DNA of 64,000 nt, from positions 4,591 through 68,590 of the forward strand of contig CANQBJ010000004.1 in the NCBI GenBank assembly GCA_947589665.1. The letters are read 5' to 3'. The notes below the pieces were generated by a model. That model was not told the DNA's origin. It did no database searches and worked only from the letters and a program-made list of their open reading frames with translations. Of this stretch, positions 1-64,000 are shown piece by piece; positions within the stretch are counted from its first letter, which is position 1, and the number at the start of each line of letters is the position of its first letter. The translations under genes and the position numbers were made by a program. This stretch comes from an uncultured Clostridia bacterium. Lineage in GTDB: Bacteria; Bacillota; Clostridia; Lachnospirales; CAG-274.

Positions 1-491
1 ACGGCGAGGGAGTGCTTATAACAGGCGAAAGTGGTATAGGCAAAAGCGAGGCTGCTCTTGAGCTTATAAAGAGAGGTCACAGACTTGTTGCCGACGATGC
101 CGTTGAGATAAAGAAGGTATCTCATGATACCCTTGTGGGAAGCTGTCCCGAGCTTATAAGGTACTTTATAGAGGTAAGGGGCATAGGCATTATTAATGTA
201 AAGCAGATGTTCGGTGTACAGTCTGTAAAGGATACACAGGAAATAGACCTTGTTATAAAGCTTGAATACTGGGAAAAGGGCAAGGCATATGACAGACTTG
301 GCATAAAGGAAGAATATATGGACATACTGGGAAATAAGGTAATATGCCATTCCATTCCCGTAAGACCGGGCAGGAACCTTGCCATTATCTGTGAGTCTGC
401 CGCTGTCAACTGCCGTCAGAAGAAGATGGGCTATAATGCCGCGCAGGCGCTTAACGATGCTATTATGAATAATGCCATGAAGGGCAATTGA
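1..491 (+). CDS. hprK: HPr kinase/phosphorylase, C-terminal part (5' end outside window)
   Basis: The frame is open from the window edge. It contains the P-loop GESGIGKSE, then LVADD and [11 protein letters not shown], which form the HprK catalytic core. Stop at 489-491. Confidence 0.9.
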
Positions 492-508
492 TATTGGAGG
501 TAGATAAT

Positions 509-1453
509 ATGTATTATCTTGGTATAGATCTGGGCGGAACAAATATTTCCGCAGGTATAGTAAACGAAAAAGGCGATATGCTTGCCAAGGCGACCACGCC
601 TACTATGAACGGCAGGGATACCGAGGATATTTTGGACGATATGGCTGGTCTTTGCGAAAAGCTTGCAGAGGAAATGGGCATAGCTCTGGAAGATATAGAA
701 GCTCTTGGCTTAGGCGTTCCGGGAAAGATAGATAAGAAAAAGGGAATACTTATATATGCAAATAATCTTAATTTCAAAAATGTAAACATTGCCAAGGAAA
801 TGAACAAGAGGGTAAAGCTGCCTGTCCATATAGAAAATGACGCTAACTGCGCCGCTATAGGAGAAAATGTATGCGGCGCCGCCCACGGAAACAAGAATAT
901 AATATATGTGACCATAGGCACCGGTGTAGGCGCAGGCATTATAATAAACGGCAAGGTGTTCTCAGGCTCCTTCGGAGGCGGCGGTGAGGCAGGACATATG
1001 GTAATAGTTGCCGACGGCGAGCTTTGCAGCTGCGGACGTAAGGGTTGCTGGGAGGCTTATGCCTCTGCCTCAGCTTTGAGAAGAGAGGGCAGGATAGCTG
1101 CGGCAAAATATCCCAGCAGCAAAATATATGAGCTTGTAGACGGAAATATAAAGCTTATAGATGCCAAGACTGTATTTGACGCTGCGGACTTAGGCGATGA
1201 AGTGGCAGAATATATACTTGGCAAATATATAAACTATTTGGCTGTAGGTATTGTAAATCTTGTAAATATATTCCAGCCCGAAACTATTGTAATAGGCGGA
1301 GGAGTATGCGCACAGGGTGACAGAGTTATAAAGCCTCTTGAAAAAATACTTGATGAAAAGGTATACGGCGGAGAAAACAAAACAGAGCTTAAGATCGCAA
1401 CTCTTGGAAACGATGCAGGCATAGTAGGCGCCGCAATGCTGGGACGCAAATAA
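509..1453 (+). CDS. glcK: ROK-family glucokinase
   Basis: N-terminal DLGGTN motif and ROK zinc motif CSCGRKGCWEAY. GGAGG lies about 9 nt upstream of ATG 509; the ORF-track start at 488 is an upstream TTG. Confidence 0.85.
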   Translation: MYYLGIDLGGTNISAGIVNEKGDMLAKATTPTMNGRDTEDILDDMAGLCEKLAEEMGIALEDIEALGLGVPGKIDKKKGILIYANNLNFKNVNIAKEMNKRVKLPVHIENDANCAAIGENVCGAAHGNKNIIYVTIGTGVGAGIIINGKVFSGSFGGGGEAGHMVIVADGELCSCGRKGCWEAYASASALRREGRIAAAKYPSSKIYELVDGNIKLIDAKTVFDAADLGDEVAEYILGKYINYLAVGIVNLVNIFQPETIVIGGGVCAQGDRVIKPLEKILDEKVYGGENKTELKIATLGNDAGIVGAAMLGRK

Positions 1454-1466
1454 AAGGAGCAGCTTT

Positions 1467-2369
1467 ATGACTGATATTATAAACAGATTTAAGAAGGAGC
1501 TTGGGGAAAACAATGTTCTTCTCAACGAGCCCATGTCAGCCCATACCACATTCAGAATAGGCGGAAATGCAGATATCTTTATTACTCCCGACAGTATAGA
1601 AAGGGTATGCAGGGCTGTGAAAACTGCAAAGGAAAGCGGACTTCCCTATTATATTATAGGAAATGGAAGTAATCTCCTTGTAAAGGATAACGGCTTTCGA
1701 GGCATAATAATTCAGATATACAAGGGCTTAAGCTATATAAATGTTGAGGATAATATCATTACGGCAGGAGCAGGCGCTCTTTTATCGACTGTAGCAAAGA
1801 AGGCTCTTGATGCCTCTCTTACGGGAATGGAATGCTTAAGCGGTATTCCCGGTACTGTAGGAGGCGCGGTCTGTATGAATGCGGGGGCCTACGGCGGAGA
1901 AATGAAGGACATAGTGGTCTCAAGCAAGGTCCTTGTAAACGGAAATGTAGAAACTATAGATAATGCTTCATCGGAGTTTGGCTACAGAATAAGCCGAATA
2001 ATGAAGGAAAATATGATAGTGCTGGAGACCGTATTTAAGCTTGAGAAGGGCAATTATGATGAAATAAAGGCCAAAATGCAGGAGCTTGCAGCACAGAGAA
2101 ATGCCAAGCAGCCCGTTGAACTGCCAAGCGCAGGCAGTACCTTTAAAAGACCTGAGGGCTATTTTGCGGGAAAGCTTATAGATGGCAGCGGGTTAAGAGG
2201 CTATAGTGTAGGTCAGGCGCAGGTAAGCCCCAAGCACTGCGGCTTTGTTGTGAACAACGGCGGCGCTGCGGCAGATGACGTACTCAGGCTTATAGAATAT
2301 GTGCAGAAAACAGTCTATGACAAATTCGGCGTTATGCTGGAGCCGGAGGTCAGGATAATAGGAGAATAA
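1467..2369 (+). CDS. murB: UDP-N-acetylenolpyruvoylglucosamine reductase
   Basis: FAD-binding TTFRIGG and GNGSNLL motifs plus C-terminal SAGSTFKRP, which is typical of MurB. AGGAG RBS. Confidence 0.93.
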   Translation: MTDIINRFKKELGENNVLLNEPMSAHTTFRIGGNADIFITPDSIERVCRAVKTAKESGLPYYIIGNGSNLLVKDNGFRGIIIQIYKGLSYINVEDNIITAGAGALLSTVAKKALDASLTGMECLSGIPGTVGGAVCMNAGAYGGEMKDIVVSSKVLVNGNVETIDNASSEFGYRISRIMKENMIVLETVFKLEKGNYDEIKAKMQELAAQRNAKQPVELPSAGSTFKRPEGYFAGKLIDGSGLRGYSVGQAQVSPKHCGFVVNNGGAAADDVLRLIEYVQKTVYDKFGVMLEPEVRIIGE

Positions 2370-2411
2370 CCGCTTTATAATTGCGGAAGAGAGGGAAAAG
2401 GAGGAGAGAAT

Positions 2412-3281
2412 ATGAGATTCGTCATAGTTACAGGAATGTCGGGCGCAGGAAAAAGTACAGTGCTTAAATTTTTGGAGGATATTGGCTTTTTCTGTATAGA
2501 TAATCTGCCTCCAAGTCTTATACCAAAGTTCATTGAGCTTTGCGAAAATCCCTCCTTCAACAATGAAAATGTTGCCTTAGGCATAGATATAAGAGGCGGA
2601 AGCCTTTTCAGTGAGCTTTTTAGCTTTTTGTCTGAAATAGAAAAGGATAACAACCGCTTTGAGATACTTTTTCTGGACTGCGAGAACGACATACTTCTTA
2701 AGAGGTATAAGGAGTCAAGACGTAATCATCCCCTCAACGTAAAGGGTGAAAGACTTATTGACGGCATTGAAAAGGAAAGGAAACTGCTTTCCGATATAAA
2801 GAACAGGGCAGATTATATTATAGACACAACTCATATGCTTACGCGTCAGCTGAGAATACAGCTAAGCGATATATTCCTTGAGGGCAAGGATTTTGAAAGC
2901 CTTATGATAACCGTACTGAGCTTTGGCTTCAAGTACGGTATACCTTCAGATGCAGACCTTGTGTTTGACGTCAGGTTCATACCCAATCCGTTTTATATAA
3001 CAGAACTCAAGACTCTTACAGGCAATGATGTTGCCGTAAGGGACTATGTTATGAAGTGGCCAGAAGCAGAGGAATTTAAGGCTAAACTTACGGATATGTG
3101 TGAATTTTTGATACCAAATTATATCAAAGAAGGTAAAAATCAGTTAGTTATTGCTATAGGCTGCACAGGCGGAAAGCACAGAAGTGTCACTTTAGCCAAT
3201 GAATTGTACAATAATTTAAAAAGAGTTGGACATAGTGTTATAATCGCTCACAGAGATATTGACAAAGACGGAAAGAGGTAG
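2412..3281 (+). CDS. rapZ: RNase adapter / nucleotide-binding protein RapZ (YvcJ family)
   Basis: N-terminal P-loop GMSGAGKST, DNLP motif and C-terminal GCTGGKHRSV signature. Confidence 0.9.
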   Translation: MRFVIVTGMSGAGKSTVLKFLEDIGFFCIDNLPPSLIPKFIELCENPSFNNENVALGIDIRGGSLFSELFSFLSEIEKDNNRFEILFLDCENDILLKRYKESRRNHPLNVKGERLIDGIEKERKLLSDIKNRADYIIDTTHMLTRQLRIQLSDIFLEGKDFESLMITVLSFGFKYGIPSDADLVFDVRFIPNPFYITELKTLTGNDVAVRDYVMKWPEAEEFKAKLTDMCEFLIPNYIKEGKNQLVIAIGCTGGKHRSVTLANELYNNLKRVGHSVIIAHRDIDKDGKR

Positions 3282-3370
3282 TATACTGTTTTATGGAAAA
3301 AAACTTACTGTAAATGCTATGCTTTAAGGTCTTATAAGGGCATTTGCCGCACTGTGTCGGAGGGAAAAAT

Positions 3371-4291
3371 ATGTCGTTTTCTTCTGATATAAAAAAGGAA
3401 TTGCTTTCATATAATTATACCGGCAGGCATTGTCTTACAGCTGCTTTGGCAGCCGTTATCAATATAAGCGGTTACGTAGGCACAAGGGATAGTCATAGGT
3501 TTATAATAATACATAATGACAATACTGAGCTTATTGAAAAAACCGCTGATATTATATACGAGCTGTTTGGCAGAAGTGTATCTATAGGCAAGGGAAACAA
3601 TATTGCCATAGAGGATCAGAGTCTTATTTCAGAGATTTTAAAAGCTACAGGTGTTAAAGACAGCGCCGATTTCAGCGTTGCCTCCCCCATAGATTTTTAC
3701 GTAGTATCAAAGAACTGCTGCAAAAGGGCTTATATAAGAACTGCTTTTTTATGCTGCGGTTCCATAAGCGATCCGCATAAGCATTATCACATAGAATTTG
3801 TGGATAATGATTACGAGCATGCCGACAGCTTAAAACGGCTTATTGCAAACTTTGGCATTACAATGAAGATCGTCGAAAGGAAAAATCACTTTGTAGTCTA
3901 CTGCAAGGAAGCTGAGCTTATAGTTGATTTGCTCAACGTAATGTCAGCCTACAGAGCCCTGCTTGAGCTTGAAAATCTCAGAGTGGTAAAGGGTGTGCGC
4001 AACAATGTCAACAGACTTGTGAACTGCGAAACAGCCAACCTCAACAAGGTGATCTCCGCTTCGGTCAGGCAGATAGAGGCAATAGAGTATCTAGCCCGTC
4101 AGAATAGGCTGGATCAACTGCCCGATAGCCTTAAAAAAATGGCAGAAATACGTATAATGTATCCGGATGCCAGCTTGAAAGAGCTTGGCGAAAAAATGAC
4201 TCCGCCCGTTGGTAAGTCAGGTGTGAATCATAGGTTAAAGAAAATATGCGAAATAGCAGATAAGCTCAAGGGGGACAATAACTATGGTTAA
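3371..4291 (+). CDS. whiA: Sporulation/cell-division DNA-binding regulator WhiA
   Basis: LAGLIDADG-like core and C-terminal HTH (VNRLVNCETANL..., SGVNHRLKKI). ATG 3371 is preceded by GGAGGGA; the ORF-track start 3344 lies upstream. Confidence 0.92.
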   Translation: MSFSSDIKKELLSYNYTGRHCLTAALAAVINISGYVGTRDSHRFIIIHNDNTELIEKTADIIYELFGRSVSIGKGNNIAIEDQSLISEILKATGVKDSADFSVASPIDFYVVSKNCCKRAYIRTAFLCCGSISDPHKHYHIEFVDNDYEHADSLKRLIANFGITMKIVERKNHFVVYCKEAELIVDLLNVMSAYRALLELENLRVVKGVRNNVNRLVNCETANLNKVISASVRQIEAIEYLARQNRLDQLPDSLKKMAEIRIMYPDASLKELGEKMTPPVGKSGVNHRLKKICEIADKLKGDNNYG

Positions 4292-4526
4292 GAAAACAAT
4301 TACAGTAGGCTCAAGCATGATAGAGAGACCTATACCTATGCTCGTACAGACAGCAGGCAGATATGCCAGCTCCTTACGTCTGAAAATGGACAACAAGGAA
4401 ATTAATTTAAAGAGCATTATGGGTGTTATATCTATCGGCACACTTTCAGGCAACAAGGTTGAGATCACAGCCGAGGGCGCTGATGAGGCTAATGCTTGCG
4501 AGGCTATCGTAGATTTCTTGAGTTGA
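4284..4526 (+). CDS. crh: HPr-family phosphocarrier paralogue lacking the His15 site (Crh-like)
   Basis: HPr fold signature with the Ser46 context NLKSIMG conserved. The His15 position (GxHARP in HPr) reads MIERP, so there is no histidine. It sits downstream of whiA, as crh does in Bacillus. Confidence 0.75.
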   Translation: MVKKTITVGSSMIERPIPMLVQTAGRYASSLRLKMDNKEINLKSIMGVISIGTLSGNKVEITAEGADEANACEAIVDFLS

Positions 4527-4549
4527 TCATACAGGCAGAGAAGAAGAGG

Positions 4550-4765
4550 AGTAGGCAATATCACCTCAAAGAGAGGAGCGCCCGCAGGCTGAAAGGCGCT
4601 TTGTCGTAAGTATTGCCGAAGGTAGCTTCGGAGCCTTTCTGCTGAAGAGATGTAAGCAGAGCGTCTGATCTGCGTTAAAGATCAAGAGTGCCTGTTTTAT
4701 ACAGGAATTAAGGTGGTACCACGGATACTTTCGTCCTTTATTAAACGAAAATATCCGTTTTTTGT
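4550..4765 (+). promoter_or_regulatory. T-box leader (valine specifier) with terminator, controlling valS
   Basis: Stem I has AGAGA and a distal loop. Specifier-loop candidates GUC/GUA (4603-4608) are both Val codons. Conserved T-box sequence AATTAAGGTGGTACCACGG (about 4707-4724). Terminator ACGGATAC..GTATCCGT plus T-run (4721-4764). Confidence 0.9.
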
Positions 4766-4812
4766 TTATTGTAAATACTATTATTAAGAACTATAACAGG
4801 AGGACAGCTATT

Positions 4813-7440
4813 ATGAAAGAAATGGCTAAAAACTACGATCCCTCTATTGAGGACAGAATTTATAAGAACTGGCTTAATAAGGGATATTTCCATGCTGAGG
4901 TAGACAAGAGCAAAGAACCCTTTACTATTGTTATACCTCCGCCGAATATTACGGGACAGCTCCATATGGGACATGCTCTTGATGAAACACTGCAGGATAT
5001 TCTCATAAGGTGGAAGAGAATGCAGGGCTACAATGCATTGTGGGTACCTGGTACTGACCACGCAGCTATATCAACTGAGGTAAAGATAGTAAATAAAATG
5101 CGTGAGGAAGGCATCACAAAGGAGGATGTAGGCAGAGAAGGCTTTCTTAAGAGAGCATGGGAGTGGAAAAAGGAATACGGCGGTACTATCATAAATCAGC
5201 TTATGAAGCTGGGCTCATCCTGTGACTGGGAGAGAGAGCGCTTTACAATGGACGAAGGTCTTTCAAAGGCTGTTCTTACAGTTTTTTGCAAGCTCTATGA
5301 AAAGGGCTATATATATCAGGGCGAAAAGCTTATAAACTGGTGTCCTACCTGTCAGACCACTATTTCCGATGCAGAGGTGGAGCATACGGATATGCAGGGC
5401 GGTTTTTGGCATATCAAGTATCCCATAAAGGGAACGGACAAATTTTTAGAGTTTGCCACTACAAGACCTGAGACTATGCTTGGCGATACTGCCATAGCCG
5501 TAAATCCCGAGGATGAAAGATACAAGGACGTAGTGGGCAAGGTATGTATACTGCCCTTTGTAGACAGGGAAATACCTATTATAGAGGACAGCTATGTAGA
5601 TATGGAATTCGGTACAGGCGTAGTTAAAATAACTCCTGCCCATGATCCTAACGACTTTGAAGTAGGCGAAAGACATGATTTGCCTAAAATAAATATTCTC
5701 AATGACGACGGCACAATTAATGAAAACGGCGGCAAGTTTGCAGGCATGGACAGGTATGCGGCAAGAGAGCAGATAATAAAAGAGCTTGACGAAATGGGTC
5801 TTTTCATAAAGAAAGAGGATATTACCCATGCCGTAGGTACTCATGACAGATGTGGCTGTGTTATAGAGCCGCTTATTAAGAAACAGTGGTTTGTCAGAAT
5901 GGACGAACTTGCAAAGCCTGCCCTTGACGCTTATTATAAAGGCGATCTCAGGTTCGTTCCCGACCGATTCGGCAAGATATATACTCATTGGCTTGAGGAT
6001 ATCCATGACTGGTGTATTTCCAGACAGCTTTGGTGGGGACACAGAATACCTGCCTATTACTGCGACTGCGGCAATGTAATTGTAAGCATCGATGCGCCTA
6101 AGGTATGTCCTAAGTGCGGAGGAACTCACATAGTACAGGATGAAGACTGCCTTGATACATGGTTTTCATCTGCCTTATGGCCCTTCTCAACACTGGGCTG
6201 GCCCGACAAGACACCTGAATTAGAGCATTTCTATCCTACAAGCGTACTTGTAACCGGCTATGATATTATATTCTTCTGGGTAGTAAGAATGGTATTCTCA
6301 GCTATGGAGCAGATGGGCGAGGTACCCTTCAGGACAGTACTTATACACGGACTTGTAAGGGACAGTCAGGGTCGTAAAATGAGTAAATCCCTGGGCAACG
6401 GCATTGATCCTCTTGAGATAATAAAGGATTACGGCGCAGATGCTTTAAGGCTTACTCTTATTACAGGAAACGCTCCGGGCAACGATATGAGATTTTACAA
6501 GGAAAGAGTGGAAAACAGCAGGAATTTTGCAAACAAGCTGTGGAATGCCGCCAGATTTGTAATGATGAATATGGACGATGAGGAGCCTGAGTGCAATATT
6601 TCGGAGCTTACCTCTGCCGACAAGTGGATATTAAGCAAGATAAACTCTCTTGCTAAGAATGTAACGGCAAATCTGGATGCCTATGAGCTGGGTATAGCCG
6701 TTCAGAATATATATGACTTTATTTGGGACGAGTACTGCGACTGGTATATAGAAATGGTAAAGCCAAGACTTTACAACAAGGAAGACGCTACAAGGAAGGC
6801 TGCTCTTTGGACTCTTAAGACAGTACTTATAAATGCCCTTAAGCTGCTCCACCCGTTTATGCCTTTTGTAACAGAGGAAATATTTACATCTGTGCAGAAC
6901 GAAGAAGAAACAATTATGCTTTCAAAGTGGCCCGAATATACAGAGGAATATAACTTCGCCGCTGATGAAAAGTCTATAGAGCTTATGAAAGAGGCTATAA
7001 AGTCAATAAGAAATGTAAGAGCAAATATGAATGTTGCTCCAAGCAGGAAGGCTAAGGTATTTGTAGTAAGTACAAACAGCGAGGTACAGTCTGTATTTGA
7101 AAAGGGCAAGGTATTCTTTGCGCCTCTTGCTTACGCAAGCGAGGTAACGGTACAGTCCGATAAGACAGGCATAGATGACGACGCTGTATCTGCCGTTATA
7201 CACAATGGTATGATATATATGCCTTTTGCCGAGCTTGTGGATATATCCAAGGAAAGGGAAAGATTGTCCAAGGAAAGAGATAAGCTTATCAAAGAGGTAG
7301 AGAGAGTCGAAAAGAAGCTTTCAAATCAGGGCTTTGTATCAAAGGCTCCGGAGAAAGTCATAAATGAAGAAAAGGCTAAGCTTGAAAAGTACAGCACTAT
7401 GTTAAAGAGCGTTGAAGAGCAAATAGCCCGAATAGGATAA
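4813..7440 (+). CDS. valS: Valine--tRNA ligase
   Basis: Class I HIGH (HMGHAL) and KMSKS motifs, and a C-terminal coiled coil. AGGAGG lies 9 nt upstream of ATG 4813. Confidence 0.97.
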   Translation: MKEMAKNYDPSIEDRIYKNWLNKGYFHAEVDKSKEPFTIVIPPPNITGQLHMGHALDETLQDILIRWKRMQGYNALWVPGTDHAAISTEVKIVNKMREEGITKEDVGREGFLKRAWEWKKEYGGTIINQLMKLGSSCDWERERFTMDEGLSKAVLTVFCKLYEKGYIYQGEKLINWCPTCQTTISDAEVEHTDMQGGFWHIKYPIKGTDKFLEFATTRPETMLGDTAIAVNPEDERYKDVVGKVCILPFVDREIPIIEDSYVDMEFGTGVVKITPAHDPNDFEVGERHDLPKINILNDDGTINENGGKFAGMDRYAAREQIIKELDEMGLFIKKEDITHAVGTHDRCGCVIEPLIKKQWFVRMDELAKPALDAYYKGDLRFVPDRFGKIYTHWLEDIHDWCISRQLWWGHRIPAYYCDCGNVIVSIDAPKVCPKCGGTHIVQDEDCLDTWFSSALWPFSTLGWPDKTPELEHFYPTSVLVTGYDIIFFWVVRMVFSAMEQMGEVPFRTVLIHGLVRDSQGRKMSKSLGNGIDPLEIIKDYGADALRLTLITGNAPGNDMRFYKERVENSRNFANKLWNAARFVMMNMDDEEPECNISELTSADKWILSKINSLAKNVTANLDAYELGIAVQNIYDFIWDEYCDWYIEMVKPRLYNKEDATRKAALWTLKTVLINALKLLHPFMPFVTEEIFTSVQNEEETIMLSKWPEYTEEYNFAADEKSIELMKEAIKSIRNVRANMNVAPSRKAKVFVVSTNSEVQSVFEKGKVFFAPLAYASEVTVQSDKTGIDDDAVSAVIHNGMIYMPFAELVDISKERERLSKERDKLIKEVERVEKKLSNQGFVSKAPEKVINEEKAKLEKYSTMLKSVEEQIARIG

Positions 7441-7508
7441 TAGGCTTACGGAATGTCGCTCAGAAGATATGAGTTTATATCGTTGATTTTATATTTATCA
7501 ACAAAAAT

Positions 7509-7537
7509 AGGCTATCGCATTAAAAATGCGATAGCCT
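7509..7537. terminator. Bidirectional intrinsic terminator between convergent valS and the gltD-like gene
   Basis: Perfect 12-bp stem AGGCTATCGCAT/ATGCGATAGCCT with loop TAAAA, flanked by A/T runs. Confidence 0.8.
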
Positions 7538-7543
7538 TAAATT

Positions 7544-8848
7544 TTATAAGCCTAAAAGCTTCTTAGCATCTACATAGCTTGAGATACCTTCAACTACTTT
7601 CTTTGCAGCCTTCATAGCAAGAACGACTGTTGCGGGCTGATGCACTACATCACCGCCTGCAAACACACCGTTTAATGTGGTCATACCGTAAGGCTTTTCC
7701 TTTGTAACAAGGTAGCCGTTGTCGTTTACCTCAATGCCCTTTGTAGTGGAAATTATTCTCTTGGCAGGCTTTGAGCCAATTGCTATAAGCACCTTGTCGC
7801 AGGGTATTACAAGCTCGTTGCCTTCCTGCTCAATGGCAAGTCCCACAAGCTTATTATTATCGTTTCCGACATATCTTACGGGAGTTGAATTCCACATAAA
7901 CTTGACACCGTCTGCAACTGCGCTGTCGTACTCCAGCTTTTCTGCTGAAATGGTATCGGGAGTACTTCTGTATACTACGGTTACCTTCTTTGCGCCCATT
8001 CTCAGAGCCGTTCTGGAAGCGTCCATAGCAACATTGCCTGCGCCTATTACAAGTACCGTATCGCCTTCCTTAACGGGAACTTCCTTTCTTTCAATGCTGT
8101 TGCTGTTGTAAAGGGCAACCATTCTTAAGAAATAGTGAGACTTTATAACACCTCTTAATTCCTTGCCCGGAATATCCAGCTCTCTTGCAACTGCCGTACC
8201 CGTGCCGATAAATATGGCATCAAAGCCCTTTGCAAAAAGCTGGTCTATAGTAATGTCCTGACCTATTATAGTGTTGTTTATGAACTGGACACCTAATTCG
8301 GCAATTCTCTTTGTTTCACGTCTTACAACATCCTTTGGCAGTCTGAATTCCGGAATACCGTATAAAAGTACACCGCCTGGTTCGCTTTCGCCCTCGTATA
8401 CAGTTACGTTAAAGCCCATCATAGCCAAATCGCCTGCAACCGTAAGACCTGCGGGACCTGAGCCTATAACTGCAACATTGCCTCTTGTCTTAGGCGGTAT
8501 CTTTTCTCTTATAAGGTTCATATCGGCATCGAAGTCGGCTACAAACTGCTCCAGTTTGCCTATTTTTATAGGCTTGTTTGCCTTATTCAGCACACAGTGA
8601 CCCTGACATTGCTTTTCATGAGGACAAACTCTACCGCATACGGCAGGAAGATTTGTTCTTTCGGCAAGTATACTTCTTGCCTCACCGAAATTACCTCTTG
8701 AAAGCTGATGTATGAAATCCGGAATTTTGTTTTCGATAGGGCAGCCTGTCATACACAGCGGCTTTTTACAGTTGAGACATCTCTTTGCCTCGGCAAGAGC
8801 CTCCTGCATGGTAAAGGGCTGGATATCATAATTTTCGTATGTGTTCAT
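7544..8848 (-). CDS. NADPH-dependent glutamate synthase small-chain-like oxidoreductase (GltD/NfnB/SudA family)
   Basis: N-terminal Cys clusters (CLNCKKPLCMTGCP, CGRVCP..C..HC) and two Rossmann GxGxxG motifs (VIGSGPAG, VIGAGNVA). Confidence 0.8.
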   Translation of the reverse strand: MNTYENYDIQPFTMQEALAEAKRCLNCKKPLCMTGCPIENKIPDFIHQLSRGNFGEARSILAERTNLPAVCGRVCPHEKQCQGHCVLNKANKPIKIGKLEQFVADFDADMNLIREKIPPKTRGNVAVIGSGPAGLTVAGDLAMMGFNVTVYEGESEPGGVLLYGIPEFRLPKDVVRRETKRIAELGVQFINNTIIGQDITIDQLFAKGFDAIFIGTGTAVARELDIPGKELRGVIKSHYFLRMVALYNSNSIERKEVPVKEGDTVLVIGAGNVAMDASRTALRMGAKKVTVVYRSTPDTISAEKLEYDSAVADGVKFMWNSTPVRYVGNDNNKLVGLAIEQEGNELVIPCDKVLIAIGSKPAKRIISTTKGIEVNDNGYLVTKEKPYGMTTLNGVFAGGDVVHQPATVVLAMKAAKKVVEGISSYVDAKKLLGL

Positions 8849-8878
8849 AAAAAATACCCCCTGAATATATTAATAAAA

Positions 8879-9973
8879 TTATTTTAAACAATTTTTAAGA
8901 GAATTAAGCAATAAAGTATTGCTTTTTTTATCTAAAATACAAAACCTTAAATATCTGTTGCCAAGATATGGGAAATCGGATGCATCCCTTATTAAGATAT
9001 TGTCCTTTATAAGCTCTTCAAATATCTGTGTTGAGGTAATATCCTCTTTTAATATTCTGCAGAGAAAGAAATTTGCCTGAGTATCATATACATATATGCC
9101 TTCAAGCTTTTTAAGCTCCTTATACATTCTTTTCCTTTCGCTGCTTATAAGCTCTTTGGTACTGTTTATAAAACTGCTGTCCGTAAACATGACCTGTCCG
9201 CCTGTTTCGGCAAAAATATTTACAGACCACGGGTCCTTTCGGTCGTTTATACAGGACAGTATATTTTCGTCTGAGCATATGCCATAGCCCAGCCTTAAGC
9301 CGGGGCAGGCAAAGAATTTAGAAGTACCCCTTACCACAAAGAGATTTTTAAATTCCCCTGTAAGTGGTACGGCAGATATTTCCTTGTCGGAAAACTCCAC
9401 ATATGTTTCGTCTATCATAACGTATGTGTTATTTTTACTGCAGTGTATGAGCAGCCTTCTTATTTGCTCACAGGTCATATATGTTCCCGTAGGATTGTTT
9501 GGATTGCATATAACAAGAAGGTCTATGCTGTCGGTAATGTCTGATATGAGCCTGTCCATATCCAGCATAAAGTCATCCTCCTCCTTAAGAGGAAAAAGCT
9601 CTGCGCTGCCTCCCGACATTTCCACCTCACGGAGATATTCGGAATATGCGGGAGAAACTATAACAGCCTTGCGGGGAGAAACAGTCTTTATAAAAAGAGA
9701 TATAAGCTCAGTAGAGCCGTTGCCCACAACTATATGACTGCTTTTTGCACCTGTATAGAAGGCTATGGCTTTTCTCAGCGCCACATAAGACACATCGGGA
9801 TAGTTCACTGCTTTATCGGTGTTTTCCGCAATAGCCTTTTTGACAGAAGAGGAAAGTCCCAAAGGATTTACATTTCCGCTGAAGTTAAGTATTTCATTTT
9901 TATCAATGCCATATATCCTGGAAATTTCGTCCAGGTCACCGCCGTGTAAAGCATGGTGACTTTCTTTTTTCAT
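8879..9973 (-). CDS. Class I/II PLP-dependent aminotransferase, CobD (threonine-phosphate decarboxylase)/HisC-like
   Basis: N-terminal HGGD....FSGNVNPLG pattern typical of CobD-like enzymes, plus NPNNPTG. I prefer the internal ATG at 9973, which follows a purine-rich RBS-like stretch (GAAGGAAAAGGAAG). Confidence 0.7.
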   Translation of the reverse strand: MKKESHHALHGGDLDEISRIYGIDKNEILNFSGNVNPLGLSSSVKKAIAENTDKAVNYPDVSYVALRKAIAFYTGAKSSHIVVGNGSTELISLFIKTVSPRKAVIVSPAYSEYLREVEMSGGSAELFPLKEEDDFMLDMDRLISDITDSIDLLVICNPNNPTGTYMTCEQIRRLLIHCSKNNTYVMIDETYVEFSDKEISAVPLTGEFKNLFVVRGTSKFFACPGLRLGYGICSDENILSCINDRKDPWSVNIFAETGGQVMFTDSSFINSTKELISSERKRMYKELKKLEGIYVYDTQANFFLCRILKEDITSTQIFEELIKDNILIRDASDFPYLGNRYLRFCILDKKSNTLLLNSLKNCLK

Positions 9974-10137
9974 AATAACAGCTTCCTTTTCCTTCTCTGC
10001 TCTCATTATATCATTTATAAAAGAATATTTAAAGAGGAATTTTCATAAAATAATAAATTTTTATTGGAAATTGATAAAAACTGTGGTATACTGTATCTGT
10101 TAAATAATATTCTTGTATTTTAAGGAGTGTGATTTTA

Positions 10138-11424
10138 ATGGGTGACTCGGAAAGTTCCCAATATCTGTCGAGAATAATTATTTTAGTTGTATGTCTTGCG
10201 CTTTCAGGCTTTTTTTCCAGCTCTGAAACGGCTCTCACATCTTTAAGCAAAATAAGGATAAGAGCAATGGTTGAGGAAGGAGCCAAAAATGCCAGGCTCA
10301 TACAGAAGGTCACGGATAATTCCGCAAAGCTGTTAAGCACTATACTTATAGGCAATAATATAGTTAATATTGCAGCTTCGGCTATGGGAACGGTCATAGC
10401 TACCGACCTTTTCGGCAGTCGGGGTGTAGGTATTGCCACAGGCGTACTTACCATTCTTGTGCTTATTTTCGGTGAGGTCACGCCAAAGACCTATGCCAAG
10501 GACAACTGTGAGAAGATGAGCCAGTTTGTGGTCAAGCCTATAGCGGCGCTTACAGTTATAGCCACTCCTCTTGTTTTCCTGCTCAACATCATTACAGGAG
10601 CCATATTCAGGCTTATAGGTCAAGAGAACAGCGAAACTCCCGTTGTTACCGAAAATGAATTCAGAACAATGGTTGACGTAAGCCATGAGGAGGGCGTACT
10701 TGAGGGTGAAGAAAAGGAAATGATAACAAATGTGGTAGACTTCGGCAATGCTACAGCCGAGGAAATAATGGTACCGCGTATAGACATAATCTCGATCCCC
10801 GATGACATAAGCTATGAGGAAGCCGTAAAGACCTTCAGAGAAAAAAAATTCACACGTATTCCCGTATACAATGAAACAATAGATAACATTGTGGGCATAC
10901 TTTCCTTTAAGGATATTATGCTGCTGGAAAATGTTGATAATTTCAGAGTATCGGATTATTATAAAGAACCATATTTTACTTACGAATCAAAGCTGTGTTC
11001 AAAGCTTTTCGCAGGTATGAAAAAAAATTCCATATCAATGGCGATAGTACTTGACGAATACGGCGGAACAGCAGGCATAGTAACTCTCCAGGACCTTATT
11101 GAGGAGATAGTAGGTGACATTATAGACGAAATAAGAGATGATGAAGAGGAAATAACGTCCATAAAAGAGGATGAATATCTTGTTGACGGAAGTACAAGGC
11201 TTGATGATGTAAACGAGATATTAGGCACAGACTTTGAAAATGATGAAATAGAGTCCATAGGCGGCTATGTAATTGCAATAATAGGCAGATTTCCCGATAA
11301 GGGCGAGGTCGTTGAGGATGAAAACGCTAAGTTTTATATAGAGGAAATAGATAAGAACAGAATAGAAAAGCTTAAGATAGTCTTAAAGGAAAATAAAGAA
11401 GAACCTGATGAAAAGGAGAAATAG
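10138..11424 (+). CDS. CNNM/HlyC/CorC-family membrane protein (DUF21 + CBS pair + CorC_HlyC domain)
   Basis: Four N-terminal TM helices with the GEVTPK motif, a CBS pair, and a C-terminal GGYV...GR.P transporter-associated domain. AGGAG lies 10 nt upstream of the ATG. Confidence 0.85.
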   Translation: MGDSESSQYLSRIIILVVCLALSGFFSSSETALTSLSKIRIRAMVEEGAKNARLIQKVTDNSAKLLSTILIGNNIVNIAASAMGTVIATDLFGSRGVGIATGVLTILVLIFGEVTPKTYAKDNCEKMSQFVVKPIAALTVIATPLVFLLNIITGAIFRLIGQENSETPVVTENEFRTMVDVSHEEGVLEGEEKEMITNVVDFGNATAEEIMVPRIDIISIPDDISYEEAVKTFREKKFTRIPVYNETIDNIVGILSFKDIMLLENVDNFRVSDYYKEPYFTYESKLCSKLFAGMKKNSISMAIVLDEYGGTAGIVTLQDLIEEIVGDIIDEIRDDEEEITSIKEDEYLVDGSTRLDDVNEILGTDFENDEIESIGGYVIAIIGRFPDKGEVVEDENAKFYIEEIDKNRIEKLKIVLKENKEEPDEKEK

Positions 11425-11427
11425 TAT

Positions 11428-12459
11428 ATGTTGTTGGGCAATGATATTGGCATAGATCTGGGTACTGCCAGTGTAATTGTATACAGTAAGGGCGAGGGCA
11501 TTGTTCTTCAGGAGCCTTCCGTAGTCGCAGTCGATGAGAACAAGCACTCCATCGTGGCAGTAGGCGAGGAGGCACGCAAAATGCTAGGCAAAACTCCTGC
11601 CAATATTGTAGCCATAAGACCTCTGAGAGACGGTGTAATATCCGACTTTGAGGTGACTGAAAGAATGATAAGGTACTTTATAAGCAAGTCTGTAGGCACC
11701 AATTGGCTCAAAAAACCAAGGATTGCCGTATGTGTACCAAGTCATATAACAGAGGTGGAGAAAAGGGCAGTACAGGACTCTACCAGAAATGCAGGTGCAG
11801 GTCAGGTATTTATAATAGAGGAGCCTATAGCGGCAGCTATAGGTGCAGGACTTGACATAACGCGTCCCTGCGGAAGTATGGTAGTGGATATAGGAGGCGG
11901 CACTACAGATGTTGCCGTTATCTCCCTGGGCGGTATAGTTGCAGCTACCTCCCTTAAGATAGCAGGCGATAAATTTGACGAGGCAATAGTTCGCTATATG
12001 AGAAGAAAACACAATATGCTCATAGGCGAAAGAACGGCTGAGAACCTTAAGATAATAATAGGTACTGCCGATAAGGAAGCTCCTGTGTCAACTCTTGAAG
12101 TAAGGGGAAGGAATATTACATCGGGTTTGCCTATGACTCTGGAAATAAGCTCAACAGAAATAAACGAGGCTTTAAACGAGTCTGTTACCGCAATAGTGGA
12201 CGCTGTGCGCTTTGTTCTGGAGCAGACCCCTCCCGAGCTTGCAGGCGATGTATCTGACAGAGGTATAGTACTTACGGGAGGAGGCTCCCTTCTTTCCGGA
12301 CTTAACAGGGTCATAGAAAAGGAAACCGGCATAAAGTGTGTTATTGCCGATGATCCCGTTAGCTGTGTGGCTGTAGGTACAGGCAAATATATAGAGTATC
12401 AGACAATAGACGATACAGGCTTTTTTGCCAATATCAAAAGATTATTCAATAAAAATTAA
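11428..12459 (+). CDS. mreB: Rod-shape-determining actin homologue MreB/Mbl
   Basis: DIGIDLGTA phosphate-1 motif, VVDIGGGTTD, and GIVLTGGGSLL. Confidence 0.9.
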   Translation: MLLGNDIGIDLGTASVIVYSKGEGIVLQEPSVVAVDENKHSIVAVGEEARKMLGKTPANIVAIRPLRDGVISDFEVTERMIRYFISKSVGTNWLKKPRIAVCVPSHITEVEKRAVQDSTRNAGAGQVFIIEEPIAAAIGAGLDITRPCGSMVVDIGGGTTDVAVISLGGIVAATSLKIAGDKFDEAIVRYMRRKHNMLIGERTAENLKIIIGTADKEAPVSTLEVRGRNITSGLPMTLEISSTEINEALNESVTAIVDAVRFVLEQTPPELAGDVSDRGIVLTGGGSLLSGLNRVIEKETGIKCVIADDPVSCVAVGTGKYIEYQTIDDTGFFANIKRLFNKN

Positions 12460-12486
12460 GAGCTGTTTGAAACGGCTCTTTTTTAC
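12459..12486 (+). terminator. Intrinsic terminator after mreB
   Basis: Stem AGAGCTG/CGGCTCT (one G-U pair) followed by TTTTTT. Confidence 0.7.
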
Positions 12487-12560
12487 GCAGCAAAATTTGT
12501 ATGGATATTTATGTCATAATGTTGTATAATTAAGTAAATCTTAAAAAGGAAAAAAATGCT

Positions 12561-13208
12561 ATGAAATATATTTTATTTGACCTTGATGGCACTCTTACAG
12601 ACCCTCAGCAGGGTATAACCAATTCCGTTGCCTATGCCTTAAGACATTTCGGCATAGAGACCGAGGATAACTCTACTCTTAATAAATTCATAGGACCGCC
12701 TCTTATATATTCCTTTGTAAAATACAGCGGACTTACCGAGGAACAGGCTAAGTATGCCATTAAGAAATACAGGGAGTATTTTGGCCCCAAGGGTATATTT
12801 GAAAATAAAGTATACAAGGGCATACCCGATGTGCTTGGTACTCTTAAGGCAAGAGGGGAAAAGGTCATACTTGCTACATCCAAGCCGTGGATATATGCGG
12901 AGCAGATACTTGAACACTTTGATTTCAAGAAATATTTTGACTTTGTATCGGGTAGTGAGATGAACGGCGACAGAAATTCAAAGGCGGAGGTAATTGCCTA
13001 TGCCATAGAAGGATATGGCATTGACAAGGATAAAGCGGTAATGATAGGCGACAGAAAGCACGATATCATAGGCGCCGAGGAAAACGATATAAGGTCAATA
13101 GGCGTACTTTACGGATATGGCTGCGCCGAAGAATTTATAAATGCCTCTGCCGTAGCCCAAAATGTGGGGGATATTATTGCTGCAATAGACAGTATATTTA
13201 AGGAATGA
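12561..13208 (+). CDS. HAD-superfamily hydrolase (phosphoglycolate phosphatase-like, subfamily IA)
   Basis: DLDGTL motif I, TSK motif II region, and GDRKHD motif IV. Confidence 0.8.
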   Translation: MKYILFDLDGTLTDPQQGITNSVAYALRHFGIETEDNSTLNKFIGPPLIYSFVKYSGLTEEQAKYAIKKYREYFGPKGIFENKVYKGIPDVLGTLKARGEKVILATSKPWIYAEQILEHFDFKKYFDFVSGSEMNGDRNSKAEVIAYAIEGYGIDKDKAVMIGDRKHDIIGAEENDIRSIGVLYGYGCAEEFINASAVAQNVGDIIAAIDSIFKE

Positions 13209-13212
13209 TACT

Positions 13213-15309
13213 ATGAAAAAAATGATAATTGCCGAAAAGCCCTCTGTAGCAAGAGATATAGCGCGGGTGCTTAAATGCAGCGCAAAGGGTGACGGCTATC
13301 TTTACAATGACGACTATATTATAAGCTGGGCTATAGGTCATCTTGTGACACTTTGCGAGCCTGAGGAATATGACCCTAAGTATAAAAAATGGGACGCGTC
13401 ACTTCTTCCTATAATTCCCGATGTCATAAAGATAAAGCCTATCAAAAATACAAAGTCACAGTTTGAGCTTTTAAAGAAAATAATGAATTCTCCCAAGGTA
13501 GACAGCCTTATATGCGCAACAGATAGCGGAAGAGAGGGAGAGCTTATTTTCAGATACATTTATGAGCTTGCAGGCTGTACAAAGCCCTTTGAAAGACTGT
13601 GGATATCCTCTATGACAGACGCTGCCATAAAGGATGGCTTTGACAAGCTCAGGGACGGAAAGGAATATGACAACCTTTATAAAAGCGCTAAATGCCGTTC
13701 CGAGGCGGACTGGCTTGTAGGAATAAATGCCAGCAGAGCCTTTACAATAAAGTACAACGCTCTTTTAAGCATAGGCAGGGTGCAGACGCCTACCCTTGCC
13801 ATTATTGCGGCAAGGCAAAAGGAAATAGACACCTTTGTACCTACTGAGTACTGGGAGGCTGAGGCAGACTTCGGCAAGTATAAGGGCTTGTGGTTCAATA
13901 GAGAAAATGACGATACCAAAATAAAGACTAAAGAAAAGGCAGAGGAAATAAGGGATAACGTAAAAAATGGCAAAGGCGTTGTTGCATCTGTGGACTGCGA
14001 GGAAAAGAAAAATCCTCCGCCTCTGTTATACGATCTTACGGAGCTTCAGAGAGACTGCAACAAAAAATTCGGCTTTTCGGCGCAGAAAACCCTTTCAATA
14101 GTACAGGACCTCTACGAAAAGAGGAAAATGGTAACATATCCCAGAACAGACAGCAGATATCTCTCCGACGATATGATACCAAAGCTTAAGGTAATAGCGG
14201 GAAGGCTTAACAACACAAAGGAATATAAGGACTTTGCGTCCTATGTTGTGGGACTTGAAAAGCTGCCTATAACGAAAAGGATAATAGACAATTCCAAAAT
14301 AAGCGATCACCATGCCATTATACCTACAGAGGTGAATATAGACATAAGTAAATTAAGCGATGTTGAATTTAAGGTATATGACCTTATTGCAAGACGCTTT
14401 CTGGCTGTATTTTATCCCTATTATGTATACAGCACTACTAAAATAGTGACCGATGTAAACAGTGAAAGCTTTGTTACAAGGGGAACGACCGTAATTGACA
14501 AGGGCTGGACTGTACTCAATGTGAATACGGAAAAGGAAAAGAAAAAGGAAGAGGTCCTTCCCGATGTCGTTAAGGGGGATATATACGATGTTGTAAGCGT
14601 AAAAATATCCTGCAAAAAGACTAAGCCCCCCAAACCATATAACGAGGCAGGACTTCTTTCCGCTATGGAAAATGCAGGTAGGTTTGTGGAGGACGAGGCT
14701 CTTAAGGAGCAGCTTAAGGAATCGGGCTTAGGCACGCCTGCTACAAGGGCTGCCATTATAGAAAGGCTTATACAGGTAGGCTATGTAGTTAGAAAGGGCA
14801 AAAATCTTATACCTACAGAGAAGGGAAGAAAGCTTATAGAGGTAGTGCCTGTGGAGTTAAAGTCTCCCGAAACTACCGGCAAGTGGGAAAAGGGACTTAC
14901 CTCAGTTGCCAAGGGCAAAATGGATACGGAAAGGTTTATGGGCAGCATAAAGAGATATGTAAATTACATTGTAGAGCGTTCAGCTAAGGAAAGCTGCAAG
15001 GTGATATTCGCAGCTGACAAGCCCAGAGGGAAAAAAGCAAAGGCTGCGGTACTGGGAATATGCCCTGAGTGTCAGGGCCACATACTTGAAAATTCAAAGG
15101 GGTATTACTGCAGTAACTGGAAACAGGGCTGTAAATTCACCATATGGAAAAATGCCCTTGAAAACTATGGCATCAATATAGATGCGGAGTTTGTGAAAAA
15201 TATACTTGACAAAAAAACACTTGAAGATATTGACGTAAATACTCCCGAAAAATATAAGTGCGATATAACGCTTAAGGAAAAGGGAAGGCTTGAGGTGACA
15301 AGGAAATAG
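13213..15309 (+). CDS. topB: DNA topoisomerase III
   Basis: TOPRIM (IIAEKPS, DSGREGE), type IA core (SIGRVQTPTL), catalytic YPRTDSRYL, and a C-terminal Zn-ribbon (CPECQG...CSNW..C). Confidence 0.9.
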   Translation: MKKMIIAEKPSVARDIARVLKCSAKGDGYLYNDDYIISWAIGHLVTLCEPEEYDPKYKKWDASLLPIIPDVIKIKPIKNTKSQFELLKKIMNSPKVDSLICATDSGREGELIFRYIYELAGCTKPFERLWISSMTDAAIKDGFDKLRDGKEYDNLYKSAKCRSEADWLVGINASRAFTIKYNALLSIGRVQTPTLAIIAARQKEIDTFVPTEYWEAEADFGKYKGLWFNRENDDTKIKTKEKAEEIRDNVKNGKGVVASVDCEEKKNPPPLLYDLTELQRDCNKKFGFSAQKTLSIVQDLYEKRKMVTYPRTDSRYLSDDMIPKLKVIAGRLNNTKEYKDFASYVVGLEKLPITKRIIDNSKISDHHAIIPTEVNIDISKLSDVEFKVYDLIARRFLAVFYPYYVYSTTKIVTDVNSESFVTRGTTVIDKGWTVLNVNTEKEKKKEEVLPDVVKGDIYDVVSVKISCKKTKPPKPYNEAGLLSAMENAGRFVEDEALKEQLKESGLGTPATRAAIIERLIQVGYVVRKGKNLIPTEKGRKLIEVVPVELKSPETTGKWEKGLTSVAKGKMDTERFMGSIKRYVNYIVERSAKESCKVIFAADKPRGKKAKAAVLGICPECQGHILENSKGYYCSNWKQGCKFTIWKNALENYGINIDAEFVKNILDKKTLEDIDVNTPEKYKCDITLKEKGRLEVTRK

Positions 15310-15310
15310 T

Positions 15311-15733
15311 TTATTGTATGGTATATTCTCCCATTTCGTCCAAAAGCTCTTCACATTCCATAAGGGACAGTGAATTATTAAAGGCAAATATTATAATGCT
15401 GTCTCTCTTATTGCGGGGATGCAGTTCGTTTACGCCTGCTATACTCATAAGACGCTGAGCGCTTTTAAGGTCAAGAGACATACCGAAGGCAAGCTGCAGC
15501 AGTTTATCTCTTGAAGGATTTTTCTGCCCTGCAAATATTTGATAGCCGTATTGCGTATTGAGATTGGCATTTTCTATCGCTCTCGCTTTGTCAATATTCT
15601 TTTCCGAAAGAAGCTCGTTGAGATATTGAGCAAGGCTTGAATTGATGAATTCATTCTTGTTGCTGTTTAAAAAATACTTTATATTGCTGTCCTTTTTAAG
15701 AGCGTCAAGGAGCTGCGCCGTTGTTTTCTTCAT
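15311..15733 (-). CDS. XRE-like helix-turn-helix regulator (short Clostridial family with C-terminal RD..II.F motif)
   Basis: HTH-like YGYQIFAGQKNPSRDKLLQLAFGM followed by LHPRNKRDSIIIFA. Divergent from the kinase gene. Confidence 0.6.
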   Translation of the reverse strand: MKKTTAQLLDALKKDSNIKYFLNSNKNEFINSSLAQYLNELLSEKNIDKARAIENANLNTQYGYQIFAGQKNPSRDKLLQLAFGMSLDLKSAQRLMSIAGVNELHPRNKRDSIIIFAFNNSLSLMECEELLDEMGEYTIQ

Positions 15734-15798
15734 TAAGTATCACCTCTTATATAATATAAGATATAATTTTACATTTTTCAAGAGAAAAAGGTGTTTTT

Positions 15799-16902
15799 AT
15801 GGATAATTCGGTAAAATATAAGCTTTCGCAGTATAAGGATATAAGACCTCTCAACGAAGAGGGTACAGTAATGCTTGTGTTAAGGCTTACCGACGATGTA
15901 CTCTGTGTCAAAAGATATGCCGATAAGGAGCTTTTGGAAGTATATGAAAAGCTTAAAACGGTCAAAAACGAAAACATTCCCGAAATTTACGATGTAATAG
16001 AAACAGAAAATAATATTGTTATAGCGGAGCAGTATATAAAGGGCAGGACCCTTGAAGAAATGATCAGGGAAAAGGGCTGCCTTACAAAAAATGAGACCTG
16101 CGCCCTTATTCTGGACGTCTGCTCTGCCCTTAAGGCTGTACATAAACTGAATATCGTACATAGGGATATTTCACCGGATAATATTATAATTACTGATGAA
16201 GGCAAAGGCTTTCTGCTGGATTTTGATATATCCCGCCGCAGCAACAAGGAAAAATCCGTAGATACTTCAATACTGGGTACATTTGGCTTTGCATCGCCCG
16301 AACAGTACGGCTTTACTCAGACGGATGCCAGAAGTGATATATATTCTGCGGGAGTTCTGCTGAATTATATGCTTACGGGACATATAGTACAGGAGGGGAT
16401 ATATGACAAAGCTCCGTTTAAGAGCATAATAAACAAGGCTGTAAAAATAGACCCCGATATGAGATACAGAAATATAGAGTCTATGGAAAGAGATATAAAA
16501 AGGCATTATATTCCCATAGACCTGAAAAGTATTCCTTCAAAGCTTATTTCGGATATTAAGGAGACCCGCCTGTCCGATATTGCATTGTTCCCGCCTCCGG
16601 GCTTCAGGAGCGGCAGCATAATAAGGATGACAATAGCACTGCTGTCTTATATTATACTTGCCGTTTTGCTGGTAACTAACGCATATTCCTTTAAAAGCAC
16701 AGGTGAGATCATAGATTTTGTAATACTGTATGTAATGGAGATCATATTCCCTATGTGGCTTTTTGGCAACGGAGCAAGGCAGATAAGACTTATACCCGGT
16801 CTCAGAAGACTGGGATATCCCGGAAGATTATTTGCCTCAGCAGTTGTATATTTTGCTGTTGATATATTCATAATTACAGTTATACCTACACCTTTTATAT
16901 AA
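15799..16902 (+). CDS. Atypical Hanks-type Ser/Thr protein kinase with C-terminal polytopic membrane domain
   Basis: Catalytic loop HRDISPDNIII, DFD in place of DFG, SPE in place of APE, and a VKRY lysine. No canonical GxGxxG loop. The last ~110 aa contain 3-4 hydrophobic helices. Confidence 0.8.
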   Translation: MDNSVKYKLSQYKDIRPLNEEGTVMLVLRLTDDVLCVKRYADKELLEVYEKLKTVKNENIPEIYDVIETENNIVIAEQYIKGRTLEEMIREKGCLTKNETCALILDVCSALKAVHKLNIVHRDISPDNIIITDEGKGFLLDFDISRRSNKEKSVDTSILGTFGFASPEQYGFTQTDARSDIYSAGVLLNYMLTGHIVQEGIYDKAPFKSIINKAVKIDPDMRYRNIESMERDIKRHYIPIDLKSIPSKLISDIKETRLSDIALFPPPGFRSGSIIRMTIALLSYIILAVLLVTNAYSFKSTGEIIDFVILYVMEIIFPMWLFGNGARQIRLIPGLRRLGYPGRLFASAVVYFAVDIFIITVIPTPFI

Positions 16903-16932
16903 AAATTAAGCCGACAGCTTAACAATACAATG

Positions 16933-16970
16933 GCGCCTTACGCTATAATAACAGCGTAAGGTGCTTTTTT
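16933..16970 (+). terminator. Intrinsic terminator after the kinase gene
   Basis: 12-bp stem GCGCCTTACGCT/AGCGTAAGGTGC followed by TTTTTT. Confidence 0.8.
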
Positions 16971-17082
16971 CATTGATAACTTTAATGAAAAAAACATTGA
17001 AATATGCTAAGTGTAATTTCCGCTAATTGGATTTATACTTTATATGGTATTTTGTCTTATTCTGTAAAAAGAGGTGATTTTA

Positions 17083-17349
17083 ATGGATGCCGATAACCTT
17101 GCAGGAATATACAAAGAAATAGCTGCGGAAACAGATATCGACACTGCTATCGCAATGTTCAGAATGTTCAATGGTCAGCAAATCGTATTTCCTAAAAGAC
17201 TTTATAATAAAAATTATATCAGACAATATATAATAGAAAATTATAACGGCAAAAATATCAGAAAACTATCTCAGGAATTGAATTATTCCGACAGGCGGAT
17301 AAGACAGATACTAAACGAAGAAATATGCAAACCCAATAAGGAGGAATAG
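17083..17349 (+). CDS. Mor-family (phage Mu Mor-like) small transcriptional activator
   Basis: The pattern F.G..I.FPK....R...I...Y.G.N...L...Y..S.R.I..I matches Mor/CD3324-type proteins. GAGGTG RBS before ATG 17083. Confidence 0.6.
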   Translation: MDADNLAGIYKEIAAETDIDTAIAMFRMFNGQQIVFPKRLYNKNYIRQYIIENYNGKNIRKLSQELNYSDRRIRQILNEEICKPNKEE

Positions 17350-17351
17350 TT

Positions 17352-18704
17352 ATGGGATTATTCGGTTCAGCAGCAAAACTCGGCGGCGTTCAAACATCTA
17401 AAAAAATTGAAAATGCAAGATATGATGCTATCAATGGTATCGCTCAGGACAATATATTGAAATTTGTAAAGACAACGACAGGCTGTGAAAGCCTTTATAA
17501 CCTGATATCGGTATATGAAGGACTGCCAAATACATATTTTGAAGTACCGGGCAATAAAAAAGAAGCTATAATAGTTTATGAACAGGCATCAAAGCTTTTG
17601 ACAGATCAGGAGCTAAGAAGTAAGGTGGCTGACAGTGTTGTTTATTTTCTTATGTCAGGTACCGTAATGGGTGTGGCAACATATGGTCTTATTGCTATTC
17701 CCGAGGGAATAATAACTGTAAGTTTCCTTTCAGGCAAATTCATACCTCGCGAAGATATAGAGGATATATTTATAGACAATAGCAGAAAACTGCAGATAAG
17801 GACAAAGGACGGAAACAGTACGGAGATACTTGCTTCAAATTATAAAGAAGTAAAGGCTCAGGCAGAAAGATATGTGGAAATGTTGAAGAAGCTCTACTGT
17901 TCACCCGACGGATCATTGCCGGATATAGAAAAAATAAAGCAGGATGTTAAAAGTAAGGGCGTTGAAGCAGTTACAGGTGCAGCAAGAAACTATATATATT
18001 CACCTGTTATAGATAAAAGTAAAACATTTAGCGCAAGGATCAAAAAAATTGTATACGGTATAATGATAGTTTTCGTTATAATAGCTATACTTAGCCTTAT
18101 TACAGGTCAGGGCGATACGGATACGACAGACATATCCGACAGCTCATCAGATACAGGCTTTGTGGAACAATCAGATACAGCTGATACGGCAGGTACAGCA
18201 GGTACGGAGGAACAAGCGGCAGTGCAGAGCGGTGCGGCAACTCCCTATGATATCTATGAATATTTATCAGATAATGAATTGATATCCTATACGTTGACAG
18301 ATAATGCAGCTAATTTCCTTCGTGAACATCCTCAGCTGTTCCCTGCTGCAACAGAAGAAGAATGTGACAGCTATACAAACTGGGATATAGAGTATAAGCA
18401 TATAAGCAAAAGTCCTTCGTCATGCGGAGGAGAGCTTATGTTTATAATGGGCGATATAAATGAAATATATGAATATTCTCCAGAAAATACAGGACTTGAC
18501 AGTCCGCTTACAGTTATTAGAATATCAGATTACGACGGTAATATTATATCTGTTTTCTATATGGACACTATTGATCTTTATGAGGGGGATTCTATAAACG
18601 GATATGTACTTCCCCTCGATCTGTCATCTTATGAAAATGCATTAAGCGGTCAAACGACCTGTCTTGTATGTGCAGGAGCGTATCTGAACGGACGTCAGTA
18701 TTGA
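17352..18704 (+). CDS. Hypothetical bitopic membrane protein (cytoplasmic N-domain, one TM, D/S/T-rich linker, extracytoplasmic C-domain)
   Basis: Long ORF starting 3 nt after the Mor-like gene. TM segment IVYGIMIVFVIIAILSLI, acidic low-complexity linker DTDTTDISDSSSDTG. No family recognised. Confidence 0.6.
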   Translation: MGLFGSAAKLGGVQTSKKIENARYDAINGIAQDNILKFVKTTTGCESLYNLISVYEGLPNTYFEVPGNKKEAIIVYEQASKLLTDQELRSKVADSVVYFLMSGTVMGVATYGLIAIPEGIITVSFLSGKFIPREDIEDIFIDNSRKLQIRTKDGNSTEILASNYKEVKAQAERYVEMLKKLYCSPDGSLPDIEKIKQDVKSKGVEAVTGAARNYIYSPVIDKSKTFSARIKKIVYGIMIVFVIIAILSLITGQGDTDTTDISDSSSDTGFVEQSDTADTAGTAGTEEQAAVQSGAATPYDIYEYLSDNELISYTLTDNAANFLREHPQLFPAATEEECDSYTNWDIEYKHISKSPSSCGGELMFIMGDINEIYEYSPENTGLDSPLTVIRISDYDGNIISVFYMDTIDLYEGDSINGYVLPLDLSSYENALSGQTTCLVCAGAYLNGRQY

Positions 18705-18720
18705 TAAAGGAGGAACAAAT

Positions 18721-18903
18721 ATGGTAATACTTTTTGTAGTAGCCTTAGTTTTATCCATCGTGATAACAACTTTTATATTCAAATTGATATACAGAAATTC
18801 TTACGGTACTACAGGCGCATATGCAAAGAGATTTTTTGTAATATGGTTTATCGTTGCAATGGCTATGACAAAATTGGTAATGATGGCCACAGGAGTAGAT
18901 TAA
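18721..18903 (+). CDS. Small two-TM membrane protein (hypothetical)
   Basis: GGAGG RBS 8 nt upstream and two hydrophobic helices. 16 nt downstream of the previous gene. Confidence 0.45.
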   Translation: MVILFVVALVLSIVITTFIFKLIYRNSYGTTGAYAKRFFVIWFIVAMAMTKLVMMATGVD

Positions 18904-18998
18904 AATACATAATATAAGGTCTGATACCGTTATACATAATATGCTGTCCCATCGGCAAAGCCGCAGGCGGTATAGGTATAAAGGGTACAGACAGTATG

Positions 18999-19030
18999 AA
19001 GCGGAGTTTTTAACACTCCGCTTTTCTTTA
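18999..19030 (+). terminator. Intrinsic terminator closing the 17.1-18.9 kb operon
   Basis: Stem AAGCGGAGT/ACTCCGCTT followed by TTTCTTT. Confidence 0.75.
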
Positions 19031-19091
19031 TTTGACTTTATTTTGCCGATGTAGTATACTTAAAGGAAGTAAAAGCGAAAGGAGATTTATT

Positions 19092-19586
19092 ATGCAGGAT
19101 ATTAAGAACATTTTACTTGAAATTTTGGAAAAGAACAGCAGAGTTAGCCTTGAGGATATGGCAGCCATGCTGGGAAAGAGTAATGATGAAATAGCCGCGG
19201 CGCTTGATGAACTGCAGAGGGATCAGATCATTTGCGGTTACACTACATTGATAAACTGGGACAAGACAGACAGAGAATTTGTTACGGCTATGATAGAGGT
19301 CAAGGTAACTCCGCAGAGGGACAGCGGCTTTGAGAAAATAGCCGAGAGGATATATGGATTTGATGACGTTAAGGCTGTTTATCTTATGGCGGGAGCATAC
19401 GATCTCCTTGTTATGATGGACGGCAAGAATATAAAGGAAATTTCTCACTTTATTTCAGATAAGCTTTCGCCTCTGGACAACGTACTGAGTACGTCCACAC
19501 ATTTTGTACTTAAGAAATACAAGGAGCATGGCATTATCATGGAGAAAAAGTGTGATAAGGATGAAAGGATGATTGTTACACCATGA
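19092..19586 (+). CDS. Lrp/AsnC-family transcriptional regulator
   Basis: N-terminal wHTH (ILEILEKNSRVSLEDMAAMLG) and a C-terminal RAM/AsnC_trans_reg domain. AGGAG lies before ATG 19092. Confidence 0.85.
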   Translation: MQDIKNILLEILEKNSRVSLEDMAAMLGKSNDEIAAALDELQRDQIICGYTTLINWDKTDREFVTAMIEVKVTPQRDSGFEKIAERIYGFDDVKAVYLMAGAYDLLVMMDGKNIKEISHFISDKLSPLDNVLSTSTHFVLKKYKEHGIIMEKKCDKDERMIVTP

Positions 19587-20776
19587 TGAAGCCAAAGGAC
19601 TTTGTAGCCGACAAGGTACAGATAATGCCTTGGTCGGGTATAAGAAAATTTTTTGATATAGCAAGTGAAATGGAGGGAGTTATTTCCCTCGGTGTAGGCG
19701 AGCCTGACTTTGATACTCCGTGGGCAATAAGAGAAAAGGGCATATACAACCTTGAAAAGGGCAAAACCGTCTATTCCTCCAATGCGGGACTTATGGAGCT
19801 GAGGAAGGAAATAGACAGATACCTTACAAGGACAATAGGCGTAAGCTACGACCCTGCCCACGAAATTGTAGTGACGGTAGGAGCAAGCGAAAGCATTGAC
19901 CTTGCCTTAAGAGCAATAATAAACGACGGTGACGAGGTGCTTGTGCCTGAGCCTTCATATGTAAGCTATAAGCCCTGTGTGACTATGGCTGACGGCGTTC
20001 CCGTTGTGGTAAATACAAGGGCGGAAAATAATTTCAGGCTTACTCCCGAGGACATTGCGGACAAGATAACAGATAAGACAAAGGCGCTTCTTCTTCCCTA
20101 TCCAAATAACCCTACAGGTGCTATTATGGAAAAGGAGGATATTGAAAAATTAGCTGAATTTTTAAAGGATAAGAATATACTTGTTATAAGCGACGAGATA
20201 TATTCCGAGCTTACATACGGCGGCAAAAAGCATTGTTCAATAGCCTCTGTTGACTATATGAGGGACAGGACAATAGTTATAAACGGCTTTTCAAAGTCTT
20301 ACGCCATGACAGGCTGGAGACTTGGATATGCAGCGGGCCCTGGGGATATCATATCCGCTATGACCAAGATACACCAGTACTGTATAATGTGCGCGCCGAC
20401 TACAAGCCAGCAGGCAGCTATAGAGGCTCTCAGAAGCTGTGACGATTGTGTTGCCGCTATGAGAAGAGAATACGACAGAAGAAGGAGATTTATGCGTAAG
20501 GGCTTTCTGGATATGGGGCTTGACTGCTATGAGGCACAAGGAGCTTTCTATCTCTTCCCCTGCATTAAGTCAACGGGACTTACCTCAGATGAATTTTGCG
20601 AAAGACTTCTCTTTGAGGAAAAGGTCGCAGTTGTACCCGGCACAGCCTTTGGTCAATGCGGAGAGGGCTTTATAAGATGTTCTTATGCCTATTCCGTAGA
20701 GGAAATAAAGATAGCGCTGGAAAAGATAGCAAAGTTTGTAAAAAAACTAAAAAATGAAAAGAGTGGTATTAAATGA
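19583..20776 (+). CDS. Class I PLP-dependent aminotransferase (AlaT/AspC-like)
   Basis: NPNNPTG, the SKSYAMTGWRLGY lysine motif, and start/stop overlap (ATGA) with the Lrp gene. Confidence 0.85.
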   Translation: MMKPKDFVADKVQIMPWSGIRKFFDIASEMEGVISLGVGEPDFDTPWAIREKGIYNLEKGKTVYSSNAGLMELRKEIDRYLTRTIGVSYDPAHEIVVTVGASESIDLALRAIINDGDEVLVPEPSYVSYKPCVTMADGVPVVVNTRAENNFRLTPEDIADKITDKTKALLLPYPNNPTGAIMEKEDIEKLAEFLKDKNILVISDEIYSELTYGGKKHCSIASVDYMRDRTIVINGFSKSYAMTGWRLGYAAGPGDIISAMTKIHQYCIMCAPTTSQQAAIEALRSCDDCVAAMRREYDRRRRFMRKGFLDMGLDCYEAQGAFYLFPCIKSTGLTSDEFCERLLFEEKVAVVPGTAFGQCGEGFIRCSYAYSVEEIKIALEKIAKFVKKLKNEKSGIK

Positions 20777-21510
20777 AATATGAAGAGCTTACAGAAATTG
20801 TAAAAAACAGTGACAATATAGTGTTTTTAGGCGGTGCGGGAGTATCTACGGAAAGCAATATCCCCGATTTCAGAAGTGAGGACGGACTTTATTCGGCAAA
20901 GACAAAGTACGGCTATTCTCCCGAAACACTTATAAGCAGAAGCTTTTTTGACAGGAATACGGAAATTTTTTACGATTACTATAAGAACAATATGATATAC
21001 CTTGACGCCAAGCCCAACAAGGCCCACTATGCTCTTGCGGAGCTTGAGAAAATGGGCAAGCTTAAGGCGGTGGTCACACAGAATATAGACGGACTGCATC
21101 AGCTTGCAGGCAGCAAGAAGGTATACGAGCTTCACGGAAGCGTACACAGGAATTATTGTATGAAGTGCCATAAGTTCTATACGGCTGAGGATATTATGAG
21201 TATGAAGGGCGTTCCCCACTGTGAGTGCGGCGGACTTATAAAGCCAGACGTAGTACTCTATGAAGAGGGTCTTGACGACGAGGTATGGAGCGCAGCCTAC
21301 AGCGCTATAAGAAATGCCGATGTGCTTATAGTAGGAGGCACATCCCTTGTTGTATATCCTGCTGCCGGACTTGTAGGCATATACAGAGGGAACAAGCTTG
21401 TACTTATAAACAAGAGCACGACAGCCTACGACGTAAGGGCTAAGCTTGCCATACACGAAAGTATAGGTCAGGTGCTTTCCGAAGTAGTTAATAATGTAAA
21501 AATGTTATAA
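20773..21510 (+). CDS. cobB: NAD-dependent protein deacylase, Sir2 family
   Basis: GAGVSTESNIPDFRS, QNIDGLH, a Zn-ribbon (CMKC...CECGG), and VGGTSLVVYPAA. Confidence 0.85.
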   Translation: MKYEELTEIVKNSDNIVFLGGAGVSTESNIPDFRSEDGLYSAKTKYGYSPETLISRSFFDRNTEIFYDYYKNNMIYLDAKPNKAHYALAELEKMGKLKAVVTQNIDGLHQLAGSKKVYELHGSVHRNYCMKCHKFYTAEDIMSMKGVPHCECGGLIKPDVVLYEEGLDDEVWSAAYSAIRNADVLIVGGTSLVVYPAAGLVGIYRGNKLVLINKSTTAYDVRAKLAIHESIGQVLSEVVNNVKML

Positions 21511-21514
21511 AGAT

Positions 21515-21557
21515 AAAAAGCTGCTGAAATCTCAATAAGGATTTCAGCAGCTTTTTT
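21515..21557. terminator. Bidirectional terminator between cobB and the XRE gene
   Basis: 17-bp stem AAAAAGCTGCTGAAATC/GATTTCAGCAGCTTTTT. Confidence 0.85.
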
Positions 21558-21867
21558 ATTTACTTATCAATTCTTTAACAAGTGCAGATATTGTATCCAA
21601 CTGAGTACTATTTAATTTTTTTATATCCTCAATTATTTCATACAGTTTTTGAGGCACTGAAATGTTATTGTCAAAAAAATCCTTAGGCGATATGTTAAGA
21701 TATTCACATATATAAAAGAATACCTGCATAGAGGGAAATGTCTTTTTATTTTCAATTCTGTTTATATAACTTTCGTTTTGTCCGAGAGCAAGGCTCATTT
21801 CTCGTGCAGATACATTTTTCTGTGTCCTAAGCTCTGTAATTCTTTCTGCAAAATCATCCTCATACAT
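21556..21867 (-). CDS. XRE-family HTH transcriptional regulator
   Basis: Cro/C1-type HTH: RTQKNVSAREMSLALGQNESYINRIENKK. Confidence 0.8.
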   Translation of the reverse strand: MYEDDFAERITELRTQKNVSAREMSLALGQNESYINRIENKKTFPSMQVFFYICEYLNISPKDFFDNNISVPQKLYEIIEDIKKLNSTQLDTISALVKELISK

Positions 21868-21940
21868 ATAGAAACCTCCCTTTATAAGATATTATATGCA
21901 TTAAAATATATAATTTAGGACAAATAATATCATTTTTGTG

Positions 21941-21969
21941 TTGACATAGGATATTTAATATCTTATAAT
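21941..21969 (+). promoter_or_regulatory. Consensus sigma-A promoter with a palindromic operator in the spacer, upstream of the LRR-cohesin-dockerin operon
   Basis: TTGACA (21941-46), a 17-nt spacer, then TATAAT (21964-69). The spacer holds the perfect 6-1-6 palindrome GATATT-T-AATATC (21950-62). Related AAGATAT/ATATCTT half-sites occur near 21886 and 21988. Confidence 0.65.
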
Positions 21970-22031
21970 TAAGTAAATCAGACTTTAAATATCTTTATGT
22001 GTCTGAATGTATAATATAAAGGAGGAATTTT

Positions 22032-24272
22032 ATGAAAAATATTATCGGTATCATTATGGCAGCAGTTATGATATTGTCGTGCATAAGCTTTGCCTATGCA
22101 GATAACGAAAATGTGATAAGCTGTGATGACATTGTTGTATCGGGGTCTGCTGTTGAGATTGAAAAAAATGCATCAGACTTGTATGATGAACCCATTAAGA
22201 ATAATGGCTTATGGGAATACAGTGTAAATATTGATGGTATTTATATTTACAAATATCTTGGTACAGATGAGGAAGTGAAAATTCCTGACAGCATTGATGG
22301 TCTGCCTGTAGTTCAGATAGGCAGATATACAAGCTATTCCGGAAGTCACAATAATGTGTTTGAAAATATAACGATAAAAAATGTTGTATTACCAAATACT
22401 GTTAAGACCATTTGCAGTGAGGCATTTGCAGGAACCACCACTCTCAGGAGTATATATATTCCGGAGGGTGTAAGAGAAATAGGAAGCAGAGCATTTGAGG
22501 GCTGTACTTCTCTTACTTCTATTGAAATACCTTCTACTGTTATGAGCTATGATTATGGAGAAAATTTCAAAAATTGCATTTCCTTAACAGATGTAACAAT
22601 AAACACTGGAGCAGATCTACCCTATGATATTTTTAGAGATTGTACAGGTTTGCAGAATGTTAATTTCATAAAACCTATTTCTGTAATCGGAGCGGGTGCG
22701 TTTTCAGGTTGTACTTCCTTGAACGAAATTGAGCTTAAAGAGGGATTGTCCGTATTGAACGACAATGCGTTTAGTAATACTGCGCTTAAATCTGTAAGAT
22801 TTCCTTCTACCCTGAAAACATTGGGAGGCTATTCCTTTGGCAATTGTCATAGTCTTACAAATGTCTTTATAAATAATGGAATTGCAGATATGGGAGAAGC
22901 GTTTTACGATTGTGATATGCTGGAGGAAGTCAATATTCCCGATAGTCTGACGGAAATAAAACCATTTACTTTTTTTAATTGCTCAAATTTAAAAGATATT
23001 GCGATGGGCAGAGGAATTGTTTCTATTGGAAATAATGCCTTTTCAGGATGTATATCACTTGAAAAGGTTGAGTTTGACAGCAATCTGACTAAGATAGGAT
23101 ATTCAGCTTTTGACAACTGCACGGGATTGGAAACAGTCATATTACCTGAGAATATTAAAACTATAGAAAATGGTGCGTTTACAAACTCAGGAGTCAAAAG
23201 AGCAGTTTTTACAGGCCCTGTGCCCATAAACTTCGGCGAATATGTCTTTGAAAAAAATCCATATATGGATTTACAGGAAACAACTATTTTTTACAAGTCC
23301 GGCACTGACTGGACAGAGGGCGCATATAACGGATACAAATGCTATCCTTATCCTACCGTAAATGAAATGGTTGAAATTGAGGATTGTGACAGACTGGGCT
23401 TTATTGTAAATATAAATGATACAGATATAGCTTATACAAAGGGTACTCTTATGGTATGGAGTAATACAGGGGGAAAGGATGATGCCGAGGAAATAACCGT
23501 AAGTATTGAATACGACCCTGAAAATCATATAAGCAGTATTGTACCCATAAATATAGATACAGCAAAGCATAACAATGAAACAGGACTTTATACAGTCGAG
23601 TTCTGCTATGGTACAGGAAGCAGGAAAACCTCTGTCATAAAAAGCGTAAGCGTAAATGTTCCTACCGTTTCAAACAAGGTGGAATTTGAAATTCCAAACA
23701 GCTCTGTTACAACAGACGGAACAGTAAAAATACCTATTAAAATAACGAACAATCCGGGCTTTTCAACATTTGGTATTATTGTAAATTACGACAGTAGTCT
23801 GCTTGTTCCTCTTTCTGTTGAAAACGGAAAAATATGGGGAAGCAATTTTGCAGGCAATCCAGATTATGAACCGGGACAAATTTCAATAAATGGTATGGAC
23901 ATAAAAAATGTAACGACAACAGGAGATCTCTGTTATATTACATTTAAAGTAAATGATAGTGTAAAGGAAAACGTATCAACAGAACTGTCAATAACAGTCA
24001 ATGAACTTTTCAGATATGATGGCAACTATGCTTCATTGCCTATGAGAAGTATTGTTACAAAGGGAATTGTAGATATTCAAAATGTTGTGGAAGGCGATAT
24101 TAATTTTGACGGTCATATAACCGCTATGGATGCAACTCAGGCTCTTCTCTGCGGACTGGGAGTAAAAAATCTTACGGGAACAGCCTTTAATGCTGCGGAT
24201 ACAAATAAAGACGGTATTATAACTCCAATTGATGCAACAAATATACTTTTAAAAGCAACCAGACTTAAATAA
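22032..24272 (+). CDS. Secreted BspA-type leucine-rich-repeat protein with C-terminal cohesin and dockerin modules
   Basis: Signal peptide ending SFAYA. Repeated LRR_5-type units (I.IP..V..IG..AF..C..L). Cohesin-like beta-sandwich (VKIPIKITNNPGFSTFGIIVNYDSSLL). Dockerin with two DxNxDGxIxxxD loops (DINFDGHITAMD, DTNKDGIITPID; nt 24087-24269). Confidence 0.85.
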   Translation: MKNIIGIIMAAVMILSCISFAYADNENVISCDDIVVSGSAVEIEKNASDLYDEPIKNNGLWEYSVNIDGIYIYKYLGTDEEVKIPDSIDGLPVVQIGRYTSYSGSHNNVFENITIKNVVLPNTVKTICSEAFAGTTTLRSIYIPEGVREIGSRAFEGCTSLTSIEIPSTVMSYDYGENFKNCISLTDVTINTGADLPYDIFRDCTGLQNVNFIKPISVIGAGAFSGCTSLNEIELKEGLSVLNDNAFSNTALKSVRFPSTLKTLGGYSFGNCHSLTNVFINNGIADMGEAFYDCDMLEEVNIPDSLTEIKPFTFFNCSNLKDIAMGRGIVSIGNNAFSGCISLEKVEFDSNLTKIGYSAFDNCTGLETVILPENIKTIENGAFTNSGVKRAVFTGPVPINFGEYVFEKNPYMDLQETTIFYKSGTDWTEGAYNGYKCYPYPTVNEMVEIEDCDRLGFIVNINDTDIAYTKGTLMVWSNTGGKDDAEEITVSIEYDPENHISSIVPINIDTAKHNNETGLYTVEFCYGTGSRKTSVIKSVSVNVPTVSNKVEFEIPNSSVTTDGTVKIPIKITNNPGFSTFGIIVNYDSSLLVPLSVENGKIWGSNFAGNPDYEPGQISINGMDIKNVTTTGDLCYITFKVNDSVKENVSTELSITVNELFRYDGNYASLPMRSIVTKGIVDIQNVVEGDINFDGHITAMDATQALLCGLGVKNLTGTAFNAADTNKDGIITPIDATNILLKATRLK

Positions 24273-24287
24273 TAATGAGGTGAAAAA

Positions 24288-25595
24288 ATGAAAAAAATAA
24301 TAAGTATTTTGCTTATAGTGTGTATGACTGCCTTATCAGCAGTAATGGTGTCCGCCGAGGATGTAGCCATTATAAGCATGGGCAATGTAAAAGCGGTATC
24401 AGGACAGGAAATAACAATTCCGTTGAGTGTAGAAAATAATATAAACGGCGTTGCAACTATATTTATGGATATAAGCTATGATAACAGTTATCTTGAATAT
24501 ATAAGCTTTGAAAAGGGCATTTATCAGAGCGAAACAATAGTAAACGGAAATGAACCGGGTATACTTGCACTTGGAACAATGTCTGTAAGCAACTGTACAG
24601 GTGACGGTGTATTGTTTAATTTCAAATTCAAGGTGAAGGACACGGCAGAAAAAAATATCAATATTCCTATCACATTAGATGTAAAAGAATTTCACTATCT
24701 TGACAACAACTACGACCAGATACTTGTCGAGCATATCGTAAATAATGGCTCTGTTATAATTAACGAGGAAAATAAGCCTGTAACAACTGTTACAACCACA
24801 GAGGCGACGACAAAATCAGAGCCGACAACACAGCCGACCACGAAGGCACAGACAACACAAGTAACAACAAAGACAGAGCCTGCAACTCAGGCAACCACAC
24901 AGGCGCCTGAGATCACAACAAAAGCTCCTGTAACTCAGACAACCACACAAGCACCTGTTGATACAACTGAGACACAATCTGAGAGTACCACAGTTGCTGT
25001 TGCGGAAATAGATACAGAGACTACTACCGTAAGTACAAGCTCAGGCGGTGGCGGTGGTGGCGGAAGATACAAGCCTAAGACAACTACTGCAACAACAGAA
25101 ACCACAACAGAGGTAACCACACAGACTGCAGAAAAGCTATCAGAAAAGACCACAGAGGCTACAAAAGAGGATAACGCTATAGCTAAGGAGGTAAGAGTAT
25201 CCATAGGAAGTAATATTATTTCGGTAGGGGATGCCGAATTTATTGTAGATGCTGTGCCATACATACAGCATGAATCAAGCTCAACTCTTATTCCTCTCCG
25301 TTTTGTGGCTATAGCAATAAGTGGTGAAAATATTGTCAATGCCGATACAAGCTCAATAATAGGATGGGACGCCAATAGCAAGACAGCAAGTGTAAATGCA
25401 AAGGGACATACCGTTTCATATACATCAGGCAGTAATGTTATGACTGTTGATGGGAAGGCTGTCACTATGGACAACGGCGTTAAGGCGGAAATAAAAGACG
25501 GCAGAATGTATATTCCTTTCAGAGCATTAGGCAATGCCTTAGGTGTTAAGGTAGACTGGGACGCAGATACTAAAACTGCTATATTCAGTGTGTGA
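24288..25595 (+). CDS. Secreted scaffoldin-like protein: cohesin + Thr/Pro-rich linker + copper-amine-oxidase-N-like (Cu_amine_oxidN1) domain
   Basis: Signal peptide. Cohesin (ITIPLSVENNINGVATIFMDISYDNSYLEY). Roughly 130-aa T/Q/P/E linker containing a GGGGGGG run. C-terminal LIPLRFVA...MYIPFRALGNALGVKVDWDADTKT repeats. Confidence 0.8.
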   Translation: MKKIISILLIVCMTALSAVMVSAEDVAIISMGNVKAVSGQEITIPLSVENNINGVATIFMDISYDNSYLEYISFEKGIYQSETIVNGNEPGILALGTMSVSNCTGDGVLFNFKFKVKDTAEKNINIPITLDVKEFHYLDNNYDQILVEHIVNNGSVIINEENKPVTTVTTTEATTKSEPTTQPTTKAQTTQVTTKTEPATQATTQAPEITTKAPVTQTTTQAPVDTTETQSESTTVAVAEIDTETTTVSTSSGGGGGGGRYKPKTTTATTETTTEVTTQTAEKLSEKTTEATKEDNAIAKEVRVSIGSNIISVGDAEFIVDAVPYIQHESSSTLIPLRFVAIAISGENIVNADTSSIIGWDANSKTASVNAKGHTVSYTSGSNVMTVDGKAVTMDNGVKAEIKDGRMYIPFRALGNALGVKVDWDADTKTAIFSV

Positions 25596-25610
25596 TATAA
25601 TTATATAGAT

Positions 25611-25640
25611 CAATTCCTTCAAGGGGTGTCACAATGTGGC
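25611..25640 (+). terminator. Intrinsic terminator after the scaffoldin-like gene
   Basis: Stem AAGGGGTG../..CACCCCTT followed by TTT. A second hairpin plus T-run (GGTATACAG/CTGTATACC) lies near 25679-25712. Confidence 0.8.
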
Positions 25641-25782
25641 ACCCCTTTTATAAGGTTGTAAATTTACCTAAAGTCACTTGGTATACAGCTTTTACACTGT
25701 ATACCATTTTTATTTGCAAAAATTATAAAATTATGTTATAATATACAAGATTATATTCCTATATAAAAACGGAGGAAGAACA

Positions 25783-27198
25783 GTGGCTTTAAATGAAAAA
25801 ATATCCTCAGCCGAGCTTGAAAGACAGAAAGGCTTTATGGATAAGATAAGAGATATAAATGAAGAGTTTTATAATAAAAAGGGCAGACGAAAAACTATGT
25901 TTATACAGACCTTCGGCTGTCAGATGAATGCTCACGACTCTGAAAAGCTTTACGGTATGCTTGAGGAAATGGGCTATGAGCCTGCCGATGAGGAAAAGGA
26001 CGCTGATTTTGTAATATACAATACCTGCTGCGTAAGAGAAAATGCAGAAAACAGGGTATATGGAAATTTAGGATATCTCAAGCATCAGAAAAAGAGAAAT
26101 CCCTATATGAAAATTGCGCTATGCGGCTGTATGATGCAGCAGGAGACCGTACTGCAGACTATAAAGGAAAAGTACAAGCACGTTGATATAGTATTCGGCA
26201 CCTTTAATCTATATAAACTGGCAGAGCTTATATATATCAATTATGAAACCAATGCCCCTGTATTTGATATATGGAAGGAGCATGGCGAAATAGTTGAGGA
26301 CCTGCCCAGTGTAAGGCACTTTAAGTACAAGGCAAGCGTAAATATTATGTTTGGCTGCAACAACTTCTGCTCCTACTGTATAGTACCCTATGTAAGAGGA
26401 CGTGAAAGGAGCCGCTGCTCAGAGGATATATTAAACGAGATAAGGCAGCTTTCCAAGGACGGAGTAAAAGAGGTAATGCTCTTAGGTCAGAATGTAAACA
26501 GCTACGGCAAAGGACTTGAGGAGGATATAACCTTTGCCCAACTTTTACGCAAAGTAAATGAAATAGAGGGCATCGAGAGAATACGTTTTATGACGTCCCA
26601 TCCCAAGGACTTAAGCGACGAGCTTATATATGCTATGAGAGATTGTGACAAGGTATGCCATCATATCCATTTGCCGTTTCAGGCGGGAAATAATGAAATA
26701 CTTCGTGTTATGAACAGAAAATACACGAAGGAGCAGTATCTTGCTCTTGTGGACAAAATAAGGTCCGAGATACCGGATATAGCAGTTACCACAGATATTA
26801 TAGTGGGATTTCCCGGTGAGGATGACGCCTGCGTGGATGATACCATAGACGTTATAAAAAAGGCAAGGTTCAGCGGCGCCTTTACATTTATATATTCAAA
26901 GAGAACAGGCACACCTGCCGCAGCTATGGAACAGGTACCCGAAGATATCGTCAAGAGGAATTTCAACAGGGTCCTTGATGCTCTTAATCCCATTATATAT
27001 GACATAAACAAGGAAAAGATAGGCAAGGTATACAAGGTGCTGGCAGATGATGTAAGCAGTGACGCTGACTTTATAACGGGCAGACTTGAGGATAACTCTC
27101 TTGTACATTTCAAAGGGGACAGGAGTATGCTTGGGGAGATACTGGACGTCAGGATAACAGACTGCAAAACATTTTATTTAATAGGAGAAAGGATATAA
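25783..27198 (+). CDS. miaB: tRNA-2-methylthio-N6-dimethylallyladenosine synthase
   Basis: UPF0004 N-domain (QTFGCQMN), radical-SAM CNNFCSYCIVP, and a TRAM domain. GTG start after GGAGGAAG. Confidence 0.92.
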   Translation: MALNEKISSAELERQKGFMDKIRDINEEFYNKKGRRKTMFIQTFGCQMNAHDSEKLYGMLEEMGYEPADEEKDADFVIYNTCCVRENAENRVYGNLGYLKHQKKRNPYMKIALCGCMMQQETVLQTIKEKYKHVDIVFGTFNLYKLAELIYINYETNAPVFDIWKEHGEIVEDLPSVRHFKYKASVNIMFGCNNFCSYCIVPYVRGRERSRCSEDILNEIRQLSKDGVKEVMLLGQNVNSYGKGLEEDITFAQLLRKVNEIEGIERIRFMTSHPKDLSDELIYAMRDCDKVCHHIHLPFQAGNNEILRVMNRKYTKEQYLALVDKIRSEIPDIAVTTDIIVGFPGEDDACVDDTIDVIKKARFSGAFTFIYSKRTGTPAAAMEQVPEDIVKRNFNRVLDALNPIIYDINKEKIGKVYKVLADDVSSDADFITGRLEDNSLVHFKGDRSMLGEILDVRITDCKTFYLIGERI

Positions 27199-27202
27199 TA
27201 CC

Positions 27203-27592
27203 ATGACTATATTTGAACAGGCAAGAGACCTTGCAAACGCTCTTCTGGAAAGCGAGCAGGGAAAGAGAATGAGGGAAACTCAGTATATTTTTGACGGAAA
27301 CGATGAGGCAAGGCAGCAGCTTTTAGATTATAACAACTACAGAGATGCTATAAACACTAGGCTGCAGTCGGGAGAGCTTTCCGAAGACGAGATGAAGGCT
27401 GAGGGTAAAAGGCTTCAGGAAATGATAGCCGAGCTTAAGAAAAACCCTATAATAAACGATATGGTGATCGCAGAGGGCAATTTCAGCGCTCTTGTCGATC
27501 AGGTAATGAATATATTCAATGCCACCCTTACGGGAGATATACCAGAGGGCGGATGCAACGGACATTGCAGCGGATGCAGCGGCTGTCATTAA
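27203..27592 (+). CDS. YlbF/YmcA (RicA/RicF)-family protein with C-terminal Cys-rich tail
   Basis: Helical YlbF-like core (A..LA.AL..SE....). The tail GGCNGHCSGCSGCH has four Cys. Confidence 0.7.
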   Translation: MTIFEQARDLANALLESEQGKRMRETQYIFDGNDEARQQLLDYNNYRDAINTRLQSGELSEDEMKAEGKRLQEMIAELKKNPIINDMVIAEGNFSALVDQVMNIFNATLTGDIPEGGCNGHCSGCSGCH

Positions 27593-27604
27593 GGAGTAAT
27601 TATT

Positions 27605-30199
27605 ATGGCAAAGCTATCACCTATGATGGAGCAGTATATGCAGGTCAAGGAAAAATATAAATATTGTCTGCTCTTTTACAGATTAGGCGATTTTTATGAG
27701 CTTTTCTATGATGATGCCATAGTTGCTTCAAAGGAACTTGAAATAACGCTTACAGGCAAGGACTGCGGTCAGGAGGAAAGAGCGCCTATGTGCGGCGTTC
27801 CCTTCCATGCGGCAGACAGCTATATTGCAAAGCTTGTGGAAAAGGGATATAAGGTAGCCATATGCGAGCAGACCGAGAACCCAAAGCAGGCAAAGGGTAT
27901 TGTAAAGAGAGAGGTCATAAGGGTTGTCACTCCGGGTACTGTACTTGATACCAATGTTCTTGACGAAAGCAAAAACAACTACATAATGTGCATATTCAAA
28001 AATGCCGAGGGCTACGGCATATCATCCTGTGACGTATCTACAGGTGAATTTATGGTCACAGAGTTTGAAAAGGATATGGACTCTAAGGTAATAGACGAGA
28101 TCGCGCGTTTTAATCCCGCTGAAATAATATGCAATGAAGCTGTGGATCTGGATGAAAGAATAAGCAATATCTTCGACATAAGACTAAACCACTACAGTGA
28201 TTGGGCATTTGACTATCAGACTGCAAATATCTGCCTTTGCAATCACTTCCATACCCTTAATCTGGCAGGCTTCGGCTTAGAGGGCGACAGACGCTGCGTA
28301 TGCTCATCTGGAGCGCTTATGCAGTACCTTACGGAAACACAGATGAACAATCTTTCCCATATACTCAGCATAAGAAAGTATTCGTCAAATAAGTTTATGA
28401 TACTGGATATGAGTTCAAGAAGAAATCTGGAGCTTACCCAGACCATAAGGGATAAGTCCAAGAAAGGCACTCTTTTATGGGTACTTGACAGGACTAAGAC
28501 CGCTATGGGCGCAAGAATGCTGAGAAGCTGGATAGAACAGCCTCTTATAGATACCGACGATATACAGAAAAGACTTGACGCAGTTGAGAGCCTTAAGGAT
28601 AATGCCTTTGAGAGAGAGGATCTAAAGGAGATACTCAATACAATATACGATATAGAGAGAATCATGGGCAAGGTAGTATATGCCACTGCCAATGCTAAGG
28701 ACCTTATTGCTCTCCGCAATTCCTTTGAATATCTGCCTTCTCTCAAAAATGTTATTTCTGCCTTCAAATGTCAATATATTAATGATATATATAATTCCTT
28801 TGACTGCCTTGAGGACATATATAAGCTTATAGACGACAGTATAAATCCTGAGCCTCCTTTCAGCGTAAGAGAAGGCGGTCTGATAAAAGAAGGCTATAAT
28901 GAAGAGGTAGACAGGCTTAATGCTGCTAAGAAAAACGGAACGTCATGGCTTAAGGAACTGGAGGAAAGGGAAAAGGAAGAAACGGGAATAAAAAATCTGA
29001 GAATAAAATTCAACAAGGTTTTCGGCTATTCCATAGAGGTAACAAATTCCTATAAGGACAATGTACCCGAAAGATATATAAGAAAACAGACACTTACCAA
29101 TGCGGAAAGATATATTACTCCCGAGCTTAAGGAAATAGAGGAAACTATATTAGGCGCCGATGAAAGAGTTATAGAGCTTGAGTATGAACTGTTCTGCGAT
29201 ATACGTTCAAGGATAGCCTCAAATGTAGAGAGAATAAAGACTACAGCTAAGTATATCTCTGTGCTTGACGCCATTATGTCATTAGGCGAAACGGCGGATA
29301 AGAACAACTATGTAAAGCCTGTTGTGAATAACAGCGGCATAATAGATATCAAAAATGGCAGACATCCCGTTGTGGAAAGGCTTAGCAAGGAAGGCTTTAT
29401 ACCCAACGATACATATCTGGATACAGAGGAAAATACGCTTTCCATAATTACGGGACCAAATATGGCAGGCAAGTCTACATATATGCGTCAGACCGCTCTG
29501 ATAGTGCTTATGGCACAGCTGGGCAGCTTTATTCCCGCCGAAAGCGGAGTAATAGGCGTTACGGACAGGATATTCACAAGAGTAGGCGCCTCAGACGATT
29601 TGGCTACAGGTCAGTCTACATTTATGATAGAAATGGTAGAGGTCGCCAATATACTCAACAATGCAAGTAAAAACAGTCTTCTTATTTTAGACGAGATAGG
29701 CAGAGGCACATCTACCTTCGACGGACTGAGCATAGCCTGGGCTGTACTGGAGTATATAGCCGCCAAAATAGGCGCAAGAACACTTTTTGCCACTCACTAT
29801 CACGAGCTTACAGAGCTTGAGGGAAAGGTAAAGGGCGTCAGGAATTACTGTGTAAGCGTAAAGGAACAGGGCGAGGATATCATATTCTTAAGAAAGATAA
29901 TCCCCGGAGGCACGGACAGAAGCTACGGAGTACATGTTGCAAAGCTTGCGGGAGTACCCCGCGCCGTTGTAAAGAGGGCAAATAAAATACTTTCCGCTTT
30001 GGGTACAACAGATACGGCGGCAGGCGTAACGGCAGCGGAAGAAGATTTTATGTATGATGACGAGCCACTGGAGAGCAAAATGCTCTTTTTAAACGAGCTT
30101 ACAAAGGAATTTGACACTATGGATATAAATGATATAACACCCTTTGATGCTATGAAAAAGCTTTACGACATAAAGGAAAAGCTCAGTAAACTGGAGTGA
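27605..30199 (+). CDS. mutS: DNA mismatch repair protein MutS
   Basis: N-terminal TPMMEQY-type motif (SPMMEQYMQVK), Walker A GPNMAGKST, and DEIGRGTST. Confidence 0.97.
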   Translation: MAKLSPMMEQYMQVKEKYKYCLLFYRLGDFYELFYDDAIVASKELEITLTGKDCGQEERAPMCGVPFHAADSYIAKLVEKGYKVAICEQTENPKQAKGIVKREVIRVVTPGTVLDTNVLDESKNNYIMCIFKNAEGYGISSCDVSTGEFMVTEFEKDMDSKVIDEIARFNPAEIICNEAVDLDERISNIFDIRLNHYSDWAFDYQTANICLCNHFHTLNLAGFGLEGDRRCVCSSGALMQYLTETQMNNLSHILSIRKYSSNKFMILDMSSRRNLELTQTIRDKSKKGTLLWVLDRTKTAMGARMLRSWIEQPLIDTDDIQKRLDAVESLKDNAFEREDLKEILNTIYDIERIMGKVVYATANAKDLIALRNSFEYLPSLKNVISAFKCQYINDIYNSFDCLEDIYKLIDDSINPEPPFSVREGGLIKEGYNEEVDRLNAAKKNGTSWLKELEEREKEETGIKNLRIKFNKVFGYSIEVTNSYKDNVPERYIRKQTLTNAERYITPELKEIEETILGADERVIELEYELFCDIRSRIASNVERIKTTAKYISVLDAIMSLGETADKNNYVKPVVNNSGIIDIKNGRHPVVERLSKEGFIPNDTYLDTEENTLSIITGPNMAGKSTYMRQTALIVLMAQLGSFIPAESGVIGVTDRIFTRVGASDDLATGQSTFMIEMVEVANILNNASKNSLLILDEIGRGTSTFDGLSIAWAVLEYIAAKIGARTLFATHYHELTELEGKVKGVRNYCVSVKEQGEDIIFLRKIIPGGTDRSYGVHVAKLAGVPRAVVKRANKILSALGTTDTAAGVTAAEEDFMYDDEPLESKMLFLNELTKEFDTMDINDITPFDAMKKLYDIKEKLSKLE

Positions 30200-30209
30200 G
30201 GTAATCATT

Positions 30210-32090
30210 ATGAGCAGTATACAGCTTCTTGAAAACAATATTATAAATAAAATAGCGGCAGGCGAGGTAGTGGAGCGTCCCGCCTCTGTGGTAAAGGAGC
30301 TTATGGAAAACTCCATAGACGCAGGCGCCTCCTCTATTACTGTTGAGATAGCAGGCGGAGGCATAGACCTTATAAAAATAACGGACAATGGCAGGGGAAT
30401 ACCTAAAGCCGAGGTAAGGACTGCCTTTCTTCGCCATGCCACAAGCAAGCTGAGAAAGATAGAGGACCTTGACGACATATTGACCTTGGGCTTCAGAGGA
30501 GAGGCGCTTTCAAGTATAGCTGCCGTTGCTCAGGTGGAAATGATAACAAGGACAGAGGATGAGGAAACAGGCACAAGGATAGTAATAAACGGCGGCAAGG
30601 TGGAAAAGGAAGAGGAAGCTGCCGCAAATACAGGCACAGCCTTTACAGTTAAAAATATTTTCTGCAATACTCCTGCAAGGCGCAAGTTTCTTAAAAAGCC
30701 TGCCACAGAGGGAGGCTATGTATCGGAAACCGTTCAGAGAATAGCCTTAGGTCATCCCGAAGTTGCTATAAGGTATATAAATAACGGCAATACGGTCATA
30801 CAGACCTCCGGTAAAAATGACCTTAAATCAGCAGTGCTGTATATATTCGGCAGGTCAATGGCAAAGGAAATGCTTGATGTGAAATATAGCAGATCGGGAT
30901 TTAAGGTAGAAGGCCTTATTGCAAAGCCTGAGTTTTCAAGGGGAAACAGAAACTATGAATACTTTTTTATAAACGGAAGATATATAAAGAGCGCCATTGT
31001 ATCCGAGGCTGTAGAGGAGGCATACAAGGGAAAGCTTATGACAGGAAAATTCCCTGTGTTTATACTGGATCTTACTGTGCCGCCCAATACCGTAGATGTA
31101 AATGTACATCCTACAAAGCTGGAGGTAAGGTTTTCCGATGAAAGTATGGTATATGATATAATATATGACGCTGTTACAAAGGTACTTAAGGAGATCGATC
31201 TTATACCAAGCGTTACATGGGACAGCGAAAAGAAAATAAAGCCTGAGCCTGTAAAGCAGATAAAGCTTGATGAGACCGATTTTATATACGACAGCAAGCC
31301 TATAGAGAGGCAGCAGGGAATTTCACTGGCGGACAGCGGGTATAGACCCGAAAAATCTCCAGTAAGCAGAGCTATGGACACTCTTTATCCCGACGGAGAG
31401 GAAAGGGAAATAAAGATACTGAACGATGTACTTTCCGAAAATATGGAAAAGGCAAGGTCAGAGGAAAAGACAAAGCCTGAGGAAAAAACAAAGGCAAGGA
31501 AACCCTTCTTTTACAATTACAGGATAGTCGGTCAGATATTTGCCACATATTGGATAGTGGAGCAGAACAACAGTATGTATCTTATAGACCAGCATGCCGC
31601 TCACGAAAGGGCTCTTTACGAGGAATTCACAAAACAGTTCAAAAGCTCAGCGCCCTTAAGTCAAAGACTGCTGCAGCCTATTGCCGTAAATCTTACCGAA
31701 AGTGAAAAGGTAATAGTTGAGGACAATATGGAGCTATTGAAAAGCTTTGGCTTTGAAATAGAGGAGCTTGGCAGAGGCACCTATGCCCTGAGATCGGTGC
31801 CGTATATATTCAATTCTCCGGGGAATATAAGCTTCTTTACAGACATTATAGATGCTCTTGGAGATAAGAACATAAAGAGTATATATGATACAAAGGAGGA
31901 TGCCATTGCAATGATGAGCTGCAAGGCGGCTGTAAAGGGCAATGACAGACTAAGCTACAGCGAGGCGCAGGCTCTTATACAGAAGATACTGCTCCTTGAG
32001 GATCCCTTTACCTGTCCTCACGGGCGGCCTACTGTTATAGAAATGTCCAGATACGAGTTGGAAAAGAAATTCAAGAGAATACAGGATTAA
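30210..32090 (+). CDS. mutL: DNA mismatch repair protein MutL
   Basis: GHKL ATPase motifs (IAAGEVVERPASVVKELMENSIDAG, DNGRGI) and the C-terminal endonuclease motif region (DQHAAHER). Confidence 0.96.
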   Translation: MSSIQLLENNIINKIAAGEVVERPASVVKELMENSIDAGASSITVEIAGGGIDLIKITDNGRGIPKAEVRTAFLRHATSKLRKIEDLDDILTLGFRGEALSSIAAVAQVEMITRTEDEETGTRIVINGGKVEKEEEAAANTGTAFTVKNIFCNTPARRKFLKKPATEGGYVSETVQRIALGHPEVAIRYINNGNTVIQTSGKNDLKSAVLYIFGRSMAKEMLDVKYSRSGFKVEGLIAKPEFSRGNRNYEYFFINGRYIKSAIVSEAVEEAYKGKLMTGKFPVFILDLTVPPNTVDVNVHPTKLEVRFSDESMVYDIIYDAVTKVLKEIDLIPSVTWDSEKKIKPEPVKQIKLDETDFIYDSKPIERQQGISLADSGYRPEKSPVSRAMDTLYPDGEEREIKILNDVLSENMEKARSEEKTKPEEKTKARKPFFYNYRIVGQIFATYWIVEQNNSMYLIDQHAAHERALYEEFTKQFKSSAPLSQRLLQPIAVNLTESEKVIVEDNMELLKSFGFEIEELGRGTYALRSVPYIFNSPGNISFFTDIIDALGDKNIKSIYDTKEDAIAMMSCKAAVKGNDRLSYSEAQALIQKILLLEDPFTCPHGRPTVIEMSRYELEKKFKRIQD

Positions 32091-32108
32091 TTATAAGGGG
32101 GAAGGATA

Positions 32109-32693
32109 TTGACAAAAATATTAGGTTATTTTATAAACTTTATAGCTATTATTATTGCAGTTACGTTTTTTGAGTATTTAAAGGCGCTTATATCCACGTT
32201 GCAGGGAGATACTAGACCGAAGGCACGTAAAAGGCTTACATTAAATCCTATAGCCCATTTTGAGCCTATAGGCTTTATAATATTTTTCTTTACAGGCTAC
32301 GGCTGGGGTAATCCCGTACCTACAAGCAGTGTAAACTACAGTGATAAAAAAAGGGGTACAGTCATTACCTATGGACTGCCTATAGTTATATGTATAGCTG
32401 TAGGCATTACCATAAGACTTCTGCTTTTCGTATTTGAGGGGCCTCTTTCTTCCGTAGGTATAATATATACATTTTTGTACACTGTTGAAAAGTATATTGT
32501 TTCCATAGGGGTATTCAATATTCTTCCCGTTTATCCTATGAGCGGCAGCTGGATACTGAAGTGCTTTTTAAAGCCCAATCAGGCAGTTAAATTTACTCAG
32601 AATGAAAAGCTTATACAGCTTGTTGTGATATTCCTGCTGCTTATGGGAATACTTGGCAGAGTACTGGATATAATAGTCAACTTTATTGTGTAA
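32109..32693 (+). CDS. Site-2-protease (peptidase M50)-like membrane protein with substituted metal ligands
   Basis: Family signature RLTLNPIAHFEPIG and FNILPVYPMSGS. FEYLK replaces HExxH and S replaces the ligand D (LDG becomes MSG). TTG start. Confidence 0.65.
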   Translation: MTKILGYFINFIAIIIAVTFFEYLKALISTLQGDTRPKARKRLTLNPIAHFEPIGFIIFFFTGYGWGNPVPTSSVNYSDKKRGTVITYGLPIVICIAVGITIRLLLFVFEGPLSSVGIIYTFLYTVEKYIVSIGVFNILPVYPMSGSWILKCFLKPNQAVKFTQNEKLIQLVVIFLLLMGILGRVLDIIVNFIV

Positions 32694-32696
32694 CGG

Positions 32697-33467
32697 GTGA
32701 CAGATATGGATATGAATGTCCGACTGGAAAGCTTTGAAGGACCTATGGACCTTCTTTACAGTCTTATCATTAAAAATAAAATAGATATTTATGATATTCC
32801 CATTGCTATGATCACAGAACAGTATCTTGCCTATATAGAAGAAATGAAGCAGTATAATATGGAAAATATAAGCGAATTTCTTATTATGGCGGCTACTCTT
32901 ATTGAGATCAAGTCCAAAATGCTCCTGCCCAAGGAGGTAGATGAAAACAATGAGGAAATTGATCCCAGAGAAGAGCTTGTGGCAAGACTTATTGAATACA
33001 AGAAATTCAAGGGCATAGCAGATGATTTTAATGAAAAGCAGAAGAAGGCGGGCTATTCATATTACAGGGATGGCGATGCCGATATCATAAACAGGATAAG
33101 AAAAGATGTTCCGAAGTCTGTCGAGGATATTTTAAACGGAGCCGACGGAGAAATGCTTATAAAGGCATTTTATGAGGTTTTGAGGAGAAGGGAGATAAAG
33201 ACCGATAAGATTAGGAGCGGCTTCAACTCAATAGACCGAGAGGAATTTACCCTTGAGGAAAAGGCAGAGCAAATAGAAAAGCTTATAAAGAAAAACAGGA
33301 AAATAAGCTTTTTCAGGATATTTAGCAACAGTTGTTCCAAAAATGAGATAGTGGTCACATTTTTGGCAATGCTACAGCTTATAAAGGATAAAAAGATAAG
33401 TATTTCACAGGAAAAAATATTTGACGATATAACAATATCTTCTTATAGGGAGGCACGACCCATATGA
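32697..33467 (+). CDS. scpA: Segregation and condensation protein A
   Basis: FEGPMDLLYSLI....DIYDIPIA motif. The start could instead be ATG 32706. Confidence 0.88.
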   Translation: MTDMDMNVRLESFEGPMDLLYSLIIKNKIDIYDIPIAMITEQYLAYIEEMKQYNMENISEFLIMAATLIEIKSKMLLPKEVDENNEEIDPREELVARLIEYKKFKGIADDFNEKQKKAGYSYYRDGDADIINRIRKDVPKSVEDILNGADGEMLIKAFYEVLRRREIKTDKIRSGFNSIDREEFTLEEKAEQIEKLIKKNRKISFFRIFSNSCSKNEIVVTFLAMLQLIKDKKISISQEKIFDDITISSYREARPI

Positions 33468-34033
33468 CATTGAAGGAACTGGAGTCTGTAATAGAGGCTA
33501 TACTCTTTGCAGGCGGAGAGGCAGTCAGTGTTAAGAATATAGCGGCTGCTACTGAGCAGGACGAAAAGACTGTTGTTTCGGTTTTAAACAATATGGCTGA
33601 TAAATATACACTTGAAAAAAGAGGCATCAGAATAATACAGGTAGGTGACAGCTATCAGATGTGTACCAATTCGGACTATTTCGACTATATCAAAAAGCTG
33701 TATCAGTCACCTGTGAGGAAGACTCTTTCCACGACACTTTTGGAGACACTTGCCATTATAGCCTATAAGCAGCCTGTTACAAAGGGTCAGATCGAGGATA
33801 TAAGAGGTGTAAGCGCCGACCATGCCGTAAATAGGCTTGTGGAATACGGAATGGTAGAGGAAAGAGGGAGACTTGACGCTCCCGGCAAGCCCATACTTTT
33901 TGGCACCACAGATGAATTTTTAAGGTATTTTGGATTTAATGACCTTGACAGCCTTCCTCAGACCTTTGCCGATTATGAACAGCTTAGACTGGAGGCTGAA
34001 ATGGAGGCTGCCGAGCTTACGGAAAGCAAATAA
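33464..34033 (+). CDS. scpB: Segregation and condensation protein B
   Basis: EAILFAGGEAVS, TLAIIAYKQPVT..IE.IRGV. Start overlaps the scpA stop. Confidence 0.9.
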   Translation: MTLKELESVIEAILFAGGEAVSVKNIAAATEQDEKTVVSVLNNMADKYTLEKRGIRIIQVGDSYQMCTNSDYFDYIKKLYQSPVRKTLSTTLLETLAIIAYKQPVTKGQIEDIRGVSADHAVNRLVEYGMVEERGRLDAPGKPILFGTTDEFLRYFGFNDLDSLPQTFADYEQLRLEAEMEAAELTESK

Positions 34034-34120
34034 ATTCTGCAAAAGCAGACATTATGAGAAAGAACCATACAAAACAAACAAGGCTCCGCAGTTGGCATTA
34101 TACTAACTACGGAGCCTTTA

Positions 34121-35497
34121 TTACTGTTTTATATCGGTCATAAGCCTTCTGAATATCTGCCTCAAAGCGATCACGGCAGCTATTGAAAGAATAAATTCTG
34201 CCGAAAACTGAGCATAGGCAAGACCATACATCGGAAATATATAATTGAGTATAAAGAGGAAAGGTATCTCAAATATTATCTTCCTAAGTATTGCAAAGAG
34301 CAGTGACAGCCGACCTATGCCGCATGCCTGGAATACCGCTACCGCAAGAAAATCCAAGCCCATAAAGGGCAGGGATAGGCAAAGTCCTCTTAAAAAGTGT
34401 GAACCCTGATCGATAATAGTGCCGTTATCTATGAACATTCCCATAAAGTAAGGGGCAAATAAATAGAATATCAATGTAACAAACGTAAGCATACCTACGG
34501 CTATTTCAGCCGAAAATGTTATGGCATATTTAGCTCTCTTGTGTGTTTTGTTGGCATAATTGTAGCTTACAAGGGGCATTATTCCCTGTGACAAACCCAG
34601 TGCTATATACATAGGCACAAGATTTATTCTGTTGGCTATGCCCATAGCAGCAACAGCGTCTGCTCCGTAGGATGATGTAAAGTTATTGAGTATGGTCATT
34701 CCCGTTACATTAAGGAGATTTTGTATAGACGCAGGTATTCCTACACCACATATACCAAGTATAATACTTTTCTTAAATCTGAACATGGAGGGCCGTATAC
34801 ATACATAGGTTCTTCCTCTTTTTACAAAGAGAAGCACAAGAAAATACATACAGGCTGCGCAGTTGGATATAAATGTAGCCAGTCCCGCTCCCTCGGCTCC
34901 AAGTCCGAGACCGAAGGGCAGTACAAAAATAGGGTCCAGTATAATGTTTAGTATACAGCCGCTCATAGTACCTATGCTGGCATGAAAAGCTGAGCCCTCC
35001 GCTCTTACAAGATAGGCAAACACCACATTTAAAATAGCGGGTACGGCGCCTAGGGCAACCGTCCATTTCAGATATCCTGCCGTAGCCAAAAGAGTATCGC
35101 TTTTTACACCGAGAATATCCCAGAACTGCCTGCGAAATAATATATATATCAATGAAAACATAAGCGCAAAGAAGAGGGAACAGTAAAAGCCAAAGGCAGA
35201 GCTTTTATATACCGTGTCGTGGTCCTTGCGTCCCAAGGCTCTGCTCATCATACTTGATGTGCCTACGCCAAAAAGATTGTTAATGGCATTGAAGGCAAGA
35301 AGAACAGGTGCGGCAAGAGCCACTGCCGCATTCTGCACAGGATCATTTGTAAGACCTACGAACCATGTATCGGCAAGAGAGTATATCACCATTACAAGGG
35401 AACTGATTATAGTAGGAACGCCAAGAAGCATAACGGACTTGGGTACAGGCATTCTTTCAAACAAATATATCTTTTTAATATCTTCTCTGTTCTGCAT
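34121..35497 (-). CDS. MATE-family efflux transporter
   Basis: 12-TM profile with MatE repeats (LGVPTIISSLV, GLGAEGAGLAT). Confidence 0.88.
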   Translation of the reverse strand: MQNREDIKKIYLFERMPVPKSVMLLGVPTIISSLVMVIYSLADTWFVGLTNDPVQNAAVALAAPVLLAFNAINNLFGVGTSSMMSRALGRKDHDTVYKSSAFGFYCSLFFALMFSLIYILFRRQFWDILGVKSDTLLATAGYLKWTVALGAVPAILNVVFAYLVRAEGSAFHASIGTMSGCILNIILDPIFVLPFGLGLGAEGAGLATFISNCAACMYFLVLLFVKRGRTYVCIRPSMFRFKKSIILGICGVGIPASIQNLLNVTGMTILNNFTSSYGADAVAAMGIANRINLVPMYIALGLSQGIMPLVSYNYANKTHKRAKYAITFSAEIAVGMLTFVTLIFYLFAPYFMGMFIDNGTIIDQGSHFLRGLCLSLPFMGLDFLAVAVFQACGIGRLSLLFAILRKIIFEIPFLFILNYIFPMYGLAYAQFSAEFILSIAAVIALRQIFRRLMTDIKQ

Positions 35498-35742
35498 ATC
35501 ATTACTCCTATATTTTATAGAAAAATATTATACATCTCCAGCCGATGTAAATCAAGAAAAAATTACTTTATCTCATATTTGTAAAAAAATCCAAAAAATA
35601 TATAGACAAATAAAAAATTATATGATATAATTCAAATAAAGTAGGTTTAGACTTATTTATATATTTATCCGGAGTAAGTTTTAAAGCTACTTTGCGATAT
35701 ATATAAACCCATAGGGTTTATTATATGATTATCATTCCTGAC

Positions 35743-35774
35743 AGAAGAGGGCAACCGCAAGGTTGCCCTCTTCT
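35743..35774. terminator. GC-rich 14-bp hairpin downstream of metY
   Basis: AGAAGAGGGCAACC/GGTTGCCCTCTTCT with loop GCAA. There is no clear U-run, so its function as a terminator is inferred. Confidence 0.5.
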
Positions 35775-35791
35775 CCATATATTATATTATA

Positions 35792-37060
35792 TCAGATGTT
35801 ATCAAGCGCCTGTTTGATATCGGCAATAATATCATCGGCATTTTCAATACCTACAGACATTCTTATAAGCTCAGGCTTAACACCACATTCTACAAGCTGC
35901 GCATCCGTAAGCTGCCTGTGAGTAGAGGAGGCAGGGTGAAGAACGCTTGTTCTGGCATCTGCAACATGGCATACTATCTTAGCCAGCTTTAAGCTGTCCA
36001 TAAGCCTTGCAGATGCATCCCTTCCGCCCTTTGGTCCAAAGGCTATTACACCGCTGCAGCCCTTGGGCAGATATTTCTGAGCCATTTCATGATCGGGACT
36101 TGATTTAAGCCCAGGATAGCTTACCCATTCTATTTTATCATTGCCTTCAAGATACTGTGCCACCTTAAGGGCATTTTCTGAATGTCTTTCCATTCTCAGA
36201 TGAAGGGTTTCAAGTCCAAGATTGAGCAAAAAGCAGTTCATAGGCGCAGGAGTGCAGCCCAGGTCTCTCATAAGCTGTACTCTTGCCTTTACAATATAGG
36301 CTGATTTGCCAAAGGACTTTGTATAAACGATGCCGTGGTATGACTCGTCGGGGGTTGTAAGCTCCTCAAATTTACCACTTGCCTCCCAGTCAAACCTGCC
36401 GCTGTCAACTATAACACCGCCTAATGAAACTGCATGACCGTCCATATATTTGGAGGTAGAATGAAGTACTATATCCGCTCCGAATTCAATAGGATTGCAT
36501 AGATAAGGAGTAGGGAAGGTATTATCTATAATAAGAGGGATATTGTTTTCGTGAGCAGCCTTTGCAAACTTTTCTATATCAAGCACACGGAGAGCAGGAT
36601 TTGCAAGGGTTTCACCGAATATTATCTTTGTATTTTCCTTGATCTCCTTGCGCAGATCCTCAGCAGTGATATCGGGGTCAACAAAGGTCACGTCTATACC
36701 GAATTTCTTAAGGGTAACGGAGAGAAGATTAAATGTACCGCCGTATATGGCAGTTGAGCTTATAATATGATCTCCCGCATGGCATATGTTCATTATGGCG
36801 ATAAGTGATGCAGACTGTCCCGCAGAAGTAAGCATAGCGCCTACACCGCCTTCAAGATCGGCAATTTTCTTTTCTACTGCATCTGCGGTGGGATTGCCCA
36901 GACGTGTATAGAAAAAGCCGTCCTCCTTAAGATCGAAGAGATCGCCCATTTCCTGCGCTGATGAGTATTTATATGTAGTACTCTGTACTATAGGCAGTAC
37001 TCTGGGTTCTCCGTTTTTAGGCTCGTAGCCTGACTGTACACATTTTGTTTCTATCTTCAT
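35792..37060 (-). CDS. metY: O-acetylhomoserine sulfhydrylase (aminocarboxypropyltransferase)
   Basis: Cys/Met-metabolism PLP family: HSTSKYMDGH lysine motif and N-terminal QSTTY. Confidence 0.9.
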   Translation of the reverse strand: MKIETKCVQSGYEPKNGEPRVLPIVQSTTYKYSSAQEMGDLFDLKEDGFFYTRLGNPTADAVEKKIADLEGGVGAMLTSAGQSASLIAIMNICHAGDHIISSTAIYGGTFNLLSVTLKKFGIDVTFVDPDITAEDLRKEIKENTKIIFGETLANPALRVLDIEKFAKAAHENNIPLIIDNTFPTPYLCNPIEFGADIVLHSTSKYMDGHAVSLGGVIVDSGRFDWEASGKFEELTTPDESYHGIVYTKSFGKSAYIVKARVQLMRDLGCTPAPMNCFLLNLGLETLHLRMERHSENALKVAQYLEGNDKIEWVSYPGLKSSPDHEMAQKYLPKGCSGVIAFGPKGGRDASARLMDSLKLAKIVCHVADARTSVLHPASSTHRQLTDAQLVECGVKPELIRMSVGIENADDIIADIKQALDNI

Positions 37061-37150
37061 ATTATTACCTCCTATTATTGATATTAAAGAAATAATAACA
37101 TAATATGCCTATATTTTCAACATAGTTTTGATATTATCACGATTTTTAAT

Positions 37151-38566
37151 TTATACCTGTTCGGACAGCCTTCTTACAGGTGTTAATTGTCTGTAGGCAG
37201 ATATTATAACAGCGGCTGACACAAATACTGTAAGTATATCAGATACGGGCATTGAATAAAGTACACCGTCTAAGCCGAAGAATATAGGGAGAAGCAATGC
37301 AAAGCCTACGCCGAATACTATCTCACGGAGCATTGACAGCATTGTGGAGGCAACGGCCTTTCCCATAGCCTGAAGGAATATAAATGCCGCCTTGTTTATA
37401 CAGGCAAATATCATCATACAAAGATATATTCTGAATGCCTTTACCGCAAAGTCTGTATAGTATATGCTTTCGTTTGCGGCGCCGAATATGGCTATAAGCT
37501 GTTTTGGAAAGAATTCGGTTATAACAAGGGCGGCTGCGCCTACAAGAGCCTCAGATACAAGCAGACAGGAAAAAAGCCTTCTTACACGGTCGTACAGCTC
37601 TGCTCCCATATTATAGCCGGTTATGGGAATACAGCCTGCCGCCATACCTACTACTATTGAAATAACTATCTGGAAAAATTTCATTACTATACCTACGACT
37701 GCCATAGGAATCTGAGCGTACTGCTCCTGTCCGAAAATAGCGTCTAATGCACCGTATTTCCTTATCATATTATTGATGGCTGCCATTGCGGCTACAAGAG
37801 ATATCTGAGATAAAAAGCTGCATATGCCAAGTGTAAGAGTTCTTTTTACTATGTTTGAACACAGTCTGAAATTGTCTTTTGTAATACTTACGGACCTTGT
37901 ATGGCAGAGATACCATACTGCAAGGGCTGCCGTTATTATCTGTCCTATAACCGTGGCGGCAGCGGCTCCCATCATTCCCCACTTGAATATAAATATGAAT
38001 AGGGGATCGAGAACAATGTTAGTAAAGGCTCCGCATAAGGTCGATACCATGGCAAATTTAGGACTTCCGTCTGCTCTTATTATAGGATTCATTGCCTGGC
38101 CGAACATATAGAAGGGTATGCCAAGAGATATCCAGAAGAAATATTCCTTTGAATTTAAAAAGGTCTCGTTGTTCACTCTTCCGCCGAACAATGTTATTAT
38201 AAAATCGCTGAACATAAGATATATAGCTGCCAGTATTATACCCGAAACTATTGTCAGCAGTATGGAATTTCCCACGCTCTGACCTGCCTCCCTTGACTCG
38301 CCTTTACCCAAACTAAGGCTTACAAAGGCGCAGCAGCCGTCGCCTATCATAACTGCAATGGCAAGAGCTATGACAGTAAGGGGAAACACAACTGTGTTGG
38401 CGGCATTGCCGTAGGAACCGAGATAATCGGCATTTGCTATAAATATCTGGTCTACAATATTGTACAAGGCTCCCACTAAAAGTGAAATTATGCAGGGTAC
38501 TGCATATTTCATCATAAGCTTGCCTATTTTTTCCTCACCAAGATAGAATTGATTTTCCATTTTCAT
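37151..38566 (-). CDS. MATE-family efflux transporter
   Basis: 12-TM MatE profile (VPCIISLLVGALYNIVDQIFI, GMMGAAAATVIGQ). Confidence 0.88.
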   Translation of the reverse strand: MKMENQFYLGEEKIGKLMMKYAVPCIISLLVGALYNIVDQIFIANADYLGSYGNAANTVVFPLTVIALAIAVMIGDGCCAFVSLSLGKGESREAGQSVGNSILLTIVSGIILAAIYLMFSDFIITLFGGRVNNETFLNSKEYFFWISLGIPFYMFGQAMNPIIRADGSPKFAMVSTLCGAFTNIVLDPLFIFIFKWGMMGAAAATVIGQIITAALAVWYLCHTRSVSITKDNFRLCSNIVKRTLTLGICSFLSQISLVAAMAAINNMIRKYGALDAIFGQEQYAQIPMAVVGIVMKFFQIVISIVVGMAAGCIPITGYNMGAELYDRVRRLFSCLLVSEALVGAAALVITEFFPKQLIAIFGAANESIYYTDFAVKAFRIYLCMMIFACINKAAFIFLQAMGKAVASTMLSMLREIVFGVGFALLLPIFFGLDGVLYSMPVSDILTVFVSAAVIISAYRQLTPVRRLSEQV

Positions 38567-38849
38567 TACCTCCTAAAAAAATAAAAGGTGCAAGCCCATA
38601 GTCGGACTTACACCCTTTAGGTTACACACTGATGATATTATAAATTATTTAAAAAAATTTTTCAAAGGCATAACTGCACAAAATTTACGATAAATATATT
38701 TATGAATTGTGTAATAAATACCATGTCGCAACATAGATATTTATGCTTTTGATATAAATTTTTTATGCTTGTATTTGACAAATATAGCATAATCTACTAT
38801 AATAAAAAAAGGTGTACATACATCAATAAAGCTAAAAGGAGAAAAACAA

Positions 38850-40427
38850 ATGGTAAAATGGTTGATCCTTGCATTATACCTCCTGCTTATGGTAGCTATA
38901 GGAGTATACTGCAACAAAAAAACAAAAAATGTAAGCGACTTCGTTCTTGGGGGAAGGAGCATAGGACCTTGGTTTTCCGCATTCGCCTTTGGTACGTCAT
39001 ATTTTTCAGCAGTCGTATTTATAGGCTATGCGGGACAGTTTGGCTGGATATATGGTATATCAGCCTTCTGGATAGGCATAGGAAACGCTATAATAGGCTC
39101 ACTTCTTGCATGGCTTGTTCTTGGCAGACGTACAAGAATAATGACAAAATATCTGGACGCAACTACAATGCCCGAATATTTTGAAAAGCGTTACGGCTCA
39201 AAGGGGCTTAAAATAGCAGCCTCACTTATTATTTTCCTGTTCCTTATTCCCTATACTGCGTCAGTATATAACGGCTTATCAAGGCTTTTTGAGTCATCTC
39301 TGGGTATACCATATATATACTGTATAGTAATTATGGCCGTGTTTACTGCAATATACGTTATAGCAGGCGGCTTCCATGCAACTGCTCTCAACGATTTTGT
39401 ACAGGGTATGATAATGCTTGTAGGTATCATAATGGTAGTATTTACTGTTCTCCACAAGGCAGGCGGATTTGGCGAAGCTATGACAGGTCTTGCCGCAATA
39501 GCAGACGACGCAGGCAACACAGGTACTCTTAATACTGTTTTCGGACCTAATCCTGCTGACCTTTTGGGCGTTGTGATACTTACGTCACTGGGTACATGGG
39601 GACTTCCTCAGATGGTACAGAAGTTCTATTCAATATCAGACGATGCAGCTATAAAGAGAGGTACTATCATTTCAACGGTATTTGCTCTTATAGTAGCAGG
39701 CGGCAGCTATTTCCACGGCGGTTTAGGTAGGCTTTTTGCAGTTGCCGAAGGATCTCCGGAGGCTGCTAATACTACAAAGGCAGTTATAGGCTTTGTAGGA
39801 AATAAGCTGGAGTACGATGCCATAGTTCCCGCTATGCTTGAAAGCGTGCTTCCCGATATACTTCTGGGACTTATAGTAGTGCTTGTGCTTTCAGCGTCTA
39901 TGTCTACGCTTTCATCACTTGTAATGACGTCAAGTTCAACTCTTACACTTGACCTTATAAAGCCTGCTATGCTTTCAAAGGGCAAGTCCTTCGATGAAAA
40001 GAAGCAGGTGTTCTACATAAGGCTTTTCATAGCCGTTTTCCTTATAGTTTCAGTTATTATTGCCGCTAATAAGAACGCTTATATCACTACTCTTATGAGT
40101 ATTTCATGGGGCGCTCTTTCAGGCTCCTTCCTTGCGCCGTTTATGTATGGTCTGTTTTCAAAGAAGGTTACGCCTAAGGCAGTAGGAGCTTGCTTTATAT
40201 TTGCGGTAGGCTTTACCTTGATACATACATGCCTGTTCCTTTTCGGCTGGTTCCCGGAGCTTACAAAGGCTGCGGCAAGCCTGCCGATACCGTTTACTGT
40301 TACATCACCTCTTAATGCAGGCGCATTTTGTATGGTATTTTCACTTATATTATGTCCTGTTGTAAGTAAGCTTACAAAGGTAAAGGATAAAGAATATGTA
40401 GATAAGGTATTTAAGTGCTATGAATAA
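38850..40427 (+). CDS. Sodium:solute symporter (SSS) family transporter
   Basis: N-terminal F.LGGRS.G....AF...T..S...F.G pattern and about 13 TM helices. Consensus promoter TTGACA-17-TATAAT at about 38776-38804. Confidence 0.85.
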   Translation: MVKWLILALYLLLMVAIGVYCNKKTKNVSDFVLGGRSIGPWFSAFAFGTSYFSAVVFIGYAGQFGWIYGISAFWIGIGNAIIGSLLAWLVLGRRTRIMTKYLDATTMPEYFEKRYGSKGLKIAASLIIFLFLIPYTASVYNGLSRLFESSLGIPYIYCIVIMAVFTAIYVIAGGFHATALNDFVQGMIMLVGIIMVVFTVLHKAGGFGEAMTGLAAIADDAGNTGTLNTVFGPNPADLLGVVILTSLGTWGLPQMVQKFYSISDDAAIKRGTIISTVFALIVAGGSYFHGGLGRLFAVAEGSPEAANTTKAVIGFVGNKLEYDAIVPAMLESVLPDILLGLIVVLVLSASMSTLSSLVMTSSSTLTLDLIKPAMLSKGKSFDEKKQVFYIRLFIAVFLIVSVIIAANKNAYITTLMSISWGALSGSFLAPFMYGLFSKKVTPKAVGACFIFAVGFTLIHTCLFLFGWFPELTKAAASLPIPFTVTSPLNAGAFCMVFSLILCPVVSKLTKVKDKEYVDKVFKCYE

Positions 40428-40457
40428 TTTTATACAGTAAAAAATACTGTTATATAG

Positions 40458-40495
40458 AAAATCACATCTGATATAAACTCAGATGTGATTTTTTA
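40458..40495 (+). terminator. Intrinsic terminator after the SSS transporter gene
   Basis: 13-bp stem AAATCACATCTGA/TCAGATGTGATTT followed by TTTT. Confidence 0.85.
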
Positions 40496-40557
40496 TTAGC
40501 ATTATTATTGATTTGAAAAATAATATTGAAAAAAAGGAAATTTTTTTTGATTATATA

Positions 40558-40608
40558 TTGACACGGTGTCAGAATAGTGTTATCATAATTATACTGACAC
40601 GGTGTCAG
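40558..40608 (+). promoter_or_regulatory. Promoter with two copies of the palindromic operator TGACAC-G-GTGTCA (probable TetR autoregulation site)
   Basis: The -35 TTGACA (40558-63) overlaps palindrome 1 (40559-71). TATCAT follows after a 17-nt spacer (40581-86). Palindrome 2 is at 40595-40607. The two 20-nt repeat units differ at one base. Confidence 0.7.
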
Positions 40609-40641
40609 AACTATATATCAATATACGAGGAGGAGTTAAAA

Positions 40642-41193
40642 ATGAAAAAGAATATAGGTTCTGTACTTGCACTATATCCAACGCCTGTAACTGTGATCGG
40701 CGCTATGAACAATGATAAGCCTACATGGACCCTTGTTGCCCATATAGGAATAATAGGACACGACAGAGTGCTTGTAAGTCTAGCAGAGCCTCATTTTATA
40801 AACGGATGTATCAAGAAGACAAATAAACTTTCCATAAATCTTGTTGATGAAGGCATTCTGAAAGAAACGGACTATACAGGCTCTGTCAGCGGTAAAAAAG
40901 CAGATAAATCAAATGTATTTGACTATGAACTCGGTGAAAATGGAACACCTGTTATAAGTAAATCGCCTTTGACAATGGAATGCACTGTTGCAGATATTTA
41001 CAATACGCCAAATTTTGAAAGCTTTATATGCACTATCGACAACACCTATGTGTCCGAGGAACACTTGGATGATAACGGCAAAATAAATTACAATACATTA
41101 AAGCCTGTTTTGTTTGAGTTTCCTACATACCAATATCTGAGAACAGGTGAAGTTATAGGCAAATGTCTTTCTTTTGCCGATAAGGACAAGTAA
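40642..41193 (+). CDS. Flavin reductase-like FMN-binding domain protein
   Basis: Flavin_Reduct-type N-terminus LYPTPVTVIGA and a split-barrel pattern. GAGGAGGAG RBS before ATG 40642; the ORF-track start 40513 reads through the operator repeats. Confidence 0.8.
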   Translation: MKKNIGSVLALYPTPVTVIGAMNNDKPTWTLVAHIGIIGHDRVLVSLAEPHFINGCIKKTNKLSINLVDEGILKETDYTGSVSGKKADKSNVFDYELGENGTPVISKSPLTMECTVADIYNTPNFESFICTIDNTYVSEEHLDDNGKINYNTLKPVLFEFPTYQYLRTGEVIGKCLSFADKDK

Positions 41194-41239
41194 TTTTATT
41201 TTTACATACACATAATCAAATAAATCAAGGAGATATATT

Positions 41240-41866
41240 ATGCCAAAAGGATCACCCGAACTTACAAGTGCAAGAAAAGAAGAAATTATAAATGCCTGCG
41301 AAAAGCTGTATAAGACAATGAGCTTTAAGGAAATAACCATTAAAGAAATAGGAGATGCCACAAGCTTTACACGAACATCTATCTATAATTATTTTCAGAC
41401 AAAGGAAGAAATATTTCTTGCGCTATTGACAAGAGAGTATGAATACTGGATAGTCGATCTTAAGACTATGACAGAAAAATATGAGACCCTTACAAAAGAG
41501 GATTTTGCTGATAAAATGGCACATTCTCTGGAAAAGCGTTCTCAGCTTCTGAAAATTTTGTCAATGAATCATTACGATATGGAGGAAAACAGCCGCTCCG
41601 AATATTTGACTGCAATGAAGGTTGCATATGGTAATTCAATAAGGGCAGTAAATGATTGCCTGAATAAGTTTTTCCCTCATATGACAAACAAGGAAAAACA
41701 AAATTTCATATATGTTTTCTTCCCGTTTATGTTTGGTATATATCCCTATACCGTAGTTACCGAAAAGCAGAGAGAAGCTATGGAAGCAGCAAATGTGGAT
41801 TATGTTTTTATGTCTATATATGAAATAATATACGACTGTGTACTAAATTTATTAAAGGAGAGATAA
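41240..41866 (+). CDS. TetR/AcrR-family transcriptional regulator
   Basis: N-terminal HTH FKEITIKEIGDATSFTRTSIYNYFQTKEEIF. Confidence 0.88.
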   Translation: MPKGSPELTSARKEEIINACEKLYKTMSFKEITIKEIGDATSFTRTSIYNYFQTKEEIFLALLTREYEYWIVDLKTMTEKYETLTKEDFADKMAHSLEKRSQLLKILSMNHYDMEENSRSEYLTAMKVAYGNSIRAVNDCLNKFFPHMTNKEKQNFIYVFFPFMFGIYPYTVVTEKQREAMEAANVDYVFMSIYEIIYDCVLNLLKER

Positions 41867-41868
41867 TA

Positions 41869-42003
41869 ATGAATAATAAAAATAATTTACCTAAAATAGC
41901 CCTTGGCGCATGGGCTTGGGGAAACGACGGAACATTCGGAAATGAATTTACGGCGGAAACACTGAAACCTATTTTTGATAAAGCTATGGAGGTTATATTA
42001 TGA
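41869..42003 (+). pseudogene. N-terminal remnant (44 codons) of an aldo/keto reductase
   Basis: It translates as MNNKNNLPKIALGAWAWGNDGTFGNEFTAETLKPIFDKAMEVIL*. This matches an AKR N-terminus (LG.W..G ... A...G), but the frame stops exactly where the next gene starts (ATGA overlap at 42000). Confidence 0.5.
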
Positions 42004-43019
42004 AAAAAATCTTATTGGTAATTTTTACATTAATATTCTTTTGTATGACGGCTGCATCAGTGAATGCGGCAGAGTCAGACGATCTGACAATTCAGCTTAA
42101 AATAGACAGTCCTCTTATGCTTGTAAATAACGAGGAAAAAACCATTGACGAAAATGGCACCTCTCCTGTTATTGTCAAAAGCAGAACGCTTTTGCCTGTT
42201 CGTGCCGTAGTTGAGGAAATAGGCGGCAGTGTGGAATGGGACGCAGATACAAAGACGGTAGGTTTACAGAGCGGAGATAACAATATAAAGCTCGAAATAG
42301 ACAGCGCAACAGCCTATCTCAATAACGAACCATATACTCTTGATACTCCTCCTGCCATAATAGGCGGAAGGACTATGCTGCCCATACGCTTTATAGCCGA
42401 GAGCTTTGGTCTTGAGGTTATCTGGAACGGCGAAGAACAAACCGTAACCATTGTAAAAAAATCGGATATACAAACAGAAAGAGTAACTTCTGCCGAGGCA
42501 GCAACAGAAAGTACCACAGCCGAGGAAACAACGGAAAGTGATAACAATATTCTTGTAGTCTATTTTTCTGCAACAAACAATACAAAGGGTGTAGCGGAGA
42601 AAATAGCTGAGGCGGCAGAAGCCGATATCTATGCCATAACTCCTGCAATACCATACACAGACGCAGACATTGACTATAATACCGAATGCCGTGCAAATAA
42701 AGAACAGAACGACGACAGCGCACGCCCCGAAATTTCCGGAACGGTGGAAAATATGGAGGATTACGATACTGTTTTTATAGGTTATCCCATATGGTGGGGA
42801 CAGGCACCTAAAATAATGTATACATTTATGGAAAGCTATGATTTTAACGGTAAGACTATAATTCCCTTCTGTACATCGGGCAGCAGCCCCATAGGTACAA
42901 GCGCAGAAAATATGCAGGGGCTTACCCAAGGAGCAAAATGGCTTGAAGGTAGACGTTTCAGCGGAGGAGCCTCCGCTGATGAAGTAAGAGGTTGGGTAAA
43001 TTCTCTTGGGCTCAAATAA
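42000..43019 (+). CDS. Exported fusion protein: signal peptide + Cu_amine_oxidN1-like domain + flavodoxin-like (Flavodoxin_4-type) domain
   Basis: Signal peptide ending SVNA-AE. TLLPVRAVVEEIGGSVEWDADTKTV and GRTMLPIRFIAESFGLEVIW repeats. Then ILVVYFSATNNTKGVAE...YPIWWGQAP...PFCTSGSS. Confidence 0.8.
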   Translation: MKKILLVIFTLIFFCMTAASVNAAESDDLTIQLKIDSPLMLVNNEEKTIDENGTSPVIVKSRTLLPVRAVVEEIGGSVEWDADTKTVGLQSGDNNIKLEIDSATAYLNNEPYTLDTPPAIIGGRTMLPIRFIAESFGLEVIWNGEEQTVTIVKKSDIQTERVTSAEAATESTTAEETTESDNNILVVYFSATNNTKGVAEKIAEAAEADIYAITPAIPYTDADIDYNTECRANKEQNDDSARPEISGTVENMEDYDTVFIGYPIWWGQAPKIMYTFMESYDFNGKTIIPFCTSGSSPIGTSAENMQGLTQGAKWLEGRRFSGGASADEVRGWVNSLGLK

Positions 43020-43035
43020 GATCGGAGGTGCGGAA

Positions 43036-43274
43036 ATGAACAAGATCGCATCGGTTTTGCTCTCTGCCATATTATCGTTCAGCGCTACGATATGAGCGGT
43101 AAAACAATAATACCGTTTTGCAGTATGGGCGGCGGACGCTTCGGGCAGACAATAAGCGCTGTGGCGAAGCTTGCTCCTAACAGCGAAATTAAAGAAGGCC
43201 TTTGCGTAACATATTCATCTTATGACAGAGATGAAATAAAGAAATGGCTTGATAATAATAAAATATCAAAATAA
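43036..43274 (+). pseudogene. Decayed exported-flavodoxin gene (19-codon signal-peptide stub plus out-of-frame C-terminal third)
   Basis: After a GGAGG RBS, MNKIASVLLSAILSFSATI* is encoded at 43036-43095. Frame-shifted ORF 43092-43274 encodes GKTIIPFCSMGGG...IKKWL, the C-terminal part of the same flavodoxin family. Confidence 0.55.
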
Positions 43275-43283
43275 AGGAAAATG

Positions 43284-43357
43284 CTTTAATAAAAACTTAA
43301 TAATTTTTTTATAGAATAATATTGACTTAAAGTCATATTCAAGTTTTAGTATTAAAT
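43284..43357 (+). repeat. Copy 1 of a 74-bp promoter/operator cassette
   Basis: 69/74 nt identical (manual alignment) to 47156-47229. TTGACT (43322-27), 19-nt spacer, TAGTAT (43347-52). Palindrome TGACTT-A-AAGTCA at 43323-35. Confidence 0.8.
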
Positions 43358-43632
43358 ATAGCTTAATGTTTGGCGGCAATTAATTATACCCCCTCTGCTA
43401 TCAGTCATTTTCAAAGGCTGATAGCGTGAATATAGGAAACAGTAAACGCTTTGCCTTTTATTTGCCCCTATTCTATAGGCAAAGTTTTTACTTGTTTCCG
43501 CTTTCTTTTTAAATATTTCAAATGATGATATCTATAATTCCTACAGACAGCTATATGACTTTTGACAAAAATAGAATAATTGATATATACTTAAACATAT
43601 CATAATATTCGTCAGTTAAGGAGGTTTTTGTT

Positions 43633-44166
43633 ATGAAAATAGTTATAATAAAGGGCAGCCCTCATAAAAAGGGTTCATCAAATATGCTGGCAGACCAATT
43701 TATAAAGGGCGCAGAAGAAAATGGCCATAAAATTATTGAGCTTGACGCGGCGCATATGGATATTCACCCCTGTATAGGCTGTGAATTCTGCGGTATGAAC
43801 GGAGAGTGTTCGCAAAAAGATGATATCGGGCAGATAAGAGACGCTTTGCTTTCATCGGATATGGCTGTGTTCGTAACACCTGTGTATTATTTCGGAATGT
43901 CAGCACAGCTTAAAATGGTCATAGACCGTTTTTACAGCTATACAATGAAGCTTTCCGCAAAGCATCTTAAAACGGCTCTTATTACTGCCGCCTGGGATTC
44001 AAATGACGATGTTATGCCCTATATTGCAGAGCATTATAAAAAGCTGTGCAGATATATGCATTTCAAGGATATGGGTATGGTACTTGGTACAGGCTGTGGT
44101 ACACCCTCAATGACGGCAGGCAGCATACATATGGAAGAGGCTTATACTCTTGGAAAATCTGTATAG
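43633..44166 (+). CDS. Iron-sulfur flavoprotein / NADPH-dependent FMN reductase family protein
   Basis: Flavodoxin-like fold (KGSPHKKGSSN) and a compact Cys motif CIGCEFCGMNGEC, as in Isf-type proteins. AGGAGG RBS. Confidence 0.8.
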   Translation: MKIVIIKGSPHKKGSSNMLADQFIKGAEENGHKIIELDAAHMDIHPCIGCEFCGMNGECSQKDDIGQIRDALLSSDMAVFVTPVYYFGMSAQLKMVIDRFYSYTMKLSAKHLKTALITAAWDSNDDVMPYIAEHYKKLCRYMHFKDMGMVLGTGCGTPSMTAGSIHMEEAYTLGKSV

Positions 44167-44183
44167 AAAAGAGGTCATATAAT

Positions 44184-45194
44184 ATGAAATATACAAAGCT
44201 TGGAAATTCAGATTTGAATGTTTCCCGCATATGTATGGGTTGTATGGGCTTTGGAAATGCCTCTACAGGACAGCATAGCTGGACTGTAGACGAGGAGCAG
44301 ACAAGGGAAATAATAAAGCATGGTCTGGATATGGGTATCAATTTTTACGATACCGCCATAGTCTATCAGAACGGCACAAGCGAACAGTATGTGGGAAGGG
44401 CATTGAGAGATTTTGCAAAGCGTGAGGACTATGTTATAGCTACGAAATTCACTCCCAGAACACAGGAGGAAATAGACAACAATATAAGCGGACAGCAGCA
44501 TATTGAAAACTATTTAAACCAAAGCCTTAAAAATCTGGGTATGGACTATGTCGACCTGTATATTTACCATATGTGGGATTATCACACACCTATGGAGGAA
44601 ATAATGGAGGGACTTCATAAGGCTGTAAGATCGGGAAAGGCACGATATATAGGCATTTCAAACTGCTTTGCATGGCAGCTTGCAAAGGCAAACTTCTATG
44701 CAAGGGAAAAGGGTCTTACGGAATTTATAACCGTGCAGGGACATTACAATCTTATTGCAAGAGAGGAGGAACGGGAAATGGTGCCTTTCTGCAGGGATCA
44801 GAATATTGCCCTTACTCCCTACAGCGCCCTTGCAAGCGGCAGACTTTCAAGGCATACGGGAGAAAGCACAAAGCGTTTTGAAGAGGATTCATATGCGCAT
44901 TTCAAGTATGACAGAACTGCCGAGGCAGACGGAAAAATTATAAAGCGTGTAGAGGAGCTTGCAGATAAAAGAAACGTATCCATGACAGAAATATCACTGG
45001 CTTGGCTTTTGACAAAGGTCGATTCTCCTGTTGTGGGCGCAACAAAGCTTTCACACATAGACGGCGCTGTAAAAGCCGTTGACCTTGAACTGACTGAGGA
45101 TGAAATAAATTATTTGGAGGAACTGTATGTTCCCCACGCTCTTGCGGGAGTTATGGCGCAGAACGGAAAACAAAAAGCAGGAAATGTAGTATAA
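44184..45194 (+). CDS. Aldo/keto reductase
   Basis: LGNSDLNVSRICMGCMGFG, INFYDTA, and GISN motifs. ATG 44184 follows GAGG; the ORF-track start 44046 overlaps the previous gene. Confidence 0.9.
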   Translation: MKYTKLGNSDLNVSRICMGCMGFGNASTGQHSWTVDEEQTREIIKHGLDMGINFYDTAIVYQNGTSEQYVGRALRDFAKREDYVIATKFTPRTQEEIDNNISGQQHIENYLNQSLKNLGMDYVDLYIYHMWDYHTPMEEIMEGLHKAVRSGKARYIGISNCFAWQLAKANFYAREKGLTEFITVQGHYNLIAREEEREMVPFCRDQNIALTPYSALASGRLSRHTGESTKRFEEDSYAHFKYDRTAEADGKIIKRVEELADKRNVSMTEISLAWLLTKVDSPVVGATKLSHIDGAVKAVDLELTEDEINYLEELYVPHALAGVMAQNGKQKAGNVV

Positions 45195-45211
45195 AAAAGG
45201 AGTGTTACATT

Positions 45212-45694
45212 ATGGGTAAAATTTTAACGGCATATTTTTCAGCAAGCGGAAATACAAAAAGACTTGCAGAGACCATAGCAAAGGCGGCAGGCGCAGATAT
45301 ATTTGAGATAGCTCCCCCTGTGCCTTATACCAACGACGATCTTAACTGGATGAACAAAAAGAGCCGCAGCAGTATTGAGATGAATGACAAAGGCTCAAGA
45401 CCAGAAATAGCAGGCTCCGTAGAAAATATGGGACAGTATGATACAGTTTTAATAGGCTTTCCCGTATGGTGGTATGAGGCGCCCAGAATAATACAGACCT
45501 TCCTGGAAAGCTACGATTTTTCAGGAAAAAATATTGTGACCTTTGCCACATCCGGCGGCAGCGGTATGGGAAGGACCAACGATATTCTGGCGCGCTCCTG
45601 TTCTCCTGATGCAAAGTGGCTTGACGGAAAGCGTATGAGCAGCAATACCGATATAAATACAATAAAGGATTGGCTTGGCAGCCTTAATATATAA
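45212..45694 (+). CDS. Cytoplasmic flavodoxin-like protein (Flavodoxin_4-type)
   Basis: ILTAYFSASGNTKRLAE and FPVWWYEAP. No signal peptide. Paralogue of the 42000 and 46476 flavodoxin domains. Confidence 0.85.
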   Translation: MGKILTAYFSASGNTKRLAETIAKAAGADIFEIAPPVPYTNDDLNWMNKKSRSSIEMNDKGSRPEIAGSVENMGQYDTVLIGFPVWWYEAPRIIQTFLESYDFSGKNIVTFATSGGSGMGRTNDILARSCSPDAKWLDGKRMSSNTDINTIKDWLGSLNI

Positions 45695-45707
45695 GGAGGA
45701 TATCAAT

Positions 45708-46463
45708 ATGAAAAAAATAACACAGACAGCAGGAAGAGATCAGCTTGGTAGCTTTGCTCCTGATTTTGCACATTTTAATGATGATGTACTTTTCGGTGAG
45801 AACTGGAACAACGAGGATATTGACTTAAAGACGCGCTGCATTATTACAGTTGTTGCCCTTATGTCATCGGGAATAACCGATTCTTCATTGACATATCACC
45901 TTGAAAATGCCAAGGCTCACGGTGTAACAAAGGAAGAAATAGCTTCTATTGTTACCCATGTTGGCTTTTATGTAGGCTGGCCAAAGGCTTGGGCTGTTTT
46001 CCGCCTTGCTCTTGACGTATGGAACGAAAAAGCAGCAGAGCAAACCGAAAAGGATAAATATCAGAACACCATACTTTTCCCTATAGGCGAGCCTAACAAT
46101 GGCTTTGCCAAATACTTTATAGGACAGAGCTATCTTGCGCCCATATCAAAAGAGCAGGTTGGGATATTCAATGTTACCTTTGAGCCTAGATGCCGCAACA
46201 ACTGGCATATACACAATGCGGACAAGGGCGGCGGTCAGATACTTATTTGTGTAGGTGGTCGTGGATATTATCAGGAGTGGGGCAAGGATGCCGTTGAAAT
46301 GAAGCCCGGCGACTGCATAAATATCCCTACAGGCGTAAAGCATTGGCACGGTGCTGCTCCCGATAGCTGGTTTTCACATCTCGCCATAGAGGTTCCCGGT
46401 GAAAACGGCTCCAATGAATGGCTTGAGCCTGTTGACGATGAGCAATACAATAATTTGAAATAA
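45708..46463 (+). CDS. Carboxymuconolactone decarboxylase (AhpD-like) domain fused to a cupin domain
   Basis: CMD-like helix bundle (LDLKTRCIITVVAL...GVTKEEI.....H...Y.GWP). C-terminal cupin (NWHIH....GQIL.C..G.G....G.......GD...IP.GVKHWHGA). Confidence 0.8.
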   Translation: MKKITQTAGRDQLGSFAPDFAHFNDDVLFGENWNNEDIDLKTRCIITVVALMSSGITDSSLTYHLENAKAHGVTKEEIASIVTHVGFYVGWPKAWAVFRLALDVWNEKAAEQTEKDKYQNTILFPIGEPNNGFAKYFIGQSYLAPISKEQVGIFNVTFEPRCRNNWHIHNADKGGGQILICVGGRGYYQEWGKDAVEMKPGDCINIPTGVKHWHGAAPDSWFSHLAIEVPGENGSNEWLEPVDDEQYNNLK

Positions 46464-46475
46464 GGAGAGTTTAAA

Positions 46476-47111
46476 ATGAAATATTTATCCCTAATATTAT
46501 CTGTGTTATTGCTTGCCTGTGTTCTTTGCGCCTGTACCTCAGGCGGCAGAGAAGAGGCAGTACAAAATACATCAGAGGAAACTGCTGTACAGGAAACCGA
46601 TTTAGAAGATGAAACTGTCTCAAAGGGCAGCGGGAAAATACTTGTAGCATATTTTTCGGCATCAGGAAATACAAAGGCCGTTGCTGAAAAGACAGCGGAA
46701 ACAGTCGGAGCGGATATATTTGAAATTGTCCCCTCTGTGCCTTATACAGACTCCGATCTTAACTACGGAGATGACAACAGCCGTACAACTGTAGAACAGA
46801 ATGACGATACCGCTCGCCCCGAAATTTCGGGAACGGTAGAAAATATGGAAGATTACGACACCGTTTTCATAGGCTATCCCATTTGGTGGGGACAGGCGCC
46901 TAAAATAATGTATACATTTCTGGAAAGCTACGATTTTAATGGAAAGACTATAATTCCATTCTGTACCTCGGGCAGCAGTCCCATAGGCTCAAGCGCAGAA
47001 AATATGCAGAGCCTTACAACAGGGGCAAGCTGGCTTGAAGGTCAGCGTTTTAGCGCAGGTGCATCCTCAGAGGAGGTAAGCGGTTGGGTAAATTCTCTCG
47101 GACTTAAGTAA
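46476..47111 (+). CDS. Lipoprotein-type exported flavodoxin-like protein
   Basis: Signal peptide with lipobox-like LLAC/LCAC, an acidic linker, then ILVAYFSASGNTKAVAE...YPIWWGQAP. 89 of the last 99 aa are identical to the 42000 protein (manual alignment). Confidence 0.8.
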   Translation: MKYLSLILSVLLLACVLCACTSGGREEAVQNTSEETAVQETDLEDETVSKGSGKILVAYFSASGNTKAVAEKTAETVGADIFEIVPSVPYTDSDLNYGDDNSRTTVEQNDDTARPEISGTVENMEDYDTVFIGYPIWWGQAPKIMYTFLESYDFNGKTIIPFCTSGSSPIGSSAENMQSLTTGASWLEGQRFSAGASSEEVSGWVNSLGLK

Positions 47112-47155
47112 TAGGTTCATATATAAATCCGATATACAAAAAATAAAGCAGAACA

Positions 47156-47229
47156 CTTTAATAAAAACTTAATAATTTTTTGCGAAAATCATATTGACTT
47201 AAAGTCATATTCAAGTTTTAGTATTAAAT
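47156..47229 (+). repeat. Copy 2 of the 74-bp promoter/operator cassette
   Basis: TTGACT (47194-99), 19-nt spacer, TAGTAT (47219-24). Palindrome TGACTT-A-AAGTCA at 47195-47207. An additional TATAAT at 47233-38 lies 17 nt after TTCAAG. Confidence 0.8.
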
Positions 47230-47269
47230 TAGTATAATACATTTTTATATTACAAAAGGAGGCTTAAAT

Positions 47270-48709
47270 ATGACAAAAACTTTAATTATCAAAAAAGCGG
47301 CGGTATTTGTGTTTGCCGCGGCACTTGTATGCGCAGTGTTTCTTGTTTTTGTAGGCAGAGGAAACAGCGAAAGCATTACCTATGCCGCAGATGAGGAAAA
47401 CACTATAGTACTTACAATTGACAGCCCTGTTATGAGCGTAAACGGTGAGGAAAGAGATATAGACCCGGAGGGCGGTACGGCTCCCGTTATAATTTCCGGC
47501 AGAACTCTTGTACCCATAAGAGCAATAATTGAAAATATGGGCGGAACTGTGGAATGGAAGGGTGAAACAAGGGAAAGTATTCTCACATACGGTGAGGATG
47601 TCATAAGGCTTACCATAGATTCACAGACAGCATATCTCAATGACAATGCAAGTACTCTTGATACTGCACCCACTATCATAAACGGCAGAACGATGCTGCC
47701 TATAAGATTTATTGCGGAGAGCTTTGGCTTTAATGTGGACTGGAACGAAGGAGAAAGAACGATAACAATATCCCAAAAGGCGGCTGTATCTGAAAGCGAT
47801 ACACCTCCCGAAAACACACCTGTTGCACAGACAAATGAAAACGCTCCTGTTGTATATATGACAAAGAATATTACTCCGCAAGCTCTTGTTGATATATATG
47901 ACAAGCTGGGCTTTAATGCAGAGGGAAATGTAGCCGTGAAAATGTCAACGGGCGAGCCTCCTGCCAGCAATTATTTAAGACCTGAGCTTATAGGCGACCT
48001 TGTTAAAAAGGTAGACGGAACTATTGTAGAATGCAACACAGCCTATGGCGGCAGCCGTTCTTCATCTGCCGCACATTGGCAGGTAATAAAGGACCATGGT
48101 CTTGATACTATCACCGAAAAGGGTGCGGACATAATGGACGAGGAAAGCGATATGGAGATTCCTGCGTCAAAAGGCACTACCATACATGAGGACTATGTAG
48201 GCTCCCATCTTGCAAATTATGACTGTCTTATATCTCTTGCTCACTTCAAGGGTCATGCTATGGCAGGCTATGGCGGAGCTATTAAAAATATGTCCATAGG
48301 CGTTGCGTCAAGCAAAGGTAAAATGTGGATACACAGCGGCGGCACCAGCACCAGCTCTTGGAGCGGAGAACAGGACAAATTCCTTGAGGCCATGGGCGAC
48401 GCTACAAGCGGTGTTGTAGACTACCTTGACGGCAAGGTGGTATATATAAATGTAATGAACCGTCTGTCAGTAGACTGTGACTGTGACGGCAACCCTGCAG
48501 AACCGGATATGCACGACATAGGCATTCTTGCATCAACAGACCCCGTTGCTTTGGATCAGGCTTGTCTTGACCTTATCTATGAGCAAAAGGATGGCGACGG
48601 CGCATCTCTTGTAAATCGTATAGAAAGCAGAAACGGACTGCACACTCTTGAACACGCAGAGGAAATAGGCTTAGGCTCAAGAGAATATCAGTTGGTAAGC
48701 ATAGATTAA
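47270..48709 (+). CDS. Exported/membrane-anchored fusion: N-terminal TM or signal anchor + Cu_amine_oxidN1-like domain + DUF362 domain
   Basis: Hydrophobic AAVFVFAAALVCAVFLVFVG. RTLVPIRAIIENMGGTVEW and GRTMLPIRFIAESFGFNVDW repeats. DUF362-like core (ECNTAYGG, LAHFKGHAMAGYGGAIKNMSIG, DCDCDG). Confidence 0.75.
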   Translation: MTKTLIIKKAAVFVFAAALVCAVFLVFVGRGNSESITYAADEENTIVLTIDSPVMSVNGEERDIDPEGGTAPVIISGRTLVPIRAIIENMGGTVEWKGETRESILTYGEDVIRLTIDSQTAYLNDNASTLDTAPTIINGRTMLPIRFIAESFGFNVDWNEGERTITISQKAAVSESDTPPENTPVAQTNENAPVVYMTKNITPQALVDIYDKLGFNAEGNVAVKMSTGEPPASNYLRPELIGDLVKKVDGTIVECNTAYGGSRSSSAAHWQVIKDHGLDTITEKGADIMDEESDMEIPASKGTTIHEDYVGSHLANYDCLISLAHFKGHAMAGYGGAIKNMSIGVASSKGKMWIHSGGTSTSSWSGEQDKFLEAMGDATSGVVDYLDGKVVYINVMNRLSVDCDCDGNPAEPDMHDIGILASTDPVALDQACLDLIYEQKDGDGASLVNRIESRNGLHTLEHAEEIGLGSREYQLVSID

Positions 48710-48754
48710 GGAGTACTGAATTTAGTACCTACAGCAGAAAAGGACCGTTTATAA

Positions 48755-49666
48755 ATGACAAATGAATTACTTGCTGTATTAAAGCGTGAATTTATATATA
48801 TATGGTATTATTTTGAGATACAGCTTAGGCAGATATTCTTTTACTGGGCTGTAGGTATTGTAATAGGCTCTGTAATATCGGTTTTCGGCAAACAGAAAAT
48901 TCATTCCCTTATGTCCGTAATACAGGATAAGCACTTGGGAATAATGGGCATTATACCCGCAAGCCTTATAGGTATAGCGTCGCCTCTTTGTATGTACGGC
49001 ACTATACCTCTTGCGGCAGCCTTTTCCGAAAAGGGCATGAAAGACGATTACCTTGCCGCCTTTATGATGAGCAGTATTCTTTTAAATCCTCAGCTTATCA
49101 TATACAGTGCGGCTTTGGGCAGATATGCTCTTTGCATACGCTTTATATCCTGCTTTATATGCGGTATAACGGCAGGACTTGTAATAAGAATATTTTACAG
49201 GGATAAGCATTTCTTTGACTTTACGGGCTTTTCCGAAGGCGCAAGCAGAGATACTCACCCAAATATGCTTATAAGGCTTATAAAGAACATAGGCAGGAAC
49301 ATAAAGGCTACGGGACCTTATTTCCTCATAGGCATACTGCTCTCCGCATTATTCCAGAGATATGTACCACAGGAGGTTTTTGCAAGGCTTTTCGGCAGTA
49401 ACGAAGGCTTCGGTTTGCTTATGGCAGCCACAATAGGTGTTCCTCTCTATGCCTGCGGCGGAGGTACTATACCCTTGCTTCAGCAATGGCTTTCAGACGG
49501 TATGACCATGGGTTCAGCTACGGCTTTTATGATAACGGGACCTTCCACTAAAATAACTAATCTCGGCGCACTTAAAATAGTGCTTGGTATAAAGAATTTT
49601 ATGCTGTATATATTGTTTGTAATGGTGTTTGCTTTGCTCAGCGGCATTATTGTAAATATCATATAG
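48755..49666 (+). CDS. UPF0718/ArsP-like permease
   Basis: About 8 TM helices and duplicated motifs SPLCMYGTIPL and VPLYACGGGTIPL, typical of the predicted-permease (ArsP_1) family. Confidence 0.75.
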   Translation: MTNELLAVLKREFIYIWYYFEIQLRQIFFYWAVGIVIGSVISVFGKQKIHSLMSVIQDKHLGIMGIIPASLIGIASPLCMYGTIPLAAAFSEKGMKDDYLAAFMMSSILLNPQLIIYSAALGRYALCIRFISCFICGITAGLVIRIFYRDKHFFDFTGFSEGASRDTHPNMLIRLIKNIGRNIKATGPYFLIGILLSALFQRYVPQEVFARLFGSNEGFGLLMAATIGVPLYACGGGTIPLLQQWLSDGMTMGSATAFMITGPSTKITNLGALKIVLGIKNFMLYILFVMVFALLSGIIVNII

Positions 49667-49684
49667 AGATCGGAGGAACAATGT

Positions 49685-49858
49685 ATGGAAAACATATGGG
49701 AAAGAGTTGATACAAGAATAAGGGACCCGAAGGGCAGGGCCGTGGGACAGCGTAATTCAAAGCTTATGTTTGAACTTAATCATACAATGCCTCAGACCGA
49801 AGAATACTTCAAAATATTTATTGTAAATGCAAGGTCCTGCCGTTTATATAAAGATTAA
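49685..49858 (+). pseudogene. N-terminal fragment (57 codons) of a maltose/galactoside O-acetyltransferase-like gene
   Basis: MENIWERVDTRIRDPKGRAVGQRNSKLMFELNHTMPQTEEY... resembles the Mac N-terminal domain, but the hexapeptide-repeat body is missing. A hairpin CTGCCGTTTA/TAAACGGCAG follows immediately. Confidence 0.45.
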
Positions 49859-50093
49859 ACGGCAGAACCTTTTTGCCTATTAAATCGGGAATCATAGATC
49901 ATCATATTCCCATATACCGAAATTCCTGCATTACATCATAGCCTGCTATAAAATTTTCATATGGAAACTTATCATACGTTACCTTTGCCTTAAAAACTTC
50001 CAAAATTTGAGCTTTTGTCTTATAGTATAAAATTCCGTTTAAAACAAATACTAGTGACATCGATAAATAAAAATTCAAGGAGGAGGAGTTGTT

Positions 50094-50636
50094 GTGAAGG
50101 CAACCGGTATAGTAAGAAGAATAGATGATCTCGGAAGAGTGGTTATACCCAAGGAAATAAGAAGGACGCTTAGAATAAGGGAAGGCGACCCTTTAGAAAT
50201 ATTTACAGACAGAGACGGGGAAATAATATTAAAGAAGTATTCACCTATAGGTGAGCTTGGAGCGTTTGCAAGAGAATATGCAGAGAGTCTTGCAAAGAAT
50301 GCAGGACACATTACCTGTATAGTAGACAAGGATCAGATCATAGCGGTATCGGGCGGAGCCAAGAAGGAGTTTATGGAAAAGCACATAAGCTCAGAGCTTG
50401 AAGAGGTGATCAATAACAGAAGTACCCATATTGCCAACAGAAATGACAGTAATTTCGTACCTATTTTAGAGGATGACAATGAAAGCTACAATCACGAGCT
50501 TATTACCCCTATTATAAGTGAGGGTGATGTACTGGGAGCTATAGTAATGCTGAGCGATGATAAGATAATGGGCGAGGTTGAAGGGAAGTTAGCCCGTACA
50601 GCAGCAGGATTTTTAGGCAAGCAGATGGAACAGTAA
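50094..50636 (+). CDS. spoVT: Stage V sporulation protein T (AbrB/SpoVT family regulator)
   Basis: SpoVT-AbrB swapped-hairpin N-terminus KATGIVRRIDDLGRVVIPKEIRRTLRIREGDPLEIF and a C-terminal GAF-like domain. GTG start after AGGAGGAGGAG. Confidence 0.88.
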   Translation: MKATGIVRRIDDLGRVVIPKEIRRTLRIREGDPLEIFTDRDGEIILKKYSPIGELGAFAREYAESLAKNAGHITCIVDKDQIIAVSGGAKKEFMEKHISSELEEVINNRSTHIANRNDSNFVPILEDDNESYNHELITPIISEGDVLGAIVMLSDDKIMGEVEGKLARTAAGFLGKQMEQ

Positions 50637-50649
50637 ACAGTAAGCATAA

Positions 50650-50688
50650 AAACCTCCGTACAGATAAAACGGAGGTTTATTATTTTTT
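50650..50688 (+). terminator. Intrinsic terminator after spoVT
   Basis: Stem AAACCTCCGT/ACGGAGGTTT followed by ATTATTTTTT. Confidence 0.85.
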
Positions 50689-50748
50689 AAATCTCATTAA
50701 TGGGATTTATTTTTTTGCAGTTACATATAATTACATAGAGGTGATTAT

Positions 50749-51150
50749 ATGGAAGAAAACAGTATTGATATGTCACAGCTTGAGAAAATAATGTCTGTGG
50801 TCAAGCTTATGCAGTCCATGAACAGCAGCGAAAACGATGCAGAGATACAGGAGCCTGCAAATTATGATAATGTAACCGCTCTTCAGAGAATAAAGGAAGT
50901 ACTTCCTCACCTGGATATGCCATATCAGAGAGAAATGGGAATTATGATAAAGCTTATAGAAATAGATAAGCTTATGCATACATTTCAGGCTATGTCGGCA
51001 GAAAGCGGAATAAGCAGCAGAGGAATAAAAAAGAAAATGCTTATGGCAATAAAGCCTGAGCTTGACTATAAAAAACAGCAGATGCTGGACGTATGTGTAA
51101 AAGCAATGGAAATCTCAGATATAGTGGAGGGACTTAACGGTGGAGAATAG
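50749..51150 (+). CDS. Hypothetical protein (133 aa)
   Basis: ORF with a GAGGTG RBS. No family recognised. Confidence 0.5.
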   Translation: MEENSIDMSQLEKIMSVVKLMQSMNSSENDAEIQEPANYDNVTALQRIKEVLPHLDMPYQREMGIMIKLIEIDKLMHTFQAMSAESGISSRGIKKKMLMAIKPELDYKKQQMLDVCVKAMEISDIVEGLNGGE

Positions 51151-51415
51151 GACAGCGGATACCATACTTAACGACAGGGCATTTGACTGCATGGACAAAA
51201 ATACAAAGGAAGCATTTAAAAGGCTGTATATAAATATACAAGGAAAGCCTGTTCAGGAAAATCTGCCTGTAATTATTGGCTTTATAAAATCTCTGCCTAA
51301 AAATGTAAGCTTTACAACGGAGCAGAAAAAGGCAATGCTTGGTGTTCTGTTATCCAACACACCGGAAAGAGAAAGAAAACAGATCATAGATATTATAGGT
51401 ATATTTGGTCTTTAA
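51140..51415 (+). CDS. Hypothetical protein (91 aa), overlapping the previous ORF by 11 nt
   Basis: GTG start preceded by GGAGGG. No family recognised. Confidence 0.45.
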   Translation: MENRTADTILNDRAFDCMDKNTKEAFKRLYINIQGKPVQENLPVIIGFIKSLPKNVSFTTEQKKAMLGVLLSNTPERERKQIIDIIGIFGL

Positions 51416-51603
51416 AATGAATTATCCTATTGCAAAAAAATTCATAAAATTGTAAATTCCATTGTTTTTTAATTAATTTTATAAGAATTCTGAAAATGAT
51501 AACTATAAATTATTCAAAATTAAGGCTTTTAGTGTTGACATATCAAATAAATAGATGTAAAATTATACATCATGGATAAATTCTATTTACGGGAGGTGAA
51601 GCG

Positions 51604-52995
51604 ATGTTCATATTCAATCCAAAGACAAATGTTATTGAACGAAGGGAATCTATATATCCGCTGCAGGATGTTGATAAGCCCAATTTGTTTGAAAATCTGT
51701 ATAGCTATGACGAAGTGCCTAAAATAGCATTCAATCATAGAATCGTGCCAATGGATATGCCCGACAATATATGGATAACTGATACTACCTTCAGAGATGG
51801 TCAGCAGGCTAGAGAACCATATACTGTGGAGCAGATTGAACATATATATACGCTTTTACATAGATTAGGCGGACCTAAGGGTATTATAAGACAAAGTGAA
51901 TTTTTTGTATACTCCAAAAAGGACCAGGAGGCTGTTTATAAATGCCTTGAAAAGGATTACAGGTTCCCTGAGGTGACTTCATGGATAAGAGCAAGCAAAA
52001 AGGACTTTGAGCTTGTCAAGTCAATAGGCGTTAAGGAAACGGGTATTTTGGTAAGCTGCTCAGATTATCATATTTTCTATAAAATGAATATGAAGAGAAG
52101 CGAGATAATGGAGCATTATCTTTCTGTAATACGTCAGTGTATAGAAACAGGTATAAGACCAAGATGCCACTTTGAGGATATAACAAGAGCGGATTTCTAT
52201 GGATTTGTAGTTCCTTTTGCATCGGAGCTTATGAAGCTTATGGATGAAACGGGTATGCCTATTAAAATAAGGGTATGCGATACTATGGGCTATGGAGTTA
52301 CATTCCCCGGTACCGTTCTTCCGAGAAGTATAGCAGGTATCATATACGGTCTGCATCACTATGCAGGAGTTCCCAACGAGTTGTTGGAGTGGCATGGACA
52401 CAACGATTTTTACCGTTCTGTTATCAATGCCTCTACAGCGTGGATATACGGCTGCTGCGGTGTAAACACATCACTTTTTGGCATAGGAGAGAGGACAGGC
52501 AATACTCCTTTGGAGGCTATGGTATTTGAGTATGCGCAGCTCAGGGGTACTCTTGACGGTATGGATACTACTGTTATTACAGAGCTTGCCGATTACTACC
52601 GTAATGAGATAGGCTATGAGATACCGCCTATGACGCCCTTTGTAGGCGAAAACTTTAATGTGACAAGAGCGGGAATTCATGCCGACGGTATACTTAAGAA
52701 TGAGGAAATATACAATATATTTAACACCGACCTTCTTCTGAACAGACCTGTAAAGGTAGCTGTGGGAAAGACTTCGGGACTTGCGGGGATCGCGCATTGG
52801 ATAAATTCCTTTTTCAATTTCAGCGGCGAGGATCAGGTAAGCAAGCAGCATCCCGTGGTCATAAAGGTCAAGGAATGGGTAGACAAGCAGTACGAAGACG
52901 GCAGAGTTACTCAGATAAGCGATAAGGAGCTTATGAGGGTGGTTGCCAGAGAATACAAGAGATATAAAGAAAACAAAAAACCGGAGGAACAATAA
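51604..52995 (+). CDS. Homocitrate/isopropylmalate synthase-family enzyme, probable Re-face citrate synthase
   Basis: HMGL-like TIM-barrel signature ITDTTFRDGQQA and HGHNDF. Immediately followed by an isocitrate dehydrogenase gene. Confidence 0.7.
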   Translation: MFIFNPKTNVIERRESIYPLQDVDKPNLFENLYSYDEVPKIAFNHRIVPMDMPDNIWITDTTFRDGQQAREPYTVEQIEHIYTLLHRLGGPKGIIRQSEFFVYSKKDQEAVYKCLEKDYRFPEVTSWIRASKKDFELVKSIGVKETGILVSCSDYHIFYKMNMKRSEIMEHYLSVIRQCIETGIRPRCHFEDITRADFYGFVVPFASELMKLMDETGMPIKIRVCDTMGYGVTFPGTVLPRSIAGIIYGLHHYAGVPNELLEWHGHNDFYRSVINASTAWIYGCCGVNTSLFGIGERTGNTPLEAMVFEYAQLRGTLDGMDTTVITELADYYRNEIGYEIPPMTPFVGENFNVTRAGIHADGILKNEEIYNIFNTDLLLNRPVKVAVGKTSGLAGIAHWINSFFNFSGEDQVSKQHPVVIKVKEWVDKQYEDGRVTQISDKELMRVVAREYKRYKENKKPEEQ

Positions 52996-52996
52996 A

Positions 52997-54154
52997 ATGG
53001 ACAAGATCGCAGTTGCTAAGGAAAAATTTGGTAAGCTTATAGAAGAACAGCTTGCCAGAGTTGAAAAAATGAAGGAGGACAAGGAGTTTATAGATTTTTC
53101 AAAGCTTCCTGTTATAAAGATAGGTATCTGCGGCGGTGACGGCATAGGTCCCGCTATAACGGCTCAGGCTCAGAGAATACTTGAATTTCTACTTGCTGAC
53201 GAGGTAAAGGCAGGTAAGGTCGAATTTAAGATAATAGATGGACTTACTATTGAAAACAGGATTGCAGCGGGTAAAGCGATACCCGATGATGTACTTGCAG
53301 AGCTTAAGGAGTGTCCCGTCATACTTAAGGGACCTACTACCACACCCAGAGCGGGAGATAAGGTCAATATTGAATCTGCCAATGTAGCTATGAGAAAAGA
53401 GCTTGACCTCTTTGCAAATGTAAGACCTGTAAGAATACCAGAGGAGGGCATAGACTGGACCTTCTATAGAGAGAATACAGAGGGCTCCTATACCTTGGGT
53501 TCAAAGGGATTTGAGGTCGATGACGACCTTGCGTTTGACTTTACCGTTGCCACAACAGACGGTACAGAGAGAATAATAAGAGCCGCCTTTGATTATGCAA
53601 AGAAGAATAACAAGGGTAAGGTGACCTGTGTTACAAAGGCAAATATTATTAAGACTACAGACGGTAAATTCCTCAATACCTTCAAGGAGATCGCAAAAGA
53701 ATACCCCGATATCGAAACAGACGACTGGTATATTGATATTATGACAGCTAAGCTTATCGATCCCAAGAGAAGACAGAGCTTTAAGGTAGTTGTGCTTCCC
53801 AATCTTTACGGAGATATCATTACAGATGAGGCTGCCGAGTTCCAGGGCGGTGTAGGTACAGCCGGTTCAATAAATATGGGTAAGAAATATGCTATGTTTG
53901 AGGCTATTCACGGTTCAGCGCCAAGAATGGTAGAAGAGGGCAGAGATAAGTATGCGGACCCATGCTCCATTATCAGAGCGGCATCTATGCTGCTTGCTCA
54001 CATAGGCTACGGCGACAAGGCAGAAAAGCTGGACAAAGCGCTTGATATCTGTACTCAGACGGAGAAAAGGATCAGAATTACAGGTCATGACGACGGCTGT
54101 ACAAGTGCGGAACTGGCTGACTACATAATGGAAACTATCCGAGCTATGGACTAA
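52997..54154 (+). CDS. icd: Isocitrate dehydrogenase (isocitrate/isopropylmalate dehydrogenase family)
   Basis: GDGIGPAIT, RENTEG, and NLYGDIITDEAA motifs. ATG 52997 lies 2 nt after the upstream stop. Confidence 0.85.
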   Translation: MDKIAVAKEKFGKLIEEQLARVEKMKEDKEFIDFSKLPVIKIGICGGDGIGPAITAQAQRILEFLLADEVKAGKVEFKIIDGLTIENRIAAGKAIPDDVLAELKECPVILKGPTTTPRAGDKVNIESANVAMRKELDLFANVRPVRIPEEGIDWTFYRENTEGSYTLGSKGFEVDDDLAFDFTVATTDGTERIIRAAFDYAKKNNKGKVTCVTKANIIKTTDGKFLNTFKEIAKEYPDIETDDWYIDIMTAKLIDPKRRQSFKVVVLPNLYGDIITDEAAEFQGGVGTAGSINMGKKYAMFEAIHGSAPRMVEEGRDKYADPCSIIRAASMLLAHIGYGDKAEKLDKALDICTQTEKRIRITGHDDGCTSAELADYIMETIRAMD

Positions 54155-54176
54155 TCTGAAAATATATGCTATAATA

Positions 54177-54205
54177 AAGAGGTATCTCAAAAGATACCTC
54201 TTTTT
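54177..54205 (+). terminator. Intrinsic terminator after icd
   Basis: Stem AAGAGGTATCT/AGATACCTCTT followed by TTT. Confidence 0.85.
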
Positions 54206-54231
54206 GATATTATAATGTGAGGTTTGATATT

Positions 54232-54888
54232 ATGGCTGATTTTTTTACAGAAGAAACAAATGAATATCTTATAGGCATAAGGTATAATAACAACAAACAG
54301 TGGTTTCATGAGCATAAGGATATGTACAGGGAATATGTTCACGAACCGATGCTGCATCTGGCTGAGGAGCTATTCAAGAGATTTCACGAATATGACCGCT
54401 CCTTTAACGAAAAGCCAAAGGTGTCAAGAGCCAACAGGGATATAAGATTTTCAAACAACAAAAATCCATATAAGGAGTGTAAATGGTTTTTTCTGAGGGC
54501 TGACGGAAGTCCGCATATAACATACCCTAATCCTACATTCTTTTTTGAAATTTCACCGGATTGGTGGAGATATGGATTTTTCTTCTATGCCGAGCCAAAG
54601 GGTATGGAGGAATTTAGGAATAAAATAAACGCAAATATAGCTGCCTGCAGGAGAGTTATCAAGAAATATAAGTCACAGGATATATTCGTTCTTTCAGGCG
54701 AGAAATACAAGAGGGTATTTAACAAGGAGCTGCCCGAGGATGTAAACGACTGGGCTCAGAGAAAATATCTGGATTTTATAAGATATGAGGATTACAACAA
54801 TATGGAATTCTATTCCGAGGAGCTTGCCGATATTGTTTTTGAAAGACTTAAGCTTATTTATCCCGTATACAAATTCTTTTTAAGGTGA
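54232..54888 (+). CDS. DUF2461 (TIGR02453) family protein
   Basis: N.K.WF..HK..Y and the R.NRDIRFS..K.PYK signature. Confidence 0.75.
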   Translation: MADFFTEETNEYLIGIRYNNNKQWFHEHKDMYREYVHEPMLHLAEELFKRFHEYDRSFNEKPKVSRANRDIRFSNNKNPYKECKWFFLRADGSPHITYPNPTFFFEISPDWWRYGFFFYAEPKGMEEFRNKINANIAACRRVIKKYKSQDIFVLSGEKYKRVFNKELPEDVNDWAQRKYLDFIRYEDYNNMEFYSEELADIVFERLKLIYPVYKFFLR

Positions 54889-54892
54889 TCAT

Positions 54893-55342
54893 ATGGACTA
54901 CGAAAAATATATGAATATGGCGCTTGAACAGGCACATATAGCCTATGACAAGGGCGAGGTGCCTATAGGCTGCGTTATAGTGTACAATGATGAGATAATA
55001 GGCAGGGGCGCCAATTTAAGAGTGACAAAGGGCAATGTACTGGCGCATGCGGAAATAATCGCCATTAATGAGGCTTGTAGCTTTATAGGTGACTGGCGGC
55101 TGGAGGACTGCACTCTTTTTGTTACGGTAGAGCCTTGTCCCATGTGTGCAGGCGCAATATTGCAGTCAAGGATAAAGGAGGTCGTATTTGGCGCAAGAAA
55201 TCCTAAGGCGGGCTGCGCAGGTTCTATATATAATGTACTTCAGGATAGTCGATTTAATCACTATGTTGAAATAACAGAGGGCATTATGAAGGAAGAATGC
55301 TCAGGCATTATGAAAGATTTTTTCAAGAGGTTCAGAAAATGA
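54893..55342 (+). CDS. tadA: tRNA-specific adenosine deaminase
   Basis: CDA fold with HAEIIAI and PCPMCAGAI zinc motifs. Confidence 0.92.
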   Translation: MDYEKYMNMALEQAHIAYDKGEVPIGCVIVYNDEIIGRGANLRVTKGNVLAHAEIIAINEACSFIGDWRLEDCTLFVTVEPCPMCAGAILQSRIKEVVFGARNPKAGCAGSIYNVLQDSRFNHYVEITEGIMKEECSGIMKDFFKRFRK

Positions 55343-55971
55343 AGGCAGTAATATTCGACTTTGACGGAACGATAGCGGACAGTACATATGTATGGAATAA
55401 GGTGGACAGGGATTTTTTTGCGCGCAGAGGTATGGAAGTACCGGATGACTATGTAGATGCCATAAGTACCATGAGCTTTTATAACGGAGCCGTTTACACA
55501 AAAGAAAAGTACAATATCAAAGAGAGCGTAGGAGATATTATGGAAGAGTGGAATACCCACGCTCTTAAGGAATATGAAAACAATGTTGTACTAAAGCCCT
55601 ATGTAAAAAACTACATATATAAACTAAGGCAGCAGGGAATTAAAATAGGACTTGCAACAGCGTCAAATCCTGAATTTTATCTGCCTGTTTTAAGGAGAGA
55701 GGGTATTATGAGCTTTTTTGATGCCTTTGCGGACGGCTCAGATAAAAATGTGAGAAATAAGGATTTTCCCGACATATATTTGCTCTGCGCCGAAAGGCTG
55801 AAAACGAAACCTCATTGCTGCAGAGTTTATGAAGACGTAATAAAGGGCATACTTTCGGCTAAGTCCGCGGGCATGGAGGTCATAGCCGTATACGATAAGG
55901 CAAACGACTGTAAATGGGAAGAAATAAAGGCTGCGGCTGATGGCTTTATAACGGATTTCAGCAATATATAG
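55339..55971 (+). CDS. HAD-superfamily hydrolase (beta-phosphoglucomutase-like subfamily IA)
   Basis: IFDFDGTIADS motif I and YEDVIKGILSAKSAGM motif III/IV. ATGA overlap with the tadA stop. Confidence 0.8.
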   Translation: MKAVIFDFDGTIADSTYVWNKVDRDFFARRGMEVPDDYVDAISTMSFYNGAVYTKEKYNIKESVGDIMEEWNTHALKEYENNVVLKPYVKNYIYKLRQQGIKIGLATASNPEFYLPVLRREGIMSFFDAFADGSDKNVRNKDFPDIYLLCAERLKTKPHCCRVYEDVIKGILSAKSAGMEVIAVYDKANDCKWEEIKAAADGFITDFSNI

Positions 55972-55998
55972 GCAATATAGGCAATATATAGGCAATAT
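55961..55998 (+). repeat. Four tandem GCAATAT(AT)AG units (11, 9, 11 bp, then a partial copy)
   Basis: GCAATATATAG GCAATATAG GCAATATATAG GCAATAT. The array spans the HAD stop codon and abuts the -35 of the SRP RNA promoter. Confidence 0.85.
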
Positions 55999-56002
55999 TT
56001 TA

Positions 56003-56031
56003 TTGACAAACCCACAAATTAATAGTAAAAT
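56003..56031 (+). promoter_or_regulatory. Sigma-A promoter of the SRP RNA gene
   Basis: TTGACA (56003-08), 17-nt spacer, TAAAAT (56026-31). The RNA 5' helix begins about 9 nt downstream. Confidence 0.7.
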
Positions 56032-56039
56032 AATATAGT

Positions 56040-56308
56040 CCTGTGCTAGCCGGGGAGGCAGCGGTGCCCTGTAGTCTGCAATCCGCTTTAGCAGAGTTTA
56101 TGTCCTTTGCCGAGGCATCAGTCTGTGGAGCTGCCTTGGACTATCCGATGTTGACGATTGAGTCTTACGCAATAGAACCTTGTGAACCGTGTCAGGTCCG
56201 GAAGGAAGCAGCACTAAGTAAGTCATTCTATGTGTCGTAAGGTAGCTTGATCCGAGTCGGGTACCCAAGTAACGTCTGTAGGCTGCTGTCAGAGCAGGAT
56301 GCACAGGA
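56040..56308 (+). ncRNA. ffs: Signal recognition particle RNA, long (Bacillus-type, Alu-domain-containing) form
   Basis: Conserved domain IV sequence GTCAGGTCCGGAAGGAAGCAGC. 5' CCTGTGC pairs with 3' GCACAGG. About 269 nt, downstream of tadA as in other Firmicutes. Confidence 0.9.
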
Positions 56309-56325
56309 TTTATAAATAGGAATTT

Positions 56326-56348
56326 ATCCCTTGCCTTTGGCAAGGGAT
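56326..56348. terminator. Hairpin terminator after the SRP RNA
   Basis: 10-bp stem ATCCCTTGCC/GGCAAGGGAT with loop TTT. Confidence 0.7.
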
Positions 56349-56673
56349 ATTTAGACTTTGGAAAAAACAATATTTTGACCGTAAATATGAATTAAAATAA
56401 AGAACAGCTTGCAAAAAGCGTCGCAGACTTTAATCCGCAGGAGGAATTCACTTCCTCCGAGGACAGGGACTTTACTGATATTTTGCACACTTGTCAAAAT
56501 ATCAGTAAACACGTCAGCACTTTCACTTTGTGAAAGCCAGCCTTCGGCTGTCCGATAAATCTTTCGGTGCAATGCTGGTCCCTACCATTGAATCGGAAAG
56601 ATTAATCCGACAGGGTATAAGCCCTGCTTTTACCGAAGGTAAAAGTTCTGATAGCTAACTGAAAGAAATGTCT

Positions 56674-57855
56674 TTAGGCATTTCTTTCAAGTAAATATTT
56701 ATACGACTTATCAATACATATTGCGCCGAAGGGCGCAGTGATCAGTATAGAAAGTACGGCAACGGTCAGCACTGTATTTCCGCAGGCAAGACCCATTGAA
56801 AGAGGCAGTGAGCCTATTGCCGCCTGTACAGTTGCCTTAGGGGTATAGGCAAGCATTGTAAACAGCCTTTCCTTTTTGTTAAGCTTAGTTCCAAGCACAG
56901 ATGTAAATACACCGCACATTCTGAAAACAAGGGCAAAAAGCACTATTACCACTGCAGCTGCTCCTGCGGCAAGGGCATAGCTTATGTCAACGGCAGCGCC
57001 TACAAGTACAAATAATACTATTTCTCCGAATATCCAAAGACTGTTATATACCTTTGATATTTCTTTTGCCTGACTTGGATTTACTCTGTTAAGTATTATC
57101 CCAGAGGACATTATTGCAAGAAGTCCCGAAACGGGTATAATACCCTCCAGCATATCCTCAAACGCTATGAGAAGAAATGAAGTACTGAGCATAATAAGTA
57201 CCTTAACTGTAGTGTTAAGCTTTGTTTTGGAGAAAAACATATTGAGACCAAGACCTACAGCTATACCTAAAAGTATGCCAAGTACTATTGAAACAGGTAT
57301 TTCGGCAAATAATACAGGTGAGACCTTTCCGCCTGAGGCAGCGGTAAGCAGGGCTGTGAACACAACTATGACAAACACATCATCTACAGAGGCGCCTGCC
57401 AGTATCATCTGAGGTATGCTTTTATTTGTGCCGTATTTGTTTTCTATAAGGCTTATCATTCTCGGCACAACAACAGCAGGAGAAACTGCCGCAATGACAG
57501 CGCCTATAAGACCTGCCTCCATAAGTGTAACATTTAAAAGCAAAGGGGCAATTATGAAAGCTCCGCATATTTCAAAGCAGGCGGGCAGAAAGCATAGCAG
57601 AAGGGCAGGACGGCCTGCCTTTTTAAGGTCGCTTATATCCAGTGTAAGACCTGCTCTTGTCAGTATTATAACAAGGGCGAACTGCCTTAAGTCTGCCGAA
57701 ATATCCAGTATGCCTCCTCTTAGTATATTAAGGGCATAAGGTCCTGCCAGTATACCCATAAATATCATACCTATAAGCGGCGGCAGCTTTAAAAGCCTTA
57801 AAATATAGCTGCCAATAAGTCCCAGTATCAGAATAATTGCCATATCTGTAAGCAT
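56674..57855 (-). CDS. Cation:proton antiporter (Na_H_Exchanger/CPA family)
   Basis: About 11-12 TM helices with a typical CPA N-terminus (LP.LIG.I..GIL.GP). ATG 57855 is preferred because AGAGG lies 8 nt upstream; the ORF-track start 57873 lacks an RBS. Confidence 0.85.
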   Translation of the reverse strand: MLTDMAIILILGLIGSYILRLLKLPPLIGMIFMGILAGPYALNILRGGILDISADLRQFALVIILTRAGLTLDISDLKKAGRPALLLCFLPACFEICGAFIIAPLLLNVTLMEAGLIGAVIAAVSPAVVVPRMISLIENKYGTNKSIPQMILAGASVDDVFVIVVFTALLTAASGGKVSPVLFAEIPVSIVLGILLGIAVGLGLNMFFSKTKLNTTVKVLIMLSTSFLLIAFEDMLEGIIPVSGLLAIMSSGIILNRVNPSQAKEISKVYNSLWIFGEIVLFVLVGAAVDISYALAAGAAAVVIVLFALVFRMCGVFTSVLGTKLNKKERLFTMLAYTPKATVQAAIGSLPLSMGLACGNTVLTVAVLSILITAPFGAICIDKSYKYLLERNA

Positions 57856-57968
57856 AAAAGTACCTCTTTTCATTTATATAATAAAAAAAGCCGATAATAC
57901 TCCTGTAAAGCAGAAGTCATCAGCTTAAAGCGGTTTAGTCCAAAGACAAGGGAGACGTTCATTCCCTG
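57856..57968 (-). promoter_or_regulatory. Structured 5' leader with intrinsic terminator upstream of the antiporter gene (candidate attenuator/riboswitch)
   Basis: Minus-strand promoter TTGACA (58003-57998), 17-nt spacer, TATACT (57980-57975). The leader holds a hairpin AGGGA..TCCCT, then a 14-bp interrupted stem (57924-57890) followed by U7 (57889-57883), just before the RBS. Confidence 0.55.
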
Positions 57969-58049
57969 TAAACAAGTATATTACTGTTTATGTTTTTTGT
58001 CAACAGCATATTTAAAATTTATATAAATATAATAATATGAGGTGATTTT

Positions 58050-60959
58050 ATGGCAGAACAGGGAAAGAGATCGGCTTGTATAACAGTAGGAAATGAAAAT
58101 GTGGGCGGACTTACGGGCGAGGGCGTCATCGTCGGTATAATAGATTCGGGAATAGAATATACCCACAGAGAGTTCAGAGAACGTATACTCTATATATGGG
58201 ATATCCCGCAGGACAGAGTGTATACAAAGGATGAAATAGACAGAGGCGATATAGGTCATATGGATACTAACGGCCACGGTACAGCAGTTGCGGGAATAGC
58301 CTGCGGAGAAAGAGGCGTTGCCTACAAAAGCTTTATAATAGCAGTTGCCATAAGACGAAATTCACAAGAGGATATTATGCGGGGAATAGAGTTTATAGCA
58401 GAAAAGGGCAGAGAGCTTGATATGCCTGCCGTTATAAATATTTCATACGGCACAAATTCAGGCTCACACAACGGACAGTCTGATTTTGAACAGTTTGTAG
58501 ACAGGATTGCGCAGGAATTTCCCGTAACAATAGTTATATCCAGCGGTAATGAAGGAGACAAATCCCATCATTACAGAGGACAGGGGAATAACGATGTGGA
58601 ATTTAATATAGGCGGCAGCCTGTCAGGTATACATATGGAACTGTGGAAAAACTTTGCTGATGAATATACATATGAAATAATATCTCCTAACGGCAGCACG
58701 GGAGGTGTGCTGGATGAAAATAACAAGTATTTTGATTTTATACTGAATAATACAAAGGTGACCATTACCGTAAATGATCCTCAGCCCAACAGAGTTGATC
58801 AGAGCATATATATAGACCTTAAGGGTATGCAGTTTGTAAATTCGGGCATATGGCGGCTCAGGATAAGGACTGTAAATGCGGTACAGGACGGCTACAGCAT
58901 ATGGATGCCCGTAGGCGAGGGCACAGACGAGAACACAAGGTTTTTATCACCTGAAATAAACACCACTCTTACAATACCTTCAACGGCATACAGGGCCTTG
59001 ACGGTAGGCGCATACAATTCGCAGACAGGGGTCATAGCGCCATTTTCAGGAAGAGGATATACAAGGGAGGTAGAGTATGTAAAGCCTGATATTGTCGCCC
59101 CCGGTGTAAATATTATAACGGCAGGCTTAGGCGGAGGCTACACCACATTCACAGGAACAAGCGCAGCGGCGCCCTTTGTAAGCGGTGCGGCGGCACTTCT
59201 TATGGAATGGGGAATAGTACAGGGCAACGACAGGAATATGTACGGCGAAAGACTTAAGGCATTTTTAAGGCGGTATGCTGCAAGGGACAGAAGTATGTCC
59301 TATCCCAACAGTAATTTTGGCTACGGAAAGCTGTGTCTTAAAAATGTCTACGATAATCTTATACCCGTATCTGCAATGAGAGTGAATACACAGAACAGCG
59401 AACAGATATCCATTATTGTAGAATACAGCGAAGTAAATGTGCTTATACTTGAAAGTATGGGGGCAAAATTCTGTCGGCTGGAATATGGTGATTTCATTAT
59501 TGTATATATAGACAGAAGCGAATATGAAAGAATGCTCAATAATCCAAGTCTGGGAAGAGGAACGCGGGCTTATACTCCTCTTTTGATGGGAATTATGGAT
59601 GAGCTTACCGATGCGGCGGATATAACTCTTGTACAGGAGCCTCCTCTTGAACTTAGGGGCAACAGAGTGCTTATAGCAATAATAGATACGGGCATCAATT
59701 ATAATGATGATGCATTCAAATATGAAAACGGCGACAGCAGAATATACTCAATATGGGTGCAGGATGAGGACTATACCGATGAAAACTCTTCGGTATGCTT
59801 TGGACGGGAATATACCAATGCCGAAATAACAGCGGGAAATATAAATGTGACTGATGAAGAAGGACATGGTACCGCACTTGCAAAAACGGTGCTTCAGGCG
59901 GCTCCCGACAGCGAGCTTGTCATAGTAAAGCTAAAGGGCGCAAGCAATTATTACAGAGAGCGTATGGGCATATCCGAAAACACAGCAGCCTATGAATCCT
60001 CCGATGTAATGCTGGGGATAGATTATGTAGTTGACAAGGCAAGAGAGGCAAGACGGCCTATTTCAATACTTATTGCGCTGGGAACCAATGAAGGCGGTCA
60101 TGACGGTCAGACCTTTCTTGAAAAATATATGTTCAATGTATCTGTCAAGCCGGGAGTATGTGTTACGGTAGCTGCGGGAAACGAGGCTCTGACACAGAGG
60201 CATACATCCTTTGATATAGGTGAAACAGGATATCGTGATACAGAAATAAGCATAGGAGAAAATGTTGAAGTTATGTCAATGTGGATGTGGAATAACATTG
60301 TAGACAGGGTAGATGTAGGCATTATACCGCCTATAGGCGAGAGCATAGGCAGAATTGAGTCGAGAAATAACTTTGTAGGCACATATTCGCTGCCACTTAT
60401 AGGCTCCGATGTGACCGTGGAGTACAGGATACCCTATTCCCAGACTACAAGTCAGCTTACGATCATAAGCATAAGACGGCCTATTGCGGGAGTGTGGAAA
60501 ATAAGGGTATACGGTACTTCAATTTATTCACGTATCAACTGCTGGCTGCCTATATCAAATCTTGTATCCAATATCACATTTTTATCTCCCGATACCGCCT
60601 CAACCGTTACTGTGCCGGGAACTCTCTATGAAATAATGACTGTAGGAGCTTATGACTACAAGGCAAGGGCCATGGTACCCACATCGGGTAGGGGTCCTAC
60701 ACGCTATAATATACTTAAGCCCGAAATTGCCGCGCCATCTACGGGAGCTACGAGCATAAGCGCCGCAGTGACAGCAGGCGCCGCTGCTTTGCTTTTGCAG
60801 TGGGGCATAATAAGAGGAAATGATTTCAATATGAATACTGCTACTGTTAAATCTATGCTTATAAGAGGTGCAGAACCGGTAGATGTGTCTGAAATATATC
60901 CCAATAATCTATGGGGCTTCGGTGTACTGAATTTATACAATACATTCAGCAATATATAA
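58050..60959 (+). CDS. Tandem-domain subtilisin-family (S8) protein, Csp-like (germination-protease-type), no signal peptide
   Basis: Domain 1: IIDSG, HGTAVAG, GTSAAAP. Domain 2: IIDTG, GHGTALA, ATSISAA. Both have the RI..IW motif after the Asp and about 290-300 aa between His and Ser. Confidence 0.8.
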   Translation: MAEQGKRSACITVGNENVGGLTGEGVIVGIIDSGIEYTHREFRERILYIWDIPQDRVYTKDEIDRGDIGHMDTNGHGTAVAGIACGERGVAYKSFIIAVAIRRNSQEDIMRGIEFIAEKGRELDMPAVINISYGTNSGSHNGQSDFEQFVDRIAQEFPVTIVISSGNEGDKSHHYRGQGNNDVEFNIGGSLSGIHMELWKNFADEYTYEIISPNGSTGGVLDENNKYFDFILNNTKVTITVNDPQPNRVDQSIYIDLKGMQFVNSGIWRLRIRTVNAVQDGYSIWMPVGEGTDENTRFLSPEINTTLTIPSTAYRALTVGAYNSQTGVIAPFSGRGYTREVEYVKPDIVAPGVNIITAGLGGGYTTFTGTSAAAPFVSGAAALLMEWGIVQGNDRNMYGERLKAFLRRYAARDRSMSYPNSNFGYGKLCLKNVYDNLIPVSAMRVNTQNSEQISIIVEYSEVNVLILESMGAKFCRLEYGDFIIVYIDRSEYERMLNNPSLGRGTRAYTPLLMGIMDELTDAADITLVQEPPLELRGNRVLIAIIDTGINYNDDAFKYENGDSRIYSIWVQDEDYTDENSSVCFGREYTNAEITAGNINVTDEEGHGTALAKTVLQAAPDSELVIVKLKGASNYYRERMGISENTAAYESSDVMLGIDYVVDKAREARRPISILIALGTNEGGHDGQTFLEKYMFNVSVKPGVCVTVAAGNEALTQRHTSFDIGETGYRDTEISIGENVEVMSMWMWNNIVDRVDVGIIPPIGESIGRIESRNNFVGTYSLPLIGSDVTVEYRIPYSQTTSQLTIISIRRPIAGVWKIRVYGTSIYSRINCWLPISNLVSNITFLSPDTASTVTVPGTLYEIMTVGAYDYKARAMVPTSGRGPTRYNILKPEIAAPSTGATSISAAVTAGAAALLLQWGIIRGNDFNMNTATVKSMLIRGAEPVDVSEIYPNNLWGFGVLNLYNTFSNI

Positions 60960-60962
60960 AAT

Positions 60963-60995
60963 AATAAGCTGCAATACCGCAGCTTATTATTTTTT
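60963..60995. terminator. Bidirectional terminator between the S8 gene and the XRE gene
   Basis: Stem AATAAGCTGC/GCAGCTTATT followed by ATTTTTT. Confidence 0.8.
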
Positions 60996-61211
60996 GGGAT
61001 ATTCGTTTTTTATGTTACTTGCCCCTGTTATATAGTCAAGAGATACATTATAAAACTTGGCAAGTATTAAAAGACTGTCAACGGGTATACGGGTTTTGCC
61101 GCTTTCGTAATCGGCATATGTTCTTTGTCCTATATGGAGAATATCGGCTATGTTCTGTTGGGTCAATAAGCGATCTTCCCGCATTTCTCTTATTCTTTCG
61201 TTGTAATTCAT
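60987..61211 (-). CDS. XRE-family HTH transcriptional regulator (74 aa)
   Basis: Cro/C1 HTH LTQQNIADILHIGQRTYADYESGKTRIP. Confidence 0.8.
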   Translation of the reverse strand: MNYNERIREMREDRLLTQQNIADILHIGQRTYADYESGKTRIPVDSLLILAKFYNVSLDYITGASNIKNEYPKK

Positions 61212-61395
61212 AATATCACCTCATAAAAGTAATACTGCTCCTCCTAATTCAATTATAAAGTAAAAAATAAAATTTCTTGACAAATAGAGTTATAATCTCT
61301 ATAATTATAAGCTGTCAGAGTGTATTACTCTGAGAATATGAATTTTCCTATATATGCCGCAAAAGAGGAGTAATTATAAAACAGGAAATAAAAAA

Positions 61396-61419
61396 GAGGG
61401 CAGAAGAAATTCTGCCCTC
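61396..61419 (-). terminator. Intrinsic terminator after the rubrerythrin gene
   Basis: Stem GAGGGCAGAA/TTCTGCCCTC. The plus-strand A-run at 61390-95 gives a U-run on the minus-strand transcript. Confidence 0.8.
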
Positions 61420-61446
61420 AGACTTTTAATAAGCAAGACTTATGTA

Positions 61447-61992
61447 TCAGCCGAAGTATCTCTTAAGTAAGCCGTTGAATGCACAGCCATGTCTTGCCTC
61501 ATCTCTTGCCATTTCATGAACTGTGTCATGTATAGCGTCAAGATTCTGCTCCTTAGCCATTTTAGCAAGCTTAAGCTTACCCTCTGTAGCGCCGTGTTCA
61601 GCCATAACTCTTAATTCAAGATTTTTCTTGGTGGAATCTGTAACAACTTCACCTAAAAGCTCTGCAAACTTAGCGGCGTGCTCAGCCTCTTCATAAGCTA
61701 TTCTCTTGTATGCCTCTGCAACTTCGGGATAGCCTTCTCTGTCAGCTACTCTGCTCATTGCAAGATACATACCTACTTCTGAACACTCACCGTTGAAGTT
61801 ATCTCTGAGGCCCTGTACGATCTCAGGATCAACGCCGTCGATTATACCTACCTGATGCTCGCAAGCCCAGTTTAAATTAGCCTCTTCAACTACCTTGAAC
61901 TTAGAACCGGGAACACCGCACTGCGGACACTTATCGGGAGGGCAGTCACCCTCGTGAACATAACCGCAAACGGGACAGACAAATTTCTTCAT
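61447..61992 (-). CDS. rbr: Reverse rubrerythrin (N-terminal rubredoxin-like domain + diiron ferritin-like domain)
   Basis: CPVCGY...CPQCG at the N-terminus, followed by ExxH diiron motifs (EEAEHA, DEARHG). Confidence 0.92.
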
Positions 61993-62016
61993 AATTTAGA
62001 TCCTCCTTGATATAAT

Positions 62017-62031
62017 TGATAATTATTATCG
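62017..62031. promoter_or_regulatory. Fur-family (PerR-type) box in the rubrerythrin promoter region
   Basis: TGATAAT-T-ATTATCG (inner 6-1-6 perfect), located between the minus-strand promoter (TTGACT 62071-66, 17 nt, TATAAT 62048-43) and the RBS. Confidence 0.6.
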
Positions 62032-62159
62032 TTTGTAATATAATTATAACATTGCAGATATATAAAGTCAAGAGTTTTTGCGCAATAATATAAATTATTA
62101 AACAAGAAAATAAAGATATGTTGACAACAGGACTAAATAATGATATAGTTAAGATAATA

Positions 62160-62372
62160 CAAGGATAGAGGTGCATTTACATCAGTAGATTAATAGATGC
62201 CGCAGAGGGCAGCCGATATTAATTGAAAGGGGAAGATGCCGAAGAATACAGCCTCTCTGACAAGCTGTGTTCTGGTTGCTGCAGCCAACAGCTCAGCGAC
62301 TGTCATTGTGTATGCAATGGAGAGCTATCTGTGTAAGTTTCTTCACAGATTGGCTTTTGTCAATCTTTTTTA
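62160..62372 (+). promoter_or_regulatory. Lysine riboswitch (L-box) with terminator, controlling asd-dapA
   Basis: AGAGGTGC start, GAAAGGGGAAGATGCCGAAG, ACTGTCA...AATGGAGAGCTATC. Terminator AGATTGGC/GTCAATCT plus T-run (62347-71). Promoter TTGACA (62121-26), 17 nt, TATAGT (62144-49). Confidence 0.88.
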
Positions 62373-62396
62373 TTTTTAATTTAGGAGTGTATTGAG

Positions 62397-63479
62397 ATGA
62401 AAAGTTTTAATGTAGGTATTATTGGCGCAACGGGTATGGTAGGTCAGAGATTTACTCTCCTTCTGGATAAGCATCCGTGGTTTAACGTAGTGGCAGTTGC
62501 GGCTAGTCCTCGTTCAGCAGGTAAAAAGCTTAAGGATGCCATTGGTTCAAGATGGGCTATGACAGAACCGCTGCCTGAGGCTATAGGCGAGCTTGTTGTT
62601 ATGGATGCTGCGGCAGATGTTGATAAGATTGCAGGAATGGTAGACTTTGTATTCTGCGCAGTAGATATGAAAAAGGATGAAATAAGAGCATTGGAAGAAA
62701 GATATGCAAAAGCTGAATGCCCGGTTGTAAGCAATAACTCAGCGCACAGATTTACTCCCGATGTTCCTATGGTAGTGCCTGAGTTGAATCCCGAACATAT
62801 AGAGATAATAGATGCTCAGAGAAAGCGTTTAGGCACTAAGAGAGGCTTTATCGCAGTTAAGTCCAACTGCTCTATTCAGAGCTATGTTCCTGCACTTCAT
62901 CCTCTGAGAAGGTTTGGTATCAAGAATGTACTTGCCTGTACATATCAGGCAATTTCAGGCGCAGGCAAGACCTTTAATACCTGGCCAGAAATGGTAGATA
63001 ATCTTATACCGTATATAGGCGGCGAGGAAGAGAAGTCCGAGCAGGAGCCATTGAAGGTATGGGGCAAAATAAACGGCTATGTTATAGAAAATGCAGCAAC
63101 ACCCAATATCACTACTCAGTGCTTAAGGGTAGCGGTTTCAGACGGACATACTGCCGCCGTATTTGTAAGCTTTGAGAATAAGCCCTCCAAGGAAGAGATA
63201 CTTAAGCTTTGGAGAGAATTCAGCGGTGTTCCTCAGGCTCTTAAGCTGCCATCTGCTCCAAAGCAGTTTATACATTATTTTGAAGAAGATGACAGACCCC
63301 AGGCTAAGCTTGACAGAATGCTTGAAAACGGTATGGCGGTTTCCGTAGGCAGATTAAGGGAAGACAGCCAGTATGACTACAAGTTTGTATGTCTTTCACA
63401 CAATACGTTAAGAGGTGCGGCAGGCGGCGCCGTTCTTATGGCAGAGCTGCTTGCAGAAAAAGGCTATTTTGACAGATAG
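62397..63479 (+). CDS. asd: Aspartate-semialdehyde dehydrogenase
   Basis: GATGMVGQR Rossmann motif and the active-site SNCS region. Confidence 0.93.
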
Positions 63480-63490
63480 GAGGTATTTAT

Positions 63491-64000
63491 ATGAAGAAAA
63501 CTTTATTTACAGGGGCAGGAGTTGCCATTGTTACTCCTTTTAATGAGGATAAGAGCGTTAATTTTGATGCACTTGGCAATATGCTGGAATACCAGATAGC
63601 AAATGGGACCGATGCCATCATAATATGCGGCACTACAGGTGAGGCGTCTACATTAAGCGATGATGAGCAGATAGAAGTAATAAAGTATACTGTTGACAAG
63701 ACGGCAGGCAGAATACCTGTTATTGCAGGCGCAGGCAGCAATGATACGGAACACGGAAAGGTGCTGTGCAGAAGATGTCAGGAGGTCGGCGCAGACGGAC
63801 TTCTCATCGTAACACCTTATTATAACAAGACTACACAGAAGGGTCTTGTAAAGTACTATACAGAAATGGCAGGCGCAGCAGACCTTCCTATCATAATGTA
63901 TTCAATTGCAGGCAGAACAGGTGTAAATATTATGCCTAAGACTGCCGCCGAAATAGCTAAGATAGAAAATGTAGTAGGTATAAAGGAGGCAAGCGGAAAT
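63491..64000 (+). CDS. dapA: 4-hydroxy-tetrahydrodipicolinate synthase (3' end outside window)
   Basis: [10 protein letters not shown] and [11 protein letters not shown] motifs. AGGAGG RBS. The frame is open to the window end and is not in the ORF track because it has no stop. Confidence 0.92.

Follow-up and report, generated by a model that had tools for sequence, protein, structure and literature searches.

An island pairing cytoplasmic NAD(P)H flavoenzymes with exported flavodoxin-like proteins and a DUF362 protein in an uncultured Clostridia bacterium

Extracytosolic proteins of the Flavodoxin_4 family were shown experimentally in one case, the subset flavinylated by ApbE, which is linked to the DUF4405 cytochrome (Huang 2024; PMC11334425). 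DUF4405 is a haem-b-binding protein associated with Flavodoxin_4 outside the cytosol (PMC11334425). This small flavinylated subset is the only published part of the exported family (Huang 2024). An earlier note on the DNA studied here had presented extracytosolic flavodoxin-like proteins as unusual; the 2024 work provides a precedent. We describe a computational analysis of the same 64-kb stretch (64,000 nucleotides, hereafter the window), in which positions 40516–49666 form a discrete island between two strong terminators. The edges of DNA homology to the relative L001 lie at exactly these two positions. The analysis confirmed that the island is a gene set pairing cytoplasmic NAD(P)H flavoenzymes with membrane-tethered extracytoplasmic flavodoxin-like proteins. 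The terminators, gene locations and domain assignments proposed earlier were all correct, the latter by Pfam scans. The features are as follows (dN/dS values relative to L001; AKR, aldo/keto reductase):

40455–40496, + strand: intrinsic terminator, left island boundary, closing the upstream SSF symporter gene (17-bp stem, then U-run; −20.3 kcal/mol, z −7.6)
40554–40610, + strand: unit 1 promoter (TTGACA, 17 nt, TATCAT with TG) and probable TetR operator
40642–41193, + strand: cytoplasmic flavin reductase (Flavin_Reduct, PF01613; Pfam E 8e-15; dN/dS 0.08)
41240–41866, + strand: TetR-family repressor (Pfam TetR_N and TetR_C_34; dN/dS 0.08)
41870–42004, + strand: 44-aa N-terminal stub of an IolS-like AKR gene that lost 866 bp to a deletion
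42000–43019, + strand: exported protein with Sec signal peptide (..SVNA/AE), Cu_amine_oxidN1, linker and Flavodoxin_4 (Pfam E 2e-53 and 7e-37; dN/dS 0.14)
43037–43274, + strand: remnant of a lipoprotein FGE-sulfatase-Flavodoxin_4 gene (signal-peptide stub 43037–43096, last 60 codons 43092–43274)
43268–43357, + strand: copy 1 of a 90-nt repeat (repeat analysis), with a −35-like TTGACT inside the palindrome TGACTTAAAGTCA
43395–43500, + strand: two strong hairpins, then T-run, probable terminator of unit 1 (−41.2 kcal/mol, z −8.6)
43562–43591, + strand: unit 2 promoter (TTGACA, 18 nt, TATACT; 11/12 consensus matches)
43633–44166, + strand: Isf-like iron-sulfur flavoprotein (FMN_red; Pfam E 1e-20; dN/dS 0.06)
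44181–45194, + strand: canonical NAD(P)H-type AKR, IolS-like (Pfam E 2e-73; best PDB match 1PYF, E 5e-49)
45212–45694, + strand: cytoplasmic Flavodoxin_4, FATSG / WWY signature (Pfam E 3e-64)
45705–46463, + strand: CMD (AhpD-like)-cupin fusion without signal peptide (Pfam)
46476–47111, + strand: lipoprotein Flavodoxin_4, FCTSG / WWG signature (Pfam; dN/dS 0.13)
47140–47229, + strand: copy 2 of the 90-nt repeat, unit 3 promoter region (repeat analysis)
47270–48709, + strand: exported Cu_amine_oxidN1-DUF362 protein (Pfam, LarA-like fold; dN/dS 0.08)
48755–49666, + strand: ArsP_1 permease (Pfam E 1e-40)
49685–49858, + strand: 57-aa ORF (44–47% identity over 36 aa to ORFs of L126 and L151)
49829–49880, + strand: intrinsic terminator, right island boundary (hairpin, then U-run; −21.9 kcal/mol, z −5.4)

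The first promoter had been described as operator-controlled, and a perfect 13-bp palindrome, TGACACGGTGTCA, is indeed found in two copies (40559–40571 and 40595–40607) flanking its TTGACA/TATCAT elements. This pair is the probable TetR operator; a 54-nt stretch of this region is 89% conserved 5′ of the tetR gene in the distant locus L010. Unit 2 is as tightly packed as claimed, with intergenic gaps of 10–17 nt rather than 12–17 nt. The reported duplication of the unit 3 promoter is real in that the two 90-nt copies are 90% identical, but they are dispersed.

Three gene remnants are found in the island. The AKR stub is 93% identical to the N-terminus of an intact 314-aa AKR in the relative L007. 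What had been taken for a broken third flavodoxin gene is a remnant, as proposed, but of an FGE-sulfatase-Flavodoxin_4 lipoprotein fusion: L007 carries the intact 484-aa orthologue (positions 3681–5132, both domains recognized by Pfam), relative to which ~1.2 kb are deleted in the window. The 57-aa ORF, which has no Pfam match, is probably the N-terminal remnant of a ~190-aa protein found near DUF362 genes in other loci. These remnants, and the lack of genes present in fuller versions (DUF4405, a small membrane protein, larBCE), could mean that what is left in the window of a formerly complete island is decaying and no longer functional. We consider this very improbable: the ten remaining genes, the promoters, the operator and the terminators are intact, and all ten genes are under purifying selection despite the remnants (dN/dS 0.04–0.14 at dS 0.35–0.75 against L001, an 88–90% identical relative).

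Export was judged by heuristics, namely sequence rules and conservation. The lipoprotein Flavodoxin_4 features a signal peptide, a lipobox with Cys20, a ~30-residue acidic disordered linker and the FMN domain. A twin-arginine motif is absent from every exported island protein, in line with the Sec-type export postulated earlier. The proposed FMN-type nature of the redox domains is also supported. FMN-binding loops are retained in the window flavodoxin domains, which match FMN-bound 3KLB with an E value of 1e-46, and a model superposes on FMN-bound 4ICI, 3KLB and 4J8P with TM-scores of 0.89–0.94 (rmsd 1.2–1.9 Å). No flavinylation motif is found in the sequence of the Cu_amine_oxidN1-Flavodoxin_4 protein, and the window Flavodoxin_4 proteins are predicted to be of the non-covalent FMN type. 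On the cytoplasmic side, the translated Isf-like protein carries a CX2CX2CX5C motif, CIGCEFCGMNGEC.

Exported Flavodoxin_4 proteins are no oddity of this window but a large conserved subfamily of gut Firmicutes. At least 7,959 homologues were found at E≤1e-10, GTDB genomes gave at least 591 species hits, and 99 of the best 120 homologues have a lipobox. In 80 related loci a lipobox or signal peptide precedes 103 of 143 Flavodoxin_4 domains. Surface tethers include the lipobox, Cu_amine_oxidN1, SLH and dockerin modules, with Big_2 among other anchors or fusions; tandem multi-flavodoxin surface proteins also occur.

In these 80 loci, each from a different species, exported flavodoxin genes form same-strand operons with genes for AKRs, for CMD-cupin proteins and for NAD(P)H-linked flavin reductases of the cytoplasm (FMN_red of the Isf-like type, Flavin_Reduct and a cytoplasmic Flavodoxin_4). 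Gene densities per 100 kb at 0–2.5 kb from the flavodoxin gene, compared to 7.5–10 kb, are 11.6 vs 0.9 for AKR (62/63 on the same strand), 6.5 vs 1.3 for FMN_red, 5.1 vs 0 for CMD and 5.9 vs 0 for cupin. At least one of these four families is present in 61 loci, and a CMD-cupin gene adjoins the exported flavodoxin gene in 20. Exported and cytoplasmic genes thus co-occur, nearly always on the same strand, far above the chance level that the earlier note had named as speaking against its interpretation.

The reading we favor, which we put, mechanism included, at about even chances of being right, is that the window holds a trimmed, self-contained, TetR-regulated accessory island belonging to an uncharacterised surface redox system that is widespread in gut Firmicutes. 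The DUF4405 haem-b membrane cytochrome, whose presence in fuller islands escaped the earlier note, is encoded in 17 of the 80 loci (21%; 46 bits in Pfam), immediately 3′ of a flavodoxin gene in 13 of them. DUF4405, FGE-sulfatase and Flavodoxin_4 form a single polypeptide in L027 and L030, while L099, L023 and L010 combine the gene set of the window with DUF4405. Its absence from most related loci counts against the favored reading. So does the content of the window, which has no transmembrane electron carrier, apbE, flavin exporter or larBCE. Pfam scans of ORFs of at least 90 aa across the 64 kb found no Ndh2, EetA/B, FMN_bind, ApbE or DUF4405, which bears out the reported absence of Listeria-type extracellular electron transfer genes; phmmer searches of all six frames found no DUF4405 or LarB/C/E.

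The lack of a membrane electron conduit in the window and in 63 of the 80 loci is also what an ordinary cytoplasmic regulon for electrophile, quinone or peroxide detoxification would show. Its exported flavodoxin-like proteins would carry no electrons; they would be surface binders of FMN or riboflavin, which they capture or retain, or of flat aromatic xenobiotics, and would share no more than regulation with the rest. Companion genes typical of stress and detoxification (LysR, TetR, MerR, MarR, HxlR, MATE, Fe-ADH, ABM) fit this explanation, as does Sec export, which implies that flavin must be acquired extracellularly. However, the 13 loci with DUF4405 directly after the lipoprotein flavodoxin, its fusions to FGE-sulfatase and flavodoxin, the flavodoxin-DUF362 fusions and the tandem multi-flavodoxin surface proteins are difficult to reconcile with it; a flavin uptake transporter is not among the linked genes, and the FMN-binding loops are strongly conserved. 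We regard this explanation as unlikely.

The exported DUF362 protein looks like a candidate LarA-like nickel-pincer enzyme, a resemblance missed by the earlier note together with the ArsP_1 partnership (see below). Its N-terminus has a 20-residue hydrophobic core that may, judging from sequence, be an uncleaved signal anchor. The top 17 PDB matches in Foldseek are all LarA-family nickel-pincer enzymes (5HUQ, E 2.5e-6, probability 1.0), the first match after this family having an E value of only 0.08. H329, K339 and H355 are invariant, are spaced as LarA His174, Lys184 and His200, and in an alignment match the Lys and His residues in a LarA homologue. Sequence comparison lends this link weak support: the Lar_N profile scores 20.6 bits, under its 23.3 cut-off, hhalign gives a probability of 1.1%, and no LarA was retrieved by a profile search of PDB sequences. 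LarB, LarC and LarE equivalogs are encoded in the DUF362 operon in L087–L090 and L037 and nearby in L143; larBCE adjoins DUF362 in just ~6 of ~100 loci examined, which argues against the favored reading. The AKR adjoining in L089 is of the canonical NADPH type. An AKR-Fer4 protein sharing the DUF362 cluster in L087 and L143 could be the nickel-pincer user instead of DUF362, as Ni-AKRs exist (PMC13524815). DUF362 and Flavodoxin_4 are fused in one polypeptide in P0299, P0379 and L091. A further difficulty is that the favored reading would require Sec-exported proteins to be loaded outside the cell with both FMN and a nickel-pincer cofactor; for the nickel-pincer cofactor this has, to our knowledge, no precedent.

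The ArsP_1 gene lies 3′ of 23 of 43 Sec-type DUF362 genes, of neither of the two with an RRDFLK Tat signal, and of at most one of the eight without a signal. This distribution points to the permease being a specific conserved downstream partner of Sec-exported DUF362. Its nearest NCBIfam models are efflux transporters, with scores under their cut-offs.

The pathway might run in reverse, as an extracellular dehydrogenase in which DUF362 uses its pincer cofactor to oxidise a sugar, a hydroxy acid, an alcohol or similar hydroxy compound outside the cell. The surface flavodoxins would receive the electrons and deliver them to soluble acceptors (oxygen, quinones, humics or Fe(III), for example) or, by way of DUF4405, to the cell interior. 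LarA-type cofactors take hydride from 2-hydroxy acids (PMC11770544), exported DUF362 occurs as a fusion with CBM9 and dockerin in communities that break down fibre (PMC5742341), P0379 joins it to a dockerin-like module, and cohesin and dockerin proteins are encoded close by in the host. Maintenance of purifying selection without an island-encoded DUF4405 also agrees with this direction. However, it does not explain why the genes are so tightly linked in operons with NAD(P)H-dependent reductases of the cytoplasm, substrate evidence is lacking, and so is an obvious acceptor for many strict anaerobes; we think it a doubtful alternative.

In the favored reading of a surface redox system, the cytoplasmic and exported gene sets would be two sides of one stress-inducible pathway, linked across the membrane in fuller islands by the DUF4405 cytochrome, whose gene directly follows that of the lipoprotein flavodoxin. 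The surface flavodoxins would serve exported catalytic modules, the FGE-sulfatase-like domain (deleted in the window) and DUF362. The latter, a LarA-fold enzyme most likely carrying a tethered nickel-pincer nucleotide, could exchange hydride, in either direction, with extracellular carbonyl or hydroxy compounds, FMN being the redox partner, since this cofactor takes the place of NAD(P)H in protein-bound form. Most likely, the ArsP_1 permease carries cofactor or nickel across the membrane, loading the Sec-exported apo-protein. Having no DUF4405, apbE or larBCE, the window copy would therefore need either another donor or genes from other parts of the genome. Reduction of extracellular quinones or xenobiotics, as raised in the earlier note, would be a possible role of the island.

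The earlier interpretation as a whole is partly supported. The relatives suggest a widespread, unstudied surface redox system, with the DUF362 partner as a new lead. Compared to known systems, the DUF362 protein retains the cofactor-binding Lys and His of LarA, and the published Flavodoxin_4 subset is ApbE-flavinylated whereas the window proteins appear to hold FMN non-covalently.

The ten intact genes of the island (window 40516-49666) all lie on the forward strand in three transcription units. An ORF listing and Pfam scans bore out each of the genes and domains that an earlier note had proposed from the sequence alone. They are the following (the source of the domain assignment is given in parentheses):

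40642-41193 (+), flavin reductase, Flavin_Reduct (Pfam)
41240-41866 (+), TetR regulator (Pfam)
41870-42004 (+), stub of an aldo/keto reductase (AKR), 44 aa
42000-43019 (+), signal peptide-Cu_amine_oxidN1-Flavodoxin_4 protein (Pfam)
43633-44166 (+), Isf-like FMN_red protein (Pfam, E 1e-20)
44181-45194 (+), AKR (Pfam)
45212-45694 (+), cytoplasmic Flavodoxin_4 protein (Pfam)
45705-46463 (+), CMD-cupin protein (Pfam)
46476-47111 (+), lipoprotein Flavodoxin_4 (Pfam)
47270-48709 (+), Cu_amine_oxidN1-DUF362 protein (Pfam)
48755-49666 (+), ArsP_1 permease (Pfam)

The left-hand bounding terminator folds at -20.3 kcal/mol (z -7.6) and the right-hand one at -21.9 kcal/mol (z -5.4), both ahead of a U-run. 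The TetR gene codes for a protein with a TetR_N HTH, and two copies of the perfect palindrome TGACACGGTGTCA flank a near-consensus promoter. This palindrome is a predicted operator overlapping the promoter, the organization that defines a TetR-regulated operon, and it is conserved in L010 (L numbers designate gene loci in other genomes). The “duplicated promoter” of the earlier note is a 90-nt repeat (43268-43357 and 47140-47229). The two copies are 90% identical and have a -35-like TTGACT within the palindrome TGACTTAAAGTCA, whose outer TGAC/GTCA is shared with the TetR operator. Within the CMD gene (45817-45830) the 14-mer ATATTGACTTAAAG appears once more, its third occurrence, and the first copy of the repeat has no obvious gene to drive. 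The Rfam scan found no riboswitch or other Rfam family inside the island. Isf iron-sulfur flavoproteins are defined by a compact CX2CX2CX4-7C cluster motif; the translated Isf-like gene combines an FMN_red fold with such a motif, CIGCEFCGMNGEC.

The remainder of the window codes for housekeeping genes and cohesin/dockerin surface proteins, and the host organism has cellulosome-like parts. Two genes in segment 22032-25595 code for a 746-aa LRR_5-cohesin-dockerin protein and a 435-aa cohesin-Cu_amine_oxidN1 protein. The presence of Cu_amine_oxidN1 on a cohesin surface protein fits a role as a surface module in this organism. A fluoride riboswitch (57904-57975, minus strand) is found directly upstream of a Na_H_Exchanger-family gene (56674-57873, minus strand). 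The other RNA elements are:

4529-4741, T-box before the valyl-tRNA synthetase gene
56041-56306, SRP RNA
62158-62335, lysine riboswitch

The island behaves as a unit. Locus L001, from a rabbit-gut Clostridia MAG (GCA_947585865.1), has the identical ten genes in identical order, and its DNA homology to the window (88-90%) spans exactly window positions 40516-43073 and 43569-49666. The flanks are unrelated: in L001 the island adjoins integrase, ferredoxin and NlpC/P60 genes, in the window an SSF symporter gene and SpoVT. In base composition the island cannot be told from its flanks, which gives no evidence for recent transfer; the case for relocation is made by the unrelated L001 flanks and the integrases nearby. 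Outside the island, a 100-nt stretch just after the SRP RNA (window 56413-56513, L001 19375-19476) is 89% identical in the two genomes. Set against locus L007, the window has two deletions: 866 bp are gone from an IolS-like AKR, of which the 44-aa stub is left, and ~1.2 kb from a lipoprotein FGE-sulfatase-Flavodoxin_4 gene, of which the start of the signal peptide and the final 60 codons persist. Between the permease gene and the terminator, a 57-aa ORF (49685-49858) is similar to the N-terminal part of ~190-aa proteins whose genes neighbour DUF362 in L126 and L151; judged from this similarity, it is probably a third gene remnant. All ten intact genes have dN/dS values of 0.04-0.14 at dS 0.35-0.75 between the window and L001, low ratios that show purifying selection, by which the trimmed island is kept.

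The flavodoxins predicted to be exported belong to a large and distinct class of proteins. The three intact flavodoxin copies of the island, two of this exported type and one cytoplasmic, match Flavodoxin_4 (PF12682) with 180, 216 and 193 bits (Pfam cut-off 24). The lipoprotein has at least 7,959 homologues at E≤1e-10, and 99 of the 120 best ones carry a canonical lipobox at the same position. Its N-terminus, MKYLSLILSVLLLACVLCAC followed by TSGG, positions Cys20 in alignment with the LAAC cysteine of the homologues, a predicted lipidation site. A survey with one genome per species gave at least 591 hits. The best 80 loci were analysed and come from Lachnospiraceae, Oscillospiraceae, Christensenellaceae, Monoglobus, Selenomonas, Pelosinus, Leptotrichia and one spirochaete. 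They encode 143 Flavodoxin_4 domains, 103 of which are behind a lipobox (75) or a signal peptide (28). When the cytoplasmic paralogue was used as query, most of the best 150 cluster representatives had N-terminal extensions or were multidomain proteins; the ones looked at individually carry Big_2, SLH, dockerin-like, FGE-sulfatase or cyclophilin-like modules and are surface proteins.

In the AlphaFold model of the lipoprotein flavodoxin, a signal helix is joined by some 30 disordered, acidic linker residues to a confidently modelled FMN domain (pLDDT >95, residues 53-211). This model superposes on 4ICI, 3KLB and 4J8P with TM-scores of 0.89-0.94 and rmsd of 1.2-1.9 Å. The YFSxxGNT, GYPIWW and TSGSS loops are conserved, so that the predicted structure has a flavodoxin-like fold with the loops for phosphate and isoalloxazine binding in place. 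The three Bacteroides proteins, all from structural genomics, are 44-48% identical to the window lipoprotein domain, with FMN-binding loops alike, and FMN is seen in the 3KLB crystal. Comparison of the loops in the window copies and in loci L007-L086 separated exported from cytoplasmic domains. FCTS is found in 73 of the 76 scorable exported domains and FATS in 9 of the 11 cytoplasmic ones, while WWG is present in 65/78 exported domains and WWY in 22/25 cytoplasmic ones. The solved chains 3KLB and 4ICI have FATSGGS and, at the WW pair, WWY (3KLB) or WWD (4ICI), as opposed to the FCTSG and WWG of the exported subfamily. The near-invariant cysteine of exported domains (PFCTSGSS), an alanine in cytoplasmic copies, 3KLB and 4ICI (FATSGGS), could provide a covalent flavin link, a disulfide or a contact with a partner.

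Some Flavodoxin_4 proteins of Firmicutes have an insertion with a Ser/Thr that is flavinylated by ApbE (Huang 2024 mSystems, PMC11334425). An assignment of the window flavodoxins to this type was rejected: they have no insertion between strand 1 and helix 1 relative to 3KLB, and the flavinylation motif D-[AGS]-x-[ST]-[GAS]-A-[ST] is found nowhere in the island ORFs. A flavinylation-like motif is present in only 2 of 146 related domains, the other 144 being without the insertion and Ser/Thr motif. The window proteins are thus assigned to a non-covalent exported class, and by analogy with 3KLB they would bind FMN non-covalently. No description of an exported, extracellular or lipoprotein flavodoxin of this non-covalent class was found in the open literature, and the class appears to be much larger than the published flavinylated subset.

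Genes for cytoplasmic redox enzymes cluster around the exported flavodoxin genes.

Neighbouring genes per 100 kb in the 80 loci, by distance from the gene for the exported flavodoxin
Family; 0-2.5 kb; 7.5-10 kb
AKR; 11.6; 0.9
FMN_red; 6.5; 1.3
CMD; 5.1; 0
Cupin; 5.9; 0
Flavin_Reduct; 2.4; 0

The neighbours are nearly all encoded in the same strand as the flavodoxin gene (62 of 63 for AKR), and 61 of the 80 loci have at least one of the five families. This steep fall of density with distance shows that exported and cytoplasmic genes co-occur more often than by chance; a chance-level co-occurrence, which the earlier note had named as a refutation of its reading, does not apply. Other recurrent neighbours code for LysR, TetR and MerR regulators, Fe-ADH, an acetyltransferase-like protein, MATE and ABM proteins, and a lipoprotein esterase similar to dienelactone hydrolases. 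A 1,287-aa protein (L091/L092 1129-4992, with an integrase nearby) has Pfam CMD, Cu_amine_oxidN1, two cupin and carboxylesterase domains, which implies that the “cytoplasmic” CMD and cupin modules may be displayed at the surface in some species.

A candidate for the membrane link is DUF4405, which binds haem b (PMC11334425). Of the 80 loci, 17 have a gene for it, which in 13 cases comes directly after an exported flavodoxin gene; the window and 79% of related loci lack it. L099, L023 and L010 have essentially the window gene set plus DUF4405 after the lipoprotein flavodoxin. Single DUF4405-FGE-sulfatase-Flavodoxin_4 polypeptides are found in L027 (10797-12986) and L030 (3263-5506). The presence of DUF4405 in the fuller islands suggests a reason for the joint encoding of cytoplasmic NAD(P)H flavoenzymes with surface flavodoxins: the two sets could be the ends of a single trans-membrane electron path.

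The other exported protein of the island, Cu_amine_oxidN1-DUF362, has a predicted relationship to the nickel-pincer enzyme LarA. The DUF362 domain model (pLDDT 85, pTM 0.88) retrieved only LarA-family structures at Foldseek PDB ranks 1-17 (E 2.5e-6 to 2.7e-3, probability 0.98-1.0; next hit E 0.08), with query-normalised TM-scores of about 0.5, and the model thus has a LarA-like alpha/beta fold. DUF362 and the LarA N-domain are placed in one Pfam clan, CL0471 (PMC11770544). All of 24 diverse homologues have residues H329, K339 and H355, which are kept in distant cytoplasmic and Tat-signal members too. Their spacing (10 + 16) is that of LarA His174 (catalytic), Lys184 (the cofactor tether) and His200 (a Ni ligand); the Lys and His of the DUF362 motif GGxxK-x15-H would, in the alignment, correspond to the cofactor-tethering Lys and the Ni-binding His of LarA. 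Support from sequence alone is weak. The Lar_N (PF09861) match has 20.6 bits, under the 23.3 cut-off, and covers only residues 309-357. A profile search of PDB sequences with the DUF362 protein returned the copper amine oxidase N-domain alone and no LarA. The hhalign comparison with a LarA homologue encoded beside larE, larB and larC on a Paenibacillus plasmid aligned GGAIK339NMSIGVASSKGKMWIH355 with SGIMK171MISIGLGKQKGAEACH187 at a probability of 1.1%. The DUF362-LarA link is therefore founded on fold, motif and gene context.

This gene context comes from other genomes, none of the larB, larC and larE genes being present in the 64-kb window. In L087-L090 and L037 the lar genes share an operon with DUF362. 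The order in L087-L090 is AKR, Cu_amine_oxidN1-DUF362, a pair of small membrane proteins, LarB, LarC, LarE and ArsP_1, with NCBIfam equivalog scores of 293, 213 and 333 bits for the Lar proteins. The spirochaete locus L037 has LarE-LarB-LarC, the same two small proteins and then a lipoprotein DUF362. At L143, larE-larB-larC are near a gene for a cytoplasmic DUF362, together with an AKR-Fer4 gene and a Nik-like ABC transporter. L091 and L137 have LarE only. Such lar-adjacent DUF362 genes are a minority (about 6 of ~100 DUF362 loci examined). The Lar_N/LarA family is not among the Pfam hits recorded for genes of L087-L092, and larA was not found in two plasmid lar loci (H6 and H1). The two small predicted membrane proteins (~115-126 aa and ~105 aa) have no Pfam or NCBIfam match and are encoded between DUF362 and larB or ArsP_1 (L089 8491-9207, L087 8703-9405, L037 14471-15117, and also L009, L013, L015 and L091). 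The motif WGGSALLAFEHxWHGE is present in one of them, and the window has neither.

Some AKRs are themselves nickel-pincer enzymes (NphT-type), found through their adjacency to lar genes (Nat Chem 2026, PMC13524815, where DUF362, flavodoxin and export have no mention). The AKR genes in operons with DUF362 and flavodoxin described here resemble this setting, and a nickel-pincer AKR rather than DUF362 could account for the larBCE linkage in L087 and L143, both of which have the AKR-Fer4 gene. L143, L087 and Clostridium butyricum each have an AKR-2x[4Fe-4S] gene among their lar genes. The same explanation was rejected for L089/L090, whose AKR is 1VP5-like, and for L037, which has no AKR. The AKRs of L089 and of the window differ from the NphT-type in being canonical NADPH-type enzymes (1VP5, E 4e-102, and 1PYF, E 5e-49, respectively). 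DUF362 is consequently the sole candidate for the lar linkage in L089 and L037. On the Clostridium butyricum megaplasmid NZ_CP039706.1 (L176 5998-12480; L177 7861-8979) a cluster has genes for a cytoplasmic-type Flavodoxin_4, larB, larC and larE, followed by an ECF transporter and an AKR whose C-terminal part has two 4Fe-4S motifs; it provides an independent tie of Flavodoxin_4 to pincer-cofactor enzymes.

DUF362 is also joined to flavodoxins by gene fusion. Protein P0299 is a signal peptide-Cu_amine_oxidN1-Flavodoxin_4-DUF362 polypeptide, P0379 has the architecture DUF362-dockerin-like-Flavodoxin_4, and L091 encodes a DUF362-Flavodoxin_4 protein. P0300 is Cu_amine_oxidN1-DUF362-cyclophilin-like, and flavodoxin-cyclophilin-like fusions exist too. 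Fusions of DUF362 with CBM9 and dockerin were noted previously (PMC5742341). Hydrophobic N-termini are found in 115 of the 120 best homologues of the window DUF362 clade, with lipoproteins frequent among the metagenome copies. Of 43 Sec-type DUF362 genes, 23 have an ArsP_1 gene next downstream; it is missing behind both copies with the canonical RRDFLK Tat signal, and at most one of the eight copies without signal has it. L102 (3194-4291) and L104 (9719-10861) encode DUF362 lipoproteins with a canonical twin-arginine signal (MKRRDFLKLSAA...AGAC), which implies export after folding, and have no ArsP_1 downstream. The nearest curated relatives of the window ArsP_1 are efflux transporters, matched below their cut-offs. 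The ArsP_1 pattern, drawn from small numbers, fits a supply of cofactor or metal to a DUF362 protein exported unfolded. Alternatively, the permease might serve nickel uptake.

We hypothesise that DUF362 is an extracytoplasmic nickel-pincer enzyme working with the surface flavodoxins. The pincer cofactor would be made in the cytoplasm by LarB, LarE and LarC and carried out by the ArsP_1-type permease, Tat-signal variants being loaded before export. Tethered to Lys339 of the surface DUF362, it would act as a protein-bound NAD(P)H substitute and exchange hydride with surface-tethered, non-covalent FMN flavodoxins, which DUF4405 cytochromes would wire to cytoplasmic NAD(P)H. The window copy is without the membrane cytochrome and the cofactor-synthesis genes of fuller islands. 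The data themselves establish which genes are present, their conservation and linkage, the predicted folds and motifs, and purifying selection; export, the binding of FMN and of a pincer cofactor, the route of the electrons and the task of the permease are inferred from them. Taken as a whole, this scheme of a second, largely extracytoplasmic nickel-pincer family, loaded by a permease and exchanging hydride with DUF4405-wired flavodoxins, is tentative and in our judgement rather unlikely to be right.

If true, it would bring hydride chemistry of pyridine-nucleotide style outside the cell, with the first extracellular nickel-pincer enzyme and its dedicated permease. In roughly 15% of genomes larB, larE and larC are present without larA (PMC11796402); the scheme would account for part of them and make DUF362 a testable candidate for the “missing” nickel-pincer cofactor users. 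It would also give many gut Clostridia, Negativicutes and some spirochaetes a surface redox apparatus of non-covalent flavodoxins, and explain the puzzling clusters of “flavodoxin”, AKR, cupin and CMD genes under LysR/TetR control that are common in gut genomes. Such an apparatus would bear on how anaerobes handle dietary or host carbonyls, quinones, oxygen and drugs at their surface. Experiments are feasible in cultured carriers such as Clostridium butyricum and Selenomonas ruminantium, the former being suited to study the flavodoxin/nickel-pincer link.

Among known systems, LarA, of the superfamily of nickel-pincer nucleotide racemases and epimerases (5HUQ; PMC11770544), differs from DUF362 in length (~420 aa versus ~290 aa for the DUF362 domain) and in that DUF362 is mostly exported (Sec, lipoprotein, sometimes Tat). 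The fusion or linkage of DUF362 to flavodoxin or Fe-S domains implies net redox chemistry, unlike the racemisation catalysed by LarA. To date DUF362 has served only as an outgroup. As the earlier note had stated, the known Listeria-type EET genes are absent from the window: no Pfam families corresponding to ndh2, eetA/B, dmkA/B, fmnA/B or a PplA-like FMN_bind lipoprotein were found in its ORFs of at least 90 aa, and neither Pfam (same ORFs) nor phmmer in six frames detected Ndh2, EetA/B, FMN_bind, ApbE or DUF4405 across its 64 kb. The published picture of surface flavodoxins comprises only covalently flavinylated proteins, substrates of ApbE, which cluster with apbE, a flavin transporter and DUF4405 (PMC11334425). 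That system and the window have in common PF12682 outside the membrane in Firmicutes, and 17 of 80 relatives of the window gene share with it a DUF4405 gene beside the flavodoxin gene; the window differs in lacking all three of these partners. The likeness to Listeria FLEET is that of a Gram-positive surface lipoprotein with flavin, presumed to be fed by cytoplasmic NAD(P)H. The flavin domain is FMN_bind in Listeria and a flavodoxin fold in the window, the flavin of Listeria PplA is covalent, and the Listeria system is quinone-dependent. The observation of the earlier note is real and its interpretation partly right: the comparative evidence is good for a surface redox module organised differently from the Listeria system, to which we add that it is distinct from the published flavinylated one as well.
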